Assembly (NCBI GenBank): GCA_963693055.1
Contig: OY843751.1
Coordinates: forward strand, 3,712,001-3,776,000
Direction: 5' to 3'
Origin: a bacterium
Lineage (GTDB): Bacteria > Zhuqueibacterota > Zhuqueibacteria > Residuimicrobiales > Krinioviventaceae
Length of the DNA stretch: 64,000 nt
Shown here: in pieces, positions 1 through 64,000 of the stretch
Layout: every line of letters starts with the position of its first letter
How positions within the stretch are numbered: the first letter of the stretch is position 1
Position numbers and translations under genes: made by a program
The notes under the pieces: generated by a model
What the model was told of the DNA's origin: nothing
Databases searched by the model: none
The model's input: only the letters and a program-made list of their open reading frames with translations

Positions 1-2147
1 GCTTTGCTTAAACCATAAGCGGAACGTTCGCCCTGTGTTGTAATATTTTTGAGCTTTGCGCCCATCCACTCTACTATTTGCTCATCGGCTTGACCATCGG
101 CAATAACAGACAGCATCAATGGCAATTCTGGGATCTTGGCAATTGCTTTAAAAGCCGGTTTAACAACGCCAAAACTGTCCATTGCAAAATTCACAAATCC
201 CAGTTTTAGCGCGGGTGATGTATCTTTGACACGAAAATCATAATTTTGCGGATCCATAAATTGGGGATCTCCAAACGTGCTGTGCGTATCTATGTCATGT
301 TCCCTGGCATTTGCAAGCGTTTGCTCGTCCGCAAAAAGATTGTAATCAATCTCTTTGCCCCAACCCAACATGCGGTATTCCCGATGTTCTGCGGAGACAA
401 TATTTCTTCTGAATACATCACCGCTGTTTGCAAACCAAGCATGCGGATGAAATCCATTATTGACCATGATATTGTTTTCAACCGTACGGTAAAATCCCTC
501 ACGCAGCTTAATACCACCATTCAAACACAAATTGTTATAAAGGTGATAATTTGATGATCCGTCATCCAGGTCAATATCCCAGCCGTGATCACATCGAAAC
601 CGGTTATCATGAATGACCGTAGTGTTTACCGCATCCCAGTATGGCATTTCAGGATTGTTACTTGTAATTTCATCCATTTTATCACGGATCGGCAGCCAAA
701 ACCGGTCACGTCCCCAGGAGTTGAACGAACCATGATCACCGGTTTCCAGTACCGTATTGAACACATCATTATATTCAAGTACATGTCCGCCCCAGGTCCC
801 ATCTCCTATATTGATACCGGCACGCGGCACATCATATATCGAGTTGTGACTGATGGTAATCCCCATTGACATAGCAATCTGTACCCCGGCAGTTTGTTTC
901 TCTGTCCGGCCTGTACGGTGTATCAGATTATTATAAGCGATACAATCCTTTGGATACAGATCATTCTTTGGTCCCGGCTGGGTATCCATTTCTTCAAGCG
1001 GCACATATTCCTTATATTGAAAAGATGGTGAACGTACAGCAGAAGGCTCACCTACAAAAAGAATTCCGCTGGCACCGCAATCATGGATGTGGTTTCCGGA
1101 TATAGAAACATTACGATTATAGCCGCTTGTAAAAACAACATTGCCGCCCAAATTAACAAATTCACAATCCTCAATTGAACAATTCTCTGCTCCGGTAATA
1201 AAAACAGCGCCACCACGGTATATGGTCCAGTCACTGCGCAGCAACGGCTCATATTCCTCCATAAACGTACGCTGTGTATATTCAAAGGTGATATTGCTGA
1301 TCCTGATATTGCGAACCGGGCGTTCACGGCTGCCACTGATTTCGAGCAGGGACTTTAACACAATTCCTTCAAACACGGCAGAGCCCAAATCCAGATCCGT
1401 TACAGGCCAATAATATAACAAATGGGTATCCTTGTCCAAATACCACTCGCCCGGACTGTCAAGTTCTTCAAAAACGTTCTCTACCATTCGATATTTAGGA
1501 TGCAGTTCCGCATGGCGATTGTTCTGGTGCCCACCGGTTAAAATGGGTTTACCGTTTTCGTCCATACCGGTAATGATAAAATGATAATCCCCCCACTCTG
1601 CCTTGTGCATGGCGTTTACGATTATTCCAACAGGATTTTTCCAGGATTTCACACGCGCATCCGAATATGCATCAGCAGCGTGTCCCTGAAAATGGCCTCC
1701 ATTTTCATCATAATTGGGGTATCTTGCCAGAATCTGAATTTCCCCATTAACCACCAACTGGTCGAATGAAATATTCTCATTAACGGGTGCGACATAAACA
1801 TGTTGATCATATTTCTTCCAGGCAAGATCCAATACCATGGATCCTTTGATTTTCACACGCTTGGCATCCTGACCTGTGATTGTCAGATCACCCAATTCAG
1901 CAGGAATATGAACAAGCCTGTTCAAATGATACTCGCCGGGCATTAAATGAATGGTAATGGGACGCGTATCGCCTATTTTTCTAAACTCAAAAGCTTTAAG
2001 GATAGCTTTTTCGATATCTAAAAATGGTTCATTCTCTTTACCGGAATTACTATTATCGCCATTTGGAGAAACATAAATATCATTACTGTACAGAATTACG
2101 GGAAATATTAAAAGTATGAATAATAAACGAATGCTTTTCTTTTTCAT
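1..2147 (-). CDS. Secreted right-handed beta-helix protein, GH141-like (3' end runs off the window, probably into a PDZ-type C-terminus)
   Basis: Not in the ORF track because there is no stop inside the window. Read manually from ATG 2147: MKKKSIRLLFILLIFPVILYSNDIYVSPNGDNSNSG...VENVFEELDSPGEWY...ETGDHGSFNSWGRDRFW...WDIDLDDGSSNY...FGDPQFMDPQNYDFRVKDTSPALKLGF. Confidence 0.75.
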   Translation of the reverse strand, partial: MKKKSIRLLFILLIFPVILYSNDIYVSPNGDNSNSGKENEPFLDIEKAILKAFEFRKIGDTRPITIHLMPGEYHLNRLVHIPAELGDLTITGQDAKRVKIKGSMVLDLAWKKYDQHVYVAPVNENISFDQLVVNGEIQILARYPNYDENGGHFQGHAADAYSDARVKSWKNPVGIIVNAMHKAEWGDYHFIITGMDENGKPILTGGHQNNRHAELHPKYRMVENVFEELDSPGEWYLDKDTHLLYYWPVTDLDLGSAVFEGIVLKSLLEISGSRERPVRNIRISNITFEYTQRTFMEEYEPLLRSDWTIYRGGAVFITGAENCSIEDCEFVNLGGNVVFTSGYNRNVSISGNHIHDCGASGILFVGEPSAVRSPSFQYKEYVPLEEMDTQPGPKNDLYPKDCIAYNNLIHRTGRTEKQTAGVQIAMSMGITISHNSIYDVPRAGINIGDGTWGGHVLEYNDVFNTVLETGDHGSFNSWGRDRFWLPIRDKMDEITSNNPEMPYWDAVNTTVIHDNRFRCDHGWDIDLDDGSSNYHLYNNLCLNGGIKLREGFYRTVENNIMVNNGFHPHAWFANSGDVFRRNIVSAEHREYRMLGWGKEIDYNLFADEQTLANAREHDIDTHSTFGDPQFMDPQNYDFRVKDTSPALKLGFVNFAMDSFGVVKPAFKAIAKIPELPLMLSVIADGQADEQIVEWMGAKLKNITTQGERSAYGLSK

Positions 2148-2263
2148 GTTTTCCGAATCCTTGCAATAGTCATTTAACTGAATGGGTTTAGAAAATCAAA
2201 TCGGGTATGCTTTATAAATGAATCGGTATCATTCTCGGTATTAGCCGGAGTAAAGTAAAAAAT

Positions 2264-2388
2264 TTACTCGTTCCGATCCACCAGCTGGTAGATCGGATTG
2301 AGTAACTATTCGTACCCAAGTTAAGCCAGGGTACGAGAAATAAAAAAGGCCGGTAGAAAAAAGTTAGAACAACGGGACAAATGTCCCG
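2264..2388 (-). other. Cluster of three intergenic hairpins (terminator/attenuator-like or structured RNA)
   Basis: Inverted repeats at 2264-2305, 2310-2336 (TCGTACCC/GGGTACGA) and 2373-2388 (CGGGACA/TGTCCCG). On the minus strand the longest one is followed by a U-rich run. Confidence 0.5.
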
Positions 2389-2439
2389 ATTAATATTACA
2401 CGAGGCATGAATATGCATCGCTATCATTTAAATAAAAAC

Positions 2440-3600
2440 CTACTTCCACTGAATAAGCACGCTCTTGGCCGTTTGAGCATCTGATGCAATAATCACCAAA
2501 TCATCCGTCACATTATGCTTGGGACCGGTGGCATTGTTCAATGGTGCATCGATGGCAATCTCTGCGGGTCCGAAATCAATCACATCCGCATCAGATTTGC
2601 GTACTTTGATTTTATGATGTAAAGAGTAAAACAGCAATACATCATTCGTTAGCTCGTTCAGGCAGATAATCCCACGGGTGCCTTCATCGTCTACATACAC
2701 CAAATCATCCCAGGTGCCGTTAGAATGGCGGCGTAGAAACGCAATCTTTGGATACCCTTTTGTGTCATAACTGGTTTTGACAGATACGAAAAGCGTTCCA
2801 TCATTAGCTACACACATATTTAAATGATCATCGGCCATACCATCACCAATTTCATCCAGCGCGGATTGAGAAGCGGGCTGCTCGTCCACAGACCAGGTTT
2901 GAGGAACGTCTCCGTCTTTATGCACGCGGAAACCAAAGCGTTTGGTATCTTGATTAGACCACAATACGGCAATCTTTTTACCGGGCAATGCAGTTAACGC
3001 GCAAATATCATCTTTATAAATATCATTTGCAAGAGGAACAGGAATACTCCATTTTGTATACGGAGCGTCACTACAAATCACCATCACATCATGCAGGGTA
3101 TCAAATGCGCTCCAAAGACGACCGTTAGAATCCATGTCCATAGATGCGGCTTCAGTATCCGGGTGATAGGTAATTGGCGAGATTTCCGGTCTTTGCTCCC
3201 ACATTTTATAATTACCGGAAGCTTTATCATATTGGACAGATACCAGACCTGAATGTTCTCCCCTGAACAGCAGAATATGCACCAGATCATTAACAGATTT
3301 CACATCAGCGTGACTGTCGGTCCATTCTGCAATGCGCAATGCCTTTTGCCATTGCGTAGCGTTTAATTTCCAGATAAACGTGCCTTCAGAATCCGGTAAA
3401 ACCGCCCACCAAGTATTGTCATATTTCCAGACCTTGGATTGTGGCTTGAATTCGGTATTGGCAGAAATCTTGACCGGTTCCAGATCAGTGATCTTGTATT
3501 CCATCTTTTGAGGGCCGGCAGAGCAATTTAAAAACAACAATGCAGCTAAAATTCCTGATAAAATATAAGACACGAAAATTTTTGTACTTTTCAACTTCAT
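2440..3600 (-). CDS. Hypothetical secreted/lipoprotein, probably a beta-propeller
   Basis: 386-aa ORF; signal peptide ending LFLNC; Trp/Asp-rich repeated beta segments. Confidence 0.6.
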   Translation of the reverse strand: MKLKSTKIFVSYILSGILAALLFLNCSAGPQKMEYKITDLEPVKISANTEFKPQSKVWKYDNTWWAVLPDSEGTFIWKLNATQWQKALRIAEWTDSHADVKSVNDLVHILLFRGEHSGLVSVQYDKASGNYKMWEQRPEISPITYHPDTEAASMDMDSNGRLWSAFDTLHDVMVICSDAPYTKWSIPVPLANDIYKDDICALTALPGKKIAVLWSNQDTKRFGFRVHKDGDVPQTWSVDEQPASQSALDEIGDGMADDHLNMCVANDGTLFVSVKTSYDTKGYPKIAFLRRHSNGTWDDLVYVDDEGTRGIICLNELTNDVLLFYSLHHKIKVRKSDADVIDFGPAEIAIDAPLNNATGPKHNVTDDLVIIASDAQTAKSVLIQWK

Positions 3601-3662
3601 AATGTCATTCCCTTTAGTTAATACTATTGACTACAAGATATAAAATCAGACAGAAATCTGAT

Positions 3663-5708
3663 TTATTTATTCATACGTTTATAGGTGATCAATTGTGAAC
3701 CGGGATTATCAAGGATACGGATTTCAATTCCGTTTTTTAATTCACGCCCGGATTTTGTGCAAATTGCTCCATTATTTTCATAACACAGTTCATAATCACT
3801 ATCGTCTTCCAATCCCTGCAATGATATTGAATGTTCAATATCATTACATCTGGGACGGCGAAAGACCAGAACCATTCCGGTTCCATCCTCTTTTTGATGA
3901 AACTGATACGCCATCCATCTGTCATGACGGGTAGAGTACTCTGTCAATGGAAAAAAATCACCCTCAAAATTGGGTCTGATCTTTTTATATTCATCATAGA
4001 TGAATCTGGCTTTATCTTGAGGAAAATTGTTTTCATACAAATTCCATCCCGTTACCATTGATGCTGAATAGGTACTGCGGGCCACATACATATCCTGTAC
4101 GGTACTACCGGTCCCATGCTGAGGAAAATAAAAAGACAATCCGTATGTATGGTTCTGACGGCCAGTGGGCTCGGTGTAATTGTAATCCGAACGCCACAGA
4201 GCCACACTGCGCGAAATCATCTCGAGGTCCAAACGCCTGCCGCCGCTGGCACAATTGTCAATCACCAGTCCGGGATGCCGTTCCAGTAACTCGTCCCAAA
4301 AGGCATACAGTCCTTCAATATGACGGATTTCAGTCATACCCTGTCGGTCAGGTGCGTCAAGAGAGCGCCAATAGTCCAGGGGACGAATATTAAAATCCTG
4401 CCGATACAGATCAACACCGTTTTCTTCAATCAGTGTAGAGATCAGATCGGTCATCCACTGTCGTGCCTCCCGTATGCCGAGATTGAAAATACCATTGCTG
4501 TCGTCAGGATTGCGTTTGATGACCCATTCGGGATGTTCCGTATCTACCCACGTGCCTTTGTATACACGCTCCGGTTCAAACCAGAGAATAAATTTGAGCC
4601 CCATCTCTTCAACCGCGTCTGCCACCGGTTTCAAGCCGTTGGGGAAATGCTCTTTACGGATGTACCAGTTGCCCACATTCTGGTGCCAGGTACCTTTTTG
4701 AAAATCCATACTGCCATACCAGCCGGCATCTATCCACCAATACTCGGCCTGCAGTCCAAATTGTTGATAGCGTTCTGCCAGTGCGATCATGTTGTGCTCT
4801 GTAGCCAGTGTAAACTCTTCAAACATGAACGCGCCTCCATTGCACGCCAACGGACCGGTATAAGGTTTACCCTCCAGTTGCGGAGTATGATGAGCCAAAA
4901 CAAACTGTCTAAACAGGTTGTGACCGCGCATACGATCATCTCCCTGCCAGAATAGCAGTAATATCCTCGGGGTACGGATGCATTCACCGGGATACAAAAC
5001 GAGATGTGTTTTTTCCATACCGGCGCTGAATTCAACACCCTTTTCATCTTTTCTGCTAAAAACGGATTGCCACTGTCCGGTCCAGCCAACCGCAGCCATA
5101 ACGCCCCGGTCTCCTGCCTGCAGATTAAAAAACGGTAACGCAGTCTCATCGGATGAACGTCCGCCTTTTGGGGCCAGTACCAACTCGGAATGGGGTTTTA
5201 GTTCATTCTTTAACGGGGCAAAATCATTTTCTCCATGATTGCTGCCTAATGCGTGGTGTAATACAAATTCATTGCGGTCATTAAAAAGCTGCAAATCCGC
5301 GGCCTGAATATTCTCCAGAACTGGCGTGTTACTTGTGCCGGTGTTTTCAAACTCAAGCACCCACTCTACCGCTGGGAAATCCGCATACACATCCGCGCTA
5401 CAATGAATGACGAGCCCGGTTTTGGGATCTTTAAAAGTAAGGATATATTTTGAAATATTGTTACCGGCTTTAGCTTTATCAAACAAAAGCTGCCAGTCCT
5501 TCAAAAATGCATCAGATGCCTGATTATCATATTGAAATGAGAAAAACGGGGTCAATTCTGTTGACAGATGATCAGCAACCCACTGTTCAAGCATTTCTTT
5601 TTCAGCTTTGGAATAATTGTTCTCTGCCGCCGTTCCCGAAGACACAAAACCAATAGACAATACAACCAGAACTACAAAAATCATGCAACTGCGAATTCGA
5701 TCAGACAT
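3663..5708 (-). CDS. Alpha-galactosidase, GH36-like
   Basis: Motifs WWIDAGWY, ILWFEPERV, YRQDFN, IDNCASGGRRLD; signal peptide from MSDRIRS (start 5708 preferred over 5747). Confidence 0.85.
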   Translation of the reverse strand: MSDRIRSCMIFVVLVVLSIGFVSSGTAAENNYSKAEKEMLEQWVADHLSTELTPFFSFQYDNQASDAFLKDWQLLFDKAKAGNNISKYILTFKDPKTGLVIHCSADVYADFPAVEWVLEFENTGTSNTPVLENIQAADLQLFNDRNEFVLHHALGSNHGENDFAPLKNELKPHSELVLAPKGGRSSDETALPFFNLQAGDRGVMAAVGWTGQWQSVFSRKDEKGVEFSAGMEKTHLVLYPGECIRTPRILLLFWQGDDRMRGHNLFRQFVLAHHTPQLEGKPYTGPLACNGGAFMFEEFTLATEHNMIALAERYQQFGLQAEYWWIDAGWYGSMDFQKGTWHQNVGNWYIRKEHFPNGLKPVADAVEEMGLKFILWFEPERVYKGTWVDTEHPEWVIKRNPDDSNGIFNLGIREARQWMTDLISTLIEENGVDLYRQDFNIRPLDYWRSLDAPDRQGMTEIRHIEGLYAFWDELLERHPGLVIDNCASGGRRLDLEMISRSVALWRSDYNYTEPTGRQNHTYGLSFYFPQHGTGSTVQDMYVARSTYSASMVTGWNLYENNFPQDKARFIYDEYKKIRPNFEGDFFPLTEYSTRHDRWMAYQFHQKEDGTGMVLVFRRPRCNDIEHSISLQGLEDDSDYELCYENNGAICTKSGRELKNGIEIRILDNPGSQLITYKRMNK

Positions 5709-5774
5709 GCTTTTTCCTTTTCTAAATAAAAAACTGCCGATGTACAAGATCCTTTATTATTAAAAGATCATATC

Positions 5775-6572
5775 TCAAGGTAATGCATCAATTTGTTTAT
5801 ACAATAATTGCAAAGTTTCCTGCTCATTTGTTAAACTATCAGCCAATATATAATCCCAAAATGCTGTATTCAGACTGTCCTTACCGTTAAACAGTCGTTC
5901 AACAGTTCCATTCTTGATTTCACGGTTAAACAGTTTATTCAATCGTTCACGATCTACTTGTTCCAGACGTTCAATATGATTTTCTCTCAATCTAAAAAAT
6001 GGAGATTGACTTTCCCAGTGACTACTTTCAATTTTATTATATAAATCAATTGTTGTCAATATCCAATCATTGGTATTTATATCGGAAAACACTTTAGCCA
6101 GTCGTTTATAATAACCATAATAATTTTTTTCTATTTTAATTGGTCCCATATGCTCTACTGAATCAGGTCTAATATTGGTCCAATTCGAAAAGGGGCCCCA
6201 ATATATTCTTGTCTCAGTAGTAAAAGTATTTTCAAACCAAACACCAAATGAATAAATATAGTGCCATTTCAAAAAGACAATAGAAAAAACTAAAATATAA
6301 ATAACGTTGGTGATTACTTTTCCTTTTAGGTTATTTGTATATTGGAATGCCAGCTTTATCATTCCATAAATTAATAAATAAGAAACAATAATTATAAAAA
6401 TATCTAACCAATAATTAAATATTGTTTCTTTGGCAGAACCGGAGGATATTCGGCTACAAGTAACAACTTTATAAAGAATAAAAAAGCCCGGTATATACAA
6501 ATAAGTATGGATCAAATAGACAATAGCTAAAGTAATTCTGAAAATGGTTCTCTTTTGAATCTTTTTACTCAC
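5775..6572 (-). CDS. Hypothetical membrane protein (AT-rich)
   Basis: 265 aa; about three N-terminal TM segments and a soluble C-terminal part. Confidence 0.6.
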   Translation of the reverse strand: MSKKIQKRTIFRITLAIVYLIHTYLYIPGFFILYKVVTCSRISSGSAKETIFNYWLDIFIIIVSYLLIYGMIKLAFQYTNNLKGKVITNVIYILVFSIVFLKWHYIYSFGVWFENTFTTETRIYWGPFSNWTNIRPDSVEHMGPIKIEKNYYGYYKRLAKVFSDINTNDWILTTIDLYNKIESSHWESQSPFFRLRENHIERLEQVDRERLNKLFNREIKNGTVERLFNGKDSLNTAFWDYILADSLTNEQETLQLLYKQIDALP

Positions 6573-6617
6573 TATTTTGTTGATCCAAATTCATTTATGT
6601 ATAATTTTTATTAATAA

Positions 6618-7229
6618 TCAGGCTTTGAATCTATATAGACAAAAACGGTACAAAAACCAAAAGAATACGCCCTGACTGATCAAAAAATAAACCAACATAA
6701 CCTGATAAAAGACGGGTGAATGTTCAGTCATGAATCCGGTAAAATAATAACGTCCAAATTCAATCAGTACCATTAATGCTTTTAATATTTGCAAACCCAG
6801 TACTATTGTTAAAAAATTTGCTGATTTAATAAATGTGCTTTCAACATCAGGTATTTGCTTTTTATAAAGTATTAACACAATAAAGAACAAAAAAGAATCA
6901 ATAAAACCAAAACCTAATCCCAAAAACCTGCTGTCCATTGGACCTAATACTTTGATAACAAACGGTAAATGTAGCAATAAAGTTACCAGATAGCAGGCTA
7001 TCAATGCTTTAAACCAATTTTTCAAAGATCTGTAAGGTGTTTGATCAAGAAAGAATAAAATCAAAAAAACAAAAACAACTATTCTCGACAACAATGACAA
7101 AATTTTAGTAATACTGGCAACGCCCGAACTCTCGAATAATACAGGTGCAAAACTATGGCCCAGCTTGTTTAATACTGTATAAACGATAACAATCATGAAT
7201 GTAATAGTTATATTTTTTAAATTCATCAC
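6618..7229 (-). CDS. Hypothetical integral membrane protein (AT-rich)
   Basis: 203 aa; about six hydrophobic segments. Confidence 0.6.
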   Translation of the reverse strand: MMNLKNITITFMIVIVYTVLNKLGHSFAPVLFESSGVASITKILSLLSRIVVFVFLILFFLDQTPYRSLKNWFKALIACYLVTLLLHLPFVIKVLGPMDSRFLGLGFGFIDSFLFFIVLILYKKQIPDVESTFIKSANFLTIVLGLQILKALMVLIEFGRYYFTGFMTEHSPVFYQVMLVYFLISQGVFFWFLYRFCLYRFKA

Positions 7230-7284
7230 ATCCCCTTTTTAAAATATAAAGCGACATTTTAAGTTTTACACCTGGCAAATGAGT

Positions 7285-8082
7285 TTATTCGTTCAAATTT
7301 TCCCGGATAAACTCTGGTCGATTGGTAGTAATAGAGCCCGCGCCCCAAGTCTTGAAGCGATTGGCTATATCCGTGTCGTCCACCGTCCATACATGGTATT
7401 CGTACCCTGCATTTTTGACAGCATCGATAAAATCTTTTTCAATCAGCTTATGGCTTGAACTGAATCCCGTTGCTTTAATATCTTTTAATGTCGCCAGTAC
7501 AGATTCTAATGTGGGCGTAACAACTCCATTTTCTTCTTTGAATCCACTCAACCAGTTTGCTTTGTACTGGGGTGCTTTTTCACGCATTGCCTTGATCACA
7601 GATTCATTGAAAGAAATGATAACAATCTGTTCGTCTTTTAATCCTGATTTCTCAAACTCTTTTAACATAGAAGGAATGATCTCGGGACCACATTTAATCT
7701 CTACATAGATCATTTTCCCATCGGGTACAACCTCCAGAACCTGTTTCAAGGTAGGAATACGGGTACCTTTGAATTTCTCATCTTTCCAGGCACCTGCATC
7801 CAGATCGCGTAACTGATCATAGCTGCATTCCTTAATCTCCAGATCAACACCGGTTACACGTTTGATATTACCATCATGGAAACAGACGATCTTGCCATCT
7901 GTAGTCAGGTAAAAATCGCCTTCAATGGCATCTGCATTTTTTTGCCATGCGAGTTCAAAAGCAGGGATGGTATTTTCAGGCGCGTCATGAGATGCACCAC
8001 GATGCGCTACAATAAGCGGCTCGCTGGCCAAAGCTGTTATGGTAAAAAATAAAACAAAGAATAAAATACTCGTTTTTTTCAT
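7285..8082 (-). CDS. Secreted glycerophosphodiester phosphodiesterase (GDPD family)
   Basis: AHRGAS..APENT..AF, IEGD, HD, VEIK, WTVD, ITTNRP motifs; signal peptide from MKKTSILFF with GGGAGAG RBS. Confidence 0.9.
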   Translation of the reverse strand: MKKTSILFFVLFFTITALASEPLIVAHRGASHDAPENTIPAFELAWQKNADAIEGDFYLTTDGKIVCFHDGNIKRVTGVDLEIKECSYDQLRDLDAGAWKDEKFKGTRIPTLKQVLEVVPDGKMIYVEIKCGPEIIPSMLKEFEKSGLKDEQIVIISFNESVIKAMREKAPQYKANWLSGFKEENGVVTPTLESVLATLKDIKATGFSSSHKLIEKDFIDAVKNAGYEYHVWTVDDTDIANRFKTWGAGSITTNRPEFIRENLNE

Positions 8083-8188
8083 GTGAGGTCTCTCCCGTAT
8101 ATGTACAATATCATAGAGCATTACAATAAAAGCAATTCCATATAAATAAGCAAATACAATCATCCGAAACTGACAGAAAAATAAAAAT

Positions 8189-9619
8189 CAGGACACCCCC
8201 GAAAAATCACAAATCATATTACTGTAAGTAATAAAAAATAATGGAGATAGAAGCAAAAAAAGCTTGTAAAAATAAAAAAAGGTTGCCTCATTATAGTTGA
8301 CAGACCATAATATAGGAGGCAACCCATGGACATCACAAAACGAGTCCAAGTAAAACTTAATCAAGTGACAGCGAAATATCAAGCAGAATTCAACCGACCG
8401 GACTATAAATTTATCAGAGACATGCATTATGGGATATTATGCTCGGGACATGTACATTTAAATAAAATCGCATCAACCCTAAAGGAAGAGACGAGCCTAA
8501 AAAAGACAACAGAACGAATGTCAAACCATCTGGGCCGACCAGGATTTGACAGAGAATTAACCATTAGTCATCTGAAAATAAATAAGAGGAGATTTTCAGA
8601 TTCCAGATATTTGATAGCAGATATGAGTGATATAATAAAGCCTTATGCGGAAAAGATGGAAGGGCTTGATCGTGTTTATGATGGCAGCACCAAAGAACTG
8701 GGAAATGGATATTGGCAACTGAATATCATTGGAGTTGATAAAACCGGAACATCCATCATGCCGCTGGTGAGTACGCTTTGGGCGACGGATCAGGAAGAAG
8801 GCAAAGGTATTTCAGAGAACAAGAAAATCCTCGAATCCGTGGACACGATTCGAGAACATATTCATGGAGAACAGATAGTTGTTTATGATCGCGGAGGTGA
8901 TCGTAGCAAACTGATGAACAAATGGATTAAGCAAAAACAACACTTTATAATACGGCAAACCGGGTACCGGGATATATTTGTTCAAGGAGTAAAGAAGAAT
9001 TTAAAGAAATATGCCGAAAAAATCCGTCCCAGTACTGAAATTACCGTGCAGAAAAAACGCCGGAACAGGCTGATAAAGCGATGTTTTCAATGCGGTGCCC
9101 GTAAAGTATATCTGCCAAAGCAGTATGGGGATGGCCCAATGGATACCGGATTATGGCTGATTTCAGTCACTGAACCTGGCAAAGGCAAAAGCTGGTTTTT
9201 AAGCTTTATACCGGCAGAGACTGAACGTGAGGCCATAGAGATTACCATGGAAGGCTATGGTTACCGGTGGAAAATTGAAGAGGTACATCGTCAAATAAAA
9301 AATGATTATCATCTTGAAGACATTTGCCTTAAAAGGTATGTTGCGCTAAAAAATTTTAATGCCCTGTTTTGGAATGTCATGAGTTTTATCTATTGTCATT
9401 TGGATAATATTTGTTTACATATTTTAGATCAATCTCAAGCTCCGTTGGTGTATAGAAGGAAATTAAACGAGTTTATTGGGTTTGTTTATTATAAACTGGC
9501 AAAGGCATTAAGGATCATTTTACCCAATATAAAGCTCAGAAAATTAAAGTGTAATAATCATGCCGGTGACAAAAACCAATTGTTTTTAGCCCTCGAATAA
9601 AAAAATCGGGGGTACCCTG
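8189..9619 (+). mobile_element. Complete IS4-family insertion sequence (1431 bp)
   Basis: Left end CAGGACACCCCCGA vs reverse complement of right end CAGGGTACCCCCGA (12/14 match); flanked by perfect 12-bp direct repeat AAAAATAAAAAT at 8177-8188 and 9620-9631; single transposase ORF. Confidence 0.9.
8326..9600 (+). CDS. DDE transposase, IS4 family
   Basis: IADMSD, VVYDRGGD and YGYRWKIEEVHRQIK (YREK signature); GGAGG RBS. Confidence 0.9.
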   Translation: MDITKRVQVKLNQVTAKYQAEFNRPDYKFIRDMHYGILCSGHVHLNKIASTLKEETSLKKTTERMSNHLGRPGFDRELTISHLKINKRRFSDSRYLIADMSDIIKPYAEKMEGLDRVYDGSTKELGNGYWQLNIIGVDKTGTSIMPLVSTLWATDQEEGKGISENKKILESVDTIREHIHGEQIVVYDRGGDRSKLMNKWIKQKQHFIIRQTGYRDIFVQGVKKNLKKYAEKIRPSTEITVQKKRRNRLIKRCFQCGARKVYLPKQYGDGPMDTGLWLISVTEPGKGKSWFLSFIPAETEREAIEITMEGYGYRWKIEEVHRQIKNDYHLEDICLKRYVALKNFNALFWNVMSFIYCHLDNICLHILDQSQAPLVYRRKLNEFIGFVYYKLAKALRIILPNIKLRKLKCNNHAGDKNQLFLALE

Positions 9620-9634
9620 AAAAATAAAAATATC

Positions 9635-9663
9635 TTGAAATTCGCTAAAATAGATCGTATTAT
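9635..9663 (+). promoter_or_regulatory. Sigma70-type promoter for the deaminase/oxidoreductase genes
   Basis: TTGAAA-17 bp-TATTAT just outside the right target duplication. Confidence 0.5.
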
Positions 9664-9718
9664 ATTAAATGCTCAATTCATAAAAAACGATTATATTCAC
9701 AACTACTCTGGAAGTATT

Positions 9719-10276
9719 ATGCAGTATATTGAAAAAAAACAGCTTTTTTTACCGGAATGGATTAAAGATATAAACACATCATCTCCTCTGAATACAGATA
9801 AAGCTAAAATGGAATTTTGTATTGACCTGGCAAACCGGAATATTAAAAACAATACCGGTGGACCTTTTGGCGCTGCCGTTTTTAATATGAAAACCGATGA
9901 ATTGATATCCTTGGGGGTCAATGTAGTGGTAGAACAAACCTGTTCATCCGCTCATGCCGAAGTAATGGCGTTAACCCTTGCGCAGGAACAAATTAAAAGC
10001 CATCGACTTGAACCAACAGATTATGTTATTTTCTCATCCGCTCAACCCTGCATCATGTGCTTTGGAGCGGTCATGTGGTCTGGCGTTAAAAAACTGGTAT
10101 TTGGAGCAACCAAAGCAGATGTGGAATCTATAACCGGATTTGATGAAGGTCCAGCTATACCCAATTGGGACAAAGAGCTAATAAGTCGCAATATTGAGGT
10201 TGTATCCGGGTATATGAGAAAAGAAGCATGTACGGTTTTAACAGACTATAAAACCATGAACGGAATCATATACTAA
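9719..10276 (+). CDS. Zn-dependent nucleoside/nucleobase deaminase (cytidine-deaminase fold, GuaD/TadA-like)
   Basis: GGPFGAAV, AHAEV and PCIMC motifs; ATG 9719 preferred over TTG 9635. Confidence 0.85.
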   Translation: MQYIEKKQLFLPEWIKDINTSSPLNTDKAKMEFCIDLANRNIKNNTGGPFGAAVFNMKTDELISLGVNVVVEQTCSSAHAEVMALTLAQEQIKSHRLEPTDYVIFSSAQPCIMCFGAVMWSGVKKLVFGATKADVESITGFDEGPAIPNWDKELISRNIEVVSGYMRKEACTVLTDYKTMNGIIY

Positions 10277-11644
10277 ATGGGAAAAGAAATGGATAATTCT
10301 ACAAAAATTTCCAGACGTACATTTGTAAATACGGCCGCGGCAAGCGCATTTGCTTTTCACTTTATTCCTGCCCGGTTGCTCGGCAAAGACGCCCCCAGTA
10401 ACAAACTCAACATAGCAGGTATTGGTGTGGGTGGAATGGGAAAAGGCAATCTTTCACGGTGTGAAAGTGAAAATATAATGGCATTATGCGATGTAGACAG
10501 CAGTTATGCCGCACCCATATTTGAAAAATACCCAAATGCTAAAACATATACCGATTACCGTGTAATGCTGGATAAAGAAAAAGATATTGATGCAGTAGTG
10601 ATTGCCACTCCAGACCATACACATGCAGTAATAACAATGGCCTGTATGGAAGCAGGAAAACATATCTATTGTCAAAAACCTCTTACACATACTGTATATG
10701 AAGCTCGAAAAATTACAGAAGCAGCTAGGAAATATGGCGTGCAGACCCAAATGGGCAACCAGGGACACTCGTCCGAACATATTCGGCTATTAAAAGAATG
10801 GCTGGCTGCTGGAGCAATTGGTAATGTGACAGAGGTACATGCCTGGACAGATCGCCCCGTAGGTGGAGATCCCTGGTCTACTTTTGCGGTCAAAGCCAGA
10901 TCAGAAGAAATTATACCTGTACCTGAATCACTAAATTGGGATCTATGGTTGGGCCCCGCAGCCAGTCGTCCCTATCATCCGGATTACCATCCGCTGTCAT
11001 GGCGTGCATGGCTTGATTTCGGAACCGGTGCTTTGGGAGATATGGGCTGCCATATTCTGGACCCGGCTTTCTGGGCCCTTGATTTAGGAGCACCAGATAC
11101 CATACAAGCAACCTCAACACACTGGCAGGACGATGTGAGCTCGGAAACCTTTCCTCGGGCTTCCATAGTCAGATTCCATTTCCCAGAAAAAAACAAAAGA
11201 CCACCGGTCAAGATCACCTGGTACGATGGTCGTTTAATGCCGCCAATGCCTGAAGAACTTGAAGATGACCGTGAGCTGCCGGGTAGCGGTGCGTTAATAA
11301 TCGGTGATGAAGGCAAAATATTACATGGTTCTCATGGCGCAGGTGCTATGCGTATAATACCTGAGAAAAAAATGAAGGCTTATAATCCGCCTCCTAAAAC
11401 GCTGCCAAGAGTAGAAGGCACACACGAAGGTGACTGGATCAGAGCATGTAAGGATGGAAAACCCGCCAGCTCAACATTTGATTATGGTGGTCCGTTAACT
11501 GAAATGGCATTATTGGGAATGATTGCAATTCGTATGAAAAACAAAATATTGAAATGGGATACCCAAAATCTCAGATTTACTAACAATGATGAAGCAAACA
11601 AGCTTTTGCATATCGATTATCGAGAAGGTTGGAAAAAAATCTAG
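10277..11644 (+). CDS. Tat-exported Gfo/Idh/MocA oxidoreductase
   Basis: SRRTFV twin-Arg signal; GIGVGGMG, ATPDHTH, CQKP, GALGDMGCH motifs. Confidence 0.9.
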   Translation: MGKEMDNSTKISRRTFVNTAAASAFAFHFIPARLLGKDAPSNKLNIAGIGVGGMGKGNLSRCESENIMALCDVDSSYAAPIFEKYPNAKTYTDYRVMLDKEKDIDAVVIATPDHTHAVITMACMEAGKHIYCQKPLTHTVYEARKITEAARKYGVQTQMGNQGHSSEHIRLLKEWLAAGAIGNVTEVHAWTDRPVGGDPWSTFAVKARSEEIIPVPESLNWDLWLGPAASRPYHPDYHPLSWRAWLDFGTGALGDMGCHILDPAFWALDLGAPDTIQATSTHWQDDVSSETFPRASIVRFHFPEKNKRPPVKITWYDGRLMPPMPEELEDDRELPGSGALIIGDEGKILHGSHGAGAMRIIPEKKMKAYNPPPKTLPRVEGTHEGDWIRACKDGKPASSTFDYGGPLTEMALLGMIAIRMKNKILKWDTQNLRFTNNDEANKLLHIDYREGWKKI

Positions 11645-11684
11645 TTACTATTATTCCCCCATTTAAAAAAAATCAAGTTTTAAT

Positions 11685-11721
11685 AAAAAAAAAGCCCTGC
11701 CGGTTAAACCGACAGGGCTTT
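11685..11721 (-). terminator. Intrinsic terminator between convergent genes
   Basis: AAAGCCCTG...CAGGGCTTT stem with a 9-A tract on the left (U tract on the minus strand). Confidence 0.8.
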
Positions 11722-11739
11722 AATAATATTAATAGGTTA

Positions 11740-14700
11740 TTATTTTGTCAAAACCGCTTTTTTGATTTGGGTAAAATCACCAGCGGTAATTTTGTAGAAA
11801 TAAACACCTGAACCATAATTTACTGCATTCCATGCAATTGTATGGTAACCAGCATTCTGGAAACCATCCATCAAGGTAGCAATTTCCTGACCCAGTGCAT
11901 TGTGAACGGTAACAGTAACATGGCTGGCATTTGGCAGACCATATTTAATTGATGTTACCGGGTTGAACGGGTTAGGATAATTCTGGCTCAGTGAATAAAC
12001 AGTAGGTACTGCTTCTGCTTCTGTAATAGCATCCGGGAAAGTAACCGAAACGCTATAGGTTTCAGAAGACCAGGTACCATCGGAGTATTCATCTACTGCT
12101 TTGACTTTCCAATAATAAGTCTTGTTGCGTTCGAGGGCAGCCCATGTGAATGTGGTTTCAGTCAATCCACTCTGAGTCATTGGGCTTGTGAATTCAGCAT
12201 CTTCTGACAAATACAAGGTATAAGTCATGTTACCACCCAATTCAGAGTTGGTTGTTGGTTCCCATATGAATTGAACGGTGTTTTCGGTAACAGTTGTATC
12301 ATCAGCAGGTGAAGTCAAAGAGAATTCTGCCGGTGGCAAAACTTCAATCATAAATGAGAATGTTTCTGTTGATTCAGTACCTTCGGTATTGGTATCAACA
12401 GCTTTGACTTTCCAGTAAACAGTACTATTCAAAATATATTCAGCATAATCTGCAAGAATTGCTGCAGGATCCCAGGTATATTCAGAATCTTCCAGGCCTT
12501 CCATTGCAATGGTCAACAAGGGGGCGAAAGAAGGATCAACAGAAACATACAGATTATAAGTTACAGCATCACCAGGATCATCATCATATGCATCTTCCCA
12601 GTCAAATGTTACATCTGCAGTACTGTAAACTGCTTCGTCTTCAGGAGTCAGCAATGAGAAAGCCATGGGCGGGAATACCGGTACAAAAACCTGACCCAGG
12701 AATGGATCATAATCTACACGGTCAGAAACCGGAGAACCAGCACCAGGACCATTACCAGCAGGACCAGAAGCATGTCCCCACCAGTTGTTTTCAGCATTAA
12801 TTTCGAGTACCTGTGATTCATTCAAAACACCAAACAAGGTACTTCCAACGATGTTATTATAATTAATAACCGGTTGGCCTTCTAATCTTGCATATACACC
12901 ACGTTTTGCCCCAAGAAGATCATTGTACATAACCGTGGGAGAACCACCATAACAGAATACATTGCTTTCAAGGTTGTTCTGGAAAACATTTGCTTCAAGG
13001 AAAGCATGTTGATTAACCTGAACACCATTGGTTGCGTATTCAATGGTACAACGTCTCAGTTTTGAAGAATCATCAGCAGCATCATCAAAAATGATTGCGC
13101 CCCATTCACCAGCTTTAGGATCGAAATCGTTAGAAGAGGTAAAGGTTGCACCCATAGCTACCAATTTACCGGTAGGATCATCAACCTGAACTTTATTTGC
13201 ACCAGTACCTGCTGCATTCAAAGCGCCATTCAATTGAGAACCTACAACCAGATCAGCTTCTTTATTAAAAGTAACAACAACACCTGGTTCAATGGTCAAA
13301 GTTGGCATATCTACAGCATCTTCAACAAATACATCGTCAAAGATATAATAGTTAACGCCCAGTTCGCTCCAAACAGCATCAGTAGAGATAAATCCTCTAA
13401 AGATGTAAATTGCGTTGAAACGGTTATCTGCATAAGTATTTCCAGTCACAAATTGTGCCTGATCTGGATGTAATTGAATTACATATTTATTATTATTGGT
13501 AAATTCATTACCAGATACCATAATTTCAGCATTTACGTTTTTAACACTGATAACATCAGAATTGATGTTTGTTAATGTACTGTTCAGAACATCAAGTTCG
13601 CCAACTGCGCTAGCTTCATAGAAAACGCCGGTGAACATGGTGTCAAAAGTACTACCATCAACATACACATCTGACATGCCTTCAGCATAAATACCACTCT
13701 GGAGAATGTTGCTAAAAGTAGTACCAGATACAGAAACGTCATTATTGTGTATTAACAAACCATCAGTTGCATATTCAATGGTACAACCATCAAGTGCACA
13801 GTCATCTGATGCATTATCGAAAAAGTAGATACCTTCCCAATCATCAGCAGTCTGACCTGAAAGTTTATAAGAGGTAAACTTGGTATCAGTTGCGGTCAAT
13901 TTTCCGGAATTGGCTGCTGTTTCAGAACCAACCCATAACTGAACGCCATCAAAAAAGCTCAAAGTAGCATCAGGACCGATTGCCAAAGCAGCTTCCGCAC
14001 CATTACCAGCAACAGTAATATCGCCAGCAATAAGATATTCAAGTTCAGATTCAGGCCATGAAGAGTTAACACTCATGGTACCAGGTCTTACACGAATTCT
14101 GTTATATTCAGGAGCATTATCAGAAGCGGAAGAACCTGACATTGAACCAACCTGATTCGGATACAGACTGGCTGCATAATCAACAAGGTTGGTAAAAGTA
14201 TTATCAGTAATAACCGGAGCAGCTCCAGCACTTTCAACGTTAATAGCAATATCGCCAAGGCTATCAAAAGTGTTACCGGTAATTACAGGAGCGGCAGTAC
14301 ATTTAAAATCTACTAGAATACCTACAGGGGTATTTGAAAAAGTATTGCCACTAAAAGTAGGAGCTGAATTTTTAGCAACAAAAGCTCCATTGTCTTTAAT
14401 ATTATTAAAAGTATTACCTGTCAAAGTGGGTGAAGAACCACTAACAGTAATACCAGTTTCAGCATATTCTACAGTACATCCTTCCATTGCAGAAGAAGCA
14501 TCAGCGGTAGAATCAAAGATAACTGAATACCAGTCGCCGGCAGCTTTGCCGGTAACTTTGCGTGATGTCAAAGTAGCACCAGTAGCCATCAATGTACCAG
14601 GATTTCCACCAACAGGTTCACCAACCCAAATAGCAGAGCCTGTTGAGAAAGTCAATGTAGCACCATCTGAAATAGTCAATACTGGATTGTCTGCACCACG

Positions 14701-16320
14701 TACATACAAATCATTAGAAATATAATATGGAATATCTGTTTCAGTCCAGCTACCTGTTTCAGAAAGGTCACCGGCTTTAACACGAAGCATATTAAATTCT
14801 GCAACGTTATCTGAACCTGTACTTCCTGACAAATTGGTAACCTGATTTGGAAACAAATCTACAAGGAATTTTTTATTGTTATTAAATGTGTTATCACTAA
14901 TTACCGGCATTGAATTAGCACTTTCAATCTTGACGGTAATATCAGTACAATTTTCAATTGTATTACCAGAAATGGTAGGACTACCGGTAGCAAATTGATC
15001 TACCCAAACAGCAACAGGAACTGTATCAATAGAGTTGCCAGAGATTGTGGGAGACGCGCTTCCGGTTACCAGCACTGCAATTTCCATAATATTGGAAACA
15101 TTATTATTACTGAATGTTGGACTTGCATCTACTGTGAACAATGCATTTTCACAATTTTCAATGGTACAATTATCAACAACAGATGAAGGATCTGATGATA
15201 CATCAAAATGCAATGCATACCACCAACCTACAGGTATTAAAGCATCAGTTGTATTATCTCCTGTTTTCTGAACCAGTGGGGCAGATTCTTCAAAACCAAC
15301 TTCATTAAATGAAGTCAAAGTAGCGCCAGAAGCCATCAACTTTGCAGGTTCGTTTACATTAGCTGTACCAACATACAAACCTTTATGTTCTTCAAATAAC
15401 AACTGAACACCGTCTTCAATAGTCAAAGTAACCAATGTACCCGCATTACCTTTAACAAAAATATTACTGGAAATCAAAAATGGAATTTGATCTTCACTCC
15501 AGGTAGCATCCTGCAATACATCGCCTCCAGCAACATAGATCATGCTGCGGGTAGGATCAGCACTGGAACCTGTGTTTCCCCAAATACCACCCATTGTTGT
15601 TGGATATACAAACATAACATAATGAGAAGCAGTTGTAATATTGTTATTATAGATTTGAGGGGTAGCAACTTTACTTTCAACATTAATACCAAACTCTATG
15701 CTGTTTTCAACAGTATTGTTTGAAAAATCAATAGAGCCGGTACTTTTATCAACAACAAATAATGCAGATTTAACACCTTGAAAAGTATTTCCCTGAACAA
15801 CAGCATCAGATTCACCAACTACATTTACACCATAATTGACAAAATCGCTGATTGTAGAATTTTGAACCGTGGGACTAGCATCAGTGAGGAAAATACCAGT
15901 AACACCTGTTTGAATTACACAATTGTCTAAAATTGATGAATCATCTGACCAGGCTTCAAAATAAATTGAACGCCAGCGATATTCTGCTTTTGTATCATCC
16001 CAGTATGCTTCAAATGTAATGGGATTTTCAGCAGTACCTTGTGCAACAATTTTACCATCTGTTACACCTGCGTTATAAGAACCAATATAAAGTGCAGTGT
16101 TGGGGAAAAATTTAACCTCTACACCCGGTTCAATGGTTAATGTAGCCAGACTATTTCCGCCCGAGATTGTCACATTGCTTTTGACAACATAGGGGCTGCC
16201 GGCAAGATCCCAAACGGTATCTGTACTTATCGTACCGCTGACATCAGTAGCAAGAACTGCCGTTGTGCAACAAAGTGCCATGATGGCAATAAATCCTGCC
16301 AGTCGTAAAAAAGATCTCAT
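11740..16320 (-). CDS. Large secreted parallel beta-helix repeat protein with two FN3-like modules and a FlgD/T9SS-type C-terminal sorting domain
   Basis: Signal peptide from MRSFLRLAG (GGAGG RBS); five ~240-aa repeats; NAENNWWG; YWKVKAVD twice; C-terminal LSQNYPNPFNP...SGVYFYKI...KKAVLTK. Confidence 0.85.
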   Translation of the reverse strand: MRSFLRLAGFIAIMALCCTTAVLATDVSGTISTDTVWDLAGSPYVVKSNVTISGGNSLATLTIEPGVEVKFFPNTALYIGSYNAGVTDGKIVAQGTAENPITFEAYWDDTKAEYRWRSIYFEAWSDDSSILDNCVIQTGVTGIFLTDASPTVQNSTISDFVNYGVNVVGESDAVVQGNTFQGVKSALFVVDKSTGSIDFSNNTVENSIEFGINVESKVATPQIYNNNITTASHYVMFVYPTTMGGIWGNTGSSADPTRSMIYVAGGDVLQDATWSEDQIPFLISSNIFVKGNAGTLVTLTIEDGVQLLFEEHKGLYVGTANVNEPAKLMASGATLTSFNEVGFEESAPLVQKTGDNTTDALIPVGWWYALHFDVSSDPSSVVDNCTIENCENALFTVDASPTFSNNNVSNIMEIAVLVTGSASPTISGNSIDTVPVAVWVDQFATGSPTISGNTIENCTDITVKIESANSMPVISDNTFNNNKKFLVDLFPNQVTNLSGSTGSDNVAEFNMLRVKAGDLSETGSWTETDIPYYISNDLYVRGADNPVLTISDGATLTFSTGSAIWVGEPVGGNPGTLMATGATLTSRKVTGKAAGDWYSVIFDSTADASSAMEGCTVEYAETGITVSGSSPTLTGNTFNNIKDNGAFVAKNSAPTFSGNTFSNTPVGILVDFKCTAAPVITGNTFDSLGDIAINVESAGAAPVITDNTFTNLVDYAASLYPNQVGSMSGSSASDNAPEYNRIRVRPGTMSVNSSWPESELEYLIAGDITVAGNGAEAALAIGPDATLSFFDGVQLWVGSETAANSGKLTATDTKFTSYKLSGQTADDWEGIYFFDNASDDCALDGCTIEYATDGLLIHNNDVSVSGTTFSNILQSGIYAEGMSDVYVDGSTFDTMFTGVFYEASAVGELDVLNSTLTNINSDVISVKNVNAEIMVSGNEFTNNNKYVIQLHPDQAQFVTGNTYADNRFNAIYIFRGFISTDAVWSELGVNYYIFDDVFVEDAVDMPTLTIEPGVVVTFNKEADLVVGSQLNGALNAAGTGANKVQVDDPTGKLVAMGATFTSSNDFDPKAGEWGAIIFDDAADDSSKLRRCTIEYATNGVQVNQHAFLEANVFQNNLESNVFCYGGSPTVMYNDLLGAKRGVYARLEGQPVINYNNIVGSTLFGVLNESQVLEINAENNWWGHASGPAGNGPGAGSPVSDRVDYDPFLGQVFVPVFPPMAFSLLTPEDEAVYSTADVTFDWEDAYDDDPGDAVTYNLYVSVDPSFAPLLTIAMEGLEDSEYTWDPAAILADYAEYILNSTVYWKVKAVDTNTEGTESTETFSFMIEVLPPAEFSLTSPADDTTVTENTVQFIWEPTTNSELGGNMTYTLYLSEDAEFTSPMTQSGLTETTFTWAALERNKTYYWKVKAVDEYSDGTWSSETYSVSVTFPDAITEAEAVPTVYSLSQNYPNPFNPVTSIKYGLPNASHVTVTVHNALGQEIATLMDGFQNAGYHTIAWNAVNYGSGVYFYKITAGDFTQIKKAVLTK

Positions 16321-16564
16321 TCTTGATCCCTCCAATTTAATTAAAGGTTTTTTAAGTGTTTTCATGTTTTGAGTGCCTGCCCGTAAAGGGCATTTGGGAA
16401 TAAGGTCCTATTATTCTTTATTATAACCCATTTTTATATTTTTATATTCCATACTAAAAATACCAAACTCATATCATTTAAAAATGGTAAAACTAAAAGA
16501 AAAACATGGTAATGTAGAAACTTTGGCAGGTATATAATTGCAATATACGCATACAAAGGTAATC

Positions 16565-16579
16565 GCAATTTCCATACCA
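16565..16579 (-). promoter_or_regulatory. Candidate sigma54 (-24/-12) promoter for the beta-helix gene
   Basis: TGGTATGGAAATTGC (GG-N10-GC); imperfect palindrome GTTAC-N6-GTCAC at 16706-16721, about 130 bp upstream. Confidence 0.5.
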
Positions 16580-17028
16580 CAAAATCCAATAAAAAAGAAA
16601 CCCCACACAACCCAGTAAACCCAATAAAAACAATGAAAGAAGATTTACATCTGTTGTTTCAGGTATTAACTCAGGAAAAATTTGCGCAGTCAATACCTTT
16701 TTTTCGTTACAATTATGTCACAGTAAATACAACAAATTATTTCTGGTATTGCAATTCTCTATTTACAGGCAGATATTCGATACATAACAAGTATAATCAA
16801 CGCTCATGTTAACTGTATAAAATACTGGTAACTATAACTAGAAATTACTAAAATTAAACTTTATAAACAATCATTATTTATTACAAAATCTTGAGAAATA
16901 ATCACAAATACGTTTATATTTACGATCTTAAAATTTTTAGAATTTTCATTGATTATAATAAGAACATTCTTAATTTATTATTGCTGTTTTTCTTGAATTC
17001 TTGATTAAAAAAAACAATCCGTTTTGAC

Positions 17029-17044
17029 AGGCATTGAATTTGCA
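17029..17044 (+). promoter_or_regulatory. Candidate sigma54 promoter for ppk2
   Basis: AGGCATTGAATTTGCA (GG-N10-GC), about 33 bp before the ATG, with an AAGGA RBS in between. Confidence 0.4.
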
Positions 17045-17076
17045 TCAAAAGCAATAACCAATTGAAAGGATATGCC

Positions 17077-17880
17077 ATGGAATCTAATGTACCAGCTCCA
17101 AAAGATAAGCTCAAGAAAAAATTTTATGAAAATGAACTGCTGAATCTTCAGATTGAACTGGTAAAACTTCAGGAATGGATTAAGCAGAAAAAGCTCAAGG
17201 TTGTGGTTATTTTTGAAGGGCGTGATGCAGCCGGTAAAGGAGGAGTAATCAAACGCATTACTCAATCTCTAAATCCCAGGATCTGTCGCGTGGTTGCACT
17301 GGGCGTTCCCACTGAAAAAGAAAAATCACAATGGTATTTTCAGCGTTATGTCCCACATCTTCCCGCAGCCGGAGAAATGGTATTATTTGATCGCAGTTGG
17401 TACAACCGTGCAGGGGTTGAACATGTCATGGGTTATTGTACCGAAGAAGAATACCGCGAGTTTCTGCGCACTTGCCCCGAGTTTGAACGTATGCTGGTTC
17501 GGTCAGGAATTACATTGATTAAATATTGGTTTTCAGTAAGTGATGATGTACAAGAAAAACGTTTCCAATCCAGAAATGAAGATCCAACCAAACGCTGGAA
17601 ACTCAGTCCCATGGATCTAAAATCCAGAGATATGTGGCTGGAATATTCAAAAGCCAAAGACCAGATGTTTGATTATACCGACATTAAACAGGCTCCCTGG
17701 TGGGTGGTTAACGCGGACGATAAAAAACGCGCACGTCTGAACTGTATTAGCCATTTGCTGAGCATGATAGATTATCAAGATCTTACGCCTGGGCCTATTG
17801 ACTTGAAGGCCCGTAAAAAAGATACCGGATATATTCGTCCACCTATCACGGATCAGACTTTTATACCGGATAAATATTAA
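17077..17880 (+). CDS. ppk2: Polyphosphate kinase 2
   Basis: FEGRDAAGKGG, FDRSWYNRAGVE, RWKLSPMD, DDKKRARLN motifs. Confidence 0.95.
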   Translation: MESNVPAPKDKLKKKFYENELLNLQIELVKLQEWIKQKKLKVVVIFEGRDAAGKGGVIKRITQSLNPRICRVVALGVPTEKEKSQWYFQRYVPHLPAAGEMVLFDRSWYNRAGVEHVMGYCTEEEYREFLRTCPEFERMLVRSGITLIKYWFSVSDDVQEKRFQSRNEDPTKRWKLSPMDLKSRDMWLEYSKAKDQMFDYTDIKQAPWWVVNADDKKRARLNCISHLLSMIDYQDLTPGPIDLKARKKDTGYIRPPITDQTFIPDKY

Positions 17881-17903
17881 GCGATTAGAACAGCGGTTAA
17901 ATT

Positions 17904-19862
17904 ATGCACGAGATACCCTATCTTAAAGATGTAGTCATATTGTTCGGAACTGCCCTGGTTATGCTGGCAATTTGTAACCGGTTCCGTATTCCATCTATTA
18001 TTGGCTTTTTGTTTACCGGCTTGTTAACAGGTCCATCCACTCTTGGATGGATCAAAGACTCGCATCATATTGAAATCTTTGCCGAGCTGGGTGTTGTTTT
18101 TCTCTTGTTCATCATTGGTTTAGAGCTGCATTTTGAACGACTCAAAAAGCTGATAAAACCCATGCTGGTTGGTGGCAGTCTACAGGCAGCGCTAACGTTG
18201 CTGGCGATTATAACTGCAGCTTGGGGATTAGGGTTTGGTACCAAAACCGGTTTCTTTTGGGGAATGGTTATCACCCTTAGCAGCACCGCTATTGTGCTTA
18301 CTTTATACCAGGAACGTAATGAAATTGAAACTCCTCACGGACAAACAGCATTGGGAATTTTGCTGTTCCAGGATTTTTTAATTGTACCCTTTATTCTCAT
18401 CGTACCCATTTTGGGCGGCTCCATGGATGGAACCGGACTCCAAATCGCTTTCCGGTTTGGCGGTGGTTTGCTGCTTATTGGAGCAATGCTGGTGTTGGGT
18501 CGATTTGTACTTCCCCATCTATTACACCTGATTGTTCTTACACGTGTGCGTGAGCTCCTGGTATTGGGCGCATTGTTCATTTGCCTGGGTGCAGCATTGG
18601 CAACTGAAGCGGCAGGTTTTTCACTTGCCCTCGGTGCTTTTCTTGCAGGTATTTTGATTTCCGAGAGCGACTATCACTACCAAATTGAAAGCGAGATTAC
18701 CCCCTTCAGGGACGTATTTAACAGCGTCTTTTTTATATCTATTGGTATGCTGATCAATATAAAATTTTTTATCTCTCACTGGCAAACCGTATTAATCATA
18801 GCGGGCACAGCACTGGTAATAAAAACCATAATCCTGCTTGTTGTCACATCACTCCTATTTATTCCCTGGCGAACAAAATTCATTGCATCTACAAGTCTTG
18901 CGCAGATTGGAGAATTTTCATTTATTCTTATCAGCACAGGCTATTTTTACAAACTGATCCCTTATGACCATTACCAATACGCCATATCAGTCACTGTTTT
19001 GACCATGCTGCTCACACCGGTTTTAATTTCAACCGCACCACTACTTTTCAGAGTATCCCAAAAATCTATTGCTATCTCTAAAGAAACCGATCTGTCAGGC
19101 CATATAATTATTTCCGGACACGGGTTGACGGGCCAGCATCTGGTCAGGGTTTTACAAAGCGCAAATATTCCTTACATTGTTACTGAAATAAACGGCCAAA
19201 AGGTAAAGCAAAATAAAAAACTGGGAACGAATATCATTTATGGAGATTCCTCAAAAAGAACCATTTTGGAAAAATGTGGTATCAACTCAGCCAGCGTATT
19301 GGTTACTGCCATATCTGATCCCTATGCATTACGACAGACTATAAAACTTGCACGACAAATAAACCCGGATATTTTTATTATCGCACGCAGTAACCGTTTG
19401 GACGAGATACAGGAACTTGTGGAATTTGGTGCCAGCCATGTCATTGCGCAGGAATTTGAATCTTCAATAGAAATTGTTACCAATGTGCTTGAACGGTTGC
19501 ATATGCCGCAAAACATAATCCGTATGGAAGAAAAAATATTAAGGCAAGATGGATACCAAATGCTCCGTCAACCGGCTACAACCTCTTATGGAATTTCAGA
19601 TAAAATCATGGATCTGCTGGCCGAAGGTGTTACAACAACCTTTATGGTATTGGAGACCCATTATGCGGTAAATAAAAAGATAAGTGATCTGGATTTACGT
19701 AAGCAAACCGGGGCAACCATACTGGCGGTGATGCGGGGTGACAAGCCGAATAAAAATCCGGCCCCTGATTTAGAGCTATCAAGTGGAGATGTATTAATAT
19801 TAACTGGCGCACATGCAGAAATTGACAATGCATTTGCATGGCTTGAAAAAGGTGGAAACTAG
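17904..19862 (+). CDS. Kef-type K+/H+ antiporter (CPA2) with TrkA-N and TrkA-C domains
   Basis: About 13 TM segments, LSSTAIV, LFQD, LAQIGEFSF; C-terminal RCK domains. Confidence 0.9.
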   Translation: MHEIPYLKDVVILFGTALVMLAICNRFRIPSIIGFLFTGLLTGPSTLGWIKDSHHIEIFAELGVVFLLFIIGLELHFERLKKLIKPMLVGGSLQAALTLLAIITAAWGLGFGTKTGFFWGMVITLSSTAIVLTLYQERNEIETPHGQTALGILLFQDFLIVPFILIVPILGGSMDGTGLQIAFRFGGGLLLIGAMLVLGRFVLPHLLHLIVLTRVRELLVLGALFICLGAALATEAAGFSLALGAFLAGILISESDYHYQIESEITPFRDVFNSVFFISIGMLINIKFFISHWQTVLIIAGTALVIKTIILLVVTSLLFIPWRTKFIASTSLAQIGEFSFILISTGYFYKLIPYDHYQYAISVTVLTMLLTPVLISTAPLLFRVSQKSIAISKETDLSGHIIISGHGLTGQHLVRVLQSANIPYIVTEINGQKVKQNKKLGTNIIYGDSSKRTILEKCGINSASVLVTAISDPYALRQTIKLARQINPDIFIIARSNRLDEIQELVEFGASHVIAQEFESSIEIVTNVLERLHMPQNIIRMEEKILRQDGYQMLRQPATTSYGISDKIMDLLAEGVTTTFMVLETHYAVNKKISDLDLRKQTGATILAVMRGDKPNKNPAPDLELSSGDVLILTGAHAEIDNAFAWLEKGGN

Positions 19863-19884
19863 CAATAATAGAACATTTTTCTTT

Positions 19885-20322
19885 TCACCCAATCTTACCT
19901 TTAAGTTTATTCCATAATCCCTTGCCCAACATTCGGTCAGCGGTATTTAATATCCTTTGAATCACTTCCAGGACATCATCATCTCCTGGCCAATGCTCAT
20001 GAATGATCTCGGGATCAGTATAATTGACCAGACCATTCAACACATAAGCCGCTAAAGCGATATCATCCGTAAACGCTGCCGGACCGAAAATAGCTTCCGG
20101 TAACAAATCGATGGGTGATATGAAATATGCCAACGCAGCCAATAATTTCACTTTTTCAGATTTGGGAACGCGTTCATCTTGCGAAAGCTTCCACATCAGG
20201 TAAAACAAATCGGGTGCCCATATCAGATATTTACTCCACTCATTGTTTTGACCGTCTTTACTGTCTAACCAGGCTTGCAGTTTATTGCGAAGTTTTTTAT
20301 AAAAACCAGCTTCTTTATTCAA
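19885..20322 (-). CDS. YkvA/DUF1232 family protein
   Basis: ALAYFISPIDLLPE...FTDD motif. Confidence 0.85.
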   Translation of the reverse strand: MNKEAGFYKKLRNKLQAWLDSKDGQNNEWSKYLIWAPDLFYLMWKLSQDERVPKSEKVKLLAALAYFISPIDLLPEAIFGPAAFTDDIALAAYVLNGLVNYTDPEIIHEHWPGDDDVLEVIQRILNTADRMLGKGLWNKLKGKIG

Positions 20323-20362
20323 TTTTTTATATTCCTGTTAACCTTGTAGTATGTTAAAATGT

Positions 20363-21865
20363 TTATTTAACCAGACTGGTATTGGTTTGAAAATCATACA
20401 ATGTTTTTCGTTTCAAGTCTGCTATTGCCAGTTTATAATCAACATATGCTGATAAATATGCCGACTTGGCGCTGACCAGACGATCACGGTTGTCTGCCAA
20501 TACTGTACTGGTTATATCACCGTTATTAAAACGTTCAAGGGTAATATCAAAATTCCTTTGAGCAACAGATTGACGCTTTTCAAGAACATTCAAACGATTT
20601 TCCGCTTCTTTCAATTGACGCACCGCATCTCTCACTTCACGAACGATTGTTTTTTTCTGTTCCTGCAAGTCCAGCTCCCTACTCCGCATGAGTGCTTTGG
20701 CCTGTTCAACTTCTGCCCGGTTTACTCCCCAGTCAAAAATAGGCACAGACAATGTAAATCCTACACTTCGGTTATTGGGACGCCTGTCCATATCTTCCAG
20801 GCTTGAATTCCAAAGTGTACCGGGAGAAGAGTCATAATCCAGGTTGGCATCGCTTACTCCAACCAATTCATAAGAAGCCCACAAATTACCTTCTATAGTG
20901 CTGCGCGCATCTACTTCTTTGATGGTTAGTTTTGCGAGTTCAATATCAATCTCATTTTCACGGATTTCGGACCGGTTTTCAAGCGCAAGCTCTACAGCTT
21001 TATCAAGATTTATATCAAATTCCTGAACATCGATTTCTGTTTGCACTGTCACATTGTCGCTAAAATTCAAACCAATTTCCTGCAAAAACGTATCGCGGGT
21101 ACGTTCCATATCAGATTCTGCAATAACCAGCAGGTTTTCACTTTCCGCAAGGTCAACTTCCATTTCAAGGGCTTCGGTTTCTGCAATGAGCCCCGCATTG
21201 AACTTTTTACTGGCAATATTATACAGCTCTTTTTGCTGATCAACATTGTCCCGCGCTATCTGAAATTGCCGAACACCCTGATAATATTGAAAAAATGCAT
21301 AGGTAACCCGATAAATAATAAACAATTCATTCTGGTTACTTTGTCTTTGTGTACGTTCATAATTCAAATCTGCCTGTTTTAAACCCAGTTTTAAACTGTT
21401 TACGGTGAACAGGGGTTGATCGAATTGCAAACTCAGAGAAGTATAGACATCTTTACGCATAAGATCAGTTGCAGTTTCCGCAAGATAAGTTGATACATCA
21501 CGATGATAAGAGGATCCCCTTAGTCGGATTACACCATCGGTAGGCAGGGGTTGGTTTAAATCCATTCTACCGTAATACATAATACTACCTGTAGTATTAA
21601 AAACAGGCAGAGAATTTTGCACCGGAATAGATGATACCGATTCTTCCCAGTTGGGGAGTTGAAATGACATATCCGCATTGGTTTTAAAACGTCCTTTTGC
21701 GGCAATAAGACCTTGTTCTGCACGCATCAGGTTAAGACGTAGTACTTTCATGTCATAACTTTTTTCAAGTGCAATATCAACAGCATCATCAAGAGTCAGC
21801 ATATAATCAGCAGCAAAGACTGGCATAAAAAAACATAAAATTACAATAGGTAAAATATTTTTCAT
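20363..21865 (-). CDS. TolC-family outer membrane efflux protein
   Basis: Signal peptide; LTLDDAVDIALE, QPLF, ALENR.E, VPIFDWG; coiled-coil repeats. Confidence 0.9.
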   Translation of the reverse strand: MKNILPIVILCFFMPVFAADYMLTLDDAVDIALEKSYDMKVLRLNLMRAEQGLIAAKGRFKTNADMSFQLPNWEESVSSIPVQNSLPVFNTTGSIMYYGRMDLNQPLPTDGVIRLRGSSYHRDVSTYLAETATDLMRKDVYTSLSLQFDQPLFTVNSLKLGLKQADLNYERTQRQSNQNELFIIYRVTYAFFQYYQGVRQFQIARDNVDQQKELYNIASKKFNAGLIAETEALEMEVDLAESENLLVIAESDMERTRDTFLQEIGLNFSDNVTVQTEIDVQEFDINLDKAVELALENRSEIRENEIDIELAKLTIKEVDARSTIEGNLWASYELVGVSDANLDYDSSPGTLWNSSLEDMDRRPNNRSVGFTLSVPIFDWGVNRAEVEQAKALMRSRELDLQEQKKTIVREVRDAVRQLKEAENRLNVLEKRQSVAQRNFDITLERFNNGDITSTVLADNRDRLVSAKSAYLSAYVDYKLAIADLKRKTLYDFQTNTSLVK

Positions 21866-21884
21866 TTTTCATTTGCTCCCGCGG

Positions 21885-23123
21885 TTATTCATATCTCAAG
21901 GCTTCGATAGGATTGATCTCTGATGCACTTTTGGCCGGAAACGTTCCAAATATAACTCCAACCGCACCTGACACACCAAAAGCAACAATTACGGAAATAG
22001 GTGTAATAGCTGTTCTGAATTCAGCAAAGCTGTTGATGACCAATGACATGACTACCCCCAGAATAATACCAACCAATCCGCCGGTAAAAGAGAGCCCAAC
22101 GGCTTCGATCATGAACTGGTAAAGGATTTCTTTGCGTCGTGCTCCTAATGATCTTCGGATACCAATTTCACGGGTTCGCTCCAAAACCGTAGCCAGCATA
22201 ATATTCATAATCCCTATACCGCCTACCAATAAAGAAATTGCCGCAATTGATCCCAAAACCATATTATAGATTCGTGTTTCTTTTTCTTCCTGTTTTAACA
22301 GCTCGTAAGGTATTACAATATCAAAATCGTTATTACCACGATGTCTGCGGTTTACAATTCGTCTCACTACGGCAGCACTTTCCAACAAATTTTGTGAATC
22401 ATCTATCTTGATGGTCAACTGATTAATCTCACTCGCCAATTGCTGTTCTTTATCAAATCTACGCAAAAATGAGGACAATGGTATATAAATATCCTGATTC
22501 AGGTTCCGTGAAGCAAGTTCCCCAACCGTTTCAGTAAACAGAGATTTGGTTCCCATAACGCCAACCACCTCGAACCATTGGTCATCCAGTTTTACTTTTT
22601 TACCTATAGGGTCCTGCACCGGGAACAAATTTTTTTCAACATCTGCGCCCAGCACGCAAACACGTAATTGTCGTTCATGCTGGTCTGGTGTTAAAAAACG
22701 CCCTTTGTCGGTTTCATAATTAAGTATATTTGAAAAATTTGAAGATACCCCAACAACGGTTGATTTGGTAGACTTGTCTTCATATTTTGCATCCATATCC
22801 ATTTCTGTTTGTGATGCAACCATATCCACTGTGGGTACAATTTCCTGTATAGCCTGCGCATCACGCAGTGATAAACCACGAGAAAATTTAGCACGGACTT
22901 CTTCCAACTCTTCCTCGTTCAGGTCTTTGTCTCGAACAATAATATTATTAACGCCCAGCATTTTGTATTTTGCAAGGGCTTCACGTTTGGCGCCTTCACC
23001 AATAGAAAGCATGGCAATTACAGCAGAAACACCAAAAATAATACCCAGCATAGTCAACAGAGAACGCAATCGATGTACTTTGAGTCCTTCCAGCCCTATG
23101 AGTATAATATCCCGCAATTCCAT
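21885..23123 (-). CDS. MacB-like ABC transporter permease (no fused ATPase)
   Basis: LRSLLTMLGIIFGV, LLVGGIGIMNIM, ERTREIGIR, PIEALRYE. Confidence 0.92.
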   Translation of the reverse strand: MELRDIILIGLEGLKVHRLRSLLTMLGIIFGVSAVIAMLSIGEGAKREALAKYKMLGVNNIIVRDKDLNEEELEEVRAKFSRGLSLRDAQAIQEIVPTVDMVASQTEMDMDAKYEDKSTKSTVVGVSSNFSNILNYETDKGRFLTPDQHERQLRVCVLGADVEKNLFPVQDPIGKKVKLDDQWFEVVGVMGTKSLFTETVGELASRNLNQDIYIPLSSFLRRFDKEQQLASEINQLTIKIDDSQNLLESAAVVRRIVNRRHRGNNDFDIVIPYELLKQEEKETRIYNMVLGSIAAISLLVGGIGIMNIMLATVLERTREIGIRRSLGARRKEILYQFMIEAVGLSFTGGLVGIILGVVMSLVINSFAEFRTAITPISVIVAFGVSGAVGVIFGTFPAKSASEINPIEALRYE

Positions 23124-24310
23124 TACACTTCTCCCGTGCTTAAATCCACGACCTTGTCACCCGGTTTGATTCCTTCACCGGAAATAACAACATGTTCATA
23201 ATTTTTAGGACCCAGCTCAACTTTTACTCTTTTCTTTCCGGATCCTTTTTGTAAATATATATAATATTTGCCATCATCTTCTTCAATACACTCGTTTTTA
23301 ACATAGGTTGCATCTTTGATCTGAGAAACCAGAAATTCACAGCTCACTGTCATGCCCGGTCTTACAATGCGCGTAATATCGTCCAACAGCACTTCAACAT
23401 CAAACACCTTGATCTTGGATTCTCGTTCTTTTTTGCGGCACACCTTGCTTACAAAGGTAACAGTGCCAGTAAACTCGTCCTTTGGAAACGCATCGAGCCA
23501 TACCGAAGCCTTTTGTCCCACTTTGATCTTTGTCGCATCTCGTTCATTTACAGTGGTCAGTACTTTCATTTTGCTCAAATCCGGAAGCTTTATAATTCCA
23601 TGCCCTGGTCGTAATTCACTCCCCACTTCAGTTTTGCCCCTCCACCGATGTACATAGTGCACGACCATTCCATCTGCTGGAGCACGCAACATAAAGTTAT
23701 TCATTGTTCGCTCGGCTTTATCTATTGCAGACAATATCTGTTTCTTTTTTTCATCCTGAATGATCAATTCTTCATGATTGAGGATATTCTGCAACTCGAG
23801 CGTTTCACGACATTTTTCAAGTTCTATTTTGGCTATTTTAAATTCAAGTCGTGATATCTCTTTTTGTGCATTGGATTCAAATTGTACACGCTGAGTATCA
23901 ATTATCGCTTTTCGAAACGTAGCTTCAGCGGATTTCAACTCAGCTTCAAGTCCTTTTATTGTTGTTTGCTGTTCCGCTAATAGCTTGTTATAGTCCGCTG
24001 TATATATTTCCAACTCGGATCTACGAGTCCCCAATTCTTTTGCAACAGATGAAGTATCGATCATGCCTACATATTCACCTTTTTTCACACGGGTACCTTC
24101 ATCCACCATATCTGCAACTTTGGGCCTGCCATACTCCCAGTTAAATTGGGGCATAACTACCAGTTTTGAATTCACAGAACGCACTTCACCGGTTTCTGTA
24201 ATTGTGGCCTCAAATGTACCTTTTTGTATTCTGTCGCCACCGGACAAGACCCCGCCACATGCAGCAATTAATGATGCCAATAACGGAAGAGCGATTAACC
24301 ATTTTTTCAT
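23123..24310 (-). CDS. Efflux periplasmic adaptor (MFP) 3, lipoprotein
   Basis: IAAC lipobox; helical hairpin; RAPADG; RPGMTV. Confidence 0.88.
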   Translation of the reverse strand: MKKWLIALPLLASLIAACGGVLSGGDRIQKGTFEATITETGEVRSVNSKLVVMPQFNWEYGRPKVADMVDEGTRVKKGEYVGMIDTSSVAKELGTRRSELEIYTADYNKLLAEQQTTIKGLEAELKSAEATFRKAIIDTQRVQFESNAQKEISRLEFKIAKIELEKCRETLELQNILNHEELIIQDEKKKQILSAIDKAERTMNNFMLRAPADGMVVHYVHRWRGKTEVGSELRPGHGIIKLPDLSKMKVLTTVNERDATKIKVGQKASVWLDAFPKDEFTGTVTFVSKVCRKKERESKIKVFDVEVLLDDITRIVRPGMTVSCEFLVSQIKDATYVKNECIEEDDGKYYIYLQKGSGKKRVKVELGPKNYEHVVISGEGIKPGDKVVDLSTGEV

Positions 24311-25542
24311 GATTCCTCTCCCTTTTCTTTTTCTTCCGGTGCTTTAAAAATTTCAGGATCTACAAGAGCAAGTTCCATATTCGGTTCAATTCCCTCAGCT
24401 ACAATCACATAATCATCATTCTCCGCGCCCAGAGTAACCGGAACCGTATCAAAATCTCTACCTTTTTTTACATATACAATATCCTTACCGTCTTTATGGA
24501 AAACAGCTTCTATAGGTATATATAGTGTATCCGCAATTCGATCAATCACAATTTCGCAACTTACAGTCATACCAGGCATTAACGATTCGTGGGTTCTGTC
24601 AAGATTTACAATGACATCAAACACTTTGACTTTGGAATCACGTTCTTTATTACGAGCTAGGGTTGCAATGTCTGTTACTATACCCGTAAATACCGAATCC
24701 GGATAAGCATCCAAACGAATATTTACCTGCTGCAAGGTATCGATCTTGGCAATGTCCACTTCATTTACCGGGACTTGTGCACTCATCAGTGTCAGATCAG
24801 GAAGTTTTGCTATAGAATTACCCCGCCATACATTATCGTCAACCTGGTATTTATCATCTGTTGAACGGTTTCTTTCAAGAATAGCAATACCGGGAGATGG
24901 TGCGGTTATGGTCAATTTATCAAGAGTGATTTGTGCTTCTTCAAATTTGGTTTCTTCCTGGTGTACCTGAAGCTGTAATTTATTAAGCTCTTCACGGCTT
25001 ACATTTTTCTGGTTTTCAATTTCCTGTTTTGCTTTTTCCAGAGTTATAACCGAACGGTCCAGCTCTAGCTGAATTTCTTTTTTACGGATCTCTGACTCGT
25101 ATGTAGCTTTTTCAAGATTGAGTTGAGATATCTTGTGTTGAAGCTGGGTCTTTTCAAGATCAGATTCCAACTCTTTCATTCTCGATGCATTACTTGCCTG
25201 TGCTTTACGTAATTCCGCCTTGGCAATCTCAAGGGCTGCCTGAGCATCGTCCAGCGCTTTTTTTACTTCTGTTTGATCAAAACGGACAATCAAATCTCCT
25301 TTTTTAACCTGAGCGCCATCTTCAATAATGTCTGTAATCTGCAATCCACCAAAACGCCATGAAATAGACGGTGCTTTAATCATGATGGAATTTACCGCTT
25401 CCAGCTCACCCGTTTCAACAACACTGTACAGGAAATCACCGCGTTTTACTTTATAGGTTTCAATTTCCATTTCAGTTTCGGAACCGCAGCCCACCAATAA
25501 CCAGATTAACAGTAATGCAAATAATAAAATTTTATTCTTCAT
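24307..25542 (-). CDS. Efflux periplasmic adaptor (MFP) 2, lipoprotein
   Basis: LVGC lipobox; TAPSPG; VNEVDI; MPGMTV. Confidence 0.88.
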   Translation of the reverse strand: MKNKILLFALLLIWLLVGCGSETEMEIETYKVKRGDFLYSVVETGELEAVNSIMIKAPSISWRFGGLQITDIIEDGAQVKKGDLIVRFDQTEVKKALDDAQAALEIAKAELRKAQASNASRMKELESDLEKTQLQHKISQLNLEKATYESEIRKKEIQLELDRSVITLEKAKQEIENQKNVSREELNKLQLQVHQEETKFEEAQITLDKLTITAPSPGIAILERNRSTDDKYQVDDNVWRGNSIAKLPDLTLMSAQVPVNEVDIAKIDTLQQVNIRLDAYPDSVFTGIVTDIATLARNKERDSKVKVFDVIVNLDRTHESLMPGMTVSCEIVIDRIADTLYIPIEAVFHKDGKDIVYVKKGRDFDTVPVTLGAENDDYVIVAEGIEPNMELALVDPEIFKAPEEKEKGEES

Positions 25543-25556
25543 GCTTTTGTCCCGAT

Positions 25557-26885
25557 TTATTCAATGGTTTGAGATATTTTTATATCATCTGATAGTTGTG
25601 TTTGAATGGAATCCGCCGCCGGTATGATTTGTGTGGAATCGCTGTTCAGCGAATCAACTGGTATCTTGAATGCTATCAAAGTGTCCGGCCAGTCAACATT
25701 TTTTTCCGGTGGCTGCAAAAGTGCAAGTTCAAGAGCATTTGTAAAATTGCCATGGATAAATGAATAATCATAATCCTGACCGGTTTGAGCAATGGGATAA
25801 GGCTTAAATTTCTTGCCATTTTTTGCATATACAATTTTCACACTGTCATGTTCAAATATACATTCAAGTGGAACAGCCAGAGCATTTTCAATGGTTTCAA
25901 CTTTGATATTACACATAGCAGTCAATCCTGGTACCATCCCCGGGTACGTACTATCCGCTTGAACAATCACATCCACTTTTTTGACTTTGGAGCGCCGTCT
26001 GATGGGTTTGGCCATTTTATCAACAAAGGTTACCTTGCCTGTAAGGTTTAAATCTTTTAATACAGGGATATAGATTATTGCCTTTTGCCCAAGTTTAAGT
26101 TTTTGAGATTCTGTTTCACTTACCTGGAGTTTCACCTGCATTGCCGACATGTCTGGAATTTTGGCAATAGGCCGACCGGGATACACGCGGTCTCCAACCA
26201 GAACCGGTTCATTGCTCCAGCGATTTCTAACATGTACCACATAGCCATCAACAGGTGCCAAAATGGAAAGCTTTTTCAAGTCCTGACTGAATTTATCAAC
26301 ACTGGATTGAGCCTGACGAATGATCAGATTCTGATGGGCCCGTTCTTCTTCCTGAATTGCGGCAAGAAATTCCATCTTTTCCATATTTTTCTGGGCATCC
26401 AGTTCATATTGCTCAATTTGGAGTTGTTTGATTTCTCTGACTTTGGGAGGTTCGAATTCAAGTTTTGAAGACTGGAGTTTAGCGGACTGCATGGAAGCAA
26501 GTGCGTCTTTGTATTGGGATTCATATTGCAAACGCTCTAATTCCAATTCAGCAAATCGCTGTTCTGCATCTGCTTTTGCTACTTGCAATGCATCCAAAGC
26601 GTTTACATAATTATTTTGCAGTTCTTCTGCTTCGAGAGTAAATACCACATCCCCTGCTTTAATATAGGTCCCTTCTTCAGCCAAATAAGCTACCTGCATA
26701 TCCGCCCAAATATGAGGTGCGGGAAGGACCTGAGCCTTGATTGCTTCCAAAACCCCTTCTGCTTCAACCTGAACAGTAAAGTCCTGTCTGGTGGCATGAT
26801 ATGTCAAGATCGCTTTTCCGGATTTGGAATTGCAACCCAACAACAAATAGAATAACAGGAAAACATATATGTTTTTTTTCATCAT
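25557..26885 (-). CDS. Efflux periplasmic adaptor (MFP) 1, lipoprotein
   Basis: Start MMKKNIY with LLGC lipobox; LAPVDG; VPGLTA. Confidence 0.85.
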   Translation of the reverse strand: MMKKNIYVFLLFYLLLGCNSKSGKAILTYHATRQDFTVQVEAEGVLEAIKAQVLPAPHIWADMQVAYLAEEGTYIKAGDVVFTLEAEELQNNYVNALDALQVAKADAEQRFAELELERLQYESQYKDALASMQSAKLQSSKLEFEPPKVREIKQLQIEQYELDAQKNMEKMEFLAAIQEEERAHQNLIIRQAQSSVDKFSQDLKKLSILAPVDGYVVHVRNRWSNEPVLVGDRVYPGRPIAKIPDMSAMQVKLQVSETESQKLKLGQKAIIYIPVLKDLNLTGKVTFVDKMAKPIRRRSKVKKVDVIVQADSTYPGMVPGLTAMCNIKVETIENALAVPLECIFEHDSVKIVYAKNGKKFKPYPIAQTGQDYDYSFIHGNFTNALELALLQPPEKNVDWPDTLIAFKIPVDSLNSDSTQIIPAADSIQTQLSDDIKISQTIE

Positions 26886-26972
26886 GGTTCCTGATTGTTT
26901 TAAATCTATTCTAATAACCGTTTGCCGGTTCTGTTTGGAAATCTTGAGGACTAGATGCAAAGAATATTATAT

Positions 26973-28199
26973 TCAGGGATATATCATATACTTTTTTCGT
27001 AATGTAATAAATTTCTCAACACCAACTTGTAAAACATTGTAAAAACTTTTTCCATCTTGTATGGTCACCCTTACCTTGTCTGTCCCCATTGCGAAATCAA
27101 ACATATTGGTTCTCTCCGAATCAAATATATTATGATCGGGATACAACCGATATAATGCATCAAGAATATGGAATTGTGTCTCCATTGGCCTGTATAAACT
27201 ATAATCTATTATATGTATTTGAACCCCCTCAAGTTCCTTATTTTCAAGAGAAGTATAGTATGGAGTAAAGTACACGGGTCTAAATTTAACTCCGGGAAGG
27301 TCCTGTTTGTTTAAATAATCAGCAAGCTTTTTACCATCAATCCATTCCTGCCCCACCAGTTCAAAAGGCAACGTATAACCAACGCCTCCATTCACTTTAC
27401 TCAACTCGCCCATACATCCGGTTGTTGCGGTAAAAAACGGTGTTGTGCTCTTGGGAATATGCGGAGAAGTAGGTACCCAAACCAGCCCGGTATCATCAAA
27501 ACGCATCCATCTGTGCCAGTTTTTCATGGGGACAATTGTCAAGTCCGCATTGATGCTAAATTCTGTATTAAATAACTGAGCCAGTTCGCCAATGGTTAAT
27601 CCATAGATATACGGAATCTCGTACATGCCGATAAAAGACTTGAAATCCGGTTCCAGCATGGGGCCTTCTACCAGCTCACCGCCTAAAGGATTGGGACGAT
27701 CAAGAACCAAAACAGGCAGATTGTTCTCTGCTGCTGATTTCATAACATTGGCCATGGTATAAATATATGTATATGCTCTTGAGCCGATATCCTGAATGTC
27801 AAATACCAGCACGTCTACATCTTTCAACATCTCAGCAGTGGGCTTTTTTGTTTTTCCATAAAGACTGTAAACGGGCACACCGGTTAATGAATCTGTATAT
27901 GATGCCACCTTTTTACCGGCATCATGACTGCCGCGTACACCATGTTCGGGCCCGAACAAAGCGATCAACTCAACATCGGGATGATTGTAAATCACATCTA
28001 CGCTGCTTTGCAAATCCCGTGTAATACCTGTGGGATTGGTAACCAAACCTACACGTTTACCACTTATCAGGTGCAGACTGTCAGCCATTAATACATCAAT
28101 ACCGGGCAATACAACCGATGATATTTGCGTTTCCGGCTGCTTTGTGCAATATACAACGAGAGATAGAATGAATAAAATTTGTATTAACAATTTAGACAT
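26973..28199 (-). CDS. namZ: Exo-beta-N-acetylmuramidase NamZ (DUF1343)
   Basis: GLVTNPTG, LFGPEHGVRG, YSLYG, FDIQDIGSR.YTY, LDRPNPLGG, WVPTSPHIP. Confidence 0.9.
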   Translation of the reverse strand: MSKLLIQILFILSLVVYCTKQPETQISSVVLPGIDVLMADSLHLISGKRVGLVTNPTGITRDLQSSVDVIYNHPDVELIALFGPEHGVRGSHDAGKKVASYTDSLTGVPVYSLYGKTKKPTAEMLKDVDVLVFDIQDIGSRAYTYIYTMANVMKSAAENNLPVLVLDRPNPLGGELVEGPMLEPDFKSFIGMYEIPYIYGLTIGELAQLFNTEFSINADLTIVPMKNWHRWMRFDDTGLVWVPTSPHIPKSTTPFFTATTGCMGELSKVNGGVGYTLPFELVGQEWIDGKKLADYLNKQDLPGVKFRPVYFTPYYTSLENKELEGVQIHIIDYSLYRPMETQFHILDALYRLYPDHNIFDSERTNMFDFAMGTDKVRVTIQDGKSFYNVLQVGVEKFITLRKKYMIYP

Positions 28200-28211
28200 T
28201 GATGAAAACCA

Positions 28212-29468
28212 TTATTCGTTTTCAATGGGGATAAAAAATAGCATTAATAAACCCGGTATTGTTAATAACAATACCGATACAAAAAACCAGGTGTATCCCA
28301 ATTGCTGCTGCAAAAATCCGCTTAAACCACCGGGAATCATCATACCCAATGCCATAATACCTGTAGAAATGGCATAATGCGATGTTTTATAAGGCTCTTT
28401 GGCAAAATACATGAGGAATACCATAAAGGCGGTAAAGCCTATACCATAACCAAACTGCTCAAAACCCACCAACACATAGATTAGTGCCAGTGAAGGTTTA
28501 TATACTGACATGTAGATATAAACAACATCTGGCAGTTTTAACATCAAAGCCATGGGCCAGAGGCATTTTTTTAGTCCGAATTTAGAGATGAGCCAACCAC
28601 CCACTAATCCACCAATGACCAGCATCAAGACCCCCATGGTACCTTTAACCAGCCCAACGGTTTCGGTAGCCAAGCCCAATCCCCCAGCTTCAATAGGATC
28701 CAGTAAAAATGCGGGAGACATTTTTTCAAGAACCGCTTCACCCAGTCGATAAAGCAAAATAAACAATACAACAACCCATACTTTTTCCTGCTTGAAATAC
28801 GATACAAACACATCAAACATCTCTGTCAAGTCTTTGCCATGCTTTTTCTCAATCGTATTTTCTGGATAGGGTAAATAAAACCTATGAAACAGAAACATAA
28901 TTAAAAACAACAGACCGGTGAATCCCATTACGACCTGCCAACTCGCAGCCATTGAAAATGATCGTTTTTGCAGCAATCCAGCCAAAACAACCAGAAAACC
29001 GGATCCAAAAATAACAGCAATACGATAAAATGTGGATCTGACACCAACATATAAGGATTGCATTTTTTCAGACAACGACAGCATATAATAACCGTCAATG
29101 GCAATATCATGCGTGGCGGAAACAAAGGCAAGAGCTGAAAACACAATTATACTGGCAAGAATATAAAAATTAAACTGAAGAAAAGCGGCAAGTAAAAATA
29201 ATCCTACACCTAGTAAAAGCTCAGAGTAAACAACCCAGTTGCGTTTTGTAGATTGGGTATCAACCAACGGGGCCCACAGCATTTTAATTACCCAGGGCCA
29301 CATAAATATAAGTGCAGTTAACCCTATAAACTGGTTTGAAGCGCCCAGATTTTTATACATGATCACAGAGACACTATTGATCACTATATATGGTAAACCC
29401 TCTGCAAAATAAAGAGTTGGGACAAAAATCCACGGTTTGCGGTCAGGCCGCGAAGCAGTATCAGCCAT
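28212..29468 (-). CDS. ampG: AmpG-like MFS muropeptide transporter
   Basis: PTLYFAEGLPY, PWVIKMLWAP, SATHDIAIDG, YKTSHYAISTG; about 12 TM segments. Confidence 0.82.
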   Translation of the reverse strand: MADTASRPDRKPWIFVPTLYFAEGLPYIVINSVSVIMYKNLGASNQFIGLTALIFMWPWVIKMLWAPLVDTQSTKRNWVVYSELLLGVGLFLLAAFLQFNFYILASIIVFSALAFVSATHDIAIDGYYMLSLSEKMQSLYVGVRSTFYRIAVIFGSGFLVVLAGLLQKRSFSMAASWQVVMGFTGLLFLIMFLFHRFYLPYPENTIEKKHGKDLTEMFDVFVSYFKQEKVWVVVLFILLYRLGEAVLEKMSPAFLLDPIEAGGLGLATETVGLVKGTMGVLMLVIGGLVGGWLISKFGLKKCLWPMALMLKLPDVVYIYMSVYKPSLALIYVLVGFEQFGYGIGFTAFMVFLMYFAKEPYKTSHYAISTGIMALGMMIPGGLSGFLQQQLGYTWFFVSVLLLTIPGLLMLFFIPIENE

Positions 29469-29503
29469 ACAAATAAACAATCAGATTAATTATATTTCAA
29501 TTT

Positions 29504-30076
29504 TCAGGAATTACTGCGCAGATCTTTTTTCAGTCGCTTAATTTCATCTCGTATCTTGGCGGCATCTTCATAGCGTTCATCTTGAACAGCACTGCGAAGG
29601 TCAACATTCAACTGTTCCAAACGGTCCCCCGGGGCCAGTTCTTCATCAAAAACTTCTTCATCACCCTTGGTTTCATTCTCTGTTATCGACGCTTTTGACA
29701 TTACATCTTCTTCAACAAAAATGTCCGCTTTCATCCGTAAGGCTAGTGCAATAGCGTCACTGGGACGCGCATCAATATTTTTCACTTCACCATTAACATC
29801 CAACCCCAAAAGAGCAAAATAGGTATTATCCCTCAAATCATTTACAATAATACGTGAGATATAAACATCTATAGTTTCAAGTAGATTTTTAATCAAATCA
29901 TGGGTCAAAGGCCTCGGAGGAGAAATATTTTCCAACTGTAATGCTATCGCTTGAGCTTCTGTTGAACCGACGACTATGGGCAGCCATCGATTCAGTTTTT
30001 CATCTTTGAGAATAACGACAAAACGACTGGTCGCTGTGTCTAATGTTACACGTTCTACTTTAACGCGAACCAGCAT
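29504..30076 (-). CDS. Bifunctional nuclease family protein (DUF151) with C-terminal UVR domain
   Basis: LPIVVG..EAQAI, RPLTHDL, IDARPSDAIALA, ERYEDAAKIRD. Confidence 0.92.
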   Translation of the reverse strand: MLVRVKVERVTLDTATSRFVVILKDEKLNRWLPIVVGSTEAQAIALQLENISPPRPLTHDLIKNLLETIDVYISRIIVNDLRDNTYFALLGLDVNGEVKNIDARPSDAIALALRMKADIFVEEDVMSKASITENETKGDEEVFDEELAPGDRLEQLNVDLRSAVQDERYEDAAKIRDEIKRLKKDLRSNS

Positions 30077-30118
30077 TAACTTTCCTCCGTATTCAGAATA
30101 ACTACTTTTTGATCTGTA

Positions 30119-30147
30119 ATTTTACTAATTTTTCGTTCCAGTGTCAA
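30119..30147 (-). promoter_or_regulatory. Sigma70 promoter for the DUF151-ampG-namZ-efflux operon
   Basis: TTGACA-17 bp-TAAAAT on the minus strand, about 42 bp before the start codon. Confidence 0.7.
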
Positions 30148-30180
30148 GGTTTATTTTTATGATTTTTAATAACATACACC

Positions 30181-30546
30181 TTAATCCTCAAGGTCCAGTT
30201 TGCAAGACAAAAATTGACGATTTCGAGCGATCCATGCATATATTACTGGTGACAGTTTACGGAAAAACGGTAATCTCAAAATTCTGGCAATCCAGCGCCA
30301 TCGTTTTAAATTCGTAATAATCTCGGGTATACCGTCTGCACCGCTCAAAACTGAACCATCATTCAAAATTACTTGTATTGCGGTCATACAGGCATCGGTT
30401 GTTATCTGCGGAAAACGTTCTTTACGTTCATCAGACTGACAGGTAACATACTCGAAGCGATTTGGCAGTTGGTTTTTCTTAATCCAACGAACGCTCGCCT
30501 GGCATAATCCACATTCACCATCATATATTATAACTATTTTTTTCAA
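30181..30546 (-). CDS. DCC-family thiol-disulfide oxidoreductase (DUF393)
   Basis: YDGECGLC motif; Y.WIARNR. Confidence 0.88.
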   Translation of the reverse strand: MKKIVIIYDGECGLCQASVRWIKKNQLPNRFEYVTCQSDERKERFPQITTDACMTAIQVILNDGSVLSGADGIPEIITNLKRWRWIARILRLPFFRKLSPVIYAWIARNRQFLSCKLDLED

Positions 30547-30678
30547 AAGAATATGCGTTTTAAATTCACAATTATATCAAAAAAGTTGCATCACAATTCA
30601 TAATTTTGTATGTTGACAATCAATTGGAAATCAATTTATTGTCTTTAATCACCATTTCCTCATAATTACGGAGCCAAA

Positions 30679-31137
30679 ATGCTAACATTTGAAAATGCAA
30701 TTATTAAAAAATACTGGCCGGCTGAAAACAAGGTTGATGATGATATAATCCGTCAGGTTCATATACAGACAGAAGTCGAAATAGACAATTCCATGCAGGT
30801 TGCAGAGCTATATAACAATATGGTTCGCGGCCTTGTCAAAGTAGTACTGCTCGATACCTTGACTGGTGAAGAATACACCCTTCCTCCGGTTACTATCAGA
30901 CCCTTTAATGTAAAACAAAAGTCTGTTAAAACCGGCAAAGGTCGTGAAGCCGAAATCAGCAAAACCGAAATCGCTTCAATGACACTGGTAAGTAAATTAA
31001 GCGACAATAACGGAAGTACCATATTGTCCGACCTGTACCGGTTCTTTCATATTCAGATCACTATCAACATGTATGAACTCCAACTCGCAGACACGGTAGA
31101 AACCGACGAAAGCGAAGAAGAAGACGAATTAATCTAA
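30679..31137 (+). CDS. Hypothetical protein with acidic C-terminal tail
   Basis: 152 aa; GGAG RBS. Confidence 0.7.
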   Translation: MLTFENAIIKKYWPAENKVDDDIIRQVHIQTEVEIDNSMQVAELYNNMVRGLVKVVLLDTLTGEEYTLPPVTIRPFNVKQKSVKTGKGREAEISKTEIASMTLVSKLSDNNGSTILSDLYRFFHIQITINMYELQLADTVETDESEEEDELI

Positions 31138-31142
31138 TCTGT

Positions 31143-31661
31143 TTACAACAGGGACTTTAATGCCGCAAGTGCCTTGTCATAATCCGGGTGTGTGGCATTT
31201 TCCGAAACCTGCTCTTTATATCGAACAATCTGGTCCGCATCTACAATAAAAATCGAGCGGGCCAACAGTCTCAATTCTTTAATAACCACGCCATACGCCA
31301 TACCAAATGACAGATCACGATGATCAGACAATACTTTGACTTTATCAACGCCTGCGGCTCCGCACCAGCGTTTCTGAGCAAAAGGCAAATCAACACTTAG
31401 GGTCAATATCTCAACCTGATCGCCCAGTTTTGCGGCTTCTTCATTGAAACGTTTGGTTTGAATGTCACAAATTGAAGTATCCAAAGAGGTAACTATGTTA
31501 TATACCTGAATTTTGCCTGTTAAATCTTGAGATGAAAAGGTACCCAATGCATTATCAACTGCAGTAAAATATGGTGCCTTGTCACCCACATTCACTTCTG
31601 TACCCAAAAGGGTTACGGGATTGCCACCAACAGTTAATATATTTTTACGTTCGTTACTCAT
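31143..31661 (-). CDS. tpx: Thiol peroxidase (atypical 2-Cys peroxiredoxin)
   Basis: SLDTSIC..QTKRFN, SVDLPFAQKRWC, LARS, HPDYD. Confidence 0.93.
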   Translation of the reverse strand: MSNERKNILTVGGNPVTLLGTEVNVGDKAPYFTAVDNALGTFSSQDLTGKIQVYNIVTSLDTSICDIQTKRFNEEAAKLGDQVEILTLSVDLPFAQKRWCGAAGVDKVKVLSDHRDLSFGMAYGVVIKELRLLARSIFIVDADQIVRYKEQVSENATHPDYDKALAALKSLL

Positions 31662-31737
31662 AATATTCTCCCAAATTATTAGTACGTTTGGAAGATAAAA
31701 CGATTTGAAAAATGCAGATATTCCCCCGGATTTTGGA

Positions 31738-32958
31738 TCAGCTCATAAACTGAGTACGTCTCTGTATTTCTTTATCACTCCAGCTCTCACAACCAGGAAT
31801 CATGTTGCGAACAATGGATTTCACATCGGAACTATCTACAAGCCCTAATCGCAGTGCATGCTTGAGAGGTAAAAAATAATCTTCCGGAAGCACAAGGTAA
31901 TGTGCCTCACATTGCGGATGCGGCAAAGGATGCTTGATAAGACCGGTCATTGCTAAAAAGATTCCAACATAATGGCGATAGATCCCAACATTTCCCGGCG
32001 TCCAAAAATCTTTGGCTGCGGCCTGCAGATCCTGCTCAATTGCCAGCGAACAGGGTTTGCCCATTTTTACAAAATCCCGCCACAGCTTGAATAGTGTTGG
32101 GCTGATTTGAGAAGCACCCAGCAAATAGCCATGCTTTTTCAAATTCTTTCCGTAACGAGCAAGCGCAATAAACCAGTCATTACCAGTAGAAAACTGTACC
32201 CGGTCAGGGGCCACTTGTTCAACAATACGCAAACGATCGATATCATCACAAAAATCATACTGACAAAAGAAATTTGATTTTCTGCTTATCAACGCACTTT
32301 TGTATTCATGAATTTCAGGGGTTTGTGCAATAATAGATTCAATTTCAAAAAGATTAAAATTTGAACCAAATCCCGGTATACCAATATCCAGTTCAAAAAA
32401 AACAAAACCAAAATCGGTAAATTCAGAGACCACCTTGCCAATTTCACGATACGCTTTAATCTTATCATCTGTCGGAGCGTCATACAATCGCTTATCCGGG
32501 ACCGGCATATAACGAATACGGCGCGTGGTTTTACGCACCCGAAGGCCGGCATCAATTTCTTTAATCAGTTCACGGGTTTTACCCGCCACATCTTTGATTT
32601 CAAGATCAAAAGGATTGGTATTAAGCCCAGCTACAACCAGTGGTCGGTCGCTTGCTATATAGTCTGAATGTTCGGTTGCCAGCTCGGCGGTTCGCCAGAT
32701 GAGTCTTTTGGTCAGATCCCAGTCGTTATAAATGGCCCAGGTTGTATCTACATTGGTTGCAGGCACATGGCCTGAGCGCAAAGCGTCAATAACCAGGTTA
32801 TCATAACTCTTCCAGTCAAAATTGCCTTTAGGATCCCACGGCCCATAAAGGGCCGTAGTTCCCAGAATTTCTTTATTACATTGACGATCATACACATCCT
32901 GTATGGTCACACCTGTAACCGGAGCAGATGCTTGTGTCAATGAAATGCCTTTTGTCAT
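31738..32958 (-). CDS. Divergent DapA-like (class I aldolase TIM-barrel) protein
   Basis: NFDWKSY..., PATNVDT, FFEL...FG, EYKSA (candidate Schiff-base Lys), FSTGND, YLLG; start overlaps the upstream stop (TAATG). Confidence 0.6.
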   Translation of the reverse strand: MTKGISLTQASAPVTGVTIQDVYDRQCNKEILGTTALYGPWDPKGNFDWKSYDNLVIDALRSGHVPATNVDTTWAIYNDWDLTKRLIWRTAELATEHSDYIASDRPLVVAGLNTNPFDLEIKDVAGKTRELIKEIDAGLRVRKTTRRIRYMPVPDKRLYDAPTDDKIKAYREIGKVVSEFTDFGFVFFELDIGIPGFGSNFNLFEIESIIAQTPEIHEYKSALISRKSNFFCQYDFCDDIDRLRIVEQVAPDRVQFSTGNDWFIALARYGKNLKKHGYLLGASQISPTLFKLWRDFVKMGKPCSLAIEQDLQAAAKDFWTPGNVGIYRHYVGIFLAMTGLIKHPLPHPQCEAHYLVLPEDYFLPLKHALRLGLVDSSDVKSIVRNMIPGCESWSDKEIQRRTQFMS

Positions 32959-34205
32959 TAAGGAATTACCCTCAAATTATTTTTCTGTAAACGTTCCGGT
33001 TCCCAATTCGCAGGTACGGGTTTGGGATATTTGAAAAAGTCTTTAGATTCAACCGGAGCGCCATTATTGGCAGCACTGTCATACAAGGCTTCAACCTGGC
33101 CCAGAATATTTAAAGCACTGACAGCGTCTTTTTCATATTTCTTACCGGTCAAAATGCAAGTCAAAAAGTCAGACAATTCATAAGCGAACGGATCATGATA
33201 CGGGAGATCCAGATATTCCCAATGATCTCTCCACTCTATCTTTTCACCTACTACTGATTTTTCCCAGCGATTTGCCGGTGCTGTTTCTTTCCACTGTACC
33301 TTAAGTCCGTACAGTCCGAAAATCATGGAACCACCTTCACCATCAACAGTGATCTCTAAAGGCCCAAACTCGGAATTTACACGACGATACCATGACCAGA
33401 TAGAAGTATTGATTACACCACTGGTATGTTCACGTCGAAGCGCAGCATAATCTTCAACATCACAATCGATCACAGTCTTCCCGTCTGTGCTCATTCTTTT
33501 GGGAACAATCAGTCTTGCAGAGGCACTCAGCCGTTCAGTCTCACCAAACAAGGCATTTGATAAATACCCTTCATGGCACATATCCAAAATAATACCGCCA
33601 CCAGCTTCATTGAATACCCAGTTAAAGTCAGGACGTTGACCAGAGAATTCAGCATTGCCTTCAAGTCCGGCACCTACTTCATAGCCAAACAACATCTGGG
33701 CGCTAAGGGGTTTGATTTTTGGCATCAGTTCAATGGCTTTCAACAAACCGGGGGTAGAGATCATGTGATGTACAACACCGTGAGTAAAACCACCTTTTTC
33801 CATGGCTTCAACAATGGCAAAACCATCATCATAATTGGATGCCAGAGGTTTTTCCATAAAACAAAATGTGGTTTTGGAATCCAACAGAGGTAGTGTATCA
33901 AGTACAACCTGGCGACGGATGCCGGTAGAAATTGTACAATGATAAATCTGAACATCCGGATTTTGACTTTTTGCAAAGGCATACGCTTCCGGAAAGTTAT
34001 TATAGTAATGTTTCAGTCCTTTTTCTTCTGCAACAGCTTTAACTTTGTCAAGATTACGGCTCACTCCAATTGGCAAGGGTTTTACAATATCACCGTTAAC
34101 AATTGTTTTTTCATCATTGGCAATACTATTTAAAGCAGTTAATGCAATTTGTCCCATTCTTCCTGTAACACCATGTATAATTACAGGGACAATTATATTT
34201 GCCAT
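32958..34205 (-). CDS. Cytoplasmic Gfo/Idh/MocA-type oxidoreductase
   Basis: IIHGVTGRMG, FMEKPLA, GGGIILDMCH; start MANIIVP with GGAGG RBS. Confidence 0.85.
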   Translation of the reverse strand: MANIIVPVIIHGVTGRMGQIALTALNSIANDEKTIVNGDIVKPLPIGVSRNLDKVKAVAEEKGLKHYYNNFPEAYAFAKSQNPDVQIYHCTISTGIRRQVVLDTLPLLDSKTTFCFMEKPLASNYDDGFAIVEAMEKGGFTHGVVHHMISTPGLLKAIELMPKIKPLSAQMLFGYEVGAGLEGNAEFSGQRPDFNWVFNEAGGGIILDMCHEGYLSNALFGETERLSASARLIVPKRMSTDGKTVIDCDVEDYAALRREHTSGVINTSIWSWYRRVNSEFGPLEITVDGEGGSMIFGLYGLKVQWKETAPANRWEKSVVGEKIEWRDHWEYLDLPYHDPFAYELSDFLTCILTGKKYEKDAVSALNILGQVEALYDSAANNGAPVESKDFFKYPKPVPANWEPERLQKNNLRVIP

Positions 34206-34239
34206 GTTTATGTTCCTCCATCGTGGATTAATATTTATA

Positions 34240-35295
34240 TTACAACAAACCCTGACGATAAGCCATTTCAGCATTCAGAATTGAACCACCGGCTGCACCG
34301 CGAATCAGGTTATTTGAAAGTGTTACAAAACGAATAATGTTACCCTCTACCTGCAATCTGCCAACAGAGACAGCCATGCCTGCTGCACGGTCAGGGCTAC
34401 CGGCATTCACATCATAACGATGTTGTGGGCGATCAATTTCAGTACGATAAATAACCGCTTGTTCAGGGGCTGTTGGCAAACCTGCAACTTGTTCTGGTGA
34501 CTTGTAATTCTGAAAGGCCGACAATACTTTATCATAATCCATGTCGTTTTCCATTTCCGCGTGAACAGAGATCAGGTGACCAACTATTGCCGGAACACGA
34601 ATACAATGCGCATGGATTTCCCAATCAGCATCCAAAATATGACTATCATTAAACGTACCACAAATCTTTTTGGTTTCGCTCAACAGTTTAGGTTCTTCAT
34701 TGCCGATATACGGAATAACATTTCCCTGAATATCCATAGCAGACAAACCGGGGTATCCGGCACCAGAGATTGCCTGATAACTTGCAACAACGAGGCGTTT
34801 GATGCCCAAAGGAATAATTGGCAGCAGCGCCATGGTTAATCCTGTGGTTGTACAGTTTGCATTGGTTATGATATATCCCTCGGTATCACTTTGTGCTTTG
34901 GTCAAACCAATATGCTCATGGTTTACCTCCGGTATCAAAATAGGTACATTCTTGTCCATACGATAAGAGCTGGCATTTGAAAAAACCTTGATACCCTGTT
35001 TAGCAGCTTTTTTTTCTATGGTATCTGCAATATCTGCCGGCAAAGCTGAAAAGATCACTTTAATCTCTTTTTCCATCAATACATCAACATCAATAGGATC
35101 AAAAACCAGATCAGTAAAAGTTTCAGGTATACCACCATTAATATGCTCTTTCATCTCGCCCAGTGTTTTACCCGTACGTGCTTCACTGGCACAAACAGCG
35201 CCAAGCTCAAAATAGGGATGACCGTTCAAGAGTTTTAAAAAATGCTGGCCTACAACACCGGTTGCACCCAATACTGCACATTTTACTTTTTTCAT
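34240..35295 (-). CDS. asd: Aspartate-semialdehyde dehydrogenase (archaeal/fungal-like clade)
   Basis: LGATGVVGQ, SNAS..RM...VPILIPEVN, NANCTT, QAISGAGYPG, C.RVP...GH, NLIRGAAGGS; GAGG RBS before ATG 35295. Confidence 0.95.
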   Translation of the reverse strand: MKKVKCAVLGATGVVGQHFLKLLNGHPYFELGAVCASEARTGKTLGEMKEHINGGIPETFTDLVFDPIDVDVLMEKEIKVIFSALPADIADTIEKKAAKQGIKVFSNASSYRMDKNVPILIPEVNHEHIGLTKAQSDTEGYIITNANCTTTGLTMALLPIIPLGIKRLVVASYQAISGAGYPGLSAMDIQGNVIPYIGNEEPKLLSETKKICGTFNDSHILDADWEIHAHCIRVPAIVGHLISVHAEMENDMDYDKVLSAFQNYKSPEQVAGLPTAPEQAVIYRTEIDRPQHRYDVNAGSPDRAAGMAVSVGRLQVEGNIIRFVTLSNNLIRGAAGGSILNAEMAYRQGLL

Positions 35296-35333
35296 AACAT
35301 CCTCGTTTATTATATGTTTTTTCATTAAATACT

Positions 35334-35369
35334 AAAAAAAAAGCCCACAGTGTAGTTCTCTGCGGGCTT
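35334..35369 (-). terminator. Attenuator terminator upstream of asd
   Basis: AAGCCCGCAG-9 nt loop-CTGTGGGCTT followed by T7, about 38 nt before the asd start. Confidence 0.88.
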
Positions 35370-35391
35370 GGAAATTCTAATGGATATAGTA

Positions 35392-35454
35392 TTATAAAGC
35401 CCAACTCTTTTTAAAAGTCTTTTTCATTGTTTTCTTTTTCATATCAATAGTCAT
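35392..35454 (-). CDS. Leader peptide of the asd attenuator, MTIDMKKKTMKKTFKKSWAL
   Basis: 20 codons (7 Lys, 3 Thr, 3 Met, 1 Ile, 1 Asp) lying between the promoter and the terminator; its 3' end TGGGCTT is complementary to the terminator 5' arm. Confidence 0.82.
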   Translation of the reverse strand: MTIDMKKKTMKKTFKKSWAL

Positions 35455-35478
35455 AATTATCTCTTATATTAGTCATAT

Positions 35479-35507
35479 AAATTACTCATTTCCTGACGAA
35501 ATGTCAA
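35479..35507 (-). promoter_or_regulatory. Sigma70 promoter of the leader-asd transcript
   Basis: TTGACA-17 bp-TAATTT, 24 bp before the leader ATG. Confidence 0.7.
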
Positions 35508-35579
35508 GATTTAATATTGGCTTTTTTGTTTAGGAATTCTTATAATATAGTGGTAACTGTTAAATGGAAATGATCAGTA

Positions 35580-36011
35580 TTGCGATTTGAAATTAAAAAA
35601 ACAGGCTTTACCAAAGTATTACCGGGATTGTTTTTCGCAGTAATTGGCAGCACAGGTGTTGCTGTAATTCATTTTTTTCCAGAGATATTGAATCAAATAC
35701 CCGCTTGTATGTTCAGAGAATTTTTTAATATTCCATGTCCGGCTTGCGGAGCAACACATAGTGGTATACACCTGGCTCATCTTAACATACCGGCTGCTCT
35801 GTTGGCCAATCCGTTTTTCTTTATGGTATATATTTTAATATTCCTATGGAGTTTGAATGCTCTGGCAGGATTATTGTTCAAGAAAAACATACAAATTGTT
35901 TTGTCATTAAAAGAGCAAACAATTCTTTACAGGCTTGTTCTTGTATCATTTCCACTAAACTGGCTGTTTTTAATTCTCATTTCTATTTTTACAGGAAGAA
36001 ATGGGCAATAA
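35580..36011 (+). CDS. DUF2752-type membrane protein
   Basis: C.F.....IPCPACGATHS...H...A...NP motif; three TM segments. Confidence 0.8.
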   Translation: MRFEIKKTGFTKVLPGLFFAVIGSTGVAVIHFFPEILNQIPACMFREFFNIPCPACGATHSGIHLAHLNIPAALLANPFFFMVYILIFLWSLNALAGLLFKKNIQIVLSLKEQTILYRLVLVSFPLNWLFLILISIFTGRNGQ

Positions 36012-36055
36012 ATTTGTTAATAATATTTAGAATTTTAAATGAATGAACAAGGCAG

Positions 36056-36886
36056 ATGAATAAAATATTTACAGGTGTCACAGTTGACACATTCGACGGC
36101 TTTACCCCCTCATTTCTCATTGGGGGCCTTAAATTACTCGGGCTTGATTTTGTAGAGATCAATAAAACCGTATTTCAGGAAACAGAATTATTTGCTTCTA
36201 AAATTGGGAAAATTCAAACCGGCTTTCACCTCCCCATTATCAGTGAATCCGGATGGGATTTATCATGCCCCGCTTTTCAAAAAGAGATTGAAACCCTGAT
36301 CAATAATCTCAATACCTGGAAAGATAAACTGAACATACAACACGTGGTATCTCATCCCATCGAGTACAGCAAAAGACATCCGAATTTAGAAACATCCAAA
36401 GATTTTTTAATAAAAAACCTTGAACAAATAGATCTCCCTGTTTATATTGAAAATACTACAATATATTCTCCGGAAACATTTCAGGAATTTTACATTGAAA
36501 TGAAATCAACCCTAGGCAAAAAAGTAGCAGGTATCTGTTTCGACGCACCCCATCTCTTTATAACCGGAAACGATCCTGTCGATTTCTTTAACAAAATGTC
36601 AGACAACATTGGAACCATACATTTATCTGATTGTGAAAAAGATAAAGACAGGCACCTGACTTTTGGTAAAGGCGTTTTACCCATTCAAAACATTTTAAAA
36701 CAGATAAATCATTCAAACTTTTCGGGTTATATTACGCTTGAAATACAGCCACACTCTATTCAGAATCTTGATCCATATATAAACAGTTATTTACAAACAA
36801 TAAAAGCTGTTAATTATACCAAATATTTAAAAACTCGGCTTCGAATGATCTTTTTACAACCCCTGATAAAAAGATTTATCAATTAA
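36056..36886 (+). CDS. Sugar phosphate isomerase/epimerase (xylose isomerase-like TIM barrel)
   Basis: FHLP, IEN, CFDAPH, IHLSD, DRHL.FGKG, ITLE. Confidence 0.8.
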   Translation: MNKIFTGVTVDTFDGFTPSFLIGGLKLLGLDFVEINKTVFQETELFASKIGKIQTGFHLPIISESGWDLSCPAFQKEIETLINNLNTWKDKLNIQHVVSHPIEYSKRHPNLETSKDFLIKNLEQIDLPVYIENTTIYSPETFQEFYIEMKSTLGKKVAGICFDAPHLFITGNDPVDFFNKMSDNIGTIHLSDCEKDKDRHLTFGKGVLPIQNILKQINHSNFSGYITLEIQPHSIQNLDPYINSYLQTIKAVNYTKYLKTRLRMIFLQPLIKRFIN

Positions 36887-37099
36887 TAAATCATGTATAC
36901 TCGATTCATAATAATATATTCAGCACTTAAGCTGAAGGATTAATATTTTGAAGAGAATAGAGCAGATCTCACTGTCCGAATTATTTCAATCATTACAAAT
37001 TAAATTGAAATTTATCATTTTTCTATGGGTTTATAATAATAAGAACCTATGGACCCATTCTAATTAATTATTCTCACCAAAATACAGGAGAAAGTCAGC

Positions 37100-38239
37100 A
37101 TGTCTAATCAATATCAAGCAATTCTTCCCGAGCTCAAAGACAAAATTTTGGGATATCAGCTTGAAAACACTTCAGACACAGATACATTAATTGGGCTTCC
37201 CTATCCTTATACTGCATCTGGGCAAAACAAACGTAATGCACTCTATTACTGGGATACGTTTTTCATTAACCAGGCGTTAATCAAATTTAAATTGGTAGAA
37301 AATGCCCGCTACAATGTTGAAAACCTGATCTACCTGTACCGACAATTACATTATATTCCAACCTCAAACCATAAACAACCGGCACACTATTATCATCCTC
37401 CTCTTATGCCCTGGATGATCCGGGATGTTTATCGCGCAACGGGTGATAAAGAATGGCTGCGAAGAATGCTGCCACATGCTTTGGACGAGTTCCATACCTG
37501 GACTACAAAGCCTCATACTTCACCCTCGGGTTTATTTCGGTACCACGCAAAAGATGAAAATACACAAAATGTTGAGAGTGTTGACAAGGGATTAATGTGT
37601 TCACTCCGCTTTGACAACTTGAACAATGTAAATCCGGTTGATTTAAATGCTATCCTTTACCGGAATGCAAAATTGTTATATGATCTGCAAATTGAAGAAT
37701 CTGGAAAAGGAGATGAAAGTCTGTTACATAAAAGTGAACAGATTAAGAAACTATTAGAAATCTGTTGGGACCCCAAAGAAAATTTCTATTTTGATAATGA
37801 CTTTGAAAACAAAACCCACATAAAGATTAAATCTCTTTCAGGATTCATGCCATTGTTTGTAGAAATGGTTGATGGTGATCGCGCCAAAATTCTGATACAA
37901 CAGCTTAAGCTTTTTGCACAACCCGGTGGTCTCTCTTTTACAGACAAAGACTATAACTTGACATCAGCCGGTTTGCAGTACCCATTAACTACGGCCCCTT
38001 GTATCTATTTTATTATTAAAGGCTTGTGCGATTATGAATACATGGAAGATGCATTGGATATCGGATCAAACTGGCTGAATATGATTTATGACACCTTTAA
38101 AAGCTCGGGAGAAATGTGGGAATGGTACAATACGTCCACAAAATCGGTAAAACCTGAAAATGGTGTTGCCAATACTCCCGTTATGGGCTGGACAGCAGGT
38201 ACTTATATTTCACTTTTAGACACACTTGGACTACACTAG
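37100..38239 (+). CDS. Trehalase-like (GH37-type alpha/alpha barrel) protein with degenerate active-site motifs
   Basis: LPYPY, LYYWDTFF, PVDLNAILY, YFD, MWEWYN, MGWTAG; no signal peptide. Confidence 0.7.
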   Translation: MSNQYQAILPELKDKILGYQLENTSDTDTLIGLPYPYTASGQNKRNALYYWDTFFINQALIKFKLVENARYNVENLIYLYRQLHYIPTSNHKQPAHYYHPPLMPWMIRDVYRATGDKEWLRRMLPHALDEFHTWTTKPHTSPSGLFRYHAKDENTQNVESVDKGLMCSLRFDNLNNVNPVDLNAILYRNAKLLYDLQIEESGKGDESLLHKSEQIKKLLEICWDPKENFYFDNDFENKTHIKIKSLSGFMPLFVEMVDGDRAKILIQQLKLFAQPGGLSFTDKDYNLTSAGLQYPLTTAPCIYFIIKGLCDYEYMEDALDIGSNWLNMIYDTFKSSGEMWEWYNTSTKSVKPENGVANTPVMGWTAGTYISLLDTLGLH

Positions 38240-38252
38240 ACGACGACAGATA

Positions 38253-40157
38253 ATGGATACTCAAAAATACTTTATTATTGGAACTGCCGGGCACATTGAT
38301 CATGGCAAGTCTGCCATGGTCAAAGCGCTCACGGGAACAGATCCTGACAGGCTTTCAGAGGAACAAGAGCGCGGAATGACCATTGATCTGGGATTCGCGT
38401 TTTTAAATGAACAGATTGCAATTATAGATGTACCCGGTCATGAACGGTTTATTAAAAATATGGTGGCTGGTGTCAGCACCATTGATATGGTAATGATGGT
38501 TATTGCAGCCGATGATGGTGTTATGCCGCAAACACGTGAGCATTTGGATATTTTAAATGTATTAAATGTTAAACAAGGTATCATTGTTATATCCAAAGCG
38601 GATCTGGTTGACGATGAATGGTTAGAGATTGTTAAAGAAGATATTAGCAGTCTTGTACAGGGAACTTTTTTACAAGACAAGCCCATACTCCCCATTTCTT
38701 CAGTTAAAGGTACTGGCATCAAAGAGTTGAAACAACTACTGTTAGATACAGTTGCAACACTTCCTCCACGAAAAAATCGGGGTGTCTTTTGGATGCCTGT
38801 TGACCGGTCCTTTTCTATCAAAGGATTTGGCACTGTGGTTACCGGCTCGGTATTATCCGGTAGTCTTCAACCCGGTAATGTTCTTGACCTGCTGCCGGAG
38901 CAAAAGCAGGTCAAGGTAAGAGGCATTCAAACCCACGGTAAATCTACAGAAACAATAAGACTGGGTGAACGTGCAGCAATAAACCTGACCAACATATCGA
39001 AAGAAGAAATCATTAGGGGAGATGTTTTGGCTAGTCCCGAATATTTTACGCCCTCTAATATTTTTGATGCAAAACTGGATGTTTTAAAATCAGCAAAAAA
39101 GCCTTTAAAAAACAGGTCCCGGGTAAGGGTACATATTGGTACGCGCGAAGTTATTGGCCGTATCAGAATACTGGATAGAGACCTAATTGCTCCCGGTGAA
39201 AACGGGTATGTACAGCTAAAGCTGGAACAAACAGCTGTAGCCATTCGTCGTGATCCTTTCGTAATAAGACAATACTCTCCGGTTGTGACTATAGGCGGCG
39301 GTATCATTCTGGACACTAACCCGAAACACCATAAACGGTTCGATCATGCCATATTAAAAAAACTGCAAACGCTTGAAACAGAAAATCCATTAGAGACGCT
39401 GAATATTCTTTTAATGAGCAATGCGGAATTAGGCATGAACCTGAACGATCTTGAAAAACAATCTGGCATTGAACAAGAGACATTGAACGAATATCTTGAA
39501 CAGATGTTAAATCAGGAACAGATTGTTAATTGTGGATCAAGTAAAAAGCCGCAATATTTTCCGGCAACCCAACTTGGGCAAACACGTGAAAACATTTTAA
39601 ATTTGTTACAGCAGTTCCATGAATCTGAGCCATTAAAACCCGGTATGAACAAGGCGGAATTAAAAAAGGCTACTCGTTCTGCTATCTTGTTCGAATTCAT
39701 TCTTGAATCACTGATTGATAAAGAATTGATTACCATAACATCAAACCGGGTAAAACTGAGCAGTCATCAGATAAAATTGAATGAAAAACAGGAAAAAATC
39801 TCTAATCAAATTTTGGAAATTCTGACAAAATCCAGATATAGTCCCCCTGGAATTGAAGAACTGGCAAAAGTAATTGGATCACCAGTTCAGGAAACCGAAA
39901 ATATAATCTATGCACTTGAGGGATTGAACAAGGTGGTTAGGGTTGAAGATAATGTTTATTTTACAACAACAGCATTAAAAGCAGCCAGAGAAAAACTGAT
40001 CAACTTTATTAAACAGAATAAAGAAATTACTGTAAGCCAATATCGCGACGAACTGGATACCTCACGCAAATATGCCATGGCTCTTTTACTCTATTTCGAC
40101 AATATCGGTTTGACAGTACGGGTGGAAGATGTAAGAATTCTGGATCAGGTAATTTGA
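38253..40157 (+). CDS. selB: Selenocysteine-specific translation elongation factor
   Basis: [58 protein letters not shown]; C-terminal winged helix [12 protein letters not shown]. Confidence 0.96.
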
Positions 40158-41437
40158 TGATATAACGGAAGCAAAATAGTGATGGTTGTACCGGCATCGG
40201 GGGCGCTGGTGACCTGAATTTTGCCCTCGTGCTTTTGAATAACGTTATACGCAATGGACAATTCCGTACGCAATTGAATGCGGGAATCTTTTGTCCAAAA
40301 TCCCAGATCAAACATGGTATTTAACTGTTCTTCAGACAAAGGTTTACCTGTATCTGAAATAGAAATCTCTGCAAATTCCGCTTTTTCTTTTTTATCCAGT
40401 TTTACAAATTTTGTGGTAATGGTTAACGTGCCTTTGCTTTCCATATTTTGAACCGCAAAAAGGATCAGGCTCATAAATACCTGATTCATTTGATTGACAT
40501 AACATGGGACATTGGGCAGCTCGGAATATTTTTTAACAATGCTGATCTTTTCATCCAGTTCCTGCCGAATCAATGCCAGTGTATTATCTATACAATCATG
40601 AACATCTACAGCCTGCATATCGGCCTCATCCAAACGCGTAAAACTCTTTAAACTTTTAACCAGTCGCGAAATTCGATCACTGGCCTGAACGATAATTTGA
40701 TTATTGCTTTTTAAAATGTTTAGCGTTTTGTTGTACTGTTCACCATCTTTCAAATCCGGGCAGTCACTGTCGCCAACCAGTTTTTCTATTATTTTCAGAC
40801 ATCGATCAGATATATCTGCTGAGCTTTTTACAACGCCAATAGGATTATTAACTTCGTGGGCAATTCCCGCAACCAGGTTACCCACAGCAGCCATTTTTTC
40901 CGCATGCACAAGCTGAAGCTGTGTAGTTTTTAATTCTTCAAGAGTATTAGAAAGTTCCTGTGTACGTTCAGTCACCTTTTGTTCAAGAGTTTGGTTCATT
41001 TCCAGTAAACGCTGATGCTGTTCTTCCAGTTGCTTTTCCTGATAAAAGCTCTTGATGGCTTCCTGAATCGTTAAAATCAGGTCTTCCGGTTCCCAGGGTT
41101 TGGGGATGTATCGATACAGTTTGGCTTCGTTTACGGCTTTACCAATAGCATCAAGATTGGCCTGCCCCGTCAGCATGATCTTTAGAGTTCCAGGTGAAAT
41201 CTCGTGGATACGTTTCAAGAGTTCATCACCCTTCATGTCGGGCATTATATAATCTGCAATAACAACAGGAACATCACACTGGTCACTCATTAATTCTTCC
41301 AGTATCTCGAGAGCTTCCAGACTGCCTTCAGCAGTTTCAATTATATATTCTTCACCAAATGTACTTTTCAGTTCAGCTTTAAGACTGCTAAGCACAAACA
41401 TTTCATCATCAACACATATTATAGCAGGTTTGCTCAT
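40145..41437 (-). CDS. Hybrid receiver-histidine kinase (REC-HisKA-HATPase)
   Basis: CVDDE, IADYIMP, KPW; AGIAHEVNNP; partly degenerate N/G boxes. Confidence 0.9.
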   Translation of the reverse strand: MSKPAIICVDDEMFVLSSLKAELKSTFGEEYIIETAEGSLEALEILEELMSDQCDVPVVIADYIMPDMKGDELLKRIHEISPGTLKIMLTGQANLDAIGKAVNEAKLYRYIPKPWEPEDLILTIQEAIKSFYQEKQLEEQHQRLLEMNQTLEQKVTERTQELSNTLEELKTTQLQLVHAEKMAAVGNLVAGIAHEVNNPIGVVKSSADISDRCLKIIEKLVGDSDCPDLKDGEQYNKTLNILKSNNQIIVQASDRISRLVKSLKSFTRLDEADMQAVDVHDCIDNTLALIRQELDEKISIVKKYSELPNVPCYVNQMNQVFMSLILFAVQNMESKGTLTITTKFVKLDKKEKAEFAEISISDTGKPLSEEQLNTMFDLGFWTKDSRIQLRTELSIAYNVIQKHEGKIQVTSAPDAGTTITILLPLYHQIT

Positions 41438-41829
41438 AACCTTGCCAATCCTGTATTGATAGTATCAACCAGCTCTTCCTCGGTCCAGGGTTTATGCAGA
41501 CATCTGTGCAAATTCGCATTCTCAACGGCCCGTTTGATAGCCGTATCATCTGCCTGGCCAGTCAGCATAATTTTAACAATTTTGGGGAATTTTTGATGAA
41601 CTTTGATCAAAAATTCATCGCCTTTAATTCCAGGCATTAACCAGTCAGAAACAATAATAATAATATCCAGACCATCCTCTTCAAGTTCTTCAATTAGCTC
41701 CATGGCATCATTTGCGTTTTCTGCAACTTCATAGGTAAACCGGTCACCAAATCTATCTTTTAATTGAATTTTCAAACTATCCAGAATCATTTTTTCATCA
41801 TCTACGCACAGAATAACCTGCCGACTCAT
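41434..41829 (-). CDS. Single-domain response regulator
   Basis: CVDDE, VSDWLMP, MLTG, KPW. Confidence 0.92.
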   Translation of the reverse strand: MSRQVILCVDDEKMILDSLKIQLKDRFGDRFTYEVAENANDAMELIEELEEDGLDIIIIVSDWLMPGIKGDEFLIKVHQKFPKIVKIMLTGQADDTAIKRAVENANLHRCLHKPWTEEELVDTINTGLARL

Positions 41830-43607
41830 GCTTTCTCCTCCGCTATAGGTGGTGTATCCATCGGTAATATCACACTAAAAGTTGTTCTTCCTGGCTCACT
41901 CTCTACATTTATACTACCGCTATGTTTTTCTACAATACGTCTCACAATATCCAGGCCCAGACCGCTTCCCTCACCTCTCGCCTTTGTGGTATAAAATGGC
42001 TGAAAAATCTTTTCCTGAATTTCAGGTGGAATACCAGAGCCACTGTCTGTAATTTTCACTATTACATTTTTATCAACCTGGTCAACATCAACCTGCAAGG
42101 TGCCCTTGTTTTCCATCGCTTGCAATGCATTGTGGATAATATTTGTCCATACCTGATTCAATTCATCCGGGTAGCATAAAATGGGTGGTATCTCTTTGAT
42201 ATTTCGAACCACCTCTACACCATGTTTTAACTGGTTATAATATAAAGTAAGTACCGTTTCAATTCCATCTGCAATACTTGCAGAAACTTTTTGCCCTGAT
42301 TGATCATAACGGGCATAACTTTTTAAAGCAAATACTACTTTGGAAGCCCTGTCTGTTGCGGTACGGATATTATCTGCACTGCGCTGTAAACCAGACAATT
42401 TATACGCCATTTGCAAAATCATCATATTGTCTTTGTGATTTAACAGGGATGCAAACTGGCTGAGCGAATCATAGATCCCCATATCCACCAGGGTATCAGC
42501 AATACTATCTGCCTGATCAATTTGCAATTCCTGCAATTCTATAGTTAAATTTTTACGATGTTGACGTTCCTCTTTAGCAGAAATGCTAAAAGAGCGTGAC
42601 AAAGATTTTTCCATCAATTTAAAAAATGCTTCCCGCTGTTCGGCATTCAAAATCTCAAAAAATCCGGGTAACTGATCAAGCGTTTGTTCCAAAGCACGCG
42701 AAATATATCCAACCGAAGAACGGATCGCTCCCAGCGGAGTGTTGACTTCATGAGCAACACCGGCAATCAACTGCCCCAATGCTGCCATTTTTTCGGATTC
42801 TATCAACTGATTTTGGGTAGCCTTTAACTCGTCCAGAGTCTGGCTGAGTTGATTGGTTTTCTCCTGTAATGCCGTAACTGCCTGGTCACGTTCCTGTTCA
42901 CGCTCCTGTATGGCTTCAAGCATATTATTAAATCCGTCATACAGAACACCAATTTCGTCATTACCCGGCTTCTTGACACGTATGGAATAATCAGCATTTT
43001 CTGAAATTCTGTTGGTAACCTTGGCCAATTTTAATACAGGGCGTGATACAAAGCCCTGTAACCACAATGCCATAAAATGGATCAATACCATTATAGATAC
43101 CAACAATCCTGACATCATCATTAAATATTTCTTAATACGAGCCTGAAGCTGGTGGGTAGAAGCTTTTAACAGTATTGTACCCATTTTTTGGTTATAAGAT
43201 TTTATTGGCTGAAAGATATATAATAAATTCCGATCAAAATAGACAGCACTGTCTTGTACTGCGGGAATAACATCATTCGGGGAAATGGAATAAGAAGCAA
43301 ATACAGAGTCTTGATTGGTGTACACAATTCCCTGTACCAGTTCGGGCAGGGTTTCAATTTTTTCAAGAACTTCCTGAGCGCCAATGGGATATTCAAACTC
43401 GAGTGAAGTAACACAATACTCGCCCATCAACTTGGCATTCATAAGCGTATTGTTCACCAGTTCTTGTTTAAAAGATTTAATATCATTAAAAATTACAAAC
43501 GCAAAACCAAAAAAGATGGCAACAAAAGTAACAATCCAGATGATATAGATAATTTTATTACGTATTGACAAATTCTTCAAGATACTCATATCTTGTCCTT
43601 TTTGCAT
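41826..43607 (-). CDS. Membrane sensor histidine kinase (periplasmic CHASE8-like sensor, HAMP, HisKA, HATPase)
   Basis: Two TM segments; DYSIRV...DEIG.L..GFN.ML HAMP; AHEVNTP; NA.QA, DSGSG, FYTTK, GSGLGL. Confidence 0.9.
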   Translation of the reverse strand: MQKGQDMSILKNLSIRNKIIYIIWIVTFVAIFFGFAFVIFNDIKSFKQELVNNTLMNAKLMGEYCVTSLEFEYPIGAQEVLEKIETLPELVQGIVYTNQDSVFASYSISPNDVIPAVQDSAVYFDRNLLYIFQPIKSYNQKMGTILLKASTHQLQARIKKYLMMMSGLLVSIMVLIHFMALWLQGFVSRPVLKLAKVTNRISENADYSIRVKKPGNDEIGVLYDGFNNMLEAIQEREQERDQAVTALQEKTNQLSQTLDELKATQNQLIESEKMAALGQLIAGVAHEVNTPLGAIRSSVGYISRALEQTLDQLPGFFEILNAEQREAFFKLMEKSLSRSFSISAKEERQHRKNLTIELQELQIDQADSIADTLVDMGIYDSLSQFASLLNHKDNMMILQMAYKLSGLQRSADNIRTATDRASKVVFALKSYARYDQSGQKVSASIADGIETVLTLYYNQLKHGVEVVRNIKEIPPILCYPDELNQVWTNIIHNALQAMENKGTLQVDVDQVDKNVIVKITDSGSGIPPEIQEKIFQPFYTTKARGEGSGLGLDIVRRIVEKHSGSINVESEPGRTTFSVILPMDTPPIAEEKA

Positions 43608-43623
43608 TAACTATAGCATTCCA

Positions 43624-45897
43624 TCAAGGCAAAATTTCAAAGCCAACCAGGTAGGTATCATAGATATAATCCGCAAAACCATATTCACGGTGTTTTCCAA
43701 ATATATTTTTTGCACTGACAAAAGCGGAAACATTTTCCCATAATTTATATGAACATTTTGCATTCAAGCTCAGATATGGATCAAGATGAAGAGGATAATC
43801 TTCTTCCACACTCATACCGGTAAAAGTCTGAGAACCGGAATAATATCCATTTATATTTATATTAAACCTTGAAGGTGAATTATAATTCAGAGAAAAACCA
43901 CCATAGAAATATGGCGTAGAATCGGGTTTATCTCGGGTATCTGATTCAACAATGCTATCCAATTGGGCTTCGGTATAATATTGGTAACCAAGAATTGCTT
44001 CCACTTGTTCAATGTTCCTTCTCAGATTACTTTTAATCTCGTCCTTGTCCCAAATCGTATTGGTTTCCTGCAGAATCCCAAAGAACTTGAATTTCCAATT
44101 TTCAATGGGTGTATAGGTAACAGAGAATTCTAATCCAAATTGCATAGCGTTTTGATAGTCAACATTATCATAAGTTAAATTCTCTGCAATCACCGGCAAT
44201 TGAAAGCCATCGTCAACGGTCATGGTATCAAGGCTAAAATCAGAAACGGGGGTTACCAAAAAATCATCCAGCAATGCACCAAACACCTGTACGTCTACAT
44301 CCAACCTGGGACTAATTTTAGAACGTAAGCCCAATTCCAGATTATGATTGGAAAGATAATCCGTATCCTGATTGGCCTGAAATTTTAACAATACCGGAAA
44401 ACCCGTAGTATAATCACCCAGCCATGTCAATACCGACACATTTTTTCCAATAAAGGAATCCAACATGAATGGGGCCCGATTTGCTTTAGAATAGACCAAT
44501 CTCAACAAATTGTTCTTATTAAGTCTATACGTAGTTGCAGCTTCATAAGTTACAGAAAGGGTTTTGTTGATGGAATAATCATCTACCCGAAAACCACCTA
44601 TCCACCGCCATTGATTCGCAAGCATATAGTCCGCCAGCAGTGAGAAACCGGTTGATTCAATAATCCTGTTGCTCACAGGTTTTTGATGGGTATCCTGGCC
44701 AAAGTCTTCATCATCAATCAACAAACCGCTATAATCGGATTTCCGATAGCTGATACCCGGACGTACATGCAGATTTTTAAAATGGTATTGATATTCAGCC
44801 AGCAAATCCAGATGGTCAAAATCATATGCATTCCAGAAAAAATTATTATCATGTTTGCCTGTCTGCAAAGAAACCTGGGTATATAAACCTTTATATTTGG
44901 CAATCAAATCACCATAGTAGCTTTTGGAATCGTAACCTGACAGCGGAGTAGCAAAATTATTATAATAGGGTTTCTGACTCAAAGCTTCCTGAAAGCCACC
45001 ACTAAAATTGACAGAAAAATCGTCTGAAAAGAAATAACTGAGATAGCTGTTCAAGCCATATTTATCAATTGCCAAATCTTTATCGAACTGAAAATTCATT
45101 CCACTTTCAGACAGTCTATAAGGTTCATTTGTAGCAGGATTAAATCCCCAGAACATGAGTGTTGACATGTCTTCAATAGGTAAATACTCGCGATCCAGCC
45201 AGGCATAATAGAGTTCATCTCTTCTATCCTGGGTTTTATAATTTCCGGAAATTCCAATAGCAATTTTTGAATTTGTATAACCTACAGACAAGTTTGAAAT
45301 TTTGGAATTATCATTCCCTACTGCTGCATTTGCAAAAGCAGATACTCCCGGCTTTTCCGCAAAATGAGTTATAATATTAATTACGCCTGCTGCAGCGTTC
45401 GGCCCATAAAGAGCAGAAGCAGGTCCGCGTACTACTTCAATACGATCAATATCACTAACACCAATAGGTAACGATTCCCAAAAAGTACCACCAGAAAAAT
45501 AATTATACACAACACGATTATCAATCATCACCAGCATGATTGTATTGGTTGGTAACGGGGTCATAAAACTTGTGGTTACATCATCAAATCCACGGATATG
45601 TACGTCAAAATTGCCCGGGGTAGACTCTCTTACAATCAAACCGGGAGCCAACCGTAACGCTTCAGGAATGCTGGTAACACCCGCTTGTAAAATCTCTTCC
45701 TGTTTTATGATTGTTACAGACAGAGGGGCTTCGAACAGATCTTCCGGCCTTTTGGAAGCAGAAACCATAACATCCACATCAAACAGTTCTTCCAAAGACA
45801 TGTCTAAATATACGTTATCAGATTGCCCCAGCACGGCATCTGTTTCAGAGAGAATGAATAAACATAAAATAATATATTGGTACCAGCGAGAACCCAT
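43624..45897 (-). CDS. TonB-dependent receptor
   Basis: MSLEELF...SASK, IPEALRLAPG, IDRIEVVRGPASALYG.NA..GVINIIT plug; beta-barrel; C-terminal aromatic strand. Confidence 0.92.
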   Translation of the reverse strand: MGSRWYQYIILCLFILSETDAVLGQSDNVYLDMSLEELFDVDVMVSASKRPEDLFEAPLSVTIIKQEEILQAGVTSIPEALRLAPGLIVRESTPGNFDVHIRGFDDVTTSFMTPLPTNTIMLVMIDNRVVYNYFSGGTFWESLPIGVSDIDRIEVVRGPASALYGPNAAAGVINIITHFAEKPGVSAFANAAVGNDNSKISNLSVGYTNSKIAIGISGNYKTQDRRDELYYAWLDREYLPIEDMSTLMFWGFNPATNEPYRLSESGMNFQFDKDLAIDKYGLNSYLSYFFSDDFSVNFSGGFQEALSQKPYYNNFATPLSGYDSKSYYGDLIAKYKGLYTQVSLQTGKHDNNFFWNAYDFDHLDLLAEYQYHFKNLHVRPGISYRKSDYSGLLIDDEDFGQDTHQKPVSNRIIESTGFSLLADYMLANQWRWIGGFRVDDYSINKTLSVTYEAATTYRLNKNNLLRLVYSKANRAPFMLDSFIGKNVSVLTWLGDYTTGFPVLLKFQANQDTDYLSNHNLELGLRSKISPRLDVDVQVFGALLDDFLVTPVSDFSLDTMTVDDGFQLPVIAENLTYDNVDYQNAMQFGLEFSVTYTPIENWKFKFFGILQETNTIWDKDEIKSNLRRNIEQVEAILGYQYYTEAQLDSIVESDTRDKPDSTPYFYGGFSLNYNSPSRFNININGYYSGSQTFTGMSVEEDYPLHLDPYLSLNAKCSYKLWENVSAFVSAKNIFGKHREYGFADYIYDTYLVGFEILP

Positions 45898-45914
45898 ACA
45901 GGTCCCTCCCAAAC

Positions 45915-46448
45915 TTAGTATACTTTGACCACTTTGAGTAAATTGGCTGACAAGGTATGTCCTTCTTGCTTTAGCGAATCCAGATTCACAAACAATCTGG
46001 GCTTATCATTCAACAAACCCAACGCTACTGACGCGTGTCCCTCTTCTGCATACCTTGTTATACCCGTTATTGATAATTTTTTATATTTTTTACAAATAGC
46101 AGATACCCTGTTTGTACCCGGCATCATGTAAACAATATCATAATCCTTAATATGCTGCTCAATTTCACCTTGCTGAACAGCTTTTACATTAACACCCGCG
46201 TCTTTGAATGCCTGGCTCATTTCATCTTTGATTGAACGCGTACGACTGTTGTAAATAATCAACAACGAAATTTCGCCGTCATCTTTTAGCTCGGTATCGT
46301 ACTTGAATACCTTGACAAAGGTAGCCACCTGCAATAAAACCGGTGTTTCCATATTTTGAGCAGAAACCGGTTTTGCAATGCAAAAGATCAAAACTAGTAA
46401 TAAAATTTTGAAAAACTTTTTCAACAAATTGAGCATTAAAGCGTCCAT
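45915..46448 (-). CDS. YfiR/HmsC-like periplasmic protein
   Basis: Signal peptide; C-terminal PRLFVNL..LK.EG..LSANLLKVV; position beside TBDR and CHASE-type kinase. Confidence 0.75.
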   Translation of the reverse strand: MDALMLNLLKKFFKILLLVLIFCIAKPVSAQNMETPVLLQVATFVKVFKYDTELKDDGEISLLIIYNSRTRSIKDEMSQAFKDAGVNVKAVQQGEIEQHIKDYDIVYMMPGTNRVSAICKKYKKLSITGITRYAEEGHASVALGLLNDKPRLFVNLDSLKQEGHTLSANLLKVVKVY

Positions 46449-46592
46449 TTAACATTCAGAATATGTAATATATCAATTATGATAATCAAGGGCAATAATT
46501 AAGTAAAAACAACCTTAAATATATTTAATTTTTACAGGATTAAGCTTTGTATAAACAAAAAAAATTGATATTTTTATTAACTAAATCTGATA

Positions 46593-47213
46593 ATGGAAAA
46601 AATGCAAGACGATTTTTATAAAACAATAAAAACATTTACCGAGACTGAATTTAAAGAAAAAGGTTCGCGTTTTATCAATAAAGCGTATCCGGTTCAAGAC
46701 AGAGATACTGCCGAAGAAATTATCGCTAAAATCAGCAAACAATATTATGATGCCACACACAATTGCTTTGCATACAGTTTAGGCACCGGTCCGCAATGCA
46801 TTACCCGATTTAATGATGATGGCGAACCCTCTGGAACAGCAGGTAAACCCATACTCCAGGCGATTGAAGGGCGCGAGTTGACAGATGTGCTTGTCATTGT
46901 AACCAGATATTTTGGCGGAACCAAACTGGGAACCGGTGGCTTAATAAGAGCGTATGGCGGTGGCGCAGCCCAGGTGCTTGATGAGGCCAAAACCGTTATC
47001 TGTTACATCAAAGAAAGCATTACTTTTGAATACGATTATGCCTTGTCAAATCTGGTTAATACCTGCATTCAAAAATATAAAGCAGATGTTATAAATACAG
47101 ATTTTAGTGATACGGTTCTGCAAACCATACAAATCCGTTCCAGTTTATTAAAAGCTTTTGCAGATCAAATTGTAGACCAGTCTGCCGGTAAAATTAAAAT
47201 CATTGAGGACTAA
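46593..47213 (+). CDS. yigZ: YigZ/IMPACT family protein
   Basis: KGSRFI, DATHNCFAY, DDGEPSGTAGKP, RYFGGTKLGTGGLIRAY. Confidence 0.92.
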   Translation: MEKMQDDFYKTIKTFTETEFKEKGSRFINKAYPVQDRDTAEEIIAKISKQYYDATHNCFAYSLGTGPQCITRFNDDGEPSGTAGKPILQAIEGRELTDVLVIVTRYFGGTKLGTGGLIRAYGGGAAQVLDEAKTVICYIKESITFEYDYALSNLVNTCIQKYKADVINTDFSDTVLQTIQIRSSLLKAFADQIVDQSAGKIKIIED

Positions 47214-48439
47214 TGGTAACACTGTTTGTCATTTCATTATTGCTGAGCGCCTATTTTTCAGGATCCGAAACCGCATTTGTTTCTTCAAACCGGTTACGTT
47301 TCCAGATACAGAATCACGAATCCATCAAGCGAAGGCCTGTATTGTTTCTGCTTTCAAACGCGCAGCGATTTTTAACCACTACCCTTGTGGGAAACAATAT
47401 TGTAATGGTAACCTGTTCCACACTCGCTGTTGTATTATTTACTCCCTATTTATCAGAATCGGTTATTGTGGTTTTGACAACCATCAGCTTGCTGCTATTT
47501 GGTGAAATATTACCAAAATCCATTGCACAACAGCTACCTAACCGCCTGATAAGAATTTCAGCCCCGCTGATGCTGATTTTCTATTTTGTATTCTATCCCC
47601 TGAACAAAATCGCTGAACTCATGTCCCAATGGGCCATTAACATTTTCAGAGGAAACAAAGGTACCGTCAACACGTTTTTCCGGAAACAGGATCTTTTGGT
47701 ACTTTTAAGAGAGTATTTCAGCACAAAGACCCTGAGCATGCACGACCGTCAGCTCATAGCCAAAGCCATGAAAATTGGTGATATTCGCGTTGTAGATATA
47801 ATGATTCCCCGTACCGATATTGTTGGTATTGAACACGACACCCCGGTTGAAGAGATTACCGACCTTTTTATCAAAACCGGCTACTCGCGCTTTCCGGTAT
47901 TTGGTGCAGATATGGACAATGTATTGGGTTTTCTCTATTTTCAGGATCTGCTGGGTTTGAAAAAAAATAAAAAACCAATCATTCATGAAGCTCTGGTGAT
48001 ACCGGAATCTGCCAAAGCTATTCACGCACTGAACACACTTCGTACAAAGGGAAAGAGTATTGCACTGGTAGTGGATGAACATGGCGGTACCGCAGGATTA
48101 TTGACCCTTGAAAATATTGTAGAACAGGTATTTGGAAGTATTTACGACGAGTTTGATACCAGTCAGGACCGCATTCGTGCCTTTAACGAATCCACAATTG
48201 TGGCAAGCGGCCGCACCGAAGTGGAAGACCTGATTGAAAGGCACAAACTGCCTGTACCTGAAGGCGATTATGTAACTATAGCCGGCTTTATCATCGACTA
48301 TCTGGGTTACATCCCCAAACCGGGTGAAAAAATTAAATTCCCATGGGCAACCATCACCATCCTCAACTCGGATGACACCAAAATATCAGACATCAAGATC
48401 GTCAAGCATCTCTATCAAAAGCGGATAAAAAACGAGTAA
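47213..48439 (+). CDS. HlyC/CorC (CNNM-CBS-CorC) family transporter
   Basis: FSGSETAF, LVGNN, FGEILPKS, MIPRTD, YSRFPV, VVDEHGG, TIAG. Confidence 0.9.
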   Translation: MVTLFVISLLLSAYFSGSETAFVSSNRLRFQIQNHESIKRRPVLFLLSNAQRFLTTTLVGNNIVMVTCSTLAVVLFTPYLSESVIVVLTTISLLLFGEILPKSIAQQLPNRLIRISAPLMLIFYFVFYPLNKIAELMSQWAINIFRGNKGTVNTFFRKQDLLVLLREYFSTKTLSMHDRQLIAKAMKIGDIRVVDIMIPRTDIVGIEHDTPVEEITDLFIKTGYSRFPVFGADMDNVLGFLYFQDLLGLKKNKKPIIHEALVIPESAKAIHALNTLRTKGKSIALVVDEHGGTAGLLTLENIVEQVFGSIYDEFDTSQDRIRAFNESTIVASGRTEVEDLIERHKLPVPEGDYVTIAGFIIDYLGYIPKPGEKIKFPWATITILNSDDTKISDIKIVKHLYQKRIKNE

Positions 48440-48458
48440 ATGCTGCAAATGTGGTAAA

Positions 48459-48514
48459 GTGGTCAGTGGTCAGTGGTCAGTGGTCAGTGGTCAGTGGTCA
48501 GTGGTCAGTGGTCA
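48459..48514. repeat. Perfect heptamer tandem repeat (GTGGTCA)8
   Basis: Eight exact copies, with a degenerate GTGGTAA copy just before, in the gap between convergent genes. Confidence 0.97.
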
Positions 48515-48555
48515 GAAACTAACATTTCACACAATCTTTCTCAATAGTAAGATAG

Positions 48556-48588
48556 AAAAAACCGGAGTTGATCAACTCAACCCCGGTT
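48556..48588 (-). terminator. Intrinsic terminator of the FISUMP locus
   Basis: AACCGGGGTTGA-loop-TCAACTCCGGTT then T tract on the minus strand. Confidence 0.8.
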
Positions 48589-48602
48589 AAATTATATTCA
48601 AT

Positions 48603-51600
48603 TTATTCAGTACTGTCTTTGACGAGACGTATAGAGCGCCCGTGTTTTAGATACAAGCCGTAACGAGTTATCATATCACTATCATAGATCAGGTACCGCA
48701 TCTTAGCGGTACTATTACCGGACTGTGTAGCAGTCCAAAATGCGGCATAGCTGCCCAAACTGGAAAAATCAATCCCAGTATTGGGGTAACGGTAACCGCC
48801 AGGACGAGCTGAAAACCCGCTTTCATTGGTAGCACCCGTATTGGGATTTTGCCATAAACCATTCCTTGATTCGACAGTTCCCATTTCTTTTAGCTTCCCA
48901 CCTTCATCTGTGCCGCGGTATTGACTATCATCTATTTCCACATCGTTCATGCTCATACCTAAAAACATTTCCATTTCTTTCCATTCTTCATCACTTGGTA
49001 CATGCCATCCTTCGGGTGCAATATTGCGCTCATCATCAACAGCATACCAGTTGTACAGGGCACCATAAATAGCAGCATTTTTTTTATCATTATCATAATA
49101 ACAAAAAGCACCAGATAAGACATCCCACTCGGCTGCATCGGTAGCATTCGGAATTAGATCTCCATTACGATAATGGGTCACCCTTAAATTCTCTGCCATC
49201 CACCATTGATTACCAATTTTAACAGTCCTGTAAACATTACCATCATTATCTGTCATAGTACCGATTTCAAGGGAGTTATTTTGCACGCTTATTATTGTTT
49301 CAGCAGTTTGATTTTTGTAACTGGCTGTAATTGTTACTACACCTGTATTGGAATTTGAGGATGTAAACAATCCGTTATTATCAATTGTACCTGCGCTACC
49401 AGAGGTAATACTCCATGTCGTTTCATTACTTATATCTACTGAACCCCCATCAGTTAAGTTGGTGGTACAATTAAGCTGCAAGGTTTCGCCATTGTAAACA
49501 ATGCTGTAGGGTTGTGTGATATTGATACTTTCTAACTCACTTGAGGTTTCTTCACCACGGACAAGACGTATTGAGAACCCGCCTATTCTAGGACCATAAT
49601 TTCGGGATACTCGATTCTCCATAAAATGCAAAATCCGGATCCAATAAGAGTTTTCACTGATAGCCGTAGAAGACCAATAAAACGCATACATACCCATGCC
49701 ACTATTACGCCAACCACCAGCCCGGGCGGAAAATCCACTCTCGTTCGTAGCACTATTTGTAAAACCAGGGTTGGGTTTTTTCCAGTGAGCATTGCCGATT
49801 TCTTTCAGTTTATCACCTTCATCTGTGCCCCGAAATTTGCCCAAAAAATCACCTTCTGAATCCGCTTCTTCCTGGCTCATACCTAAATACATCTCTAACT
49901 CTTTCCATTCATCATCTGTCGGTACATGCCACCCTTCCGGTGCAATATTACGTGCATCCGTAGCAGCATACCCGTTATAAAATGCGCCATAGTCATCAGC
50001 ATATTTATTATTGTTGTTATAATAACATAATGCTCCAGTCACAAGTTCGCCCCATTCTGTATCATCCGTAACGTTTGGTATTGGATCACCATTTCGATAA
50101 TGTGTTACTCGCAGATCTTCCATCATCCACCATTGTTCACCGATCCTGATGGTCTTGTAAACATTACCGTCAATATCCGTTACTGTTCCGGTTTCAAAAA
50201 TCGCATCATCATATTCAATCTCAAAGCATTCATCACTCTCATCTGACATGCTGGATTGTGTTCCAATTACATTGATTGTAAACTGGTTGGATGGTGAAAG
50301 CGTACTGGGAATATTCCAGGAAAATTCACCATCATTTTCTGTTTCAGCTATCCGTATAGAAAAAACTCCTTTTTGATACAAATCCAGATAAACCATCTTA
50401 TCATACTCATTAGGATCCCAATGGATACTTGTGGTATTTCCGGCAAGAAAGCTTTCACCGCCATTGGGATAAGTCATTGTAATATCAGGATCCATTTCAT
50501 CACTATCACTGACCAAACGGATATAAAAGCCATTTCCTTTGTTGTAGGAATCACGGGAAATTGAGCTATGATCATAGCCTAAACTTCGGGCCCATGCTTC
50601 ATCTTTACCATTTTGAGAAGATGTCCAAAAACATGTATTTGTATTTTTTGTTTGAAATTCTCCAGTAAGGTAGTTACAGAAACCACCGGGCAATGCTCTG
50701 AACCCACTCTCATTGGTAGCGCCTGTATTGGGGCTGTTCCAATGATCGGTACCCGATTCTTTCAACATACCGCCTTCAACCGTGCCCCGCGGGCCGACAT
50801 TATCCAAATCACTCATACCCAGATATGACTCTAACTGTTTCCATTCATCATCAGTGGGAGCATGCCAGCCTTCAGGGAAAATATCATATTCAAAAGCAGT
50901 TTCAATCATATTCCAGTTATACATTGCACCGTAAATATCTAGATTGTTTTCGTCATCATCATAATAACAGCAAGCAGCTTCAGACAGCCCAACCCAGGGA
51001 TCATCATTATCCGTATATAACCATGAAAATCCATATACATTATGGGTTGTTTTCAGGTTTTCGGCCATCCACCATTGATTACCGATCTTGATAATTTTAT
51101 AGGTTTTTCCCTCAAGATCCGTCATAGTCCCGGTTTCATATTTGCTATCAACTGTTATGGTGGTTTCTGCAGTTAAACCATCAAATAACACTTTAATTTT
51201 CACACTACCTGTAGCCAGGTCATCAGCTGTAAAAAGTCCATCAGTGTCAATAATACCGCAATTACCATAAATTATATTCCAGGATACATATTTACTGATG
51301 TCAATTGCACTGCCATCACTATATTGAGCAGTACATGTTAATTGTAAAGATTCACTATTATTAACAGTTATATCCTGAGGTGTGATTTTAATTGCATCTA
51401 ACCTTGTAAAATTTGTATCACCTTTTGCACAGCGAAACCCCCGATTTTTATATCCTAACCACGCCTTATCACGGTTACGATTTGCAGGTCTGGCTTTGGA
51501 CATGGCCTCATCCCATGCTCCACCTCGCAGTATCCGGCCTGTTTTGTTTACATCAGATGGACCATATGGATTTTCACACGGTCCGGTACTGTAATAATCA

Positions 51601-52520
51601 CGATCATACCTGTCCGCACACCACTCCCAAACGTTACCGCTCATATCATAAATACCCAATTCATTTGCCTGTTTCTGGCCTACAGGTTGAGAACTATTAC
51701 CAGAATTCTGAGCAAACCAACCCACAACATCCATTTCATTGCCACCGCTGTAAGTATAACCCTGACTCTGGTTACCACCGCGGGCCGCGTATTCCCACTC
51801 GGCTTCAGTAGGCAGACGTTTGTTCAAGTATTCCGCGAATGTTTTGGCACCGTTCCAGGTGACATAAATTACAGGATTATTTCCTTTACCATCCTCAACC
51901 ACAAACTGACCATTCTGAAAAGCGATCTGACAGTCTTCCGCACCAAGATTAAAAAGTGTAAGCGTATCCTTTTTCACTCTGGTATTATCCAAGACTATTA
52001 ATCCATCCGATAATGCGTAATTTAAAAAATCGGCATAATCGAAATTGGTAACTTCATATTTATCCATATAGAAATCATCCAGGGTAACCGTATGTACCGG
52101 TTTTTCATCATCTTGACCATTTGTGCTGCCCATATTAAAGGTACCGCCTTTAACAAAAACCATCTCGGGTCCGTTGTAATCACTGGCAGTAACACGAATT
52201 TGAAAGCCATCTCCGCTAACACCGGGATTATCAGCAAGAAAATCCCAGACAATGTGCTTGTTCGTACCGGACAAAACACTGTCCCCCACATCACCGGTAA
52301 CATGATCACAAGGCAACTCCCAGGTTGCACCATTATCATCAGATGCTTTCAAAGATATAATCAGTGTATCCCCGTCTGCATCTGTGACATCATAATATAT
52401 GTCTGCTGTGAGTGAACCGTCCGTACGTTGTTCCAAGCGTACATTTTCAACAACCGGGTCCGCCGCAAACAACAGCCCCATAATCATGATCATAATCAGT
52501 ATTACCAGATTCGTTTTCAT
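48603..52520 (-). CDS. Secreted multidomain protein A: N-domain, FGE-like CLec domain, Big2, FISUMP, Ig, FISUMP, Big2, FISUMP
   Basis: Signal peptide; RLPTEAEWEYAARGG, DMSGNVWEWC; three modules D.DGN.Y.T.KIG.QWWM.ENL...PEGWH.P...EW...GATNESGF...FW...IRLV. Confidence 0.88.
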   Translation of the reverse strand: MKTNLVILIMIMIMGLLFAADPVVENVRLEQRTDGSLTADIYYDVTDADGDTLIISLKASDDNGATWELPCDHVTGDVGDSVLSGTNKHIVWDFLADNPGVSGDGFQIRVTASDYNGPEMVFVKGGTFNMGSTNGQDDEKPVHTVTLDDFYMDKYEVTNFDYADFLNYALSDGLIVLDNTRVKKDTLTLFNLGAEDCQIAFQNGQFVVEDGKGNNPVIYVTWNGAKTFAEYLNKRLPTEAEWEYAARGGNQSQGYTYSGGNEMDVVGWFAQNSGNSSQPVGQKQANELGIYDMSGNVWEWCADRYDRDYYSTGPCENPYGPSDVNKTGRILRGGAWDEAMSKARPANRNRDKAWLGYKNRGFRCAKGDTNFTRLDAIKITPQDITVNNSESLQLTCTAQYSDGSAIDISKYVSWNIIYGNCGIIDTDGLFTADDLATGSVKIKVLFDGLTAETTITVDSKYETGTMTDLEGKTYKIIKIGNQWWMAENLKTTHNVYGFSWLYTDNDDPWVGLSEAACCYYDDDENNLDIYGAMYNWNMIETAFEYDIFPEGWHAPTDDEWKQLESYLGMSDLDNVGPRGTVEGGMLKESGTDHWNSPNTGATNESGFRALPGGFCNYLTGEFQTKNTNTCFWTSSQNGKDEAWARSLGYDHSSISRDSYNKGNGFYIRLVSDSDEMDPDITMTYPNGGESFLAGNTTSIHWDPNEYDKMVYLDLYQKGVFSIRIAETENDGEFSWNIPSTLSPSNQFTINVIGTQSSMSDESDECFEIEYDDAIFETGTVTDIDGNVYKTIRIGEQWWMMEDLRVTHYRNGDPIPNVTDDTEWGELVTGALCYYNNNNKYADDYGAFYNGYAATDARNIAPEGWHVPTDDEWKELEMYLGMSQEEADSEGDFLGKFRGTDEGDKLKEIGNAHWKKPNPGFTNSATNESGFSARAGGWRNSGMGMYAFYWSSTAISENSYWIRILHFMENRVSRNYGPRIGGFSIRLVRGEETSSELESINITQPYSIVYNGETLQLNCTTNLTDGGSVDISNETTWSITSGSAGTIDNNGLFTSSNSNTGVVTITASYKNQTAETIISVQNNSLEIGTMTDNDGNVYRTVKIGNQWWMAENLRVTHYRNGDLIPNATDAAEWDVLSGAFCYYDNDKKNAAIYGALYNWYAVDDERNIAPEGWHVPSDEEWKEMEMFLGMSMNDVEIDDSQYRGTDEGGKLKEMGTVESRNGLWQNPNTGATNESGFSARPGGYRYPNTGIDFSSLGSYAAFWTATQSGNSTAKMRYLIYDSDMITRYGLYLKHGRSIRLVKDSTE

Positions 52521-52529
52521 TTTTGCCTT

Positions 52530-52669
52530 TGTATTTATTTATAAAGTTACTATCAGTATTCGTCCCTGTATCTGTTAACCGTTTAACAAATACATCACCT
52601 TTATATAAATCAATATATAAATCCAGACATGTGATGGATTATTTCCCAGTCCCAAACATTCAAGGATCA
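52530..52669 (-). pseudogene. Decayed Ig-like module trailing protein B
   Basis: After TFPDED-stop the DNA still reads SLNVWD then, frameshifted, YIDLYKGDVFVKRLTDTGTNTDSNF, matching FPNGGETLEVWD...YVDLYKGNALVERLKDTGTSNDGDF of protein C. Confidence 0.75.
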
Positions 52670-55600
52670 ATCCTCATCCGGAAAGGTAACAGTCTGTGGT
52701 GCATTCAGTTCACTATTATCACGAATCAAACGTATGGAATATCCGTGTTCACTGATGTAACAGTTCCAATCGATGATCTTTTCATCATAGATCAATTGTC
52801 GCTGTATAAAACCATTGTGATATTTTCCATCATTCGGTTGGTCAACCCAAAAGTATGCAGAGTTGTACAAATCTTCAAACTCGCCACTATGGATTTCACG
52901 CTGACCACCCGGCCGGGCTGAAAATCCATATTCGTTTGTGGCGCCGGTATTGGGTTCTCTCCAGAAACCGGTTCCCGCCTGGATGGTACCCCTTTCCTTG
53001 AGCATGGCGCCTTCATCAGTATCAGATCTGCTGTAACTTTCAACTTTTTCCTGGCTCATGCCCAGGTACAGTTCCAGCTCTTTCCACTCATCATCAGTGG
53101 GAACATGCCAACCTTCTGGTGCAATAGAGGGCAAATGATCTATAACATATCCATTATACAAGGCACCAAACACCGATGCATTACTAGAGTCATTGTCATA
53201 ATAACAGTATGCGCCAGTATCCTTATTTTTCCAAACAGAATTTTGTGTAACATGCTGTATGGGAGTGCCATCACGATAGTGGGTCACTTTAAGATTTTCC
53301 GCCATCCACCATTGATTGCCGATTTTAACAGTTTTATATACATTACCGTCAATATCTGTCATGGTACCGGTTTCAAAATCAAGCCCATCATTAACAATTG
53401 AAAAATAATCATCACTAATATCATACAATCCGGTTACCACACCGGTAATTTTAATACGATAATCCGTGCCTGAAATCAGATTTGGCGAAATTCTCCAGGT
53501 ATATTCACTATCATGGGTTGTATCCATATCTACGATCCGTTCAACAAGCTCGTCGCCTTTATATAAATCAATATATACCCGTTCATCTATGGGATTATTG
53601 TTCCATTTGATAAAATATTCCACCCCAGCTTTCAAGTATTCACCTCCATTGGGGAATGTAATAATAGGCGGTATATTGGTTTTGTCATTGTCCCGGATGA
53701 GACGGATTGAACATCCAGATTGTTTACTCGAAGAATCACGGTATATTGTTTCACTATAATAGCTCAATCTCCGATGCAAGACAGAGGATTTGTTCACTTC
53801 CGGAGCAGACCAATAGTAGGAACGAACACCCATTTCATGGAAATCACCATCAAAGAAAGAACGACAACCACCAGACCGTGCGGTAAATCCGCTCTCATTT
53901 GTAGCGCCAGTGTTGGGACTTTTCCAGTGTTCAAAACCGATTTCTTTTAGTTTACCACCTTCATTTGTACCCCTATATCCATATTCTGAATCCGCTTCTT
54001 CCTGGCTCATTCCCAGATACAACTCTAATTGTTTCCACTCATCATCAGTGGGTACATGCCACCCTTCGGGTGCAATATTACGAACAGCATCAGCAGCATA
54101 CCCGTTATACATTGCGCCATAGTCATCAGCATAATTGCTGTCGTTGTTATAATAACAGAATGCTCCGGTTTCAAGTTCGCTCCATTCGGTACCATCAGTT
54201 ACGTTTGGTATTGGGTCACCATTTCGATAATGTGTTACTCGCAGATCTTCCATCATCCACCATTGCTCACCGATCTTGATGGTCTTGTAAACATTACCGT
54301 CAATATCTGTTACCGTTCCCATCTCAAAACTCGCTTCATCAAATTGAATTTCAAAGGATTTATCGCTTATATCTGACATGCTGGATTGAGTACCCGTTAT
54401 CTTGATTGTATAATTGGATGTTGTAAGCGTATTGGGAATTTCCCAGGAAAATTCACCATCATTTTCCGTTTCAGCTATCCGTATTAAAGCAATGCCATTT
54501 TGACACAAATCCAGAGTGACCATCTCATCATAAGGGCCAGCATCCCATCGGATACTGATTGTATGTCCTGCAATTATGCTTTCACCACCATTTGGAAAAG
54601 TCAATGTGAAATCAGCGTCCTTTACATCACTATCACGGACCAGACGGACATAAAAACCATATCCTTTGTTGTAAGAATCGCGGGAAATTGTGCTATGATC
54701 ATAGCCTAAACTACGGGCCCATGCATTATCGGCATCATTTTGTGAAGACGTCCAAAAACAAGTATTTGTATTTATTGTTTGGAATTCCCCTGTAGTATAG
54801 TGACGGAAACCACCCGGTAATGCGCCAAAGCCACTCTCATTAGTAGCGCCGGTATTGGGGCTGTTCCAATGATTTGTACCCGTTTCTTTCAACATGCCGC
54901 CTTCAACCGTGCCCCGCTGGCCGACATTATCCAAATCACTCACACCCAGATATGACTCTAACTGTTTCCATTCATCATCAGTGGGAACATGCCACCCTTC
55001 AGGGGCAATGTTTTGTTCATAAACAAGCGCATACCATCTATACATAGCACCGTAAATATCTAAATTATTTTCGTCATTATCGTAATTAAAATTGTAAATT
55101 TCATCTCCATTACTGTAATGAGTCACTTTGAGATTTTCAGCCATCCACCACTGACTTCCGATCTTTACAATTTTATAGGTATTTCGGTCTATATCACTCA
55201 TATAACCAGTTTCATGCCCAAAATCAACCGTTACTGTGGTTTCAACAGTTAAACCATCAAATAATGCCTGTATTTTTACGTTACCCCCCTTATCATCACT
55301 TGCTGTGAAAAGCCCTTTACTATCAATACTGCCGCTTGTACCGGACAAAAGTTCCCAGGTTGCATACATACTTATATCAACTTTACTTCCATCACTATAC
55401 CAGGCAGTACAATTCAACGGCAGGAATTCACCTTTTTTTATTGTTTTATCCTGAGGTGAAATATTGATAGAGTCCAATTTTGTAAATGCTGTATCACCCT
55501 TAACACACCGGAATCCGCGATTATTGTATCCGGTCCATGCATGATCACGGTTGCGGTTAGCCGTTTTTGCCTTGGCTTGAACATCGTCCCATGCGCCGCC

Positions 55601-56593
55601 GCGCAATACACGGGCTGTTTTGTTTTCATCATATGGGCCATATGGATTACTACCCGGTCCGGTATAGTAATAATCACGATCATACCTGTCCGCGCACCAT
55701 TCCCACACATTACCGCTCATATCATAAAGCCCCAGTTCATTCGCCTTTTTCATGCCAACAGCCTGTGTGCTGTCTGCATTGGTATTAAACCAGCCCACAG
55801 CATCCATATCATTGCCGCCGCTATAGGTATAACCCTGACTCTCGCTGCCGCCTCGGGCCGCGTATTCCCATTCTGCTTCGGTAGGCAGACGTTTGTTAAA
55901 ATACTTGGCATAAGCATCGGCACCAAACCAGGTAACATTTGTAACCGGATGTTCTTCTTTATTGTCTGTAACCGCAAATACACCATTACTGTACGTAATC
56001 TTGCAATCCTCATCAGAAAGATCAAGCAGTGTTGTAGTATCCTGTTTGACAACATCCTCAGTGACTGTAATCGATCCATTAGCAAGAACAGCATTTAAAA
56101 AATCTGTATATTGCCCTTTGGTTACTTCATAAAGATCCATGTAAAAATCATTCAATGTAACCGAATGCACAGGCTGTTCGTCATCTTCTCCGTCAGTACT
56201 CCCCATATCAAAGGTGCCGCCTTTAACAAAAACCATCGCGGGTTCTTTAAAATCAATGGCAATGATTCTCACCTGGTACCCCTCACCACTTATACCGGGA
56301 TTATCAGCAAGAAAATCCCATACAATGTGTTTGCCTGTACCTGTCAGCACACTGTCTCCTATATCACCACTCACATGGTTTACCGGCAGCTCCCAGGTTG
56401 CACCATCATCATCTGATGCTTGTAAGGTGATGGTCAGTGTGTCTCCGTCTGCATCTGTAACATCATAATAGATGTCCGCATAGAGCGAACCGTCCGTGCG
56501 TTGTTCCAAGCGTACATTTTCAACCACCGGATCTGCCGCGTGCAGCAGCCCTATAATTAAAGACACAAACAAAATCACCAAATTCTTTTTCAT
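52667..56593 (-). CDS. Secreted multidomain protein B: N-domain, FGE-like, Big2, FISUMP, Ig, FISUMP, Ig, FISUMP
   Basis: Same motifs as A; start MKKNLV (56593) matches the paralogs; alternative start 56608. Confidence 0.88.
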   Translation of the reverse strand: MKKNLVILFVSLIIGLLHAADPVVENVRLEQRTDGSLYADIYYDVTDADGDTLTITLQASDDDGATWELPVNHVSGDIGDSVLTGTGKHIVWDFLADNPGISGEGYQVRIIAIDFKEPAMVFVKGGTFDMGSTDGEDDEQPVHSVTLNDFYMDLYEVTKGQYTDFLNAVLANGSITVTEDVVKQDTTTLLDLSDEDCKITYSNGVFAVTDNKEEHPVTNVTWFGADAYAKYFNKRLPTEAEWEYAARGGSESQGYTYSGGNDMDAVGWFNTNADSTQAVGMKKANELGLYDMSGNVWEWCADRYDRDYYYTGPGSNPYGPYDENKTARVLRGGAWDDVQAKAKTANRNRDHAWTGYNNRGFRCVKGDTAFTKLDSINISPQDKTIKKGEFLPLNCTAWYSDGSKVDISMYATWELLSGTSGSIDSKGLFTASDDKGGNVKIQALFDGLTVETTVTVDFGHETGYMSDIDRNTYKIVKIGSQWWMAENLKVTHYSNGDEIYNFNYDNDENNLDIYGAMYRWYALVYEQNIAPEGWHVPTDDEWKQLESYLGVSDLDNVGQRGTVEGGMLKETGTNHWNSPNTGATNESGFGALPGGFRHYTTGEFQTINTNTCFWTSSQNDADNAWARSLGYDHSTISRDSYNKGYGFYVRLVRDSDVKDADFTLTFPNGGESIIAGHTISIRWDAGPYDEMVTLDLCQNGIALIRIAETENDGEFSWEIPNTLTTSNYTIKITGTQSSMSDISDKSFEIQFDEASFEMGTVTDIDGNVYKTIKIGEQWWMMEDLRVTHYRNGDPIPNVTDGTEWSELETGAFCYYNNDSNYADDYGAMYNGYAADAVRNIAPEGWHVPTDDEWKQLELYLGMSQEEADSEYGYRGTNEGGKLKEIGFEHWKSPNTGATNESGFTARSGGCRSFFDGDFHEMGVRSYYWSAPEVNKSSVLHRRLSYYSETIYRDSSSKQSGCSIRLIRDNDKTNIPPIITFPNGGEYLKAGVEYFIKWNNNPIDERVYIDLYKGDELVERIVDMDTTHDSEYTWRISPNLISGTDYRIKITGVVTGLYDISDDYFSIVNDGLDFETGTMTDIDGNVYKTVKIGNQWWMAENLKVTHYRDGTPIQHVTQNSVWKNKDTGAYCYYDNDSSNASVFGALYNGYVIDHLPSIAPEGWHVPTDDEWKELELYLGMSQEKVESYSRSDTDEGAMLKERGTIQAGTGFWREPNTGATNEYGFSARPGGQREIHSGEFEDLYNSAYFWVDQPNDGKYHNGFIQRQLIYDEKIIDWNCYISEHGYSIRLIRDNSELNAPQTVTFPDED

Positions 56594-56740
56594 TTCTACC
56601 TTTTTCATTCAGATCAATTACCGTCCATTGGTTTTGACAGGATCAATTTTCTCAATCACATAATCACAAGATTCAAACCGGTACATGTACATACCGCTGA
56701 TTACCAATTAACTTTATGTTACGCGTGTCCCTCTTAATTA

Positions 56741-56771
56741 TATAGGGACCGGCCAGAGACCAGTCCCTATA
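56741..56771 (-). terminator. Intergenic hairpin (weak terminator or mRNA stabiliser) between C and B
   Basis: TATAGGGAC...GTCCCTATA stem; no clear U tract. Confidence 0.45.
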
Positions 56772-56807
56772 AATTCAATTAATTACGATATTGCTCAAAT
56801 ATTTTTA

Positions 56808-59699
56808 TTACTCTTGATCCTTTACACAACGGATAGACGAGCTCTTGGCATTGCTTGTGTGTGAAACAATCGGGTTATCGTAATTCAAAATCCGTACCCA
56901 TGCATAATGTATAGGTGAAGAAACAGCAGTAGATGACCAAAAGTACGCATATCGAGTCATATCTTCGAAAGATCCAGTCGCATAACGGGCGCCACCGGCT
57001 AGTGCTGAAAAACCACTTTCGTTTGTTGCTCCGGTGTTTGGATTTCTCCAATACCCTGCCCCTTCTTCTTTCATTTTACCACCGGCAACATTTTCACCAC
57101 CAAGGTAATTGATCAAAGTATTCCACTCTTCATCTGTTGGTACATGCCAGCCTTCCGGTGCAACTTTTCGTTCATCACTAACCGCATACCAATTATACAA
57201 GGCACCAAACATACCGGCATAATTGCTGTTATCATTATAAAAACAATATGCACCCTCTGTTGTCGTAATCCATGCGTCATCTCCAATCACATTGGGAATA
57301 GGGTCACCATTTCTATAATGCTTTACATTCAGATTATCTGCCATCCACCATTGATCACCTATCTTGACAGTTCTGTATGAATTGCCATCAATATCTGTAA
57401 GGGATCCAGTTTCAAAATTTAACCCATTATTAACGATTGTAAAAAAACCATCACTAAAATCAGATAATCCGGTTTCTTTACCTGTAATTTTGATTCGATA
57501 GTCACTGCCTGTTACCAAATCTGTTGAAATAATCCAGGTAAAATCTCCATCGTTGCTGGTACCTGTATCTTTTAATCGCTCAACTAATGCATTGCCTTTA
57601 TACAAGTCAACATATACCCTATCATCATTTGAACTATTTTCCCATCTTATGATAAGTTTGTCCCAAACCTCCAATGTTTCTCCACCGTTAGGAAAATAAA
57701 CAAGCGGCAATGATCCAACATCACGATCTTTGACAAGGCGGAGAGAGAAACCATTTTGTTTATGACTTTCAAGCATATCGCTGGCATTGCTTTCATAATT
57801 CAAATTCCGGCGCAATCCTTTAAAACTATTATATTCTGAAGATGTCCAAAAATAAGCATAATTCCCCAGTTCCATAAAAGCTGCTTCCAGCTTGGCACAA
57901 TATCCACCGGGAAGTGCAGTAAATCCGCTCTCATTGGTAGCACCCGTATTCGGGCTACTCCAAAAGCTGGTACCTTCTGATTTTAATTTTCCACCTGCAA
58001 CCCCTTTACCACCCAGATAATTTTCAAGCTCGCTCCATTCCGCACTTGTAGGCACATGCCAGCCTTCAGGTGCAATCTTGCGGCCATCTGTAACAGCAAA
58101 CCAGTTATATAAAGCACCATAGACTTGGCCATTATTACTGTTATTGTTATAATAACAATAAGCACCGGTTAATAAATTTGCCCATACATTCAGGTCCATT
58201 TCATTAGCAATGGGATCCCCATTACGATAATGCTTAACATTGAGGTTTTCAGCCATCCACCACTGATCACCTATCTTGATAGTTTTATAAGTATTGCCAT
58301 CATTATCAACCATGTTTCCATATATATTACTAACTGTCACAGTCGCTTCTGCTGTAATTCCATTGTATTCAGCTTGAACGGTAACATTACCGGAAGCTTG
58401 TTGAGAAGCTGTGAATAAACCATCATTATTAATTTCTACTGCATCTCCCGACACAATTGACCAATTGGCATTGACTGTTACATCTTTTTCACTATCATCA
58501 CTATATTGTGCCATACAAGTAAAATAAAATGAACTTGCATTTGCAACAGTGGTATTATGGGGAGTTATGAAAATACTTTCTACTATTGTGAAATTGGTAT
58601 CACCTATTACACATCGGAATCCACGATTTTTATAACCGATCCATGCATAATCACGATTACGATTTGCGGGTTTGGCCTTGACTTGTGCATCGTCCCAGGC
58701 ACCACCACGCAACACATGAGCATTGATATCATTTAGAGGGCCCTGTGGATTATTATCAGGACTTGCTCCATAATAATTGCGATCATATTGATCCACACAC
58801 CACTCCCAAACATTACCACTCATATCGTAAATACCTGCTTCATTGGCTTGTTTTTGTCCAACAGCTTGTACACTGTTGTTGGAATTTGCTCTGTACCAGC
58901 CGACTGCATCCATATCATTACTGCCGCTATAGATATAGCCCTGACTTTGGCTACCGCCTCGGGCCGCATATTCCCATTCTGCTTCACTGGGTAACCGTTT
59001 TGCATAGTATTTGGCATAGGCATCTGCACCAAACCAGGTAACATTGGTTACCGGATATTCTTCTTTATCATCTGTAACCGAAAACGTTCCATTTTCGTAA
59101 ACGATCTTGCAGTCTTGATCAGAAAGATCCAGCAGCGTGGTGGTATCCTGTTTCACTGTACTTCCGGATATTGTAATCAGATCTTGCGCAAGCATCGCAT
59201 TCAAAAACTCGGTGTATTGCGACTTGGTCACTTCATAGGGATCCATGTAAAAATCGCTCAATGTAACAGTATGTACAGGACTTTCATCATCATCACCGTC
59301 AGTGCTGCCCATATCAAAGGTGCCACCTTTAACAAAAACCATCCTGGGCTCTTTGTAATCACTGGCTGTAACGCGAACACGGTAACCCTCTCCACTTACT
59401 TCAGGATTATCAGCCAGAAAATCCCACACTATGTGCTTGTCCGTACCTGCAAGCACACTGTCTCCTACATCACCCGTGACATGACTCACCGGCAGTTCCC
59501 AGCTTGCACCATCATCGTCTGATGCTTTTACTGTAACGGTTAGTGTATCTCCGTCCGCATCAGTAACATCATAATAAATATCCGCTTTGAGCGAACCGTC
59601 TGTGCGTTGTTCCAAACGTACATTCTCAACCACAGGATCTGCAGCATATGACAGTCCTATGATTATGATCATAAACAGTATTGCTAAATTCTTTTTCAT
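56808..59699 (-). CDS. Secreted multidomain protein C: N-domain, FGE-like, Big2, FISUMP, Ig, FISUMP
   Basis: Same motifs as A and B; two FISUMP modules. Confidence 0.88.
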   Translation of the reverse strand: MKKNLAILFMIIIIGLSYAADPVVENVRLEQRTDGSLKADIYYDVTDADGDTLTVTVKASDDDGASWELPVSHVTGDVGDSVLAGTDKHIVWDFLADNPEVSGEGYRVRVTASDYKEPRMVFVKGGTFDMGSTDGDDDESPVHTVTLSDFYMDPYEVTKSQYTEFLNAMLAQDLITISGSTVKQDTTTLLDLSDQDCKIVYENGTFSVTDDKEEYPVTNVTWFGADAYAKYYAKRLPSEAEWEYAARGGSQSQGYIYSGSNDMDAVGWYRANSNNSVQAVGQKQANEAGIYDMSGNVWEWCVDQYDRNYYGASPDNNPQGPLNDINAHVLRGGAWDDAQVKAKPANRNRDYAWIGYKNRGFRCVIGDTNFTIVESIFITPHNTTVANASSFYFTCMAQYSDDSEKDVTVNANWSIVSGDAVEINNDGLFTASQQASGNVTVQAEYNGITAEATVTVSNIYGNMVDNDGNTYKTIKIGDQWWMAENLNVKHYRNGDPIANEMDLNVWANLLTGAYCYYNNNSNNGQVYGALYNWFAVTDGRKIAPEGWHVPTSAEWSELENYLGGKGVAGGKLKSEGTSFWSSPNTGATNESGFTALPGGYCAKLEAAFMELGNYAYFWTSSEYNSFKGLRRNLNYESNASDMLESHKQNGFSLRLVKDRDVGSLPLVYFPNGGETLEVWDKLIIRWENSSNDDRVYVDLYKGNALVERLKDTGTSNDGDFTWIISTDLVTGSDYRIKITGKETGLSDFSDGFFTIVNNGLNFETGSLTDIDGNSYRTVKIGDQWWMADNLNVKHYRNGDPIPNVIGDDAWITTTEGAYCFYNDNSNYAGMFGALYNWYAVSDERKVAPEGWHVPTDEEWNTLINYLGGENVAGGKMKEEGAGYWRNPNTGATNESGFSALAGGARYATGSFEDMTRYAYFWSSTAVSSPIHYAWVRILNYDNPIVSHTSNAKSSSIRCVKDQE

Positions 59700-59736
59700 T
59701 TGTGCCCCTTTTATTATTCAGGTTTATTTTGTCTGC

Positions 59737-60726
59737 TTATTTTAACAGCATCATTTTCTGGATAAATACATGACCTCCGGATTCAAATCGACACAGGTAC
59801 ATACCGCTGGTTACCGGCATTCCCTGATTGTCTCGAGCGTCCCATTGGATGGTATAACGGCCGGCCTGGCGTTGTCCGTTTTCCAAATTACGGATTACCT
59901 GACCCACACTGTTGTATACAACCAAAGAGACATCAGAGGTCTTGGGCAGATGATAAGTTACAAATGTAGTTGGATTAAATGGATTCGGATACACTGGCAG
60001 CAATGCAAATGTTTTCGGTATGGAGGCTTCGCCATTTATACCTGTTGCCCAAGTACTGAATGACCAAGCACTTGAAAACTCGCCTTCCCCGGCTGGATTG
60101 ATTGCACTGATGCGCCAGTACCAGGTCTTGTTCATTTCAAGATCTACAGCATACTGGGTCTCTGCGATTCCGGTTTCATCAATAGTTAATTCTGAAAAAT
60201 CCTGTTTGTTTGATACCTGCAAATGATAAGATCCCGCACCGTCTACACTGTTCCAGCTCAACTGCTGATTGGGGCTGATGCCTTCAGCGCCGTTCTCCGG
60301 CTCTACCAAGTCCGGTGCCGATACAGGCTCGAGTGTGGTAAATGTCCATACAGAAGAATACGGACTGCTGCCCGCGGCATTTACGGCATTAACACGCCAA
60401 TAATGCTGCGTGTTGAAAGATAGTCCTGTGACTTTATACAGCGTATCTGTTATTGCAGCTGCGTCAACCAGCAGCGTATTAAAATCATCCACAGTGCTCA
60501 TTTGCACATTGAATTCTGATGTGTGAATAAGTGATTTCCAGATCAGTTGAACTGAATCCGGAAGGGATGTTTGTCCGTTTGCTGGCCCACTCAATGCAGG
60601 AGCTGCGGGTGGCAGCGAAGTCATGAATACAGATTCGGATTCACCAATACCGGTACCGGCTATCAGCACAGATCCAATCAATATCACAATCATAGAAACC
60701 AGTAATGCTTTTTGCTGATTAGACAT
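59737..60726 (-). CDS. Small secreted protein: N-terminal extension, two FN3 domains, FlgD/T9SS-type sorting domain
   Basis: Signal peptide; YWRVNAVNAAG and WYWRISAINPAG; YPNPFNP...WDARDNQG.PVTSGMY...QKMMLLK. Confidence 0.88.
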   Translation of the reverse strand: MSNQQKALLVSMIVILIGSVLIAGTGIGESESVFMTSLPPAAPALSGPANGQTSLPDSVQLIWKSLIHTSEFNVQMSTVDDFNTLLVDAAAITDTLYKVTGLSFNTQHYWRVNAVNAAGSSPYSSVWTFTTLEPVSAPDLVEPENGAEGISPNQQLSWNSVDGAGSYHLQVSNKQDFSELTIDETGIAETQYAVDLEMNKTWYWRISAINPAGEGEFSSAWSFSTWATGINGEASIPKTFALLPVYPNPFNPTTFVTYHLPKTSDVSLVVYNSVGQVIRNLENGQRQAGRYTIQWDARDNQGMPVTSGMYLCRFESGGHVFIQKMMLLK

Positions 60727-60951
60727 AAAATGTCTCCATTTTTTAATAATTAAATGAAAATAAAAATTTTATTAGAAACTGACCTTGGTGCTGTGTGCGG
60801 CCCACTTTCCCCCTCTCTTTTGAGCCAATATCAATATAACTAGAATACAAAGAAAGATGTTGCCCCCTGAGTGATTAATTAAAAAATTTAAAAATTCCCC
60901 CAGACACAATCGCAATATCCCTCTTTCTATTAAACGAAACAAAAGTTACTA

Positions 60952-60968
60952 TTCAAAATGCCTGCCAA
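60952..60968 (-). promoter_or_regulatory. Candidate sigma54 promoter for the FISUMP locus
   Basis: TTGGCAGGCATTTTGAA (GG-N10-GA, one deviation at -12); perfect palindrome GTACGAA-N5-TTCGTAC at 61042-61060 upstream. Confidence 0.4.
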
Positions 60969-61182
60969 AAAATATTTTTCCCATAAATATTTATTTTAAA
61001 GACACTTACGCAAAAAAGAATAAAAGCTAAGCAATAAAATAGTACGAAATTCATTCGTACCATTTACATTTTTTTCATAGAATAGAAAGGATTATTATTT
61101 TGAATAATTATAAAATACCCCAAGTAGTTTCTTTGAAAAATTGATTATTAGAAAAAGACTTACCAGGATGGAACTTTGGCTA

Positions 61183-62628
61183 TTACTTACCTGTCTTAAT
61201 CAATCTTGATATTACTATATCCAATTCTTTATATCGATCAGGCCCACCACCTGTATCGATAAAATCAATGATACCCTCGGGATTGATAATAATATGAACA
61301 GGATGGCCATGTATATTATAAAGCGAATCAATATGGCTTGAATTAGGTATAATCCGATATGAGAATGGATGATTTTCTAAAAATTTATTTACGGTCGTTA
61401 TATCATTAAATGTCAGAGCTAGAAATTCAATATTTCTATTTTTATACTTTTTCACGAGTTTATTCAATCCCGGCATTTCAGCAATACATGGTGGACAACC
61501 AGTGTACCAAAAATTTAAAATAAGATACTTGCCACGATAATCTTTCAAAGTAACTCTTTGGTTATTCATATCCATTGCTTCAAAATCAGGAGCACGTTTA
61601 CCTTTTGCTATTCTTTTTACAGGTTTACCTTTCTTTTGAATTTTTTCAAATACAATATGCCGACCCAAGATATCAATTTCTTTAACACTCAGGCTTGCAT
61701 TTTCAAGGTGAATTGTTTCATTTGCTTTAAACCTCTCTCCATTGAAGCTTTGATATTCCCAAATACCATCCTTATTGACATCAATAAACACTGATACCCA
61801 GGGCTTGTGAAAAGTAGCATATCGATATATTTTATAAGGAGAAATAATTATATTATAGTCAATATCATTTACCGTTAAAGTCCCCTTGCGCATTTGCCTG
61901 ATTTCACCTATAAAATTATCAGGGTTAGTAAATACTTTTTCTTCCGTTTTATCTTTGATTGAAGGATACAAAAGTGCAATTTCAACTTTTGATTTCCTGA
62001 TACGATTATTTTCAGGATATTCAAATTCTACAGTAGTATCAACAAAATAAAAATCAATTCTCTCTTTTTCGGATTGTTGAATAACAAGCTTTTTAAATGT
62101 TGTATCCAAATCAATACATTGAAACAACTGGATTTCTTCATTGCTAAATTTCTCATCATTATTCGTATCAAAACCAACTAAAAATTCACCTCGTTTATTC
62201 TTTCCTACCCAGAATGAAATTTCACTATCATAACTCAAATCCCAATTATAATCACTATACATATCTTTTATATTCTGGATTGTTGGACCATTGGAAAGAT
62301 TCTGAGATAATATATATTTTGCCCAAATCATATCCGCATTGGGAGCGCAAAGAGAGAACAGACCAAAATATTGAATATCAATATCTTTTGGTAAATCCTT
62401 TAATGGTTCCAACGGTTCATTTGAGATCAAACCCCGTTCATACAATTCCAAATACCTGGAGGAAATATTCTGCAATGAAGGATCTGGTTCAAAATCTGGC
62501 GACAAATCACTATAAATAATCGGTACCAAATCGACTTTGATTATATTATTATCATTTTTTTCACTTTTATCACAGGAACATAATAAAACAATTAGTATAA
62601 AAAGTATACAAATCCCTGATTTTATCAT
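61183..62628 (-). CDS. Lipoprotein with C-terminal TlpA/redoxin domain (AT-rich)
   Basis: LLCSC lipobox; APDF...L.DYRGK..ILNFWYTGCPPCIAEMP.L; HP..IIINPEG. Confidence 0.88.
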   Translation of the reverse strand: MIKSGICILFILIVLLCSCDKSEKNDNNIIKVDLVPIIYSDLSPDFEPDPSLQNISSRYLELYERGLISNEPLEPLKDLPKDIDIQYFGLFSLCAPNADMIWAKYILSQNLSNGPTIQNIKDMYSDYNWDLSYDSEISFWVGKNKRGEFLVGFDTNNDEKFSNEEIQLFQCIDLDTTFKKLVIQQSEKERIDFYFVDTTVEFEYPENNRIRKSKVEIALLYPSIKDKTEEKVFTNPDNFIGEIRQMRKGTLTVNDIDYNIIISPYKIYRYATFHKPWVSVFIDVNKDGIWEYQSFNGERFKANETIHLENASLSVKEIDILGRHIVFEKIQKKGKPVKRIAKGKRAPDFEAMDMNNQRVTLKDYRGKYLILNFWYTGCPPCIAEMPGLNKLVKKYKNRNIEFLALTFNDITTVNKFLENHPFSYRIIPNSSHIDSLYNIHGHPVHIIINPEGIIDFIDTGGGPDRYKELDIVISRLIKTGK

Positions 62629-62677
62629 ATATCACCTCTTGAATCAAGTTCTTAACTATTTGATAAAAATACAAATA

Positions 62678-63407
62678 TTGAATCATCCCATAAAAACTAG
62701 CACGACGATCGGGAACTCCCATTAGCTTGTACGGTTGACTGTATTTATCATTAACGTGATAAGGGCCATGTGGTGCATTGGTGGCAAGATAACAAAAAAA
62801 AGGCCGATCTTTATGCTTTTCGATAAAATAAAGTGTTTCTGCAAACCAGATGTCTGTACAATAGCCATTATATTTTTGAGGAATGCCATTATGAAAATAG
62901 GTGTCGTCAAAATAATCATTATACCAATAATCCAGAGTTTGCCCTACTCCACCTCCACCATGAGCTACGGTTTCATCAAAACCACGATCAAAAGGCTCAA
63001 ATGGAAAAGAATCTCCCAAATGCCATTTACCAAACATACCCGTAGTATAACCGTTAGCATGAAAAACATTTGCCATGGTCACTTTATCCTGTCGTAAAAG
63101 AGAACGTCCCATAACAGTATGCCATACACCGGTTCGGTTACAGTATCGCCCGGTCATCAGGCCTGCACGTGTAGGCGAGCAGGTAGGCCCAACATGAAAG
63201 TTAGTCAACCTGGTGCTTTCAGCATACAATGTATCCATTGCAGGTGTTTTCAACCAGGGATTGCCATGACATATCACCATATCCCTGGTCATCTGTGACA
63301 ACCAGAACGATATTGAGTTTTTCGGATTGAGTAAAAGTGCACTTGCTTATGGATAATGAAGCAAGTGCACCAGTACCTAATAATTTAACAAAAGATCGTC
63401 TATTCAT
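62678..63407 (-). pseudogene. Arylsulfatase pseudogene (frameshifted and 3'-truncated)
   Basis: Tat signal NRRSFV and TDDQGYGD in one frame; CHGNP..KTP, CSPTRAGLMTG, FGKWHLG, NAPHGP in another; similarity ends at FYGMIQ, about half a sulfatase. Confidence 0.88.
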
Positions 63408-63409
63408 TC

Positions 63410-64000
63410 TTAATCATTCAAAAACAGCTCAATTACCGGTACAGTAACATTCGGTGCTTTTACTGGTATTTCCAGTGTGAGTGTATTGTCTTTTTTGCCT
63501 TCACCGGACATCCAAGCACCGCCCCTGTCGCTGAATTCCAACTCCGAAGCGTCATTCAAAAGCTGAGCGTATTTCACTTTGCCCTTGAATCCCGGTAAAT
63601 GTATATAGCGGAACGGCCAGGCCAAAACATGCACATACATTCGGTTCAATTCAGGATTATAGGTAAGCATGCAGTTTTGCGGCATTTCAAAACCTTCCGG
63701 TGCTGCTGTACATCCATAAATAGAGCGGCCGTGGTATTTGAGCCATTCACCCATTGCATCCAGGCGATCCATTGCACGATCATCAAAATTACCGCGGGCG
63801 GTTGGTCCTACATTCAACAGCAGGTTCCCGCCTTTGCTGGTGGTTTCAATCAGCATGGTAACCAGTTGTTTCGGATCTTTCCAGCTATATTCGTCACGAT
63901 AGTATCCCCATGATCCTGAAAAAGTCTGACAGGTTTCCCAAGGTACCTCTTTACCACCATAATTAACCCAGGTTTTAGGCATAAATTGTTCAGGTGTGCG
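63410..64000 (-). CDS. Alpha-L-fucosidase GH29, C-terminal part (5' end outside the window)
   Basis: TPEQF, PWETCQTF..SWGY, SKGGNLLLNVGP..G, W....G.SIYG. Confidence 0.9.
   Translation of the reverse strand, partial: RTPEQFMPKTWVNYGGKEVPWETCQTFSGSWGYYRDEYSWKDPKQLVTMLIETTSKGGNLLLNVGPTARGNFDDRAMDRLDAMGEWLKYHGRSIYGCTAAPEGFEMPQNCMLTYNPELNRMYVHVLAWPFRYIHLPGFKGKVKYAQLLNDASELEFSDRGGAWMSGEGKKDNTLTLEIPVKAPNVTVPVIELFLND

Follow-up and report, generated by a model that had tools for sequence, protein, structure and literature searches.

Enterobacterial thrL controls thrABC through Thr and Ile codons in a short leader open reading frame (ORF), a competing antiterminator and an intrinsic terminator. Attenuation of this kind is textbook biology; the normal sensor for lysine is a riboswitch, and methionine is normally read by way of SAM. 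In 2004, Vitreschak et al. reportedly predicted that a thrA leader of the Pasteurellales carries codons for Thr, Ile and Met; this thrA leader resembles the asd leader that we describe here in being a predicted multi-amino-acid attenuator, Met included, at a shared aspartate-pathway enzyme, but it is said to lack Lys codons and to act on thrA in Gammaproteobacteria, whereas the asd leader carries Lys codons and precedes asd. Attenuation has been described in general terms elsewhere (PMC2659441). The nearest published case that we have seen is SEP5 of Sinorhizobium meliloti, described in the relevant parts of one report as a translated small ORF whose 3′ portion holds six Thr and three Lys codons; it sits in the 5′ untranslated region of a gene termed aspartate dehydrogenase, is conserved only in Sinorhizobium and, according to its authors, may encode a leader peptide (Hadjeras et al. 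2023, PMC10117765). Those parts of the report mention no Met codons, RNA switch or starvation test for SEP5, and the likeness to the asd leader is one of description only. A search of the open literature, with subscription papers and supplements outside its reach, found no tested Lys- or Met-codon attenuator.

The window analysed here, a 64,000-nucleotide stretch of a bacterial genome, contains the only asd found in that genome (aspartate-semialdehyde dehydrogenase, asd_EA type; 34240–35295, minus strand, ATG at 35295; TIGR00978, 404.7 bits against a cut-off of 301.2). Upstream of it, on the same strand, is what sequence comparison indicates is a real, conserved and unannotated regulatory element. 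A predicted sigma-70-type promoter (35479–35507) pairs a −35 hexamer, TTGACA (35507–35502), with a −10 hexamer, TAATTT (35484–35479), across a 17-nt spacer. The leader ORF (35392–35454; ATG at 35454, stop at 35394–35392) has 20 codons plus the stop and encodes a putative peptide whose first 16 residues are 7 Lys, 3 Thr, 3 Met, Ile, Asp and Phe; its predicted sensor codons 2–14 (35413–35451) specify 5 Lys, 3 Thr, 2 Met, Ile, Asp and Phe. Within codons 18–20 lies the antiterminator segment UGGGCUU (segment 2, 35397–35403), which complements the terminator 5′ arm. Folding and alignment place that arm, shared with the antiterminator as its 3′ arm, at 35360–35369 (segment 3), and sequence, folding and alignment place the terminator 3′ arm with its 9-U tract at 35334–35350 (segment 4). 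The terminator joins 35369–35360 to 35350–35341 in a 10-bp stem with a 9-nt loop (−15.3 kcal/mol), and the nine U occupy 35342–35334. Each of these parts had been named in the original prediction: the promoter and its spacing, the 20-codon ORF with 15 of 16 aspartate-family residues, the 10-bp hairpin and U tract just before asd, and the pairing of UGGGCUU with the terminator 5′ arm all held up. A consensus scan listed neither the promoter nor the terminator, owing to its thresholds: the −10 hexamer matches at 3 of 6 positions, and the loop exceeds the limit of 8. The fold z of the whole region is only −2.0. Back to back with the asd promoter, at 35517–35546 on the plus strand, is a promoter-like site (10/12) for a divergent DUF2752 gene.

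The asd leader shares with classical ribosome-mediated attenuators a short ORF between promoter and first gene (in 15 of 16 family genomes), end-product control codons beyond base composition (Lys, Thr and Met), an intrinsic terminator with conserved pairing (10-bp stem and nine U) and a predicted, mutually exclusive antiterminator for which ribosome position would be decisive (14/16 leaders versus 2/306 controls, and masked folding). From these sequence features, we consider the leader to be a ribosome-mediated transcription attenuator that responds to Lys, Thr and Met, with a probability of roughly 0.8. Its likeness to thrL consists of a short ORF with aspartate-family control codons and an antiterminator opposed to a terminator before an aspartate-pathway gene. 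The codons (Lys/Thr/Met rather than Thr/Ile), the target (asd rather than thrABC) and the phylum differ, as does this genome's copy in having no 1:2 helix. With a score of 17.3 bits (E 0.92) for RF00506 (Thr_leader) against a gathering threshold of 55, the asd leader is most likely not a member of the thrL family. No Rfam model reached its gathering score in the window, and the leader gave only sub-threshold, terminator-like matches. The lysine riboswitch, RF00168, binds free lysine, whereas the asd leader would read tRNA charging; no RF00168 aptamer was found in the window or the leader, and a positive control elsewhere in the genome scored 125.3 bits. The leader has no Rfam T-box match either, and its 105 nt from predicted start to terminator compare with 200 or more for a structured T-box leader.

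In the proposed mechanism, scarcity of charged tRNA for Lys, Thr or Met would raise asd transcription. When amino acids are plentiful, the ribosome would reach the last leader codons and cover segment 2, so that segments 3 and 4 would pair and transcription would end in the U tract, about 40 nt short of asd. Stalling anywhere from codon 2 to about codon 14 would instead keep segment 2 exposed; it could then pair with segment 3 ahead of the synthesis of segment 4, giving readthrough into asd. Because asd lies apart from both thrA and the lysine operon, which has its own riboswitch, such a multi-input leader would match supply to three branches. The proposal overturns nothing established; the mechanism is textbook and the input set is what is unusual. 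A Lys/Met-codon leader at Asd would mean that no transcription factor is needed to match a branch-point gene to several end products. As the element spans only about 170 nt and is portable to an Escherichia coli reporter, codon-based Lys and Met sensing is directly testable, and the element is a possible multi-input sensor for amino-acid producer strains.

Chance, or an artefact of A-rich DNA, is rejected as the origin of the leader by genome ranking, shuffles, antiterminator controls and a long-ORF control. The complete 6.5-Mb genome has 90,161 ATG-started ORFs of 12–40 codons; for aspartate-family codons the leader ORF tops this list, and no other reaches 15/16 Lys, Thr, Met, Ile or Asp. Ten or more Lys, Thr and Met in codons 2–14 occur in 0 of the genome's 3,456 long ORFs, and base shuffling of these codons in the leader gives a p of about 0.0004. 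We pooled the sensor codons of 14 leaders (184 codons), leaving out a near-identical sister genome and a Phe-rich leader, and compared them with 5,000 stop-free base shuffles. Lys was found 58 times against 38.7 in the shuffles, Thr 37 against 16.1 and Met 21 against 2.6, while Asn fell to 7 against 19.5; Ile (11 observed, 16.8 expected) and Asp (2 observed, 4.9 expected) were not enriched. A fixed window of eight codons counted back from segment 2, which is independent of start-codon choice, agrees, with Lys at 43 against 29.0, Thr at 26 against 10.4, Met at 12 against 1.3 and Ile at 5 against 8.8. The two other reading frames contain 25 and 9 stops across the leaders. Taken singly, nine of the 14 leaders are significant (p < 0.03) and five are not (p 0.09–0.50), and all of these p values overstate the significance because kin are not independent. 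The claim that one leader integrates all branches is thus too wide: conservation singles out Lys, Thr and Met, and Ile and Asp, which show no enrichment over the 14 leaders, are unsupported as inputs. The leaders are Lys-dominated by count (58/184 sensor codons), but Met and Thr show the greater enrichment once base composition is taken into account.

The Lys codons invite another reading, that the attenuator is real but senses Thr and Met only, with lysine sensed solely by the riboswitch and the Lys codons serving as an A-rich, unstructured spacer. The Lys excess is indeed the smallest of the three, at just 1.5-fold; 45 of the 58 Lys codons are AAA, out-of-frame readings still yield 32 and 30 Lys, and a lysine riboswitch is already present in 15 of 19 family genomes. 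Yet the in-frame ratio of Lys to Asn is 58:7 rather than the 38.7:19.5 of the shuffles, and the AAG share among the Lys codons (13/58) equals that of the genome (20,491/95,360). In most leaders, tandem Lys codons lie a few codons ahead of segment 2, the sensor stretch of two leaders holds Lys and Met with no Thr, and the genome's His, Trp and Phe/Tyr leaders contain 0–1 Lys although they too are AT-rich. Moreover, it is an established principle that any translated Lys run should stall the ribosome under Lys starvation. We regard the Thr- and Met-only reading as unlikely and retain Lys among the predicted inputs.

The element is conserved within its family. Of 19 genomes sampled, 16 have an asd match; the terminator is present in all 16 and the whole layout (promoter, short ORF, GGGC segment and complementary terminator) in 15, and a TTGAC(A/T)-like hexamer is followed by TAnnnT at exactly 17 nt in 16/16 leaders checked. 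Thirteen of the family's leaders lie immediately before asd and belong to the Lys/Thr/Met type, one is Met-rich and precedes a longer operon and one is Phe-rich. The sixteenth genome (locus L017, genome G012) keeps terminator and promoter but lacks the ORF and segment 2, a deletion as judged against the sister locus L019 (G002) that may be a natural loss or an assembly error. The leader peptides do not align, and it is their composition and position that are kept. Two further metagenome loci have Lys/Thr/Met leaders. In genus g27 of another order, three genomes (L210, L298 and L299) carry leaders rich in Thr, Met, Lys and Ile, also with Cys codons, before asd; the terminator sequence there differs, and an aspartokinase-like gene follows asd in the one locus that reaches that far. 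Farther afield, none of 13 family-f2 genomes with sequence upstream of asd showed the element there, and a check of 40 more loci from the class and phylum failed to find it in 38. Its presence in family f4 is doubtful: in three genomes there, no clear leader accompanies a terminator-like hairpin, in one an ORF extends through the terminator, and in one the terminator has no ORF. Two locus scans returned mostly distant asd genes (about 40–44% identity), none of which had a leader with terminator under a simple filter applied to the 450 nt upstream.

Conservation extends to the predicted RNA switch. An exact 5-nt complement of the terminator core lies 25–62 nt upstream in 14/16 leaders, as opposed to 2/306 control terminators (the other terminator-like hairpins of this genome), and the other two leaders keep a 4-nt core of the complement. 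Segment 2 is kept 35–55 nt upstream of the terminator 5′ arm in 16/16 aligned leaders. In the terminator alignment, 95.6% of cells are paired, a value reached in 0/500 shuffles, and two pairs have changed on both sides. One genome has the same position altered in all three segments, from GGGC/GCCC/GGGC to AGGC/GCCT/AGGC. Antiterminator covariation is otherwise thin, with mostly invariant pairs, and its scores do not rise above shuffles because the core is invariant apart from that genome; one antiterminator pair has a two-sided change. Comparison with relatives, which the original prediction had named as a check, bears out conserved leader ORFs rich in Lys, Thr and Met; compensatory changes are few.

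We modelled ribosome position by folding nascent RNA that ends before segment 4, with the ribosome covering 12 nt past the A site. The antiterminator forms with P of about 0.9 for stalls up to codon 14–15 and not after, and in this copy, as in most relatives, the switch point falls just past the Lys/Thr run. The attenuator reading, its segments and the predicted ribosome-position logic are borne out by masked folding and by relatives. Full-length RNA folds to the terminator at every modelled ribosome position, so the switch must be kinetic and co-transcriptional. A 1:2 pause/protector helix holds segment 2 (P 0.98–1.0) in 7/16 leaders; it is absent in this copy (P 0.06) and in the four leaders of the closest AT-rich group, from which it follows that an untranslated leader in this genome is predicted to read through.

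This copy is among the weakest of its kind, which raises the question of whether the switch in this genus has decayed to a mostly constitutive terminator that damps asd, with relatives keeping a working attenuator. Its antiterminator has 6–7 bp, and the 7-bp duplex (−10.6 kcal/mol) is matched or exceeded upstream of 19% of the 306 control terminators, so the antiterminator of this copy carries weight through conservation. Decay would also fit the segment 2–3 distance, the shortest at 35 nt, the missing 1:2 helix, the weak Shine–Dalgarno sequence of this genome's leader, the relative that has lost the ORF and the equilibrium advantage of the terminator, whose extra pairs could displace the antiterminator. 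But the sensor stretch of this copy is among the purest runs of control codons (11/13), the two changes in the leader ORF relative to a same-genus sister genome are both at synonymous third positions, and the switch point falls where expected. Decay in this genus is very improbable in our estimation, and we continue to read this copy as a working attenuator.

A different switch for the same helices, whether a ligand, an RNA-binding protein or the nascent peptide, would leave the codons incidental or reporting a general translation rate. It could accommodate the Phe-rich exception (L009, G008; 136–49 nt upstream of asd), which has the same layout with four Phe codons and one Lys and is mismatched to the pathway. 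Against it, no Rfam model matches at its gathering score, no conserved sequence or fold exists upstream of segment 2, and composition, which is kept when the peptide sequence is not, tracks pathway and operon content. We hold this explanation to be extremely unlikely.

The operons behind the leader bear on control by codon content. HcyBio (PF01837) makes homocysteine from aspartate semialdehyde. It occurs in 2/125 genomes of the class and was not found in the genome analysed here (G000); it directly follows asd in one of the two and, in the other, is the first gene on the next contig, where the downstream genes are the same. Three operons that start with a PRK04334-family gene and asd (L221:2620–2900, L014 and L044:2520–2900) carry a Met-rich, Thr-poor version of the attenuator, two of them in the HcyBio genomes and one at a metagenome locus without HcyBio in its stretch. 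At the start of the operon, all three share the promoter and switch of the other leaders, but their Met codons come in twos or threes and Thr is nearly absent: their 24 window codons include 8 Met, 1 Thr and 3 Lys. The differences from the other leaders are 8/24 versus 12/112 for Met and 1/24 versus 26/112 for Thr (Fisher p 0.009 and 0.045). A shift of the codon mix with the homocysteine gene, seen in the sequences of three possibly related loci, is no more than suggestive. We lean slightly toward a broader reading, a tunable family of aspartate-pathway attenuators. At the branch-point gene, a single leader would respond jointly to the charging of lysyl-, threonyl- and methionyl-tRNA, beside a free-lysine riboswitch on the lysine operon, and evolution would retune its codon mix to operon content, toward Met and away from Thr where a gene for homocysteine synthesis is added. 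If true, it would provide a working codon-based lysine and methionine sensor.

Two genes behind asd on the minus strand are likely co-transcribed with it: a Gfo/Idh/MocA-family oxidoreductase (32958–34205), which in relatives lies directly behind asd or later in its operon, and a gene for a 406-aa protein with no Pfam match (31738–32958), which overlaps the preceding gene's stop. A model of the 406-aa protein (pLDDT 91) matches DapA/N-acetylneuraminate-lyase barrels, and its family has near-invariant Lys220 and Tyr150, which we take to be the Schiff-base Lys and catalytic Tyr of the barrel fold. The family occurs in 16/61 genomes, the majority of them with a high-scoring DapA as well; its gene usually lies within the asd operon in these 16, often alongside an aspartokinase gene and a distant PEP-carboxykinase-like gene. 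We considered the oxidoreductase and the 406-aa protein as a DapA/DapB replacement and rejected this, because a canonical DapA (333 bits) is encoded in a full lysine operon. Also rejected was an Asd feeding an archaeal-type aromatic pathway, considered for the Phe/Tyr codons: in this genome, which that check covered, there are a DAHP synthase and a DHQ synthase and no PF01959 match.

The lysine operon lies away from asd, starts with an ArgE/DapE-family gene and is of the lysC-dapB-dapA-dapF-dapL-lysA type, the gene names being presumed in part from reading of the sequences. The lysine riboswitch that served as the positive control precedes it (G000:C1:3409729–3409909; L035:11730–11910, minus strand). 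No SAM-I riboswitch was found in this genome. A genome-wide scan for a small ORF and terminator before a gene returned 82 candidates. These include leaders rich in His, Trp (two) and Phe/Tyr, each with a terminator and each ahead of matching biosynthetic genes (G000:C1 near 2919258, minus; 1871583, minus, and 4335485, plus; and 2710122, plus, respectively); we presume these target names from reading of the sequences, except for the DAHP synthase, which was identified computationally. Ile/Leu/Val-rich ORFs precede two acetolactate synthase genes (near 4693600 and 4695800, both plus). Leader attenuation thus appears to be in wide use in this organism. A neighbouring protein has named relatives that carry the label candidate division KSB1, and the asd element offers a first view of amino-acid control in this uncultured lineage. 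thrA occupies a third place in the genome, apart from asd and the lysine operon, and in 17 family loci, the majority with thrA inside an operon, the 330 nt that precede the gene showed no Thr/Ile leader. About 230–130 nt upstream of thrA in this genome (L234; G000:C1:3535384, minus), a promoter-like site is followed by a terminator-like hairpin; the stretch lacks a Thr/Ile leader and matches no Rfam family. A like hairpin occurs in L236 and L237, and site and hairpin together are a possible control element.

Follow-up and report, generated by a model that had tools for sequence, protein, structure and literature searches.

How could three large secreted proteins that carry no sorting tag of their own reach the cell surface and be held there? 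The question is raised by four neighbouring genes in the window (the whole stretch of DNA analysed, 64,000 nucleotides), only one of which encodes a protein with a C-terminal sorting domain (CTD). A preliminary description had proposed that this protein, the anchor, completes in trans an unfinished N-terminal domain of the other three, here called heads, with a peptide at its own N-terminus. In the following, the proteins offering such a peptide are called donors and the head N-domain is called the acceptor.

Gene order and domain content of the locus

Coordinates and domain searches agree with the initial observation that the four co-oriented ORFs, all on the minus strand (Table 1), include a single gene with a sorting domain, that of the 329-residue anchor, which gives fn3, FlgD_ig and Por_Secre_tail/TIGR04183 matches. 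Each head combines an FGE-sulfatase match, on which alone the FGE-fold label is based, with two or three Fib_succ_major and with Big_2 and/or Kre9 Ig domains. The heads were also said to lack a sorting domain, lipobox and transmembrane anchor, and this was confirmed: Pfam/TIGR searches found no sorting domain in any of the three, a PNPF tail is likewise absent, the first 35 residues contain no cysteine, and the best 19-residue hydropathy after the signal peptide is only 0.83-1.02, with no late hydrophobic segment. The anchor has no lipobox cysteine near its cleavage site, and a WxL Pfam match is absent in all four proteins. An assignment of the heads to PorK/GldK was rejected, with TIGR03525 scores of 88-106 bits against a cut-off of 350 and no lipobox cysteine. 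A promoter scan of the locus stayed at chance (43 matches, 44 expected).

Table 1. Positions of the genes, domains and other features of the locus within the window
Feature	Position	Strand	Remarks
Donor/anchor gene	59737..60726	-	329 aa: signal peptide, donor strand, two FN3 domains, T9SS-type C-terminal sorting domain
Anchor signal peptide, residues 1-23	60658..60726	-	Cleavage site by eye
Donor strand G, residues 24-38	60613..60657	-	Predicted antiparallel to head strand F, beside strand A
Anchor first FN3 domain	60328..60612	-	Pfam fn3; model contacts to head
Anchor second FN3-like repeat	60049..60327	-	Likeness to first FN3; without own Pfam fn3 stretch
Anchor C-terminal sorting domain	59740..59994	-	TIGR04183 43.6 bits (cut-off 23); FlgD_ig
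Head 3, 963 aa	56808..59699	-	Acceptor, FGE-fold, Big_2-like, FISUMP, Kre9 Ig, FISUMP; no CTD
Acceptor domain of head 3	59355..59642	-	FN3/Ig-like strands A-F, no G
Head 2, 1313 aa	52667..56608	-	Acceptor, FGE, three FISUMP, Ig spacers; no CTD
Acceptor domain of head 2	56249..56536	-	Sequence likeness among heads
Head 1, 1305 aa	48603..52520	-	Acceptor, FGE, three FISUMP, Ig spacers; no CTD
Acceptor domain of head 1	52176..52463	-	Sequence likeness among heads
Spacer with out-of-frame Kre9-type Ig relic continuing head 2	52521..52666	-	Translation by eye against intact Kre9 domains
Terminator-like hairpin, 12-bp stem, after last head	48560..48588	-	Consensus match only

Judged by sequence, the head array is fluid: the head number varies between same-genus genomes, and heads 2 and 1 are separated by the remains of an Ig domain. 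In a second genome of the genus, four heads follow an anchor 92% identical to that of the window. The Kre9-type relic in the spacer looks like a sign of domain loss within the array.

The head N-domain and the anchor peptide

The three heads begin with a common domain of approximately 96 residues, the strong conservation of which had been noted early and is reflected in the 82% identity of the window copies to the first one. No Pfam family passes its cut-off for this domain. Its AlphaFold model (63-row alignment, pLDDT 92) contains strands at residues 4-12, 20-27, 34-41, 55-57/60-63, 66-73 and 88-94, which are assigned as A, B, C, C' (two short pieces), E and F, with no G. For the fused homologue at locus L073 (115 residues), modelled on a 20-row alignment including some stray rows, extra strands are predicted at 97-101 and 105-108 (pLDDT 95). 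When compared with 48,161 chains, the head model reached Z 7.8 (rmsd 2.5, 84 aligned) and the fused-domain model Z 9.2 (rmsd 2.6, 96 aligned), values that indicate a common fold and not family membership. On the 97-residue PKD chain 4xed, the head model spans residues 2-81 and the fused-domain model residues 2-96; on 8jmw, the corresponding spans are 703-789 and 703-802. A Foldseek search of the PDB gave no match at E<=0.001, a PDB sequence search returned nothing beyond weak rows and sialidase Asp-box look-alikes, and the ESM Atlas offered only unnamed clusters (0.84-0.85).

The domain family comprises 5,873 representatives at E<=0.001 and 1,900 at 1e-10, with matches in 60 of 121 genomes of Cloacimonadota and 48 of 145 of the window's phylum; both numbers also cover complete and membrane-tailed members. 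In many members the domain is repeated in tandem, and a G..S..F.vD(T/N) strand comes after strand F. Scored leave-one-protein-out on the repeats, a G-strand profile passes the 8-bit level behind strand F in 155 of 182 tandem-repeat copies, compared to 0 of 132 N-terminal single copies. This is in agreement with the six FN3/Ig-like strands without a final G that had been recognised by eye. By profile and model, the N-domain is an FN3/Ig-like sandwich without strand G, its complete homologues holding G in cis; at the sequence level, tandem-repeat and fused proteins have the whole domain, and in the heads it stops at strand F. Two further classes also carry the domain with no G strand directly behind it: one consists of M28-peptidase proteins that have a CTD of their own, the other is membrane-tailed. 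In the M28 forms, a candidate later strand can be seen by eye after the peptidase. Modelling the lone N-domain had been suggested as a check of the proposal; the model bears out the missing strand, but at pLDDT 92 instability of the lone domain is not evident.

The anchor signal peptide appears by eye to be removed before G24, at an A-x-A-type site. Across 15 anchors, the invariant positions of the following peptide are S7, T13 and S14, while F11 varies, and the G-x-S-x-x-x-F motif originally given for the anchor was therefore in the wrong register. The likeness once seen between this peptide and the G strands and linkers of complete domains in the same locus was also dropped as evidence, because the register differs from that of the Kre9-domain ends. 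When the canonical G-strand profile was run over the 183 CTD-type ORFs of the genome, the best anchor obtained 1.6 bits (rank 9) and the window's anchor fell outside the top 25. Window-type anchors are thus left unranked; they represent a diverged donor subtype, in which the Phe and Asp are replaced. In the first FN3 domain of the anchors, His45 and Asn93 are invariant (alignment A2), and His45 is found only in the six anchors among the 25 FN3 matches scored in the genome.

A complex of head 3 (residues 20-117) with the anchor (residues 24-134) was predicted at ipSAE 0.89, 0.89 and 0.88 in three runs, compared to 0.00 for the best of three controls; the runs share 99% of contacts and the partner pLDDT is 95. 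The ipSAE mark applied is reached by 116 of 157 solved complexes and by 2 of 215 mismatched pairs, numbers that are approximate for the own alignments used here. Peptide residues 3-12 are predicted to run antiparallel to strand F (91-5, 89-7, 87-11/12) and to touch strand A, which is the position of a strand G, so that the model shows the A/F groove filled as the proposal had anticipated. Residues 44-47 and 93-95 of the first FN3 domain would add contacts, with His45 and Asn93 touching head residues 14-18. The prediction supports binding, with the caveat that two parts of one divided domain can score well simply by resembling solved FN3 folds. A separate pattern concerns position 75 of the domain: a small residue stands there in 189 of 198 domains whose cis strand bears a Phe, an aromatic one in 101 of 132 heads; within the loci, aromatic-75 heads pair with non-Phe donors. 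This pattern, in a few clades, fits size compensation between groove and strand.

Distribution of heads and donors

In the window genome, 11 copies of the domain are distributed over five loci, each of which has an adjacent co-oriented donor-like gene, six in total. A 13-column donor profile, built from 17 donors of other genera, ranked exactly these six genes, all within 114 bp of a head, at the top of 4,348 signal-peptide-like ORFs (14.3-30.3 bits; next ORF 11.1 bits). Among 95 de-duplicated locus rows, a sequence pattern assigned an adjacent donor to 55 of the 79 head rows, wrongly so in one membrane-tailed locus, compared to 0 of 16 rows with a cis G, an own CTD or a membrane tail. The 24 misses comprise four inner members of donor-bearing arrays, three with a donor by eye, nine at a contig or locus edge, two membrane-tailed forms, one with a later cis strand, one fragment and four true misses; no adjacent donor was seen at loci L050, L051, L058 and L082. 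As the pattern had been written after the donors had been seen, it was fixed and then applied to 20 new loci, one each from 20 of the 60 matching Cloacimonadota genomes (high-scoring rows with long flanks). An adjacent donor was found at 12 of these 20 loci by the fixed pattern and at 16 by eye, leaving four without one (L126, L128, L132 and L133). The background of the pattern is 224 of 4,207 ORFs and 23 of 190 CTD ORFs (5-12%). Related genomes are not independent. The donor gene can lie either upstream or downstream of the head. At the sequence level, genes that start with a G-like peptide after the signal peptide do adjoin head genes.

Fused homologues, which were looked for together with co-occurrence as the preliminary description had advised, also exist. 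At L070-L073 and L112, the domain is followed by a Phe-bearing strand and a large protein in one chain, which measures about 3,000 residues and carries a CTD where its end is visible. The split form occurs at 18 loci (L066-69, L087-88, L091-93, L096-101 and L103-105), where a CTD-less FGE protein begins with the domain and the downstream gene restarts with its own signal peptide, after which the strand of the fused form and its downstream motif recur; three further loci end before the next gene. The existence of fused and split forms of one locus identifies the donor peptide as strand G. By eye, most of the 18 split loci share a similar-looking upstream gene.

The bodies behind the donor strand are diverse and include FN3 with CTD, CTD alone, FG-GAP with dockerin, Ig domains without a recognised tag, and dockerin scaffolds. 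In the scaffolds, tandem strands were counted by eye: two at L081, three at L107 and six at L083. The payloads behind the acceptor domain are similarly varied, with FGE, FISUMP, beta-helix, laminin-G and others. The original picture of the donor as a sorted stalk holds for the window's anchor with its CTD, but two of the six donors in the same genome end in a dockerin (FG-GAP with dockerin), and many donors of Cloacimonadota have no CTD. Donors ending in dockerins or in no tag argue for a clip of general use.

Some heads are associated with DGRs. At L047, L051 and L126, heads for which no adjacent donor was seen are followed by Avd-like and RT genes (Pfam-confirmed at L047 and L051, by eye at L126), and the template-repeat mismatches fall at A in 17 of 18, 17 of 19 and 16 of 17 cases, respectively. 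Two genomes with DGR heads also contain multi-strand scaffolds, namely G153 (scaffold L083, DGR head L047) and G150, from Cloacimonadota (scaffold L081), from which pairing in trans could be inferred. For the window's heads, the single RT of the genome lies 0.67 Mb away, and the 16 kb around it match none of 10 of the 11 heads.

Mechanism, alternatives and known systems

Complete homologues, fused and split orthologues, adjacency both genome-wide and across phyla, and the controlled complex prediction agree with one another, and on these four lines of sequence comparison and modelling it is very probable that the adjacent anchor peptide supplies the missing strand G of the head in trans, as originally proposed. 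Both chains would cross the inner membrane by Sec, and removal of the signal peptide would free the donor strand. The freed peptide is predicted to fill the A/F groove 1:1, with the first FN3 domain of the anchor packing on the A-B loop of the head. The pair may then be exported through SprA/PorV on the CTD of the anchor and, once PorU has processed it, either stay attached or be released. Binding would be the task of the FGE and FISUMP CLec-fold domains, and the array could expand or shuffle without a tag of its own. As each strand holds a single head, the three heads would be in competition for the anchor.

Taken together with strand completion, export or anchoring of the tag-less head through the CTD of its partner is likely, although clearly less so than the completion itself. 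The anchor resembles type IX secretion (T9SS) cargo in its TIGR04183 CTD, and SprA, two PorU and PorV-family genes score over cut-off in the genome. According to the available part of one source, T9SS transport requires the cargo's own CTD (PMC11285876), whereas here a large cargo would borrow the CTD of another chain. It is rather unlikely, though it deserves to be weighed, that the clip is real without being an export device, so that it joins two chains as a tether of general use, either in the periplasm or once each has been exported separately, and the donor CTD is incidental. This is favoured by the donors that end in Dockerin_1 (the two in this genome and those at L081, L083 and L107), in FN3 or in no recognised tag, by GldM and GldN searches of the genome that were blank, as were their controls, and by T9SS outside Bacteroidota being described as proposed in the accessible portion of PMC11285876. 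However, the donors at L049, L108, L113, L116, L119 and L143 consist of little beyond signal peptide, strand and CTD, suggesting that the CTD is what is supplied, and proteins with the domain and their own CTD had an adjacent donor in 0 of 4 rows.

Complementation itself would be absent if the six-stranded domain were stable alone and the peptide were a relic of gene fission kept by operon synteny. The confident model of the lone domain, the heads without an adjacent donor and a window-type peptide that has diverged from the canonical strand are compatible with such a relic, which nevertheless appears improbable: a peptide with invariant S7, T13 and S14 precedes unrelated bodies (FN3 with CTD, CTD only, FG-GAP with dockerin, dockerin only), the strand is multiplied up to six times in scaffolds, the donor changes sides relative to the head, and the complex scores far above its controls. 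That the proteins are pilins polymerising by head-to-tail strand exchange is least credible, since a donor-pattern scan of the three window heads found no donor peptide, an acceptor domain is missing from the anchor and the flanking ORFs include neither a chaperone nor an usher gene, despite a chemistry as in chaperone-usher, type V and WxL pili and a few heads with two acceptor domains or a C-terminal one.

Trans completion by an anchor peptide has its closest precedent in chaperone-usher pili, where an incomplete Ig-like fold in one chain is finished by the extended N-terminus of another chain, as stated in the available text of PMC6615685. The predicted arrangement shares this principle, but here donor and acceptor reside on different, non-polymerising proteins, with no subunit in both roles; the FN3-like family has complete cis forms; and the donor ends in a T9SS-type CTD or a dockerin. 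Type V pili differ in that their lipoprotein precursors have the lipobox cysteine that is absent in heads and anchor. In the part of the source available, the Elr/WxL pilus of Enterococcus is described with a WxL fold, an ElrD polymer and a membrane chaperone ElrE, and as sortase-anchored and confined to Bacillota (10.64898/2026.10.17.759780), all of which sets it apart from the present pair. The cellulosome-like complex proposed for Ca. Stygibacter (PMC8542988, available in part) and other cohesin-dockerin scaffolds likewise dock payloads modularly on a CTD-anchored scaffold, and some donors here carry dockerins; their contact is between domains, whereas the present link is a single strand completing one domain, and the available text on Ca. 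Stygibacter makes no reference to the proteins described here. DGR target proteins with a CLec fold likewise include FGE and Fib_succ_major folds, in the accessible part of PMC11661182. Three related heads elsewhere qualify as such targets, and no DGR link was found for those of the window. In the GAIN domain of adhesion GPCRs, the last strand lies on a separate chain and holds a large ectodomain to its anchor; this arises by self-cleavage. SpyTag/SpyCatcher is an engineered, covalent strand/domain pair. The present pair differs from both in being encoded by two separate genes. No description of a head/donor pair was found in the open-access main-text literature searched, which yielded papers on pili, T9SS and DGRs, in line with the initial statement that none was known. 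Judged by sequence and models, the split-domain clip is real and widespread, and a variant of donor-strand complementation new to that literature.

More tentatively, and at somewhat less than an even chance, the system may amount to a natural tag/catcher in FCB-group and other bacteria. Tag-less cargo would leave via type IX-type machinery by using another chain's CTD, and several different heads, some of them DGR-hypermutated and encoded elsewhere in the genome, would be gathered by multi-strand dockerin scaffolds into a multivalent antibody-like surface array, with subtypes of groove and strand setting the pairing.

The clip would explain how anchor-less signal-peptide proteins (FGE, FISUMP, beta-helix and others) arrive at the surface in phyla that have received little study; if true, export on the CTD of a partner would break the own-CTD rule for type IX cargo. 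It would give a function to an unannotated domain family, and would separate a variable binding head, on some of which DGRs act, from a constant anchor. The catcher (96 residues) and the tag (15 residues), of which natural subtypes exist, lend themselves to simple tests and could also serve protein engineering. As far as sequence comparison indicates, this modular coupling recurs in several uncultured bacterial groups.

Surroundings of the array and the host genome

The stretch that separates the last head from the adjacent CNNM/GldE-like gene contains a 7-bp unit in eight exact copies (window positions 48459-48514). Genes for a TonB-dependent receptor, a YfiR-like protein, a HAMP sensor kinase, and a receiver-domain protein lie at 40145-46448 and give partial matches, under the cut-off, to NF053590-NF053592. 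SelB, the selenocysteine elongation factor (TIGR00475, above the cut-off), is encoded at 38226-40157, and a 1541-aa protein with beta-helix, FN3, and CTD at 11740-16365. The whole genome contains at least 22 PorV-family matches above the cut-off; its sole RT match, at C1:4444361-4446947, is accompanied, as judged by eye, by a 417-aa ORF upstream and error-prone-polymerase-like genes downstream, a locus that we take to be retron-like in appearance.

Other architectures of the acceptor domain

In four of the compared loci (L011, L016, L025, and L032), the acceptor domain is followed by an M28 peptidase, a beta-strand-like segment, and the protein's own CTD, possibly representing a discontinuous domain in which the enzyme is inserted between strands F and G. 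A distant class (L017, L029, L053-L055, L075, and L094) has hydrophobic segments in place of strand G after the domain, and FISUMP lipoprotein-like genes adjoin some of its members. In four proteins (P0069, P0192, P0196, and P0212), the domain is located at the extreme C-terminus and the chain stops directly after strand F. Giant proteins (P0092-P0100, L109, L110, and L115) carry many complete tandem copies, with 29 stretches of the domain in P0092, and most have a C-terminal hydrophobic helix.

The acceptor-FGE heads of L047, L051, and L126 are DGR targets, having an Avd-like gene, an RT, and a template repeat with A-biased mismatches; no adjacent donor was seen beside them.

Dockerin-tailed proteins with several donor-like strands

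Small secreted proteins with tandem donor-like strands and a dockerin-type tail
Locus	Position within locus
L083	3802-4497
L081	5182-5670
L107	5611-6027
L080	5309-5794
L127	3660-4355

Each of these proteins has an acceptor head nearby and, where counted by eye, two to six donor-like strands. They are candidate multivalent scaffolds.
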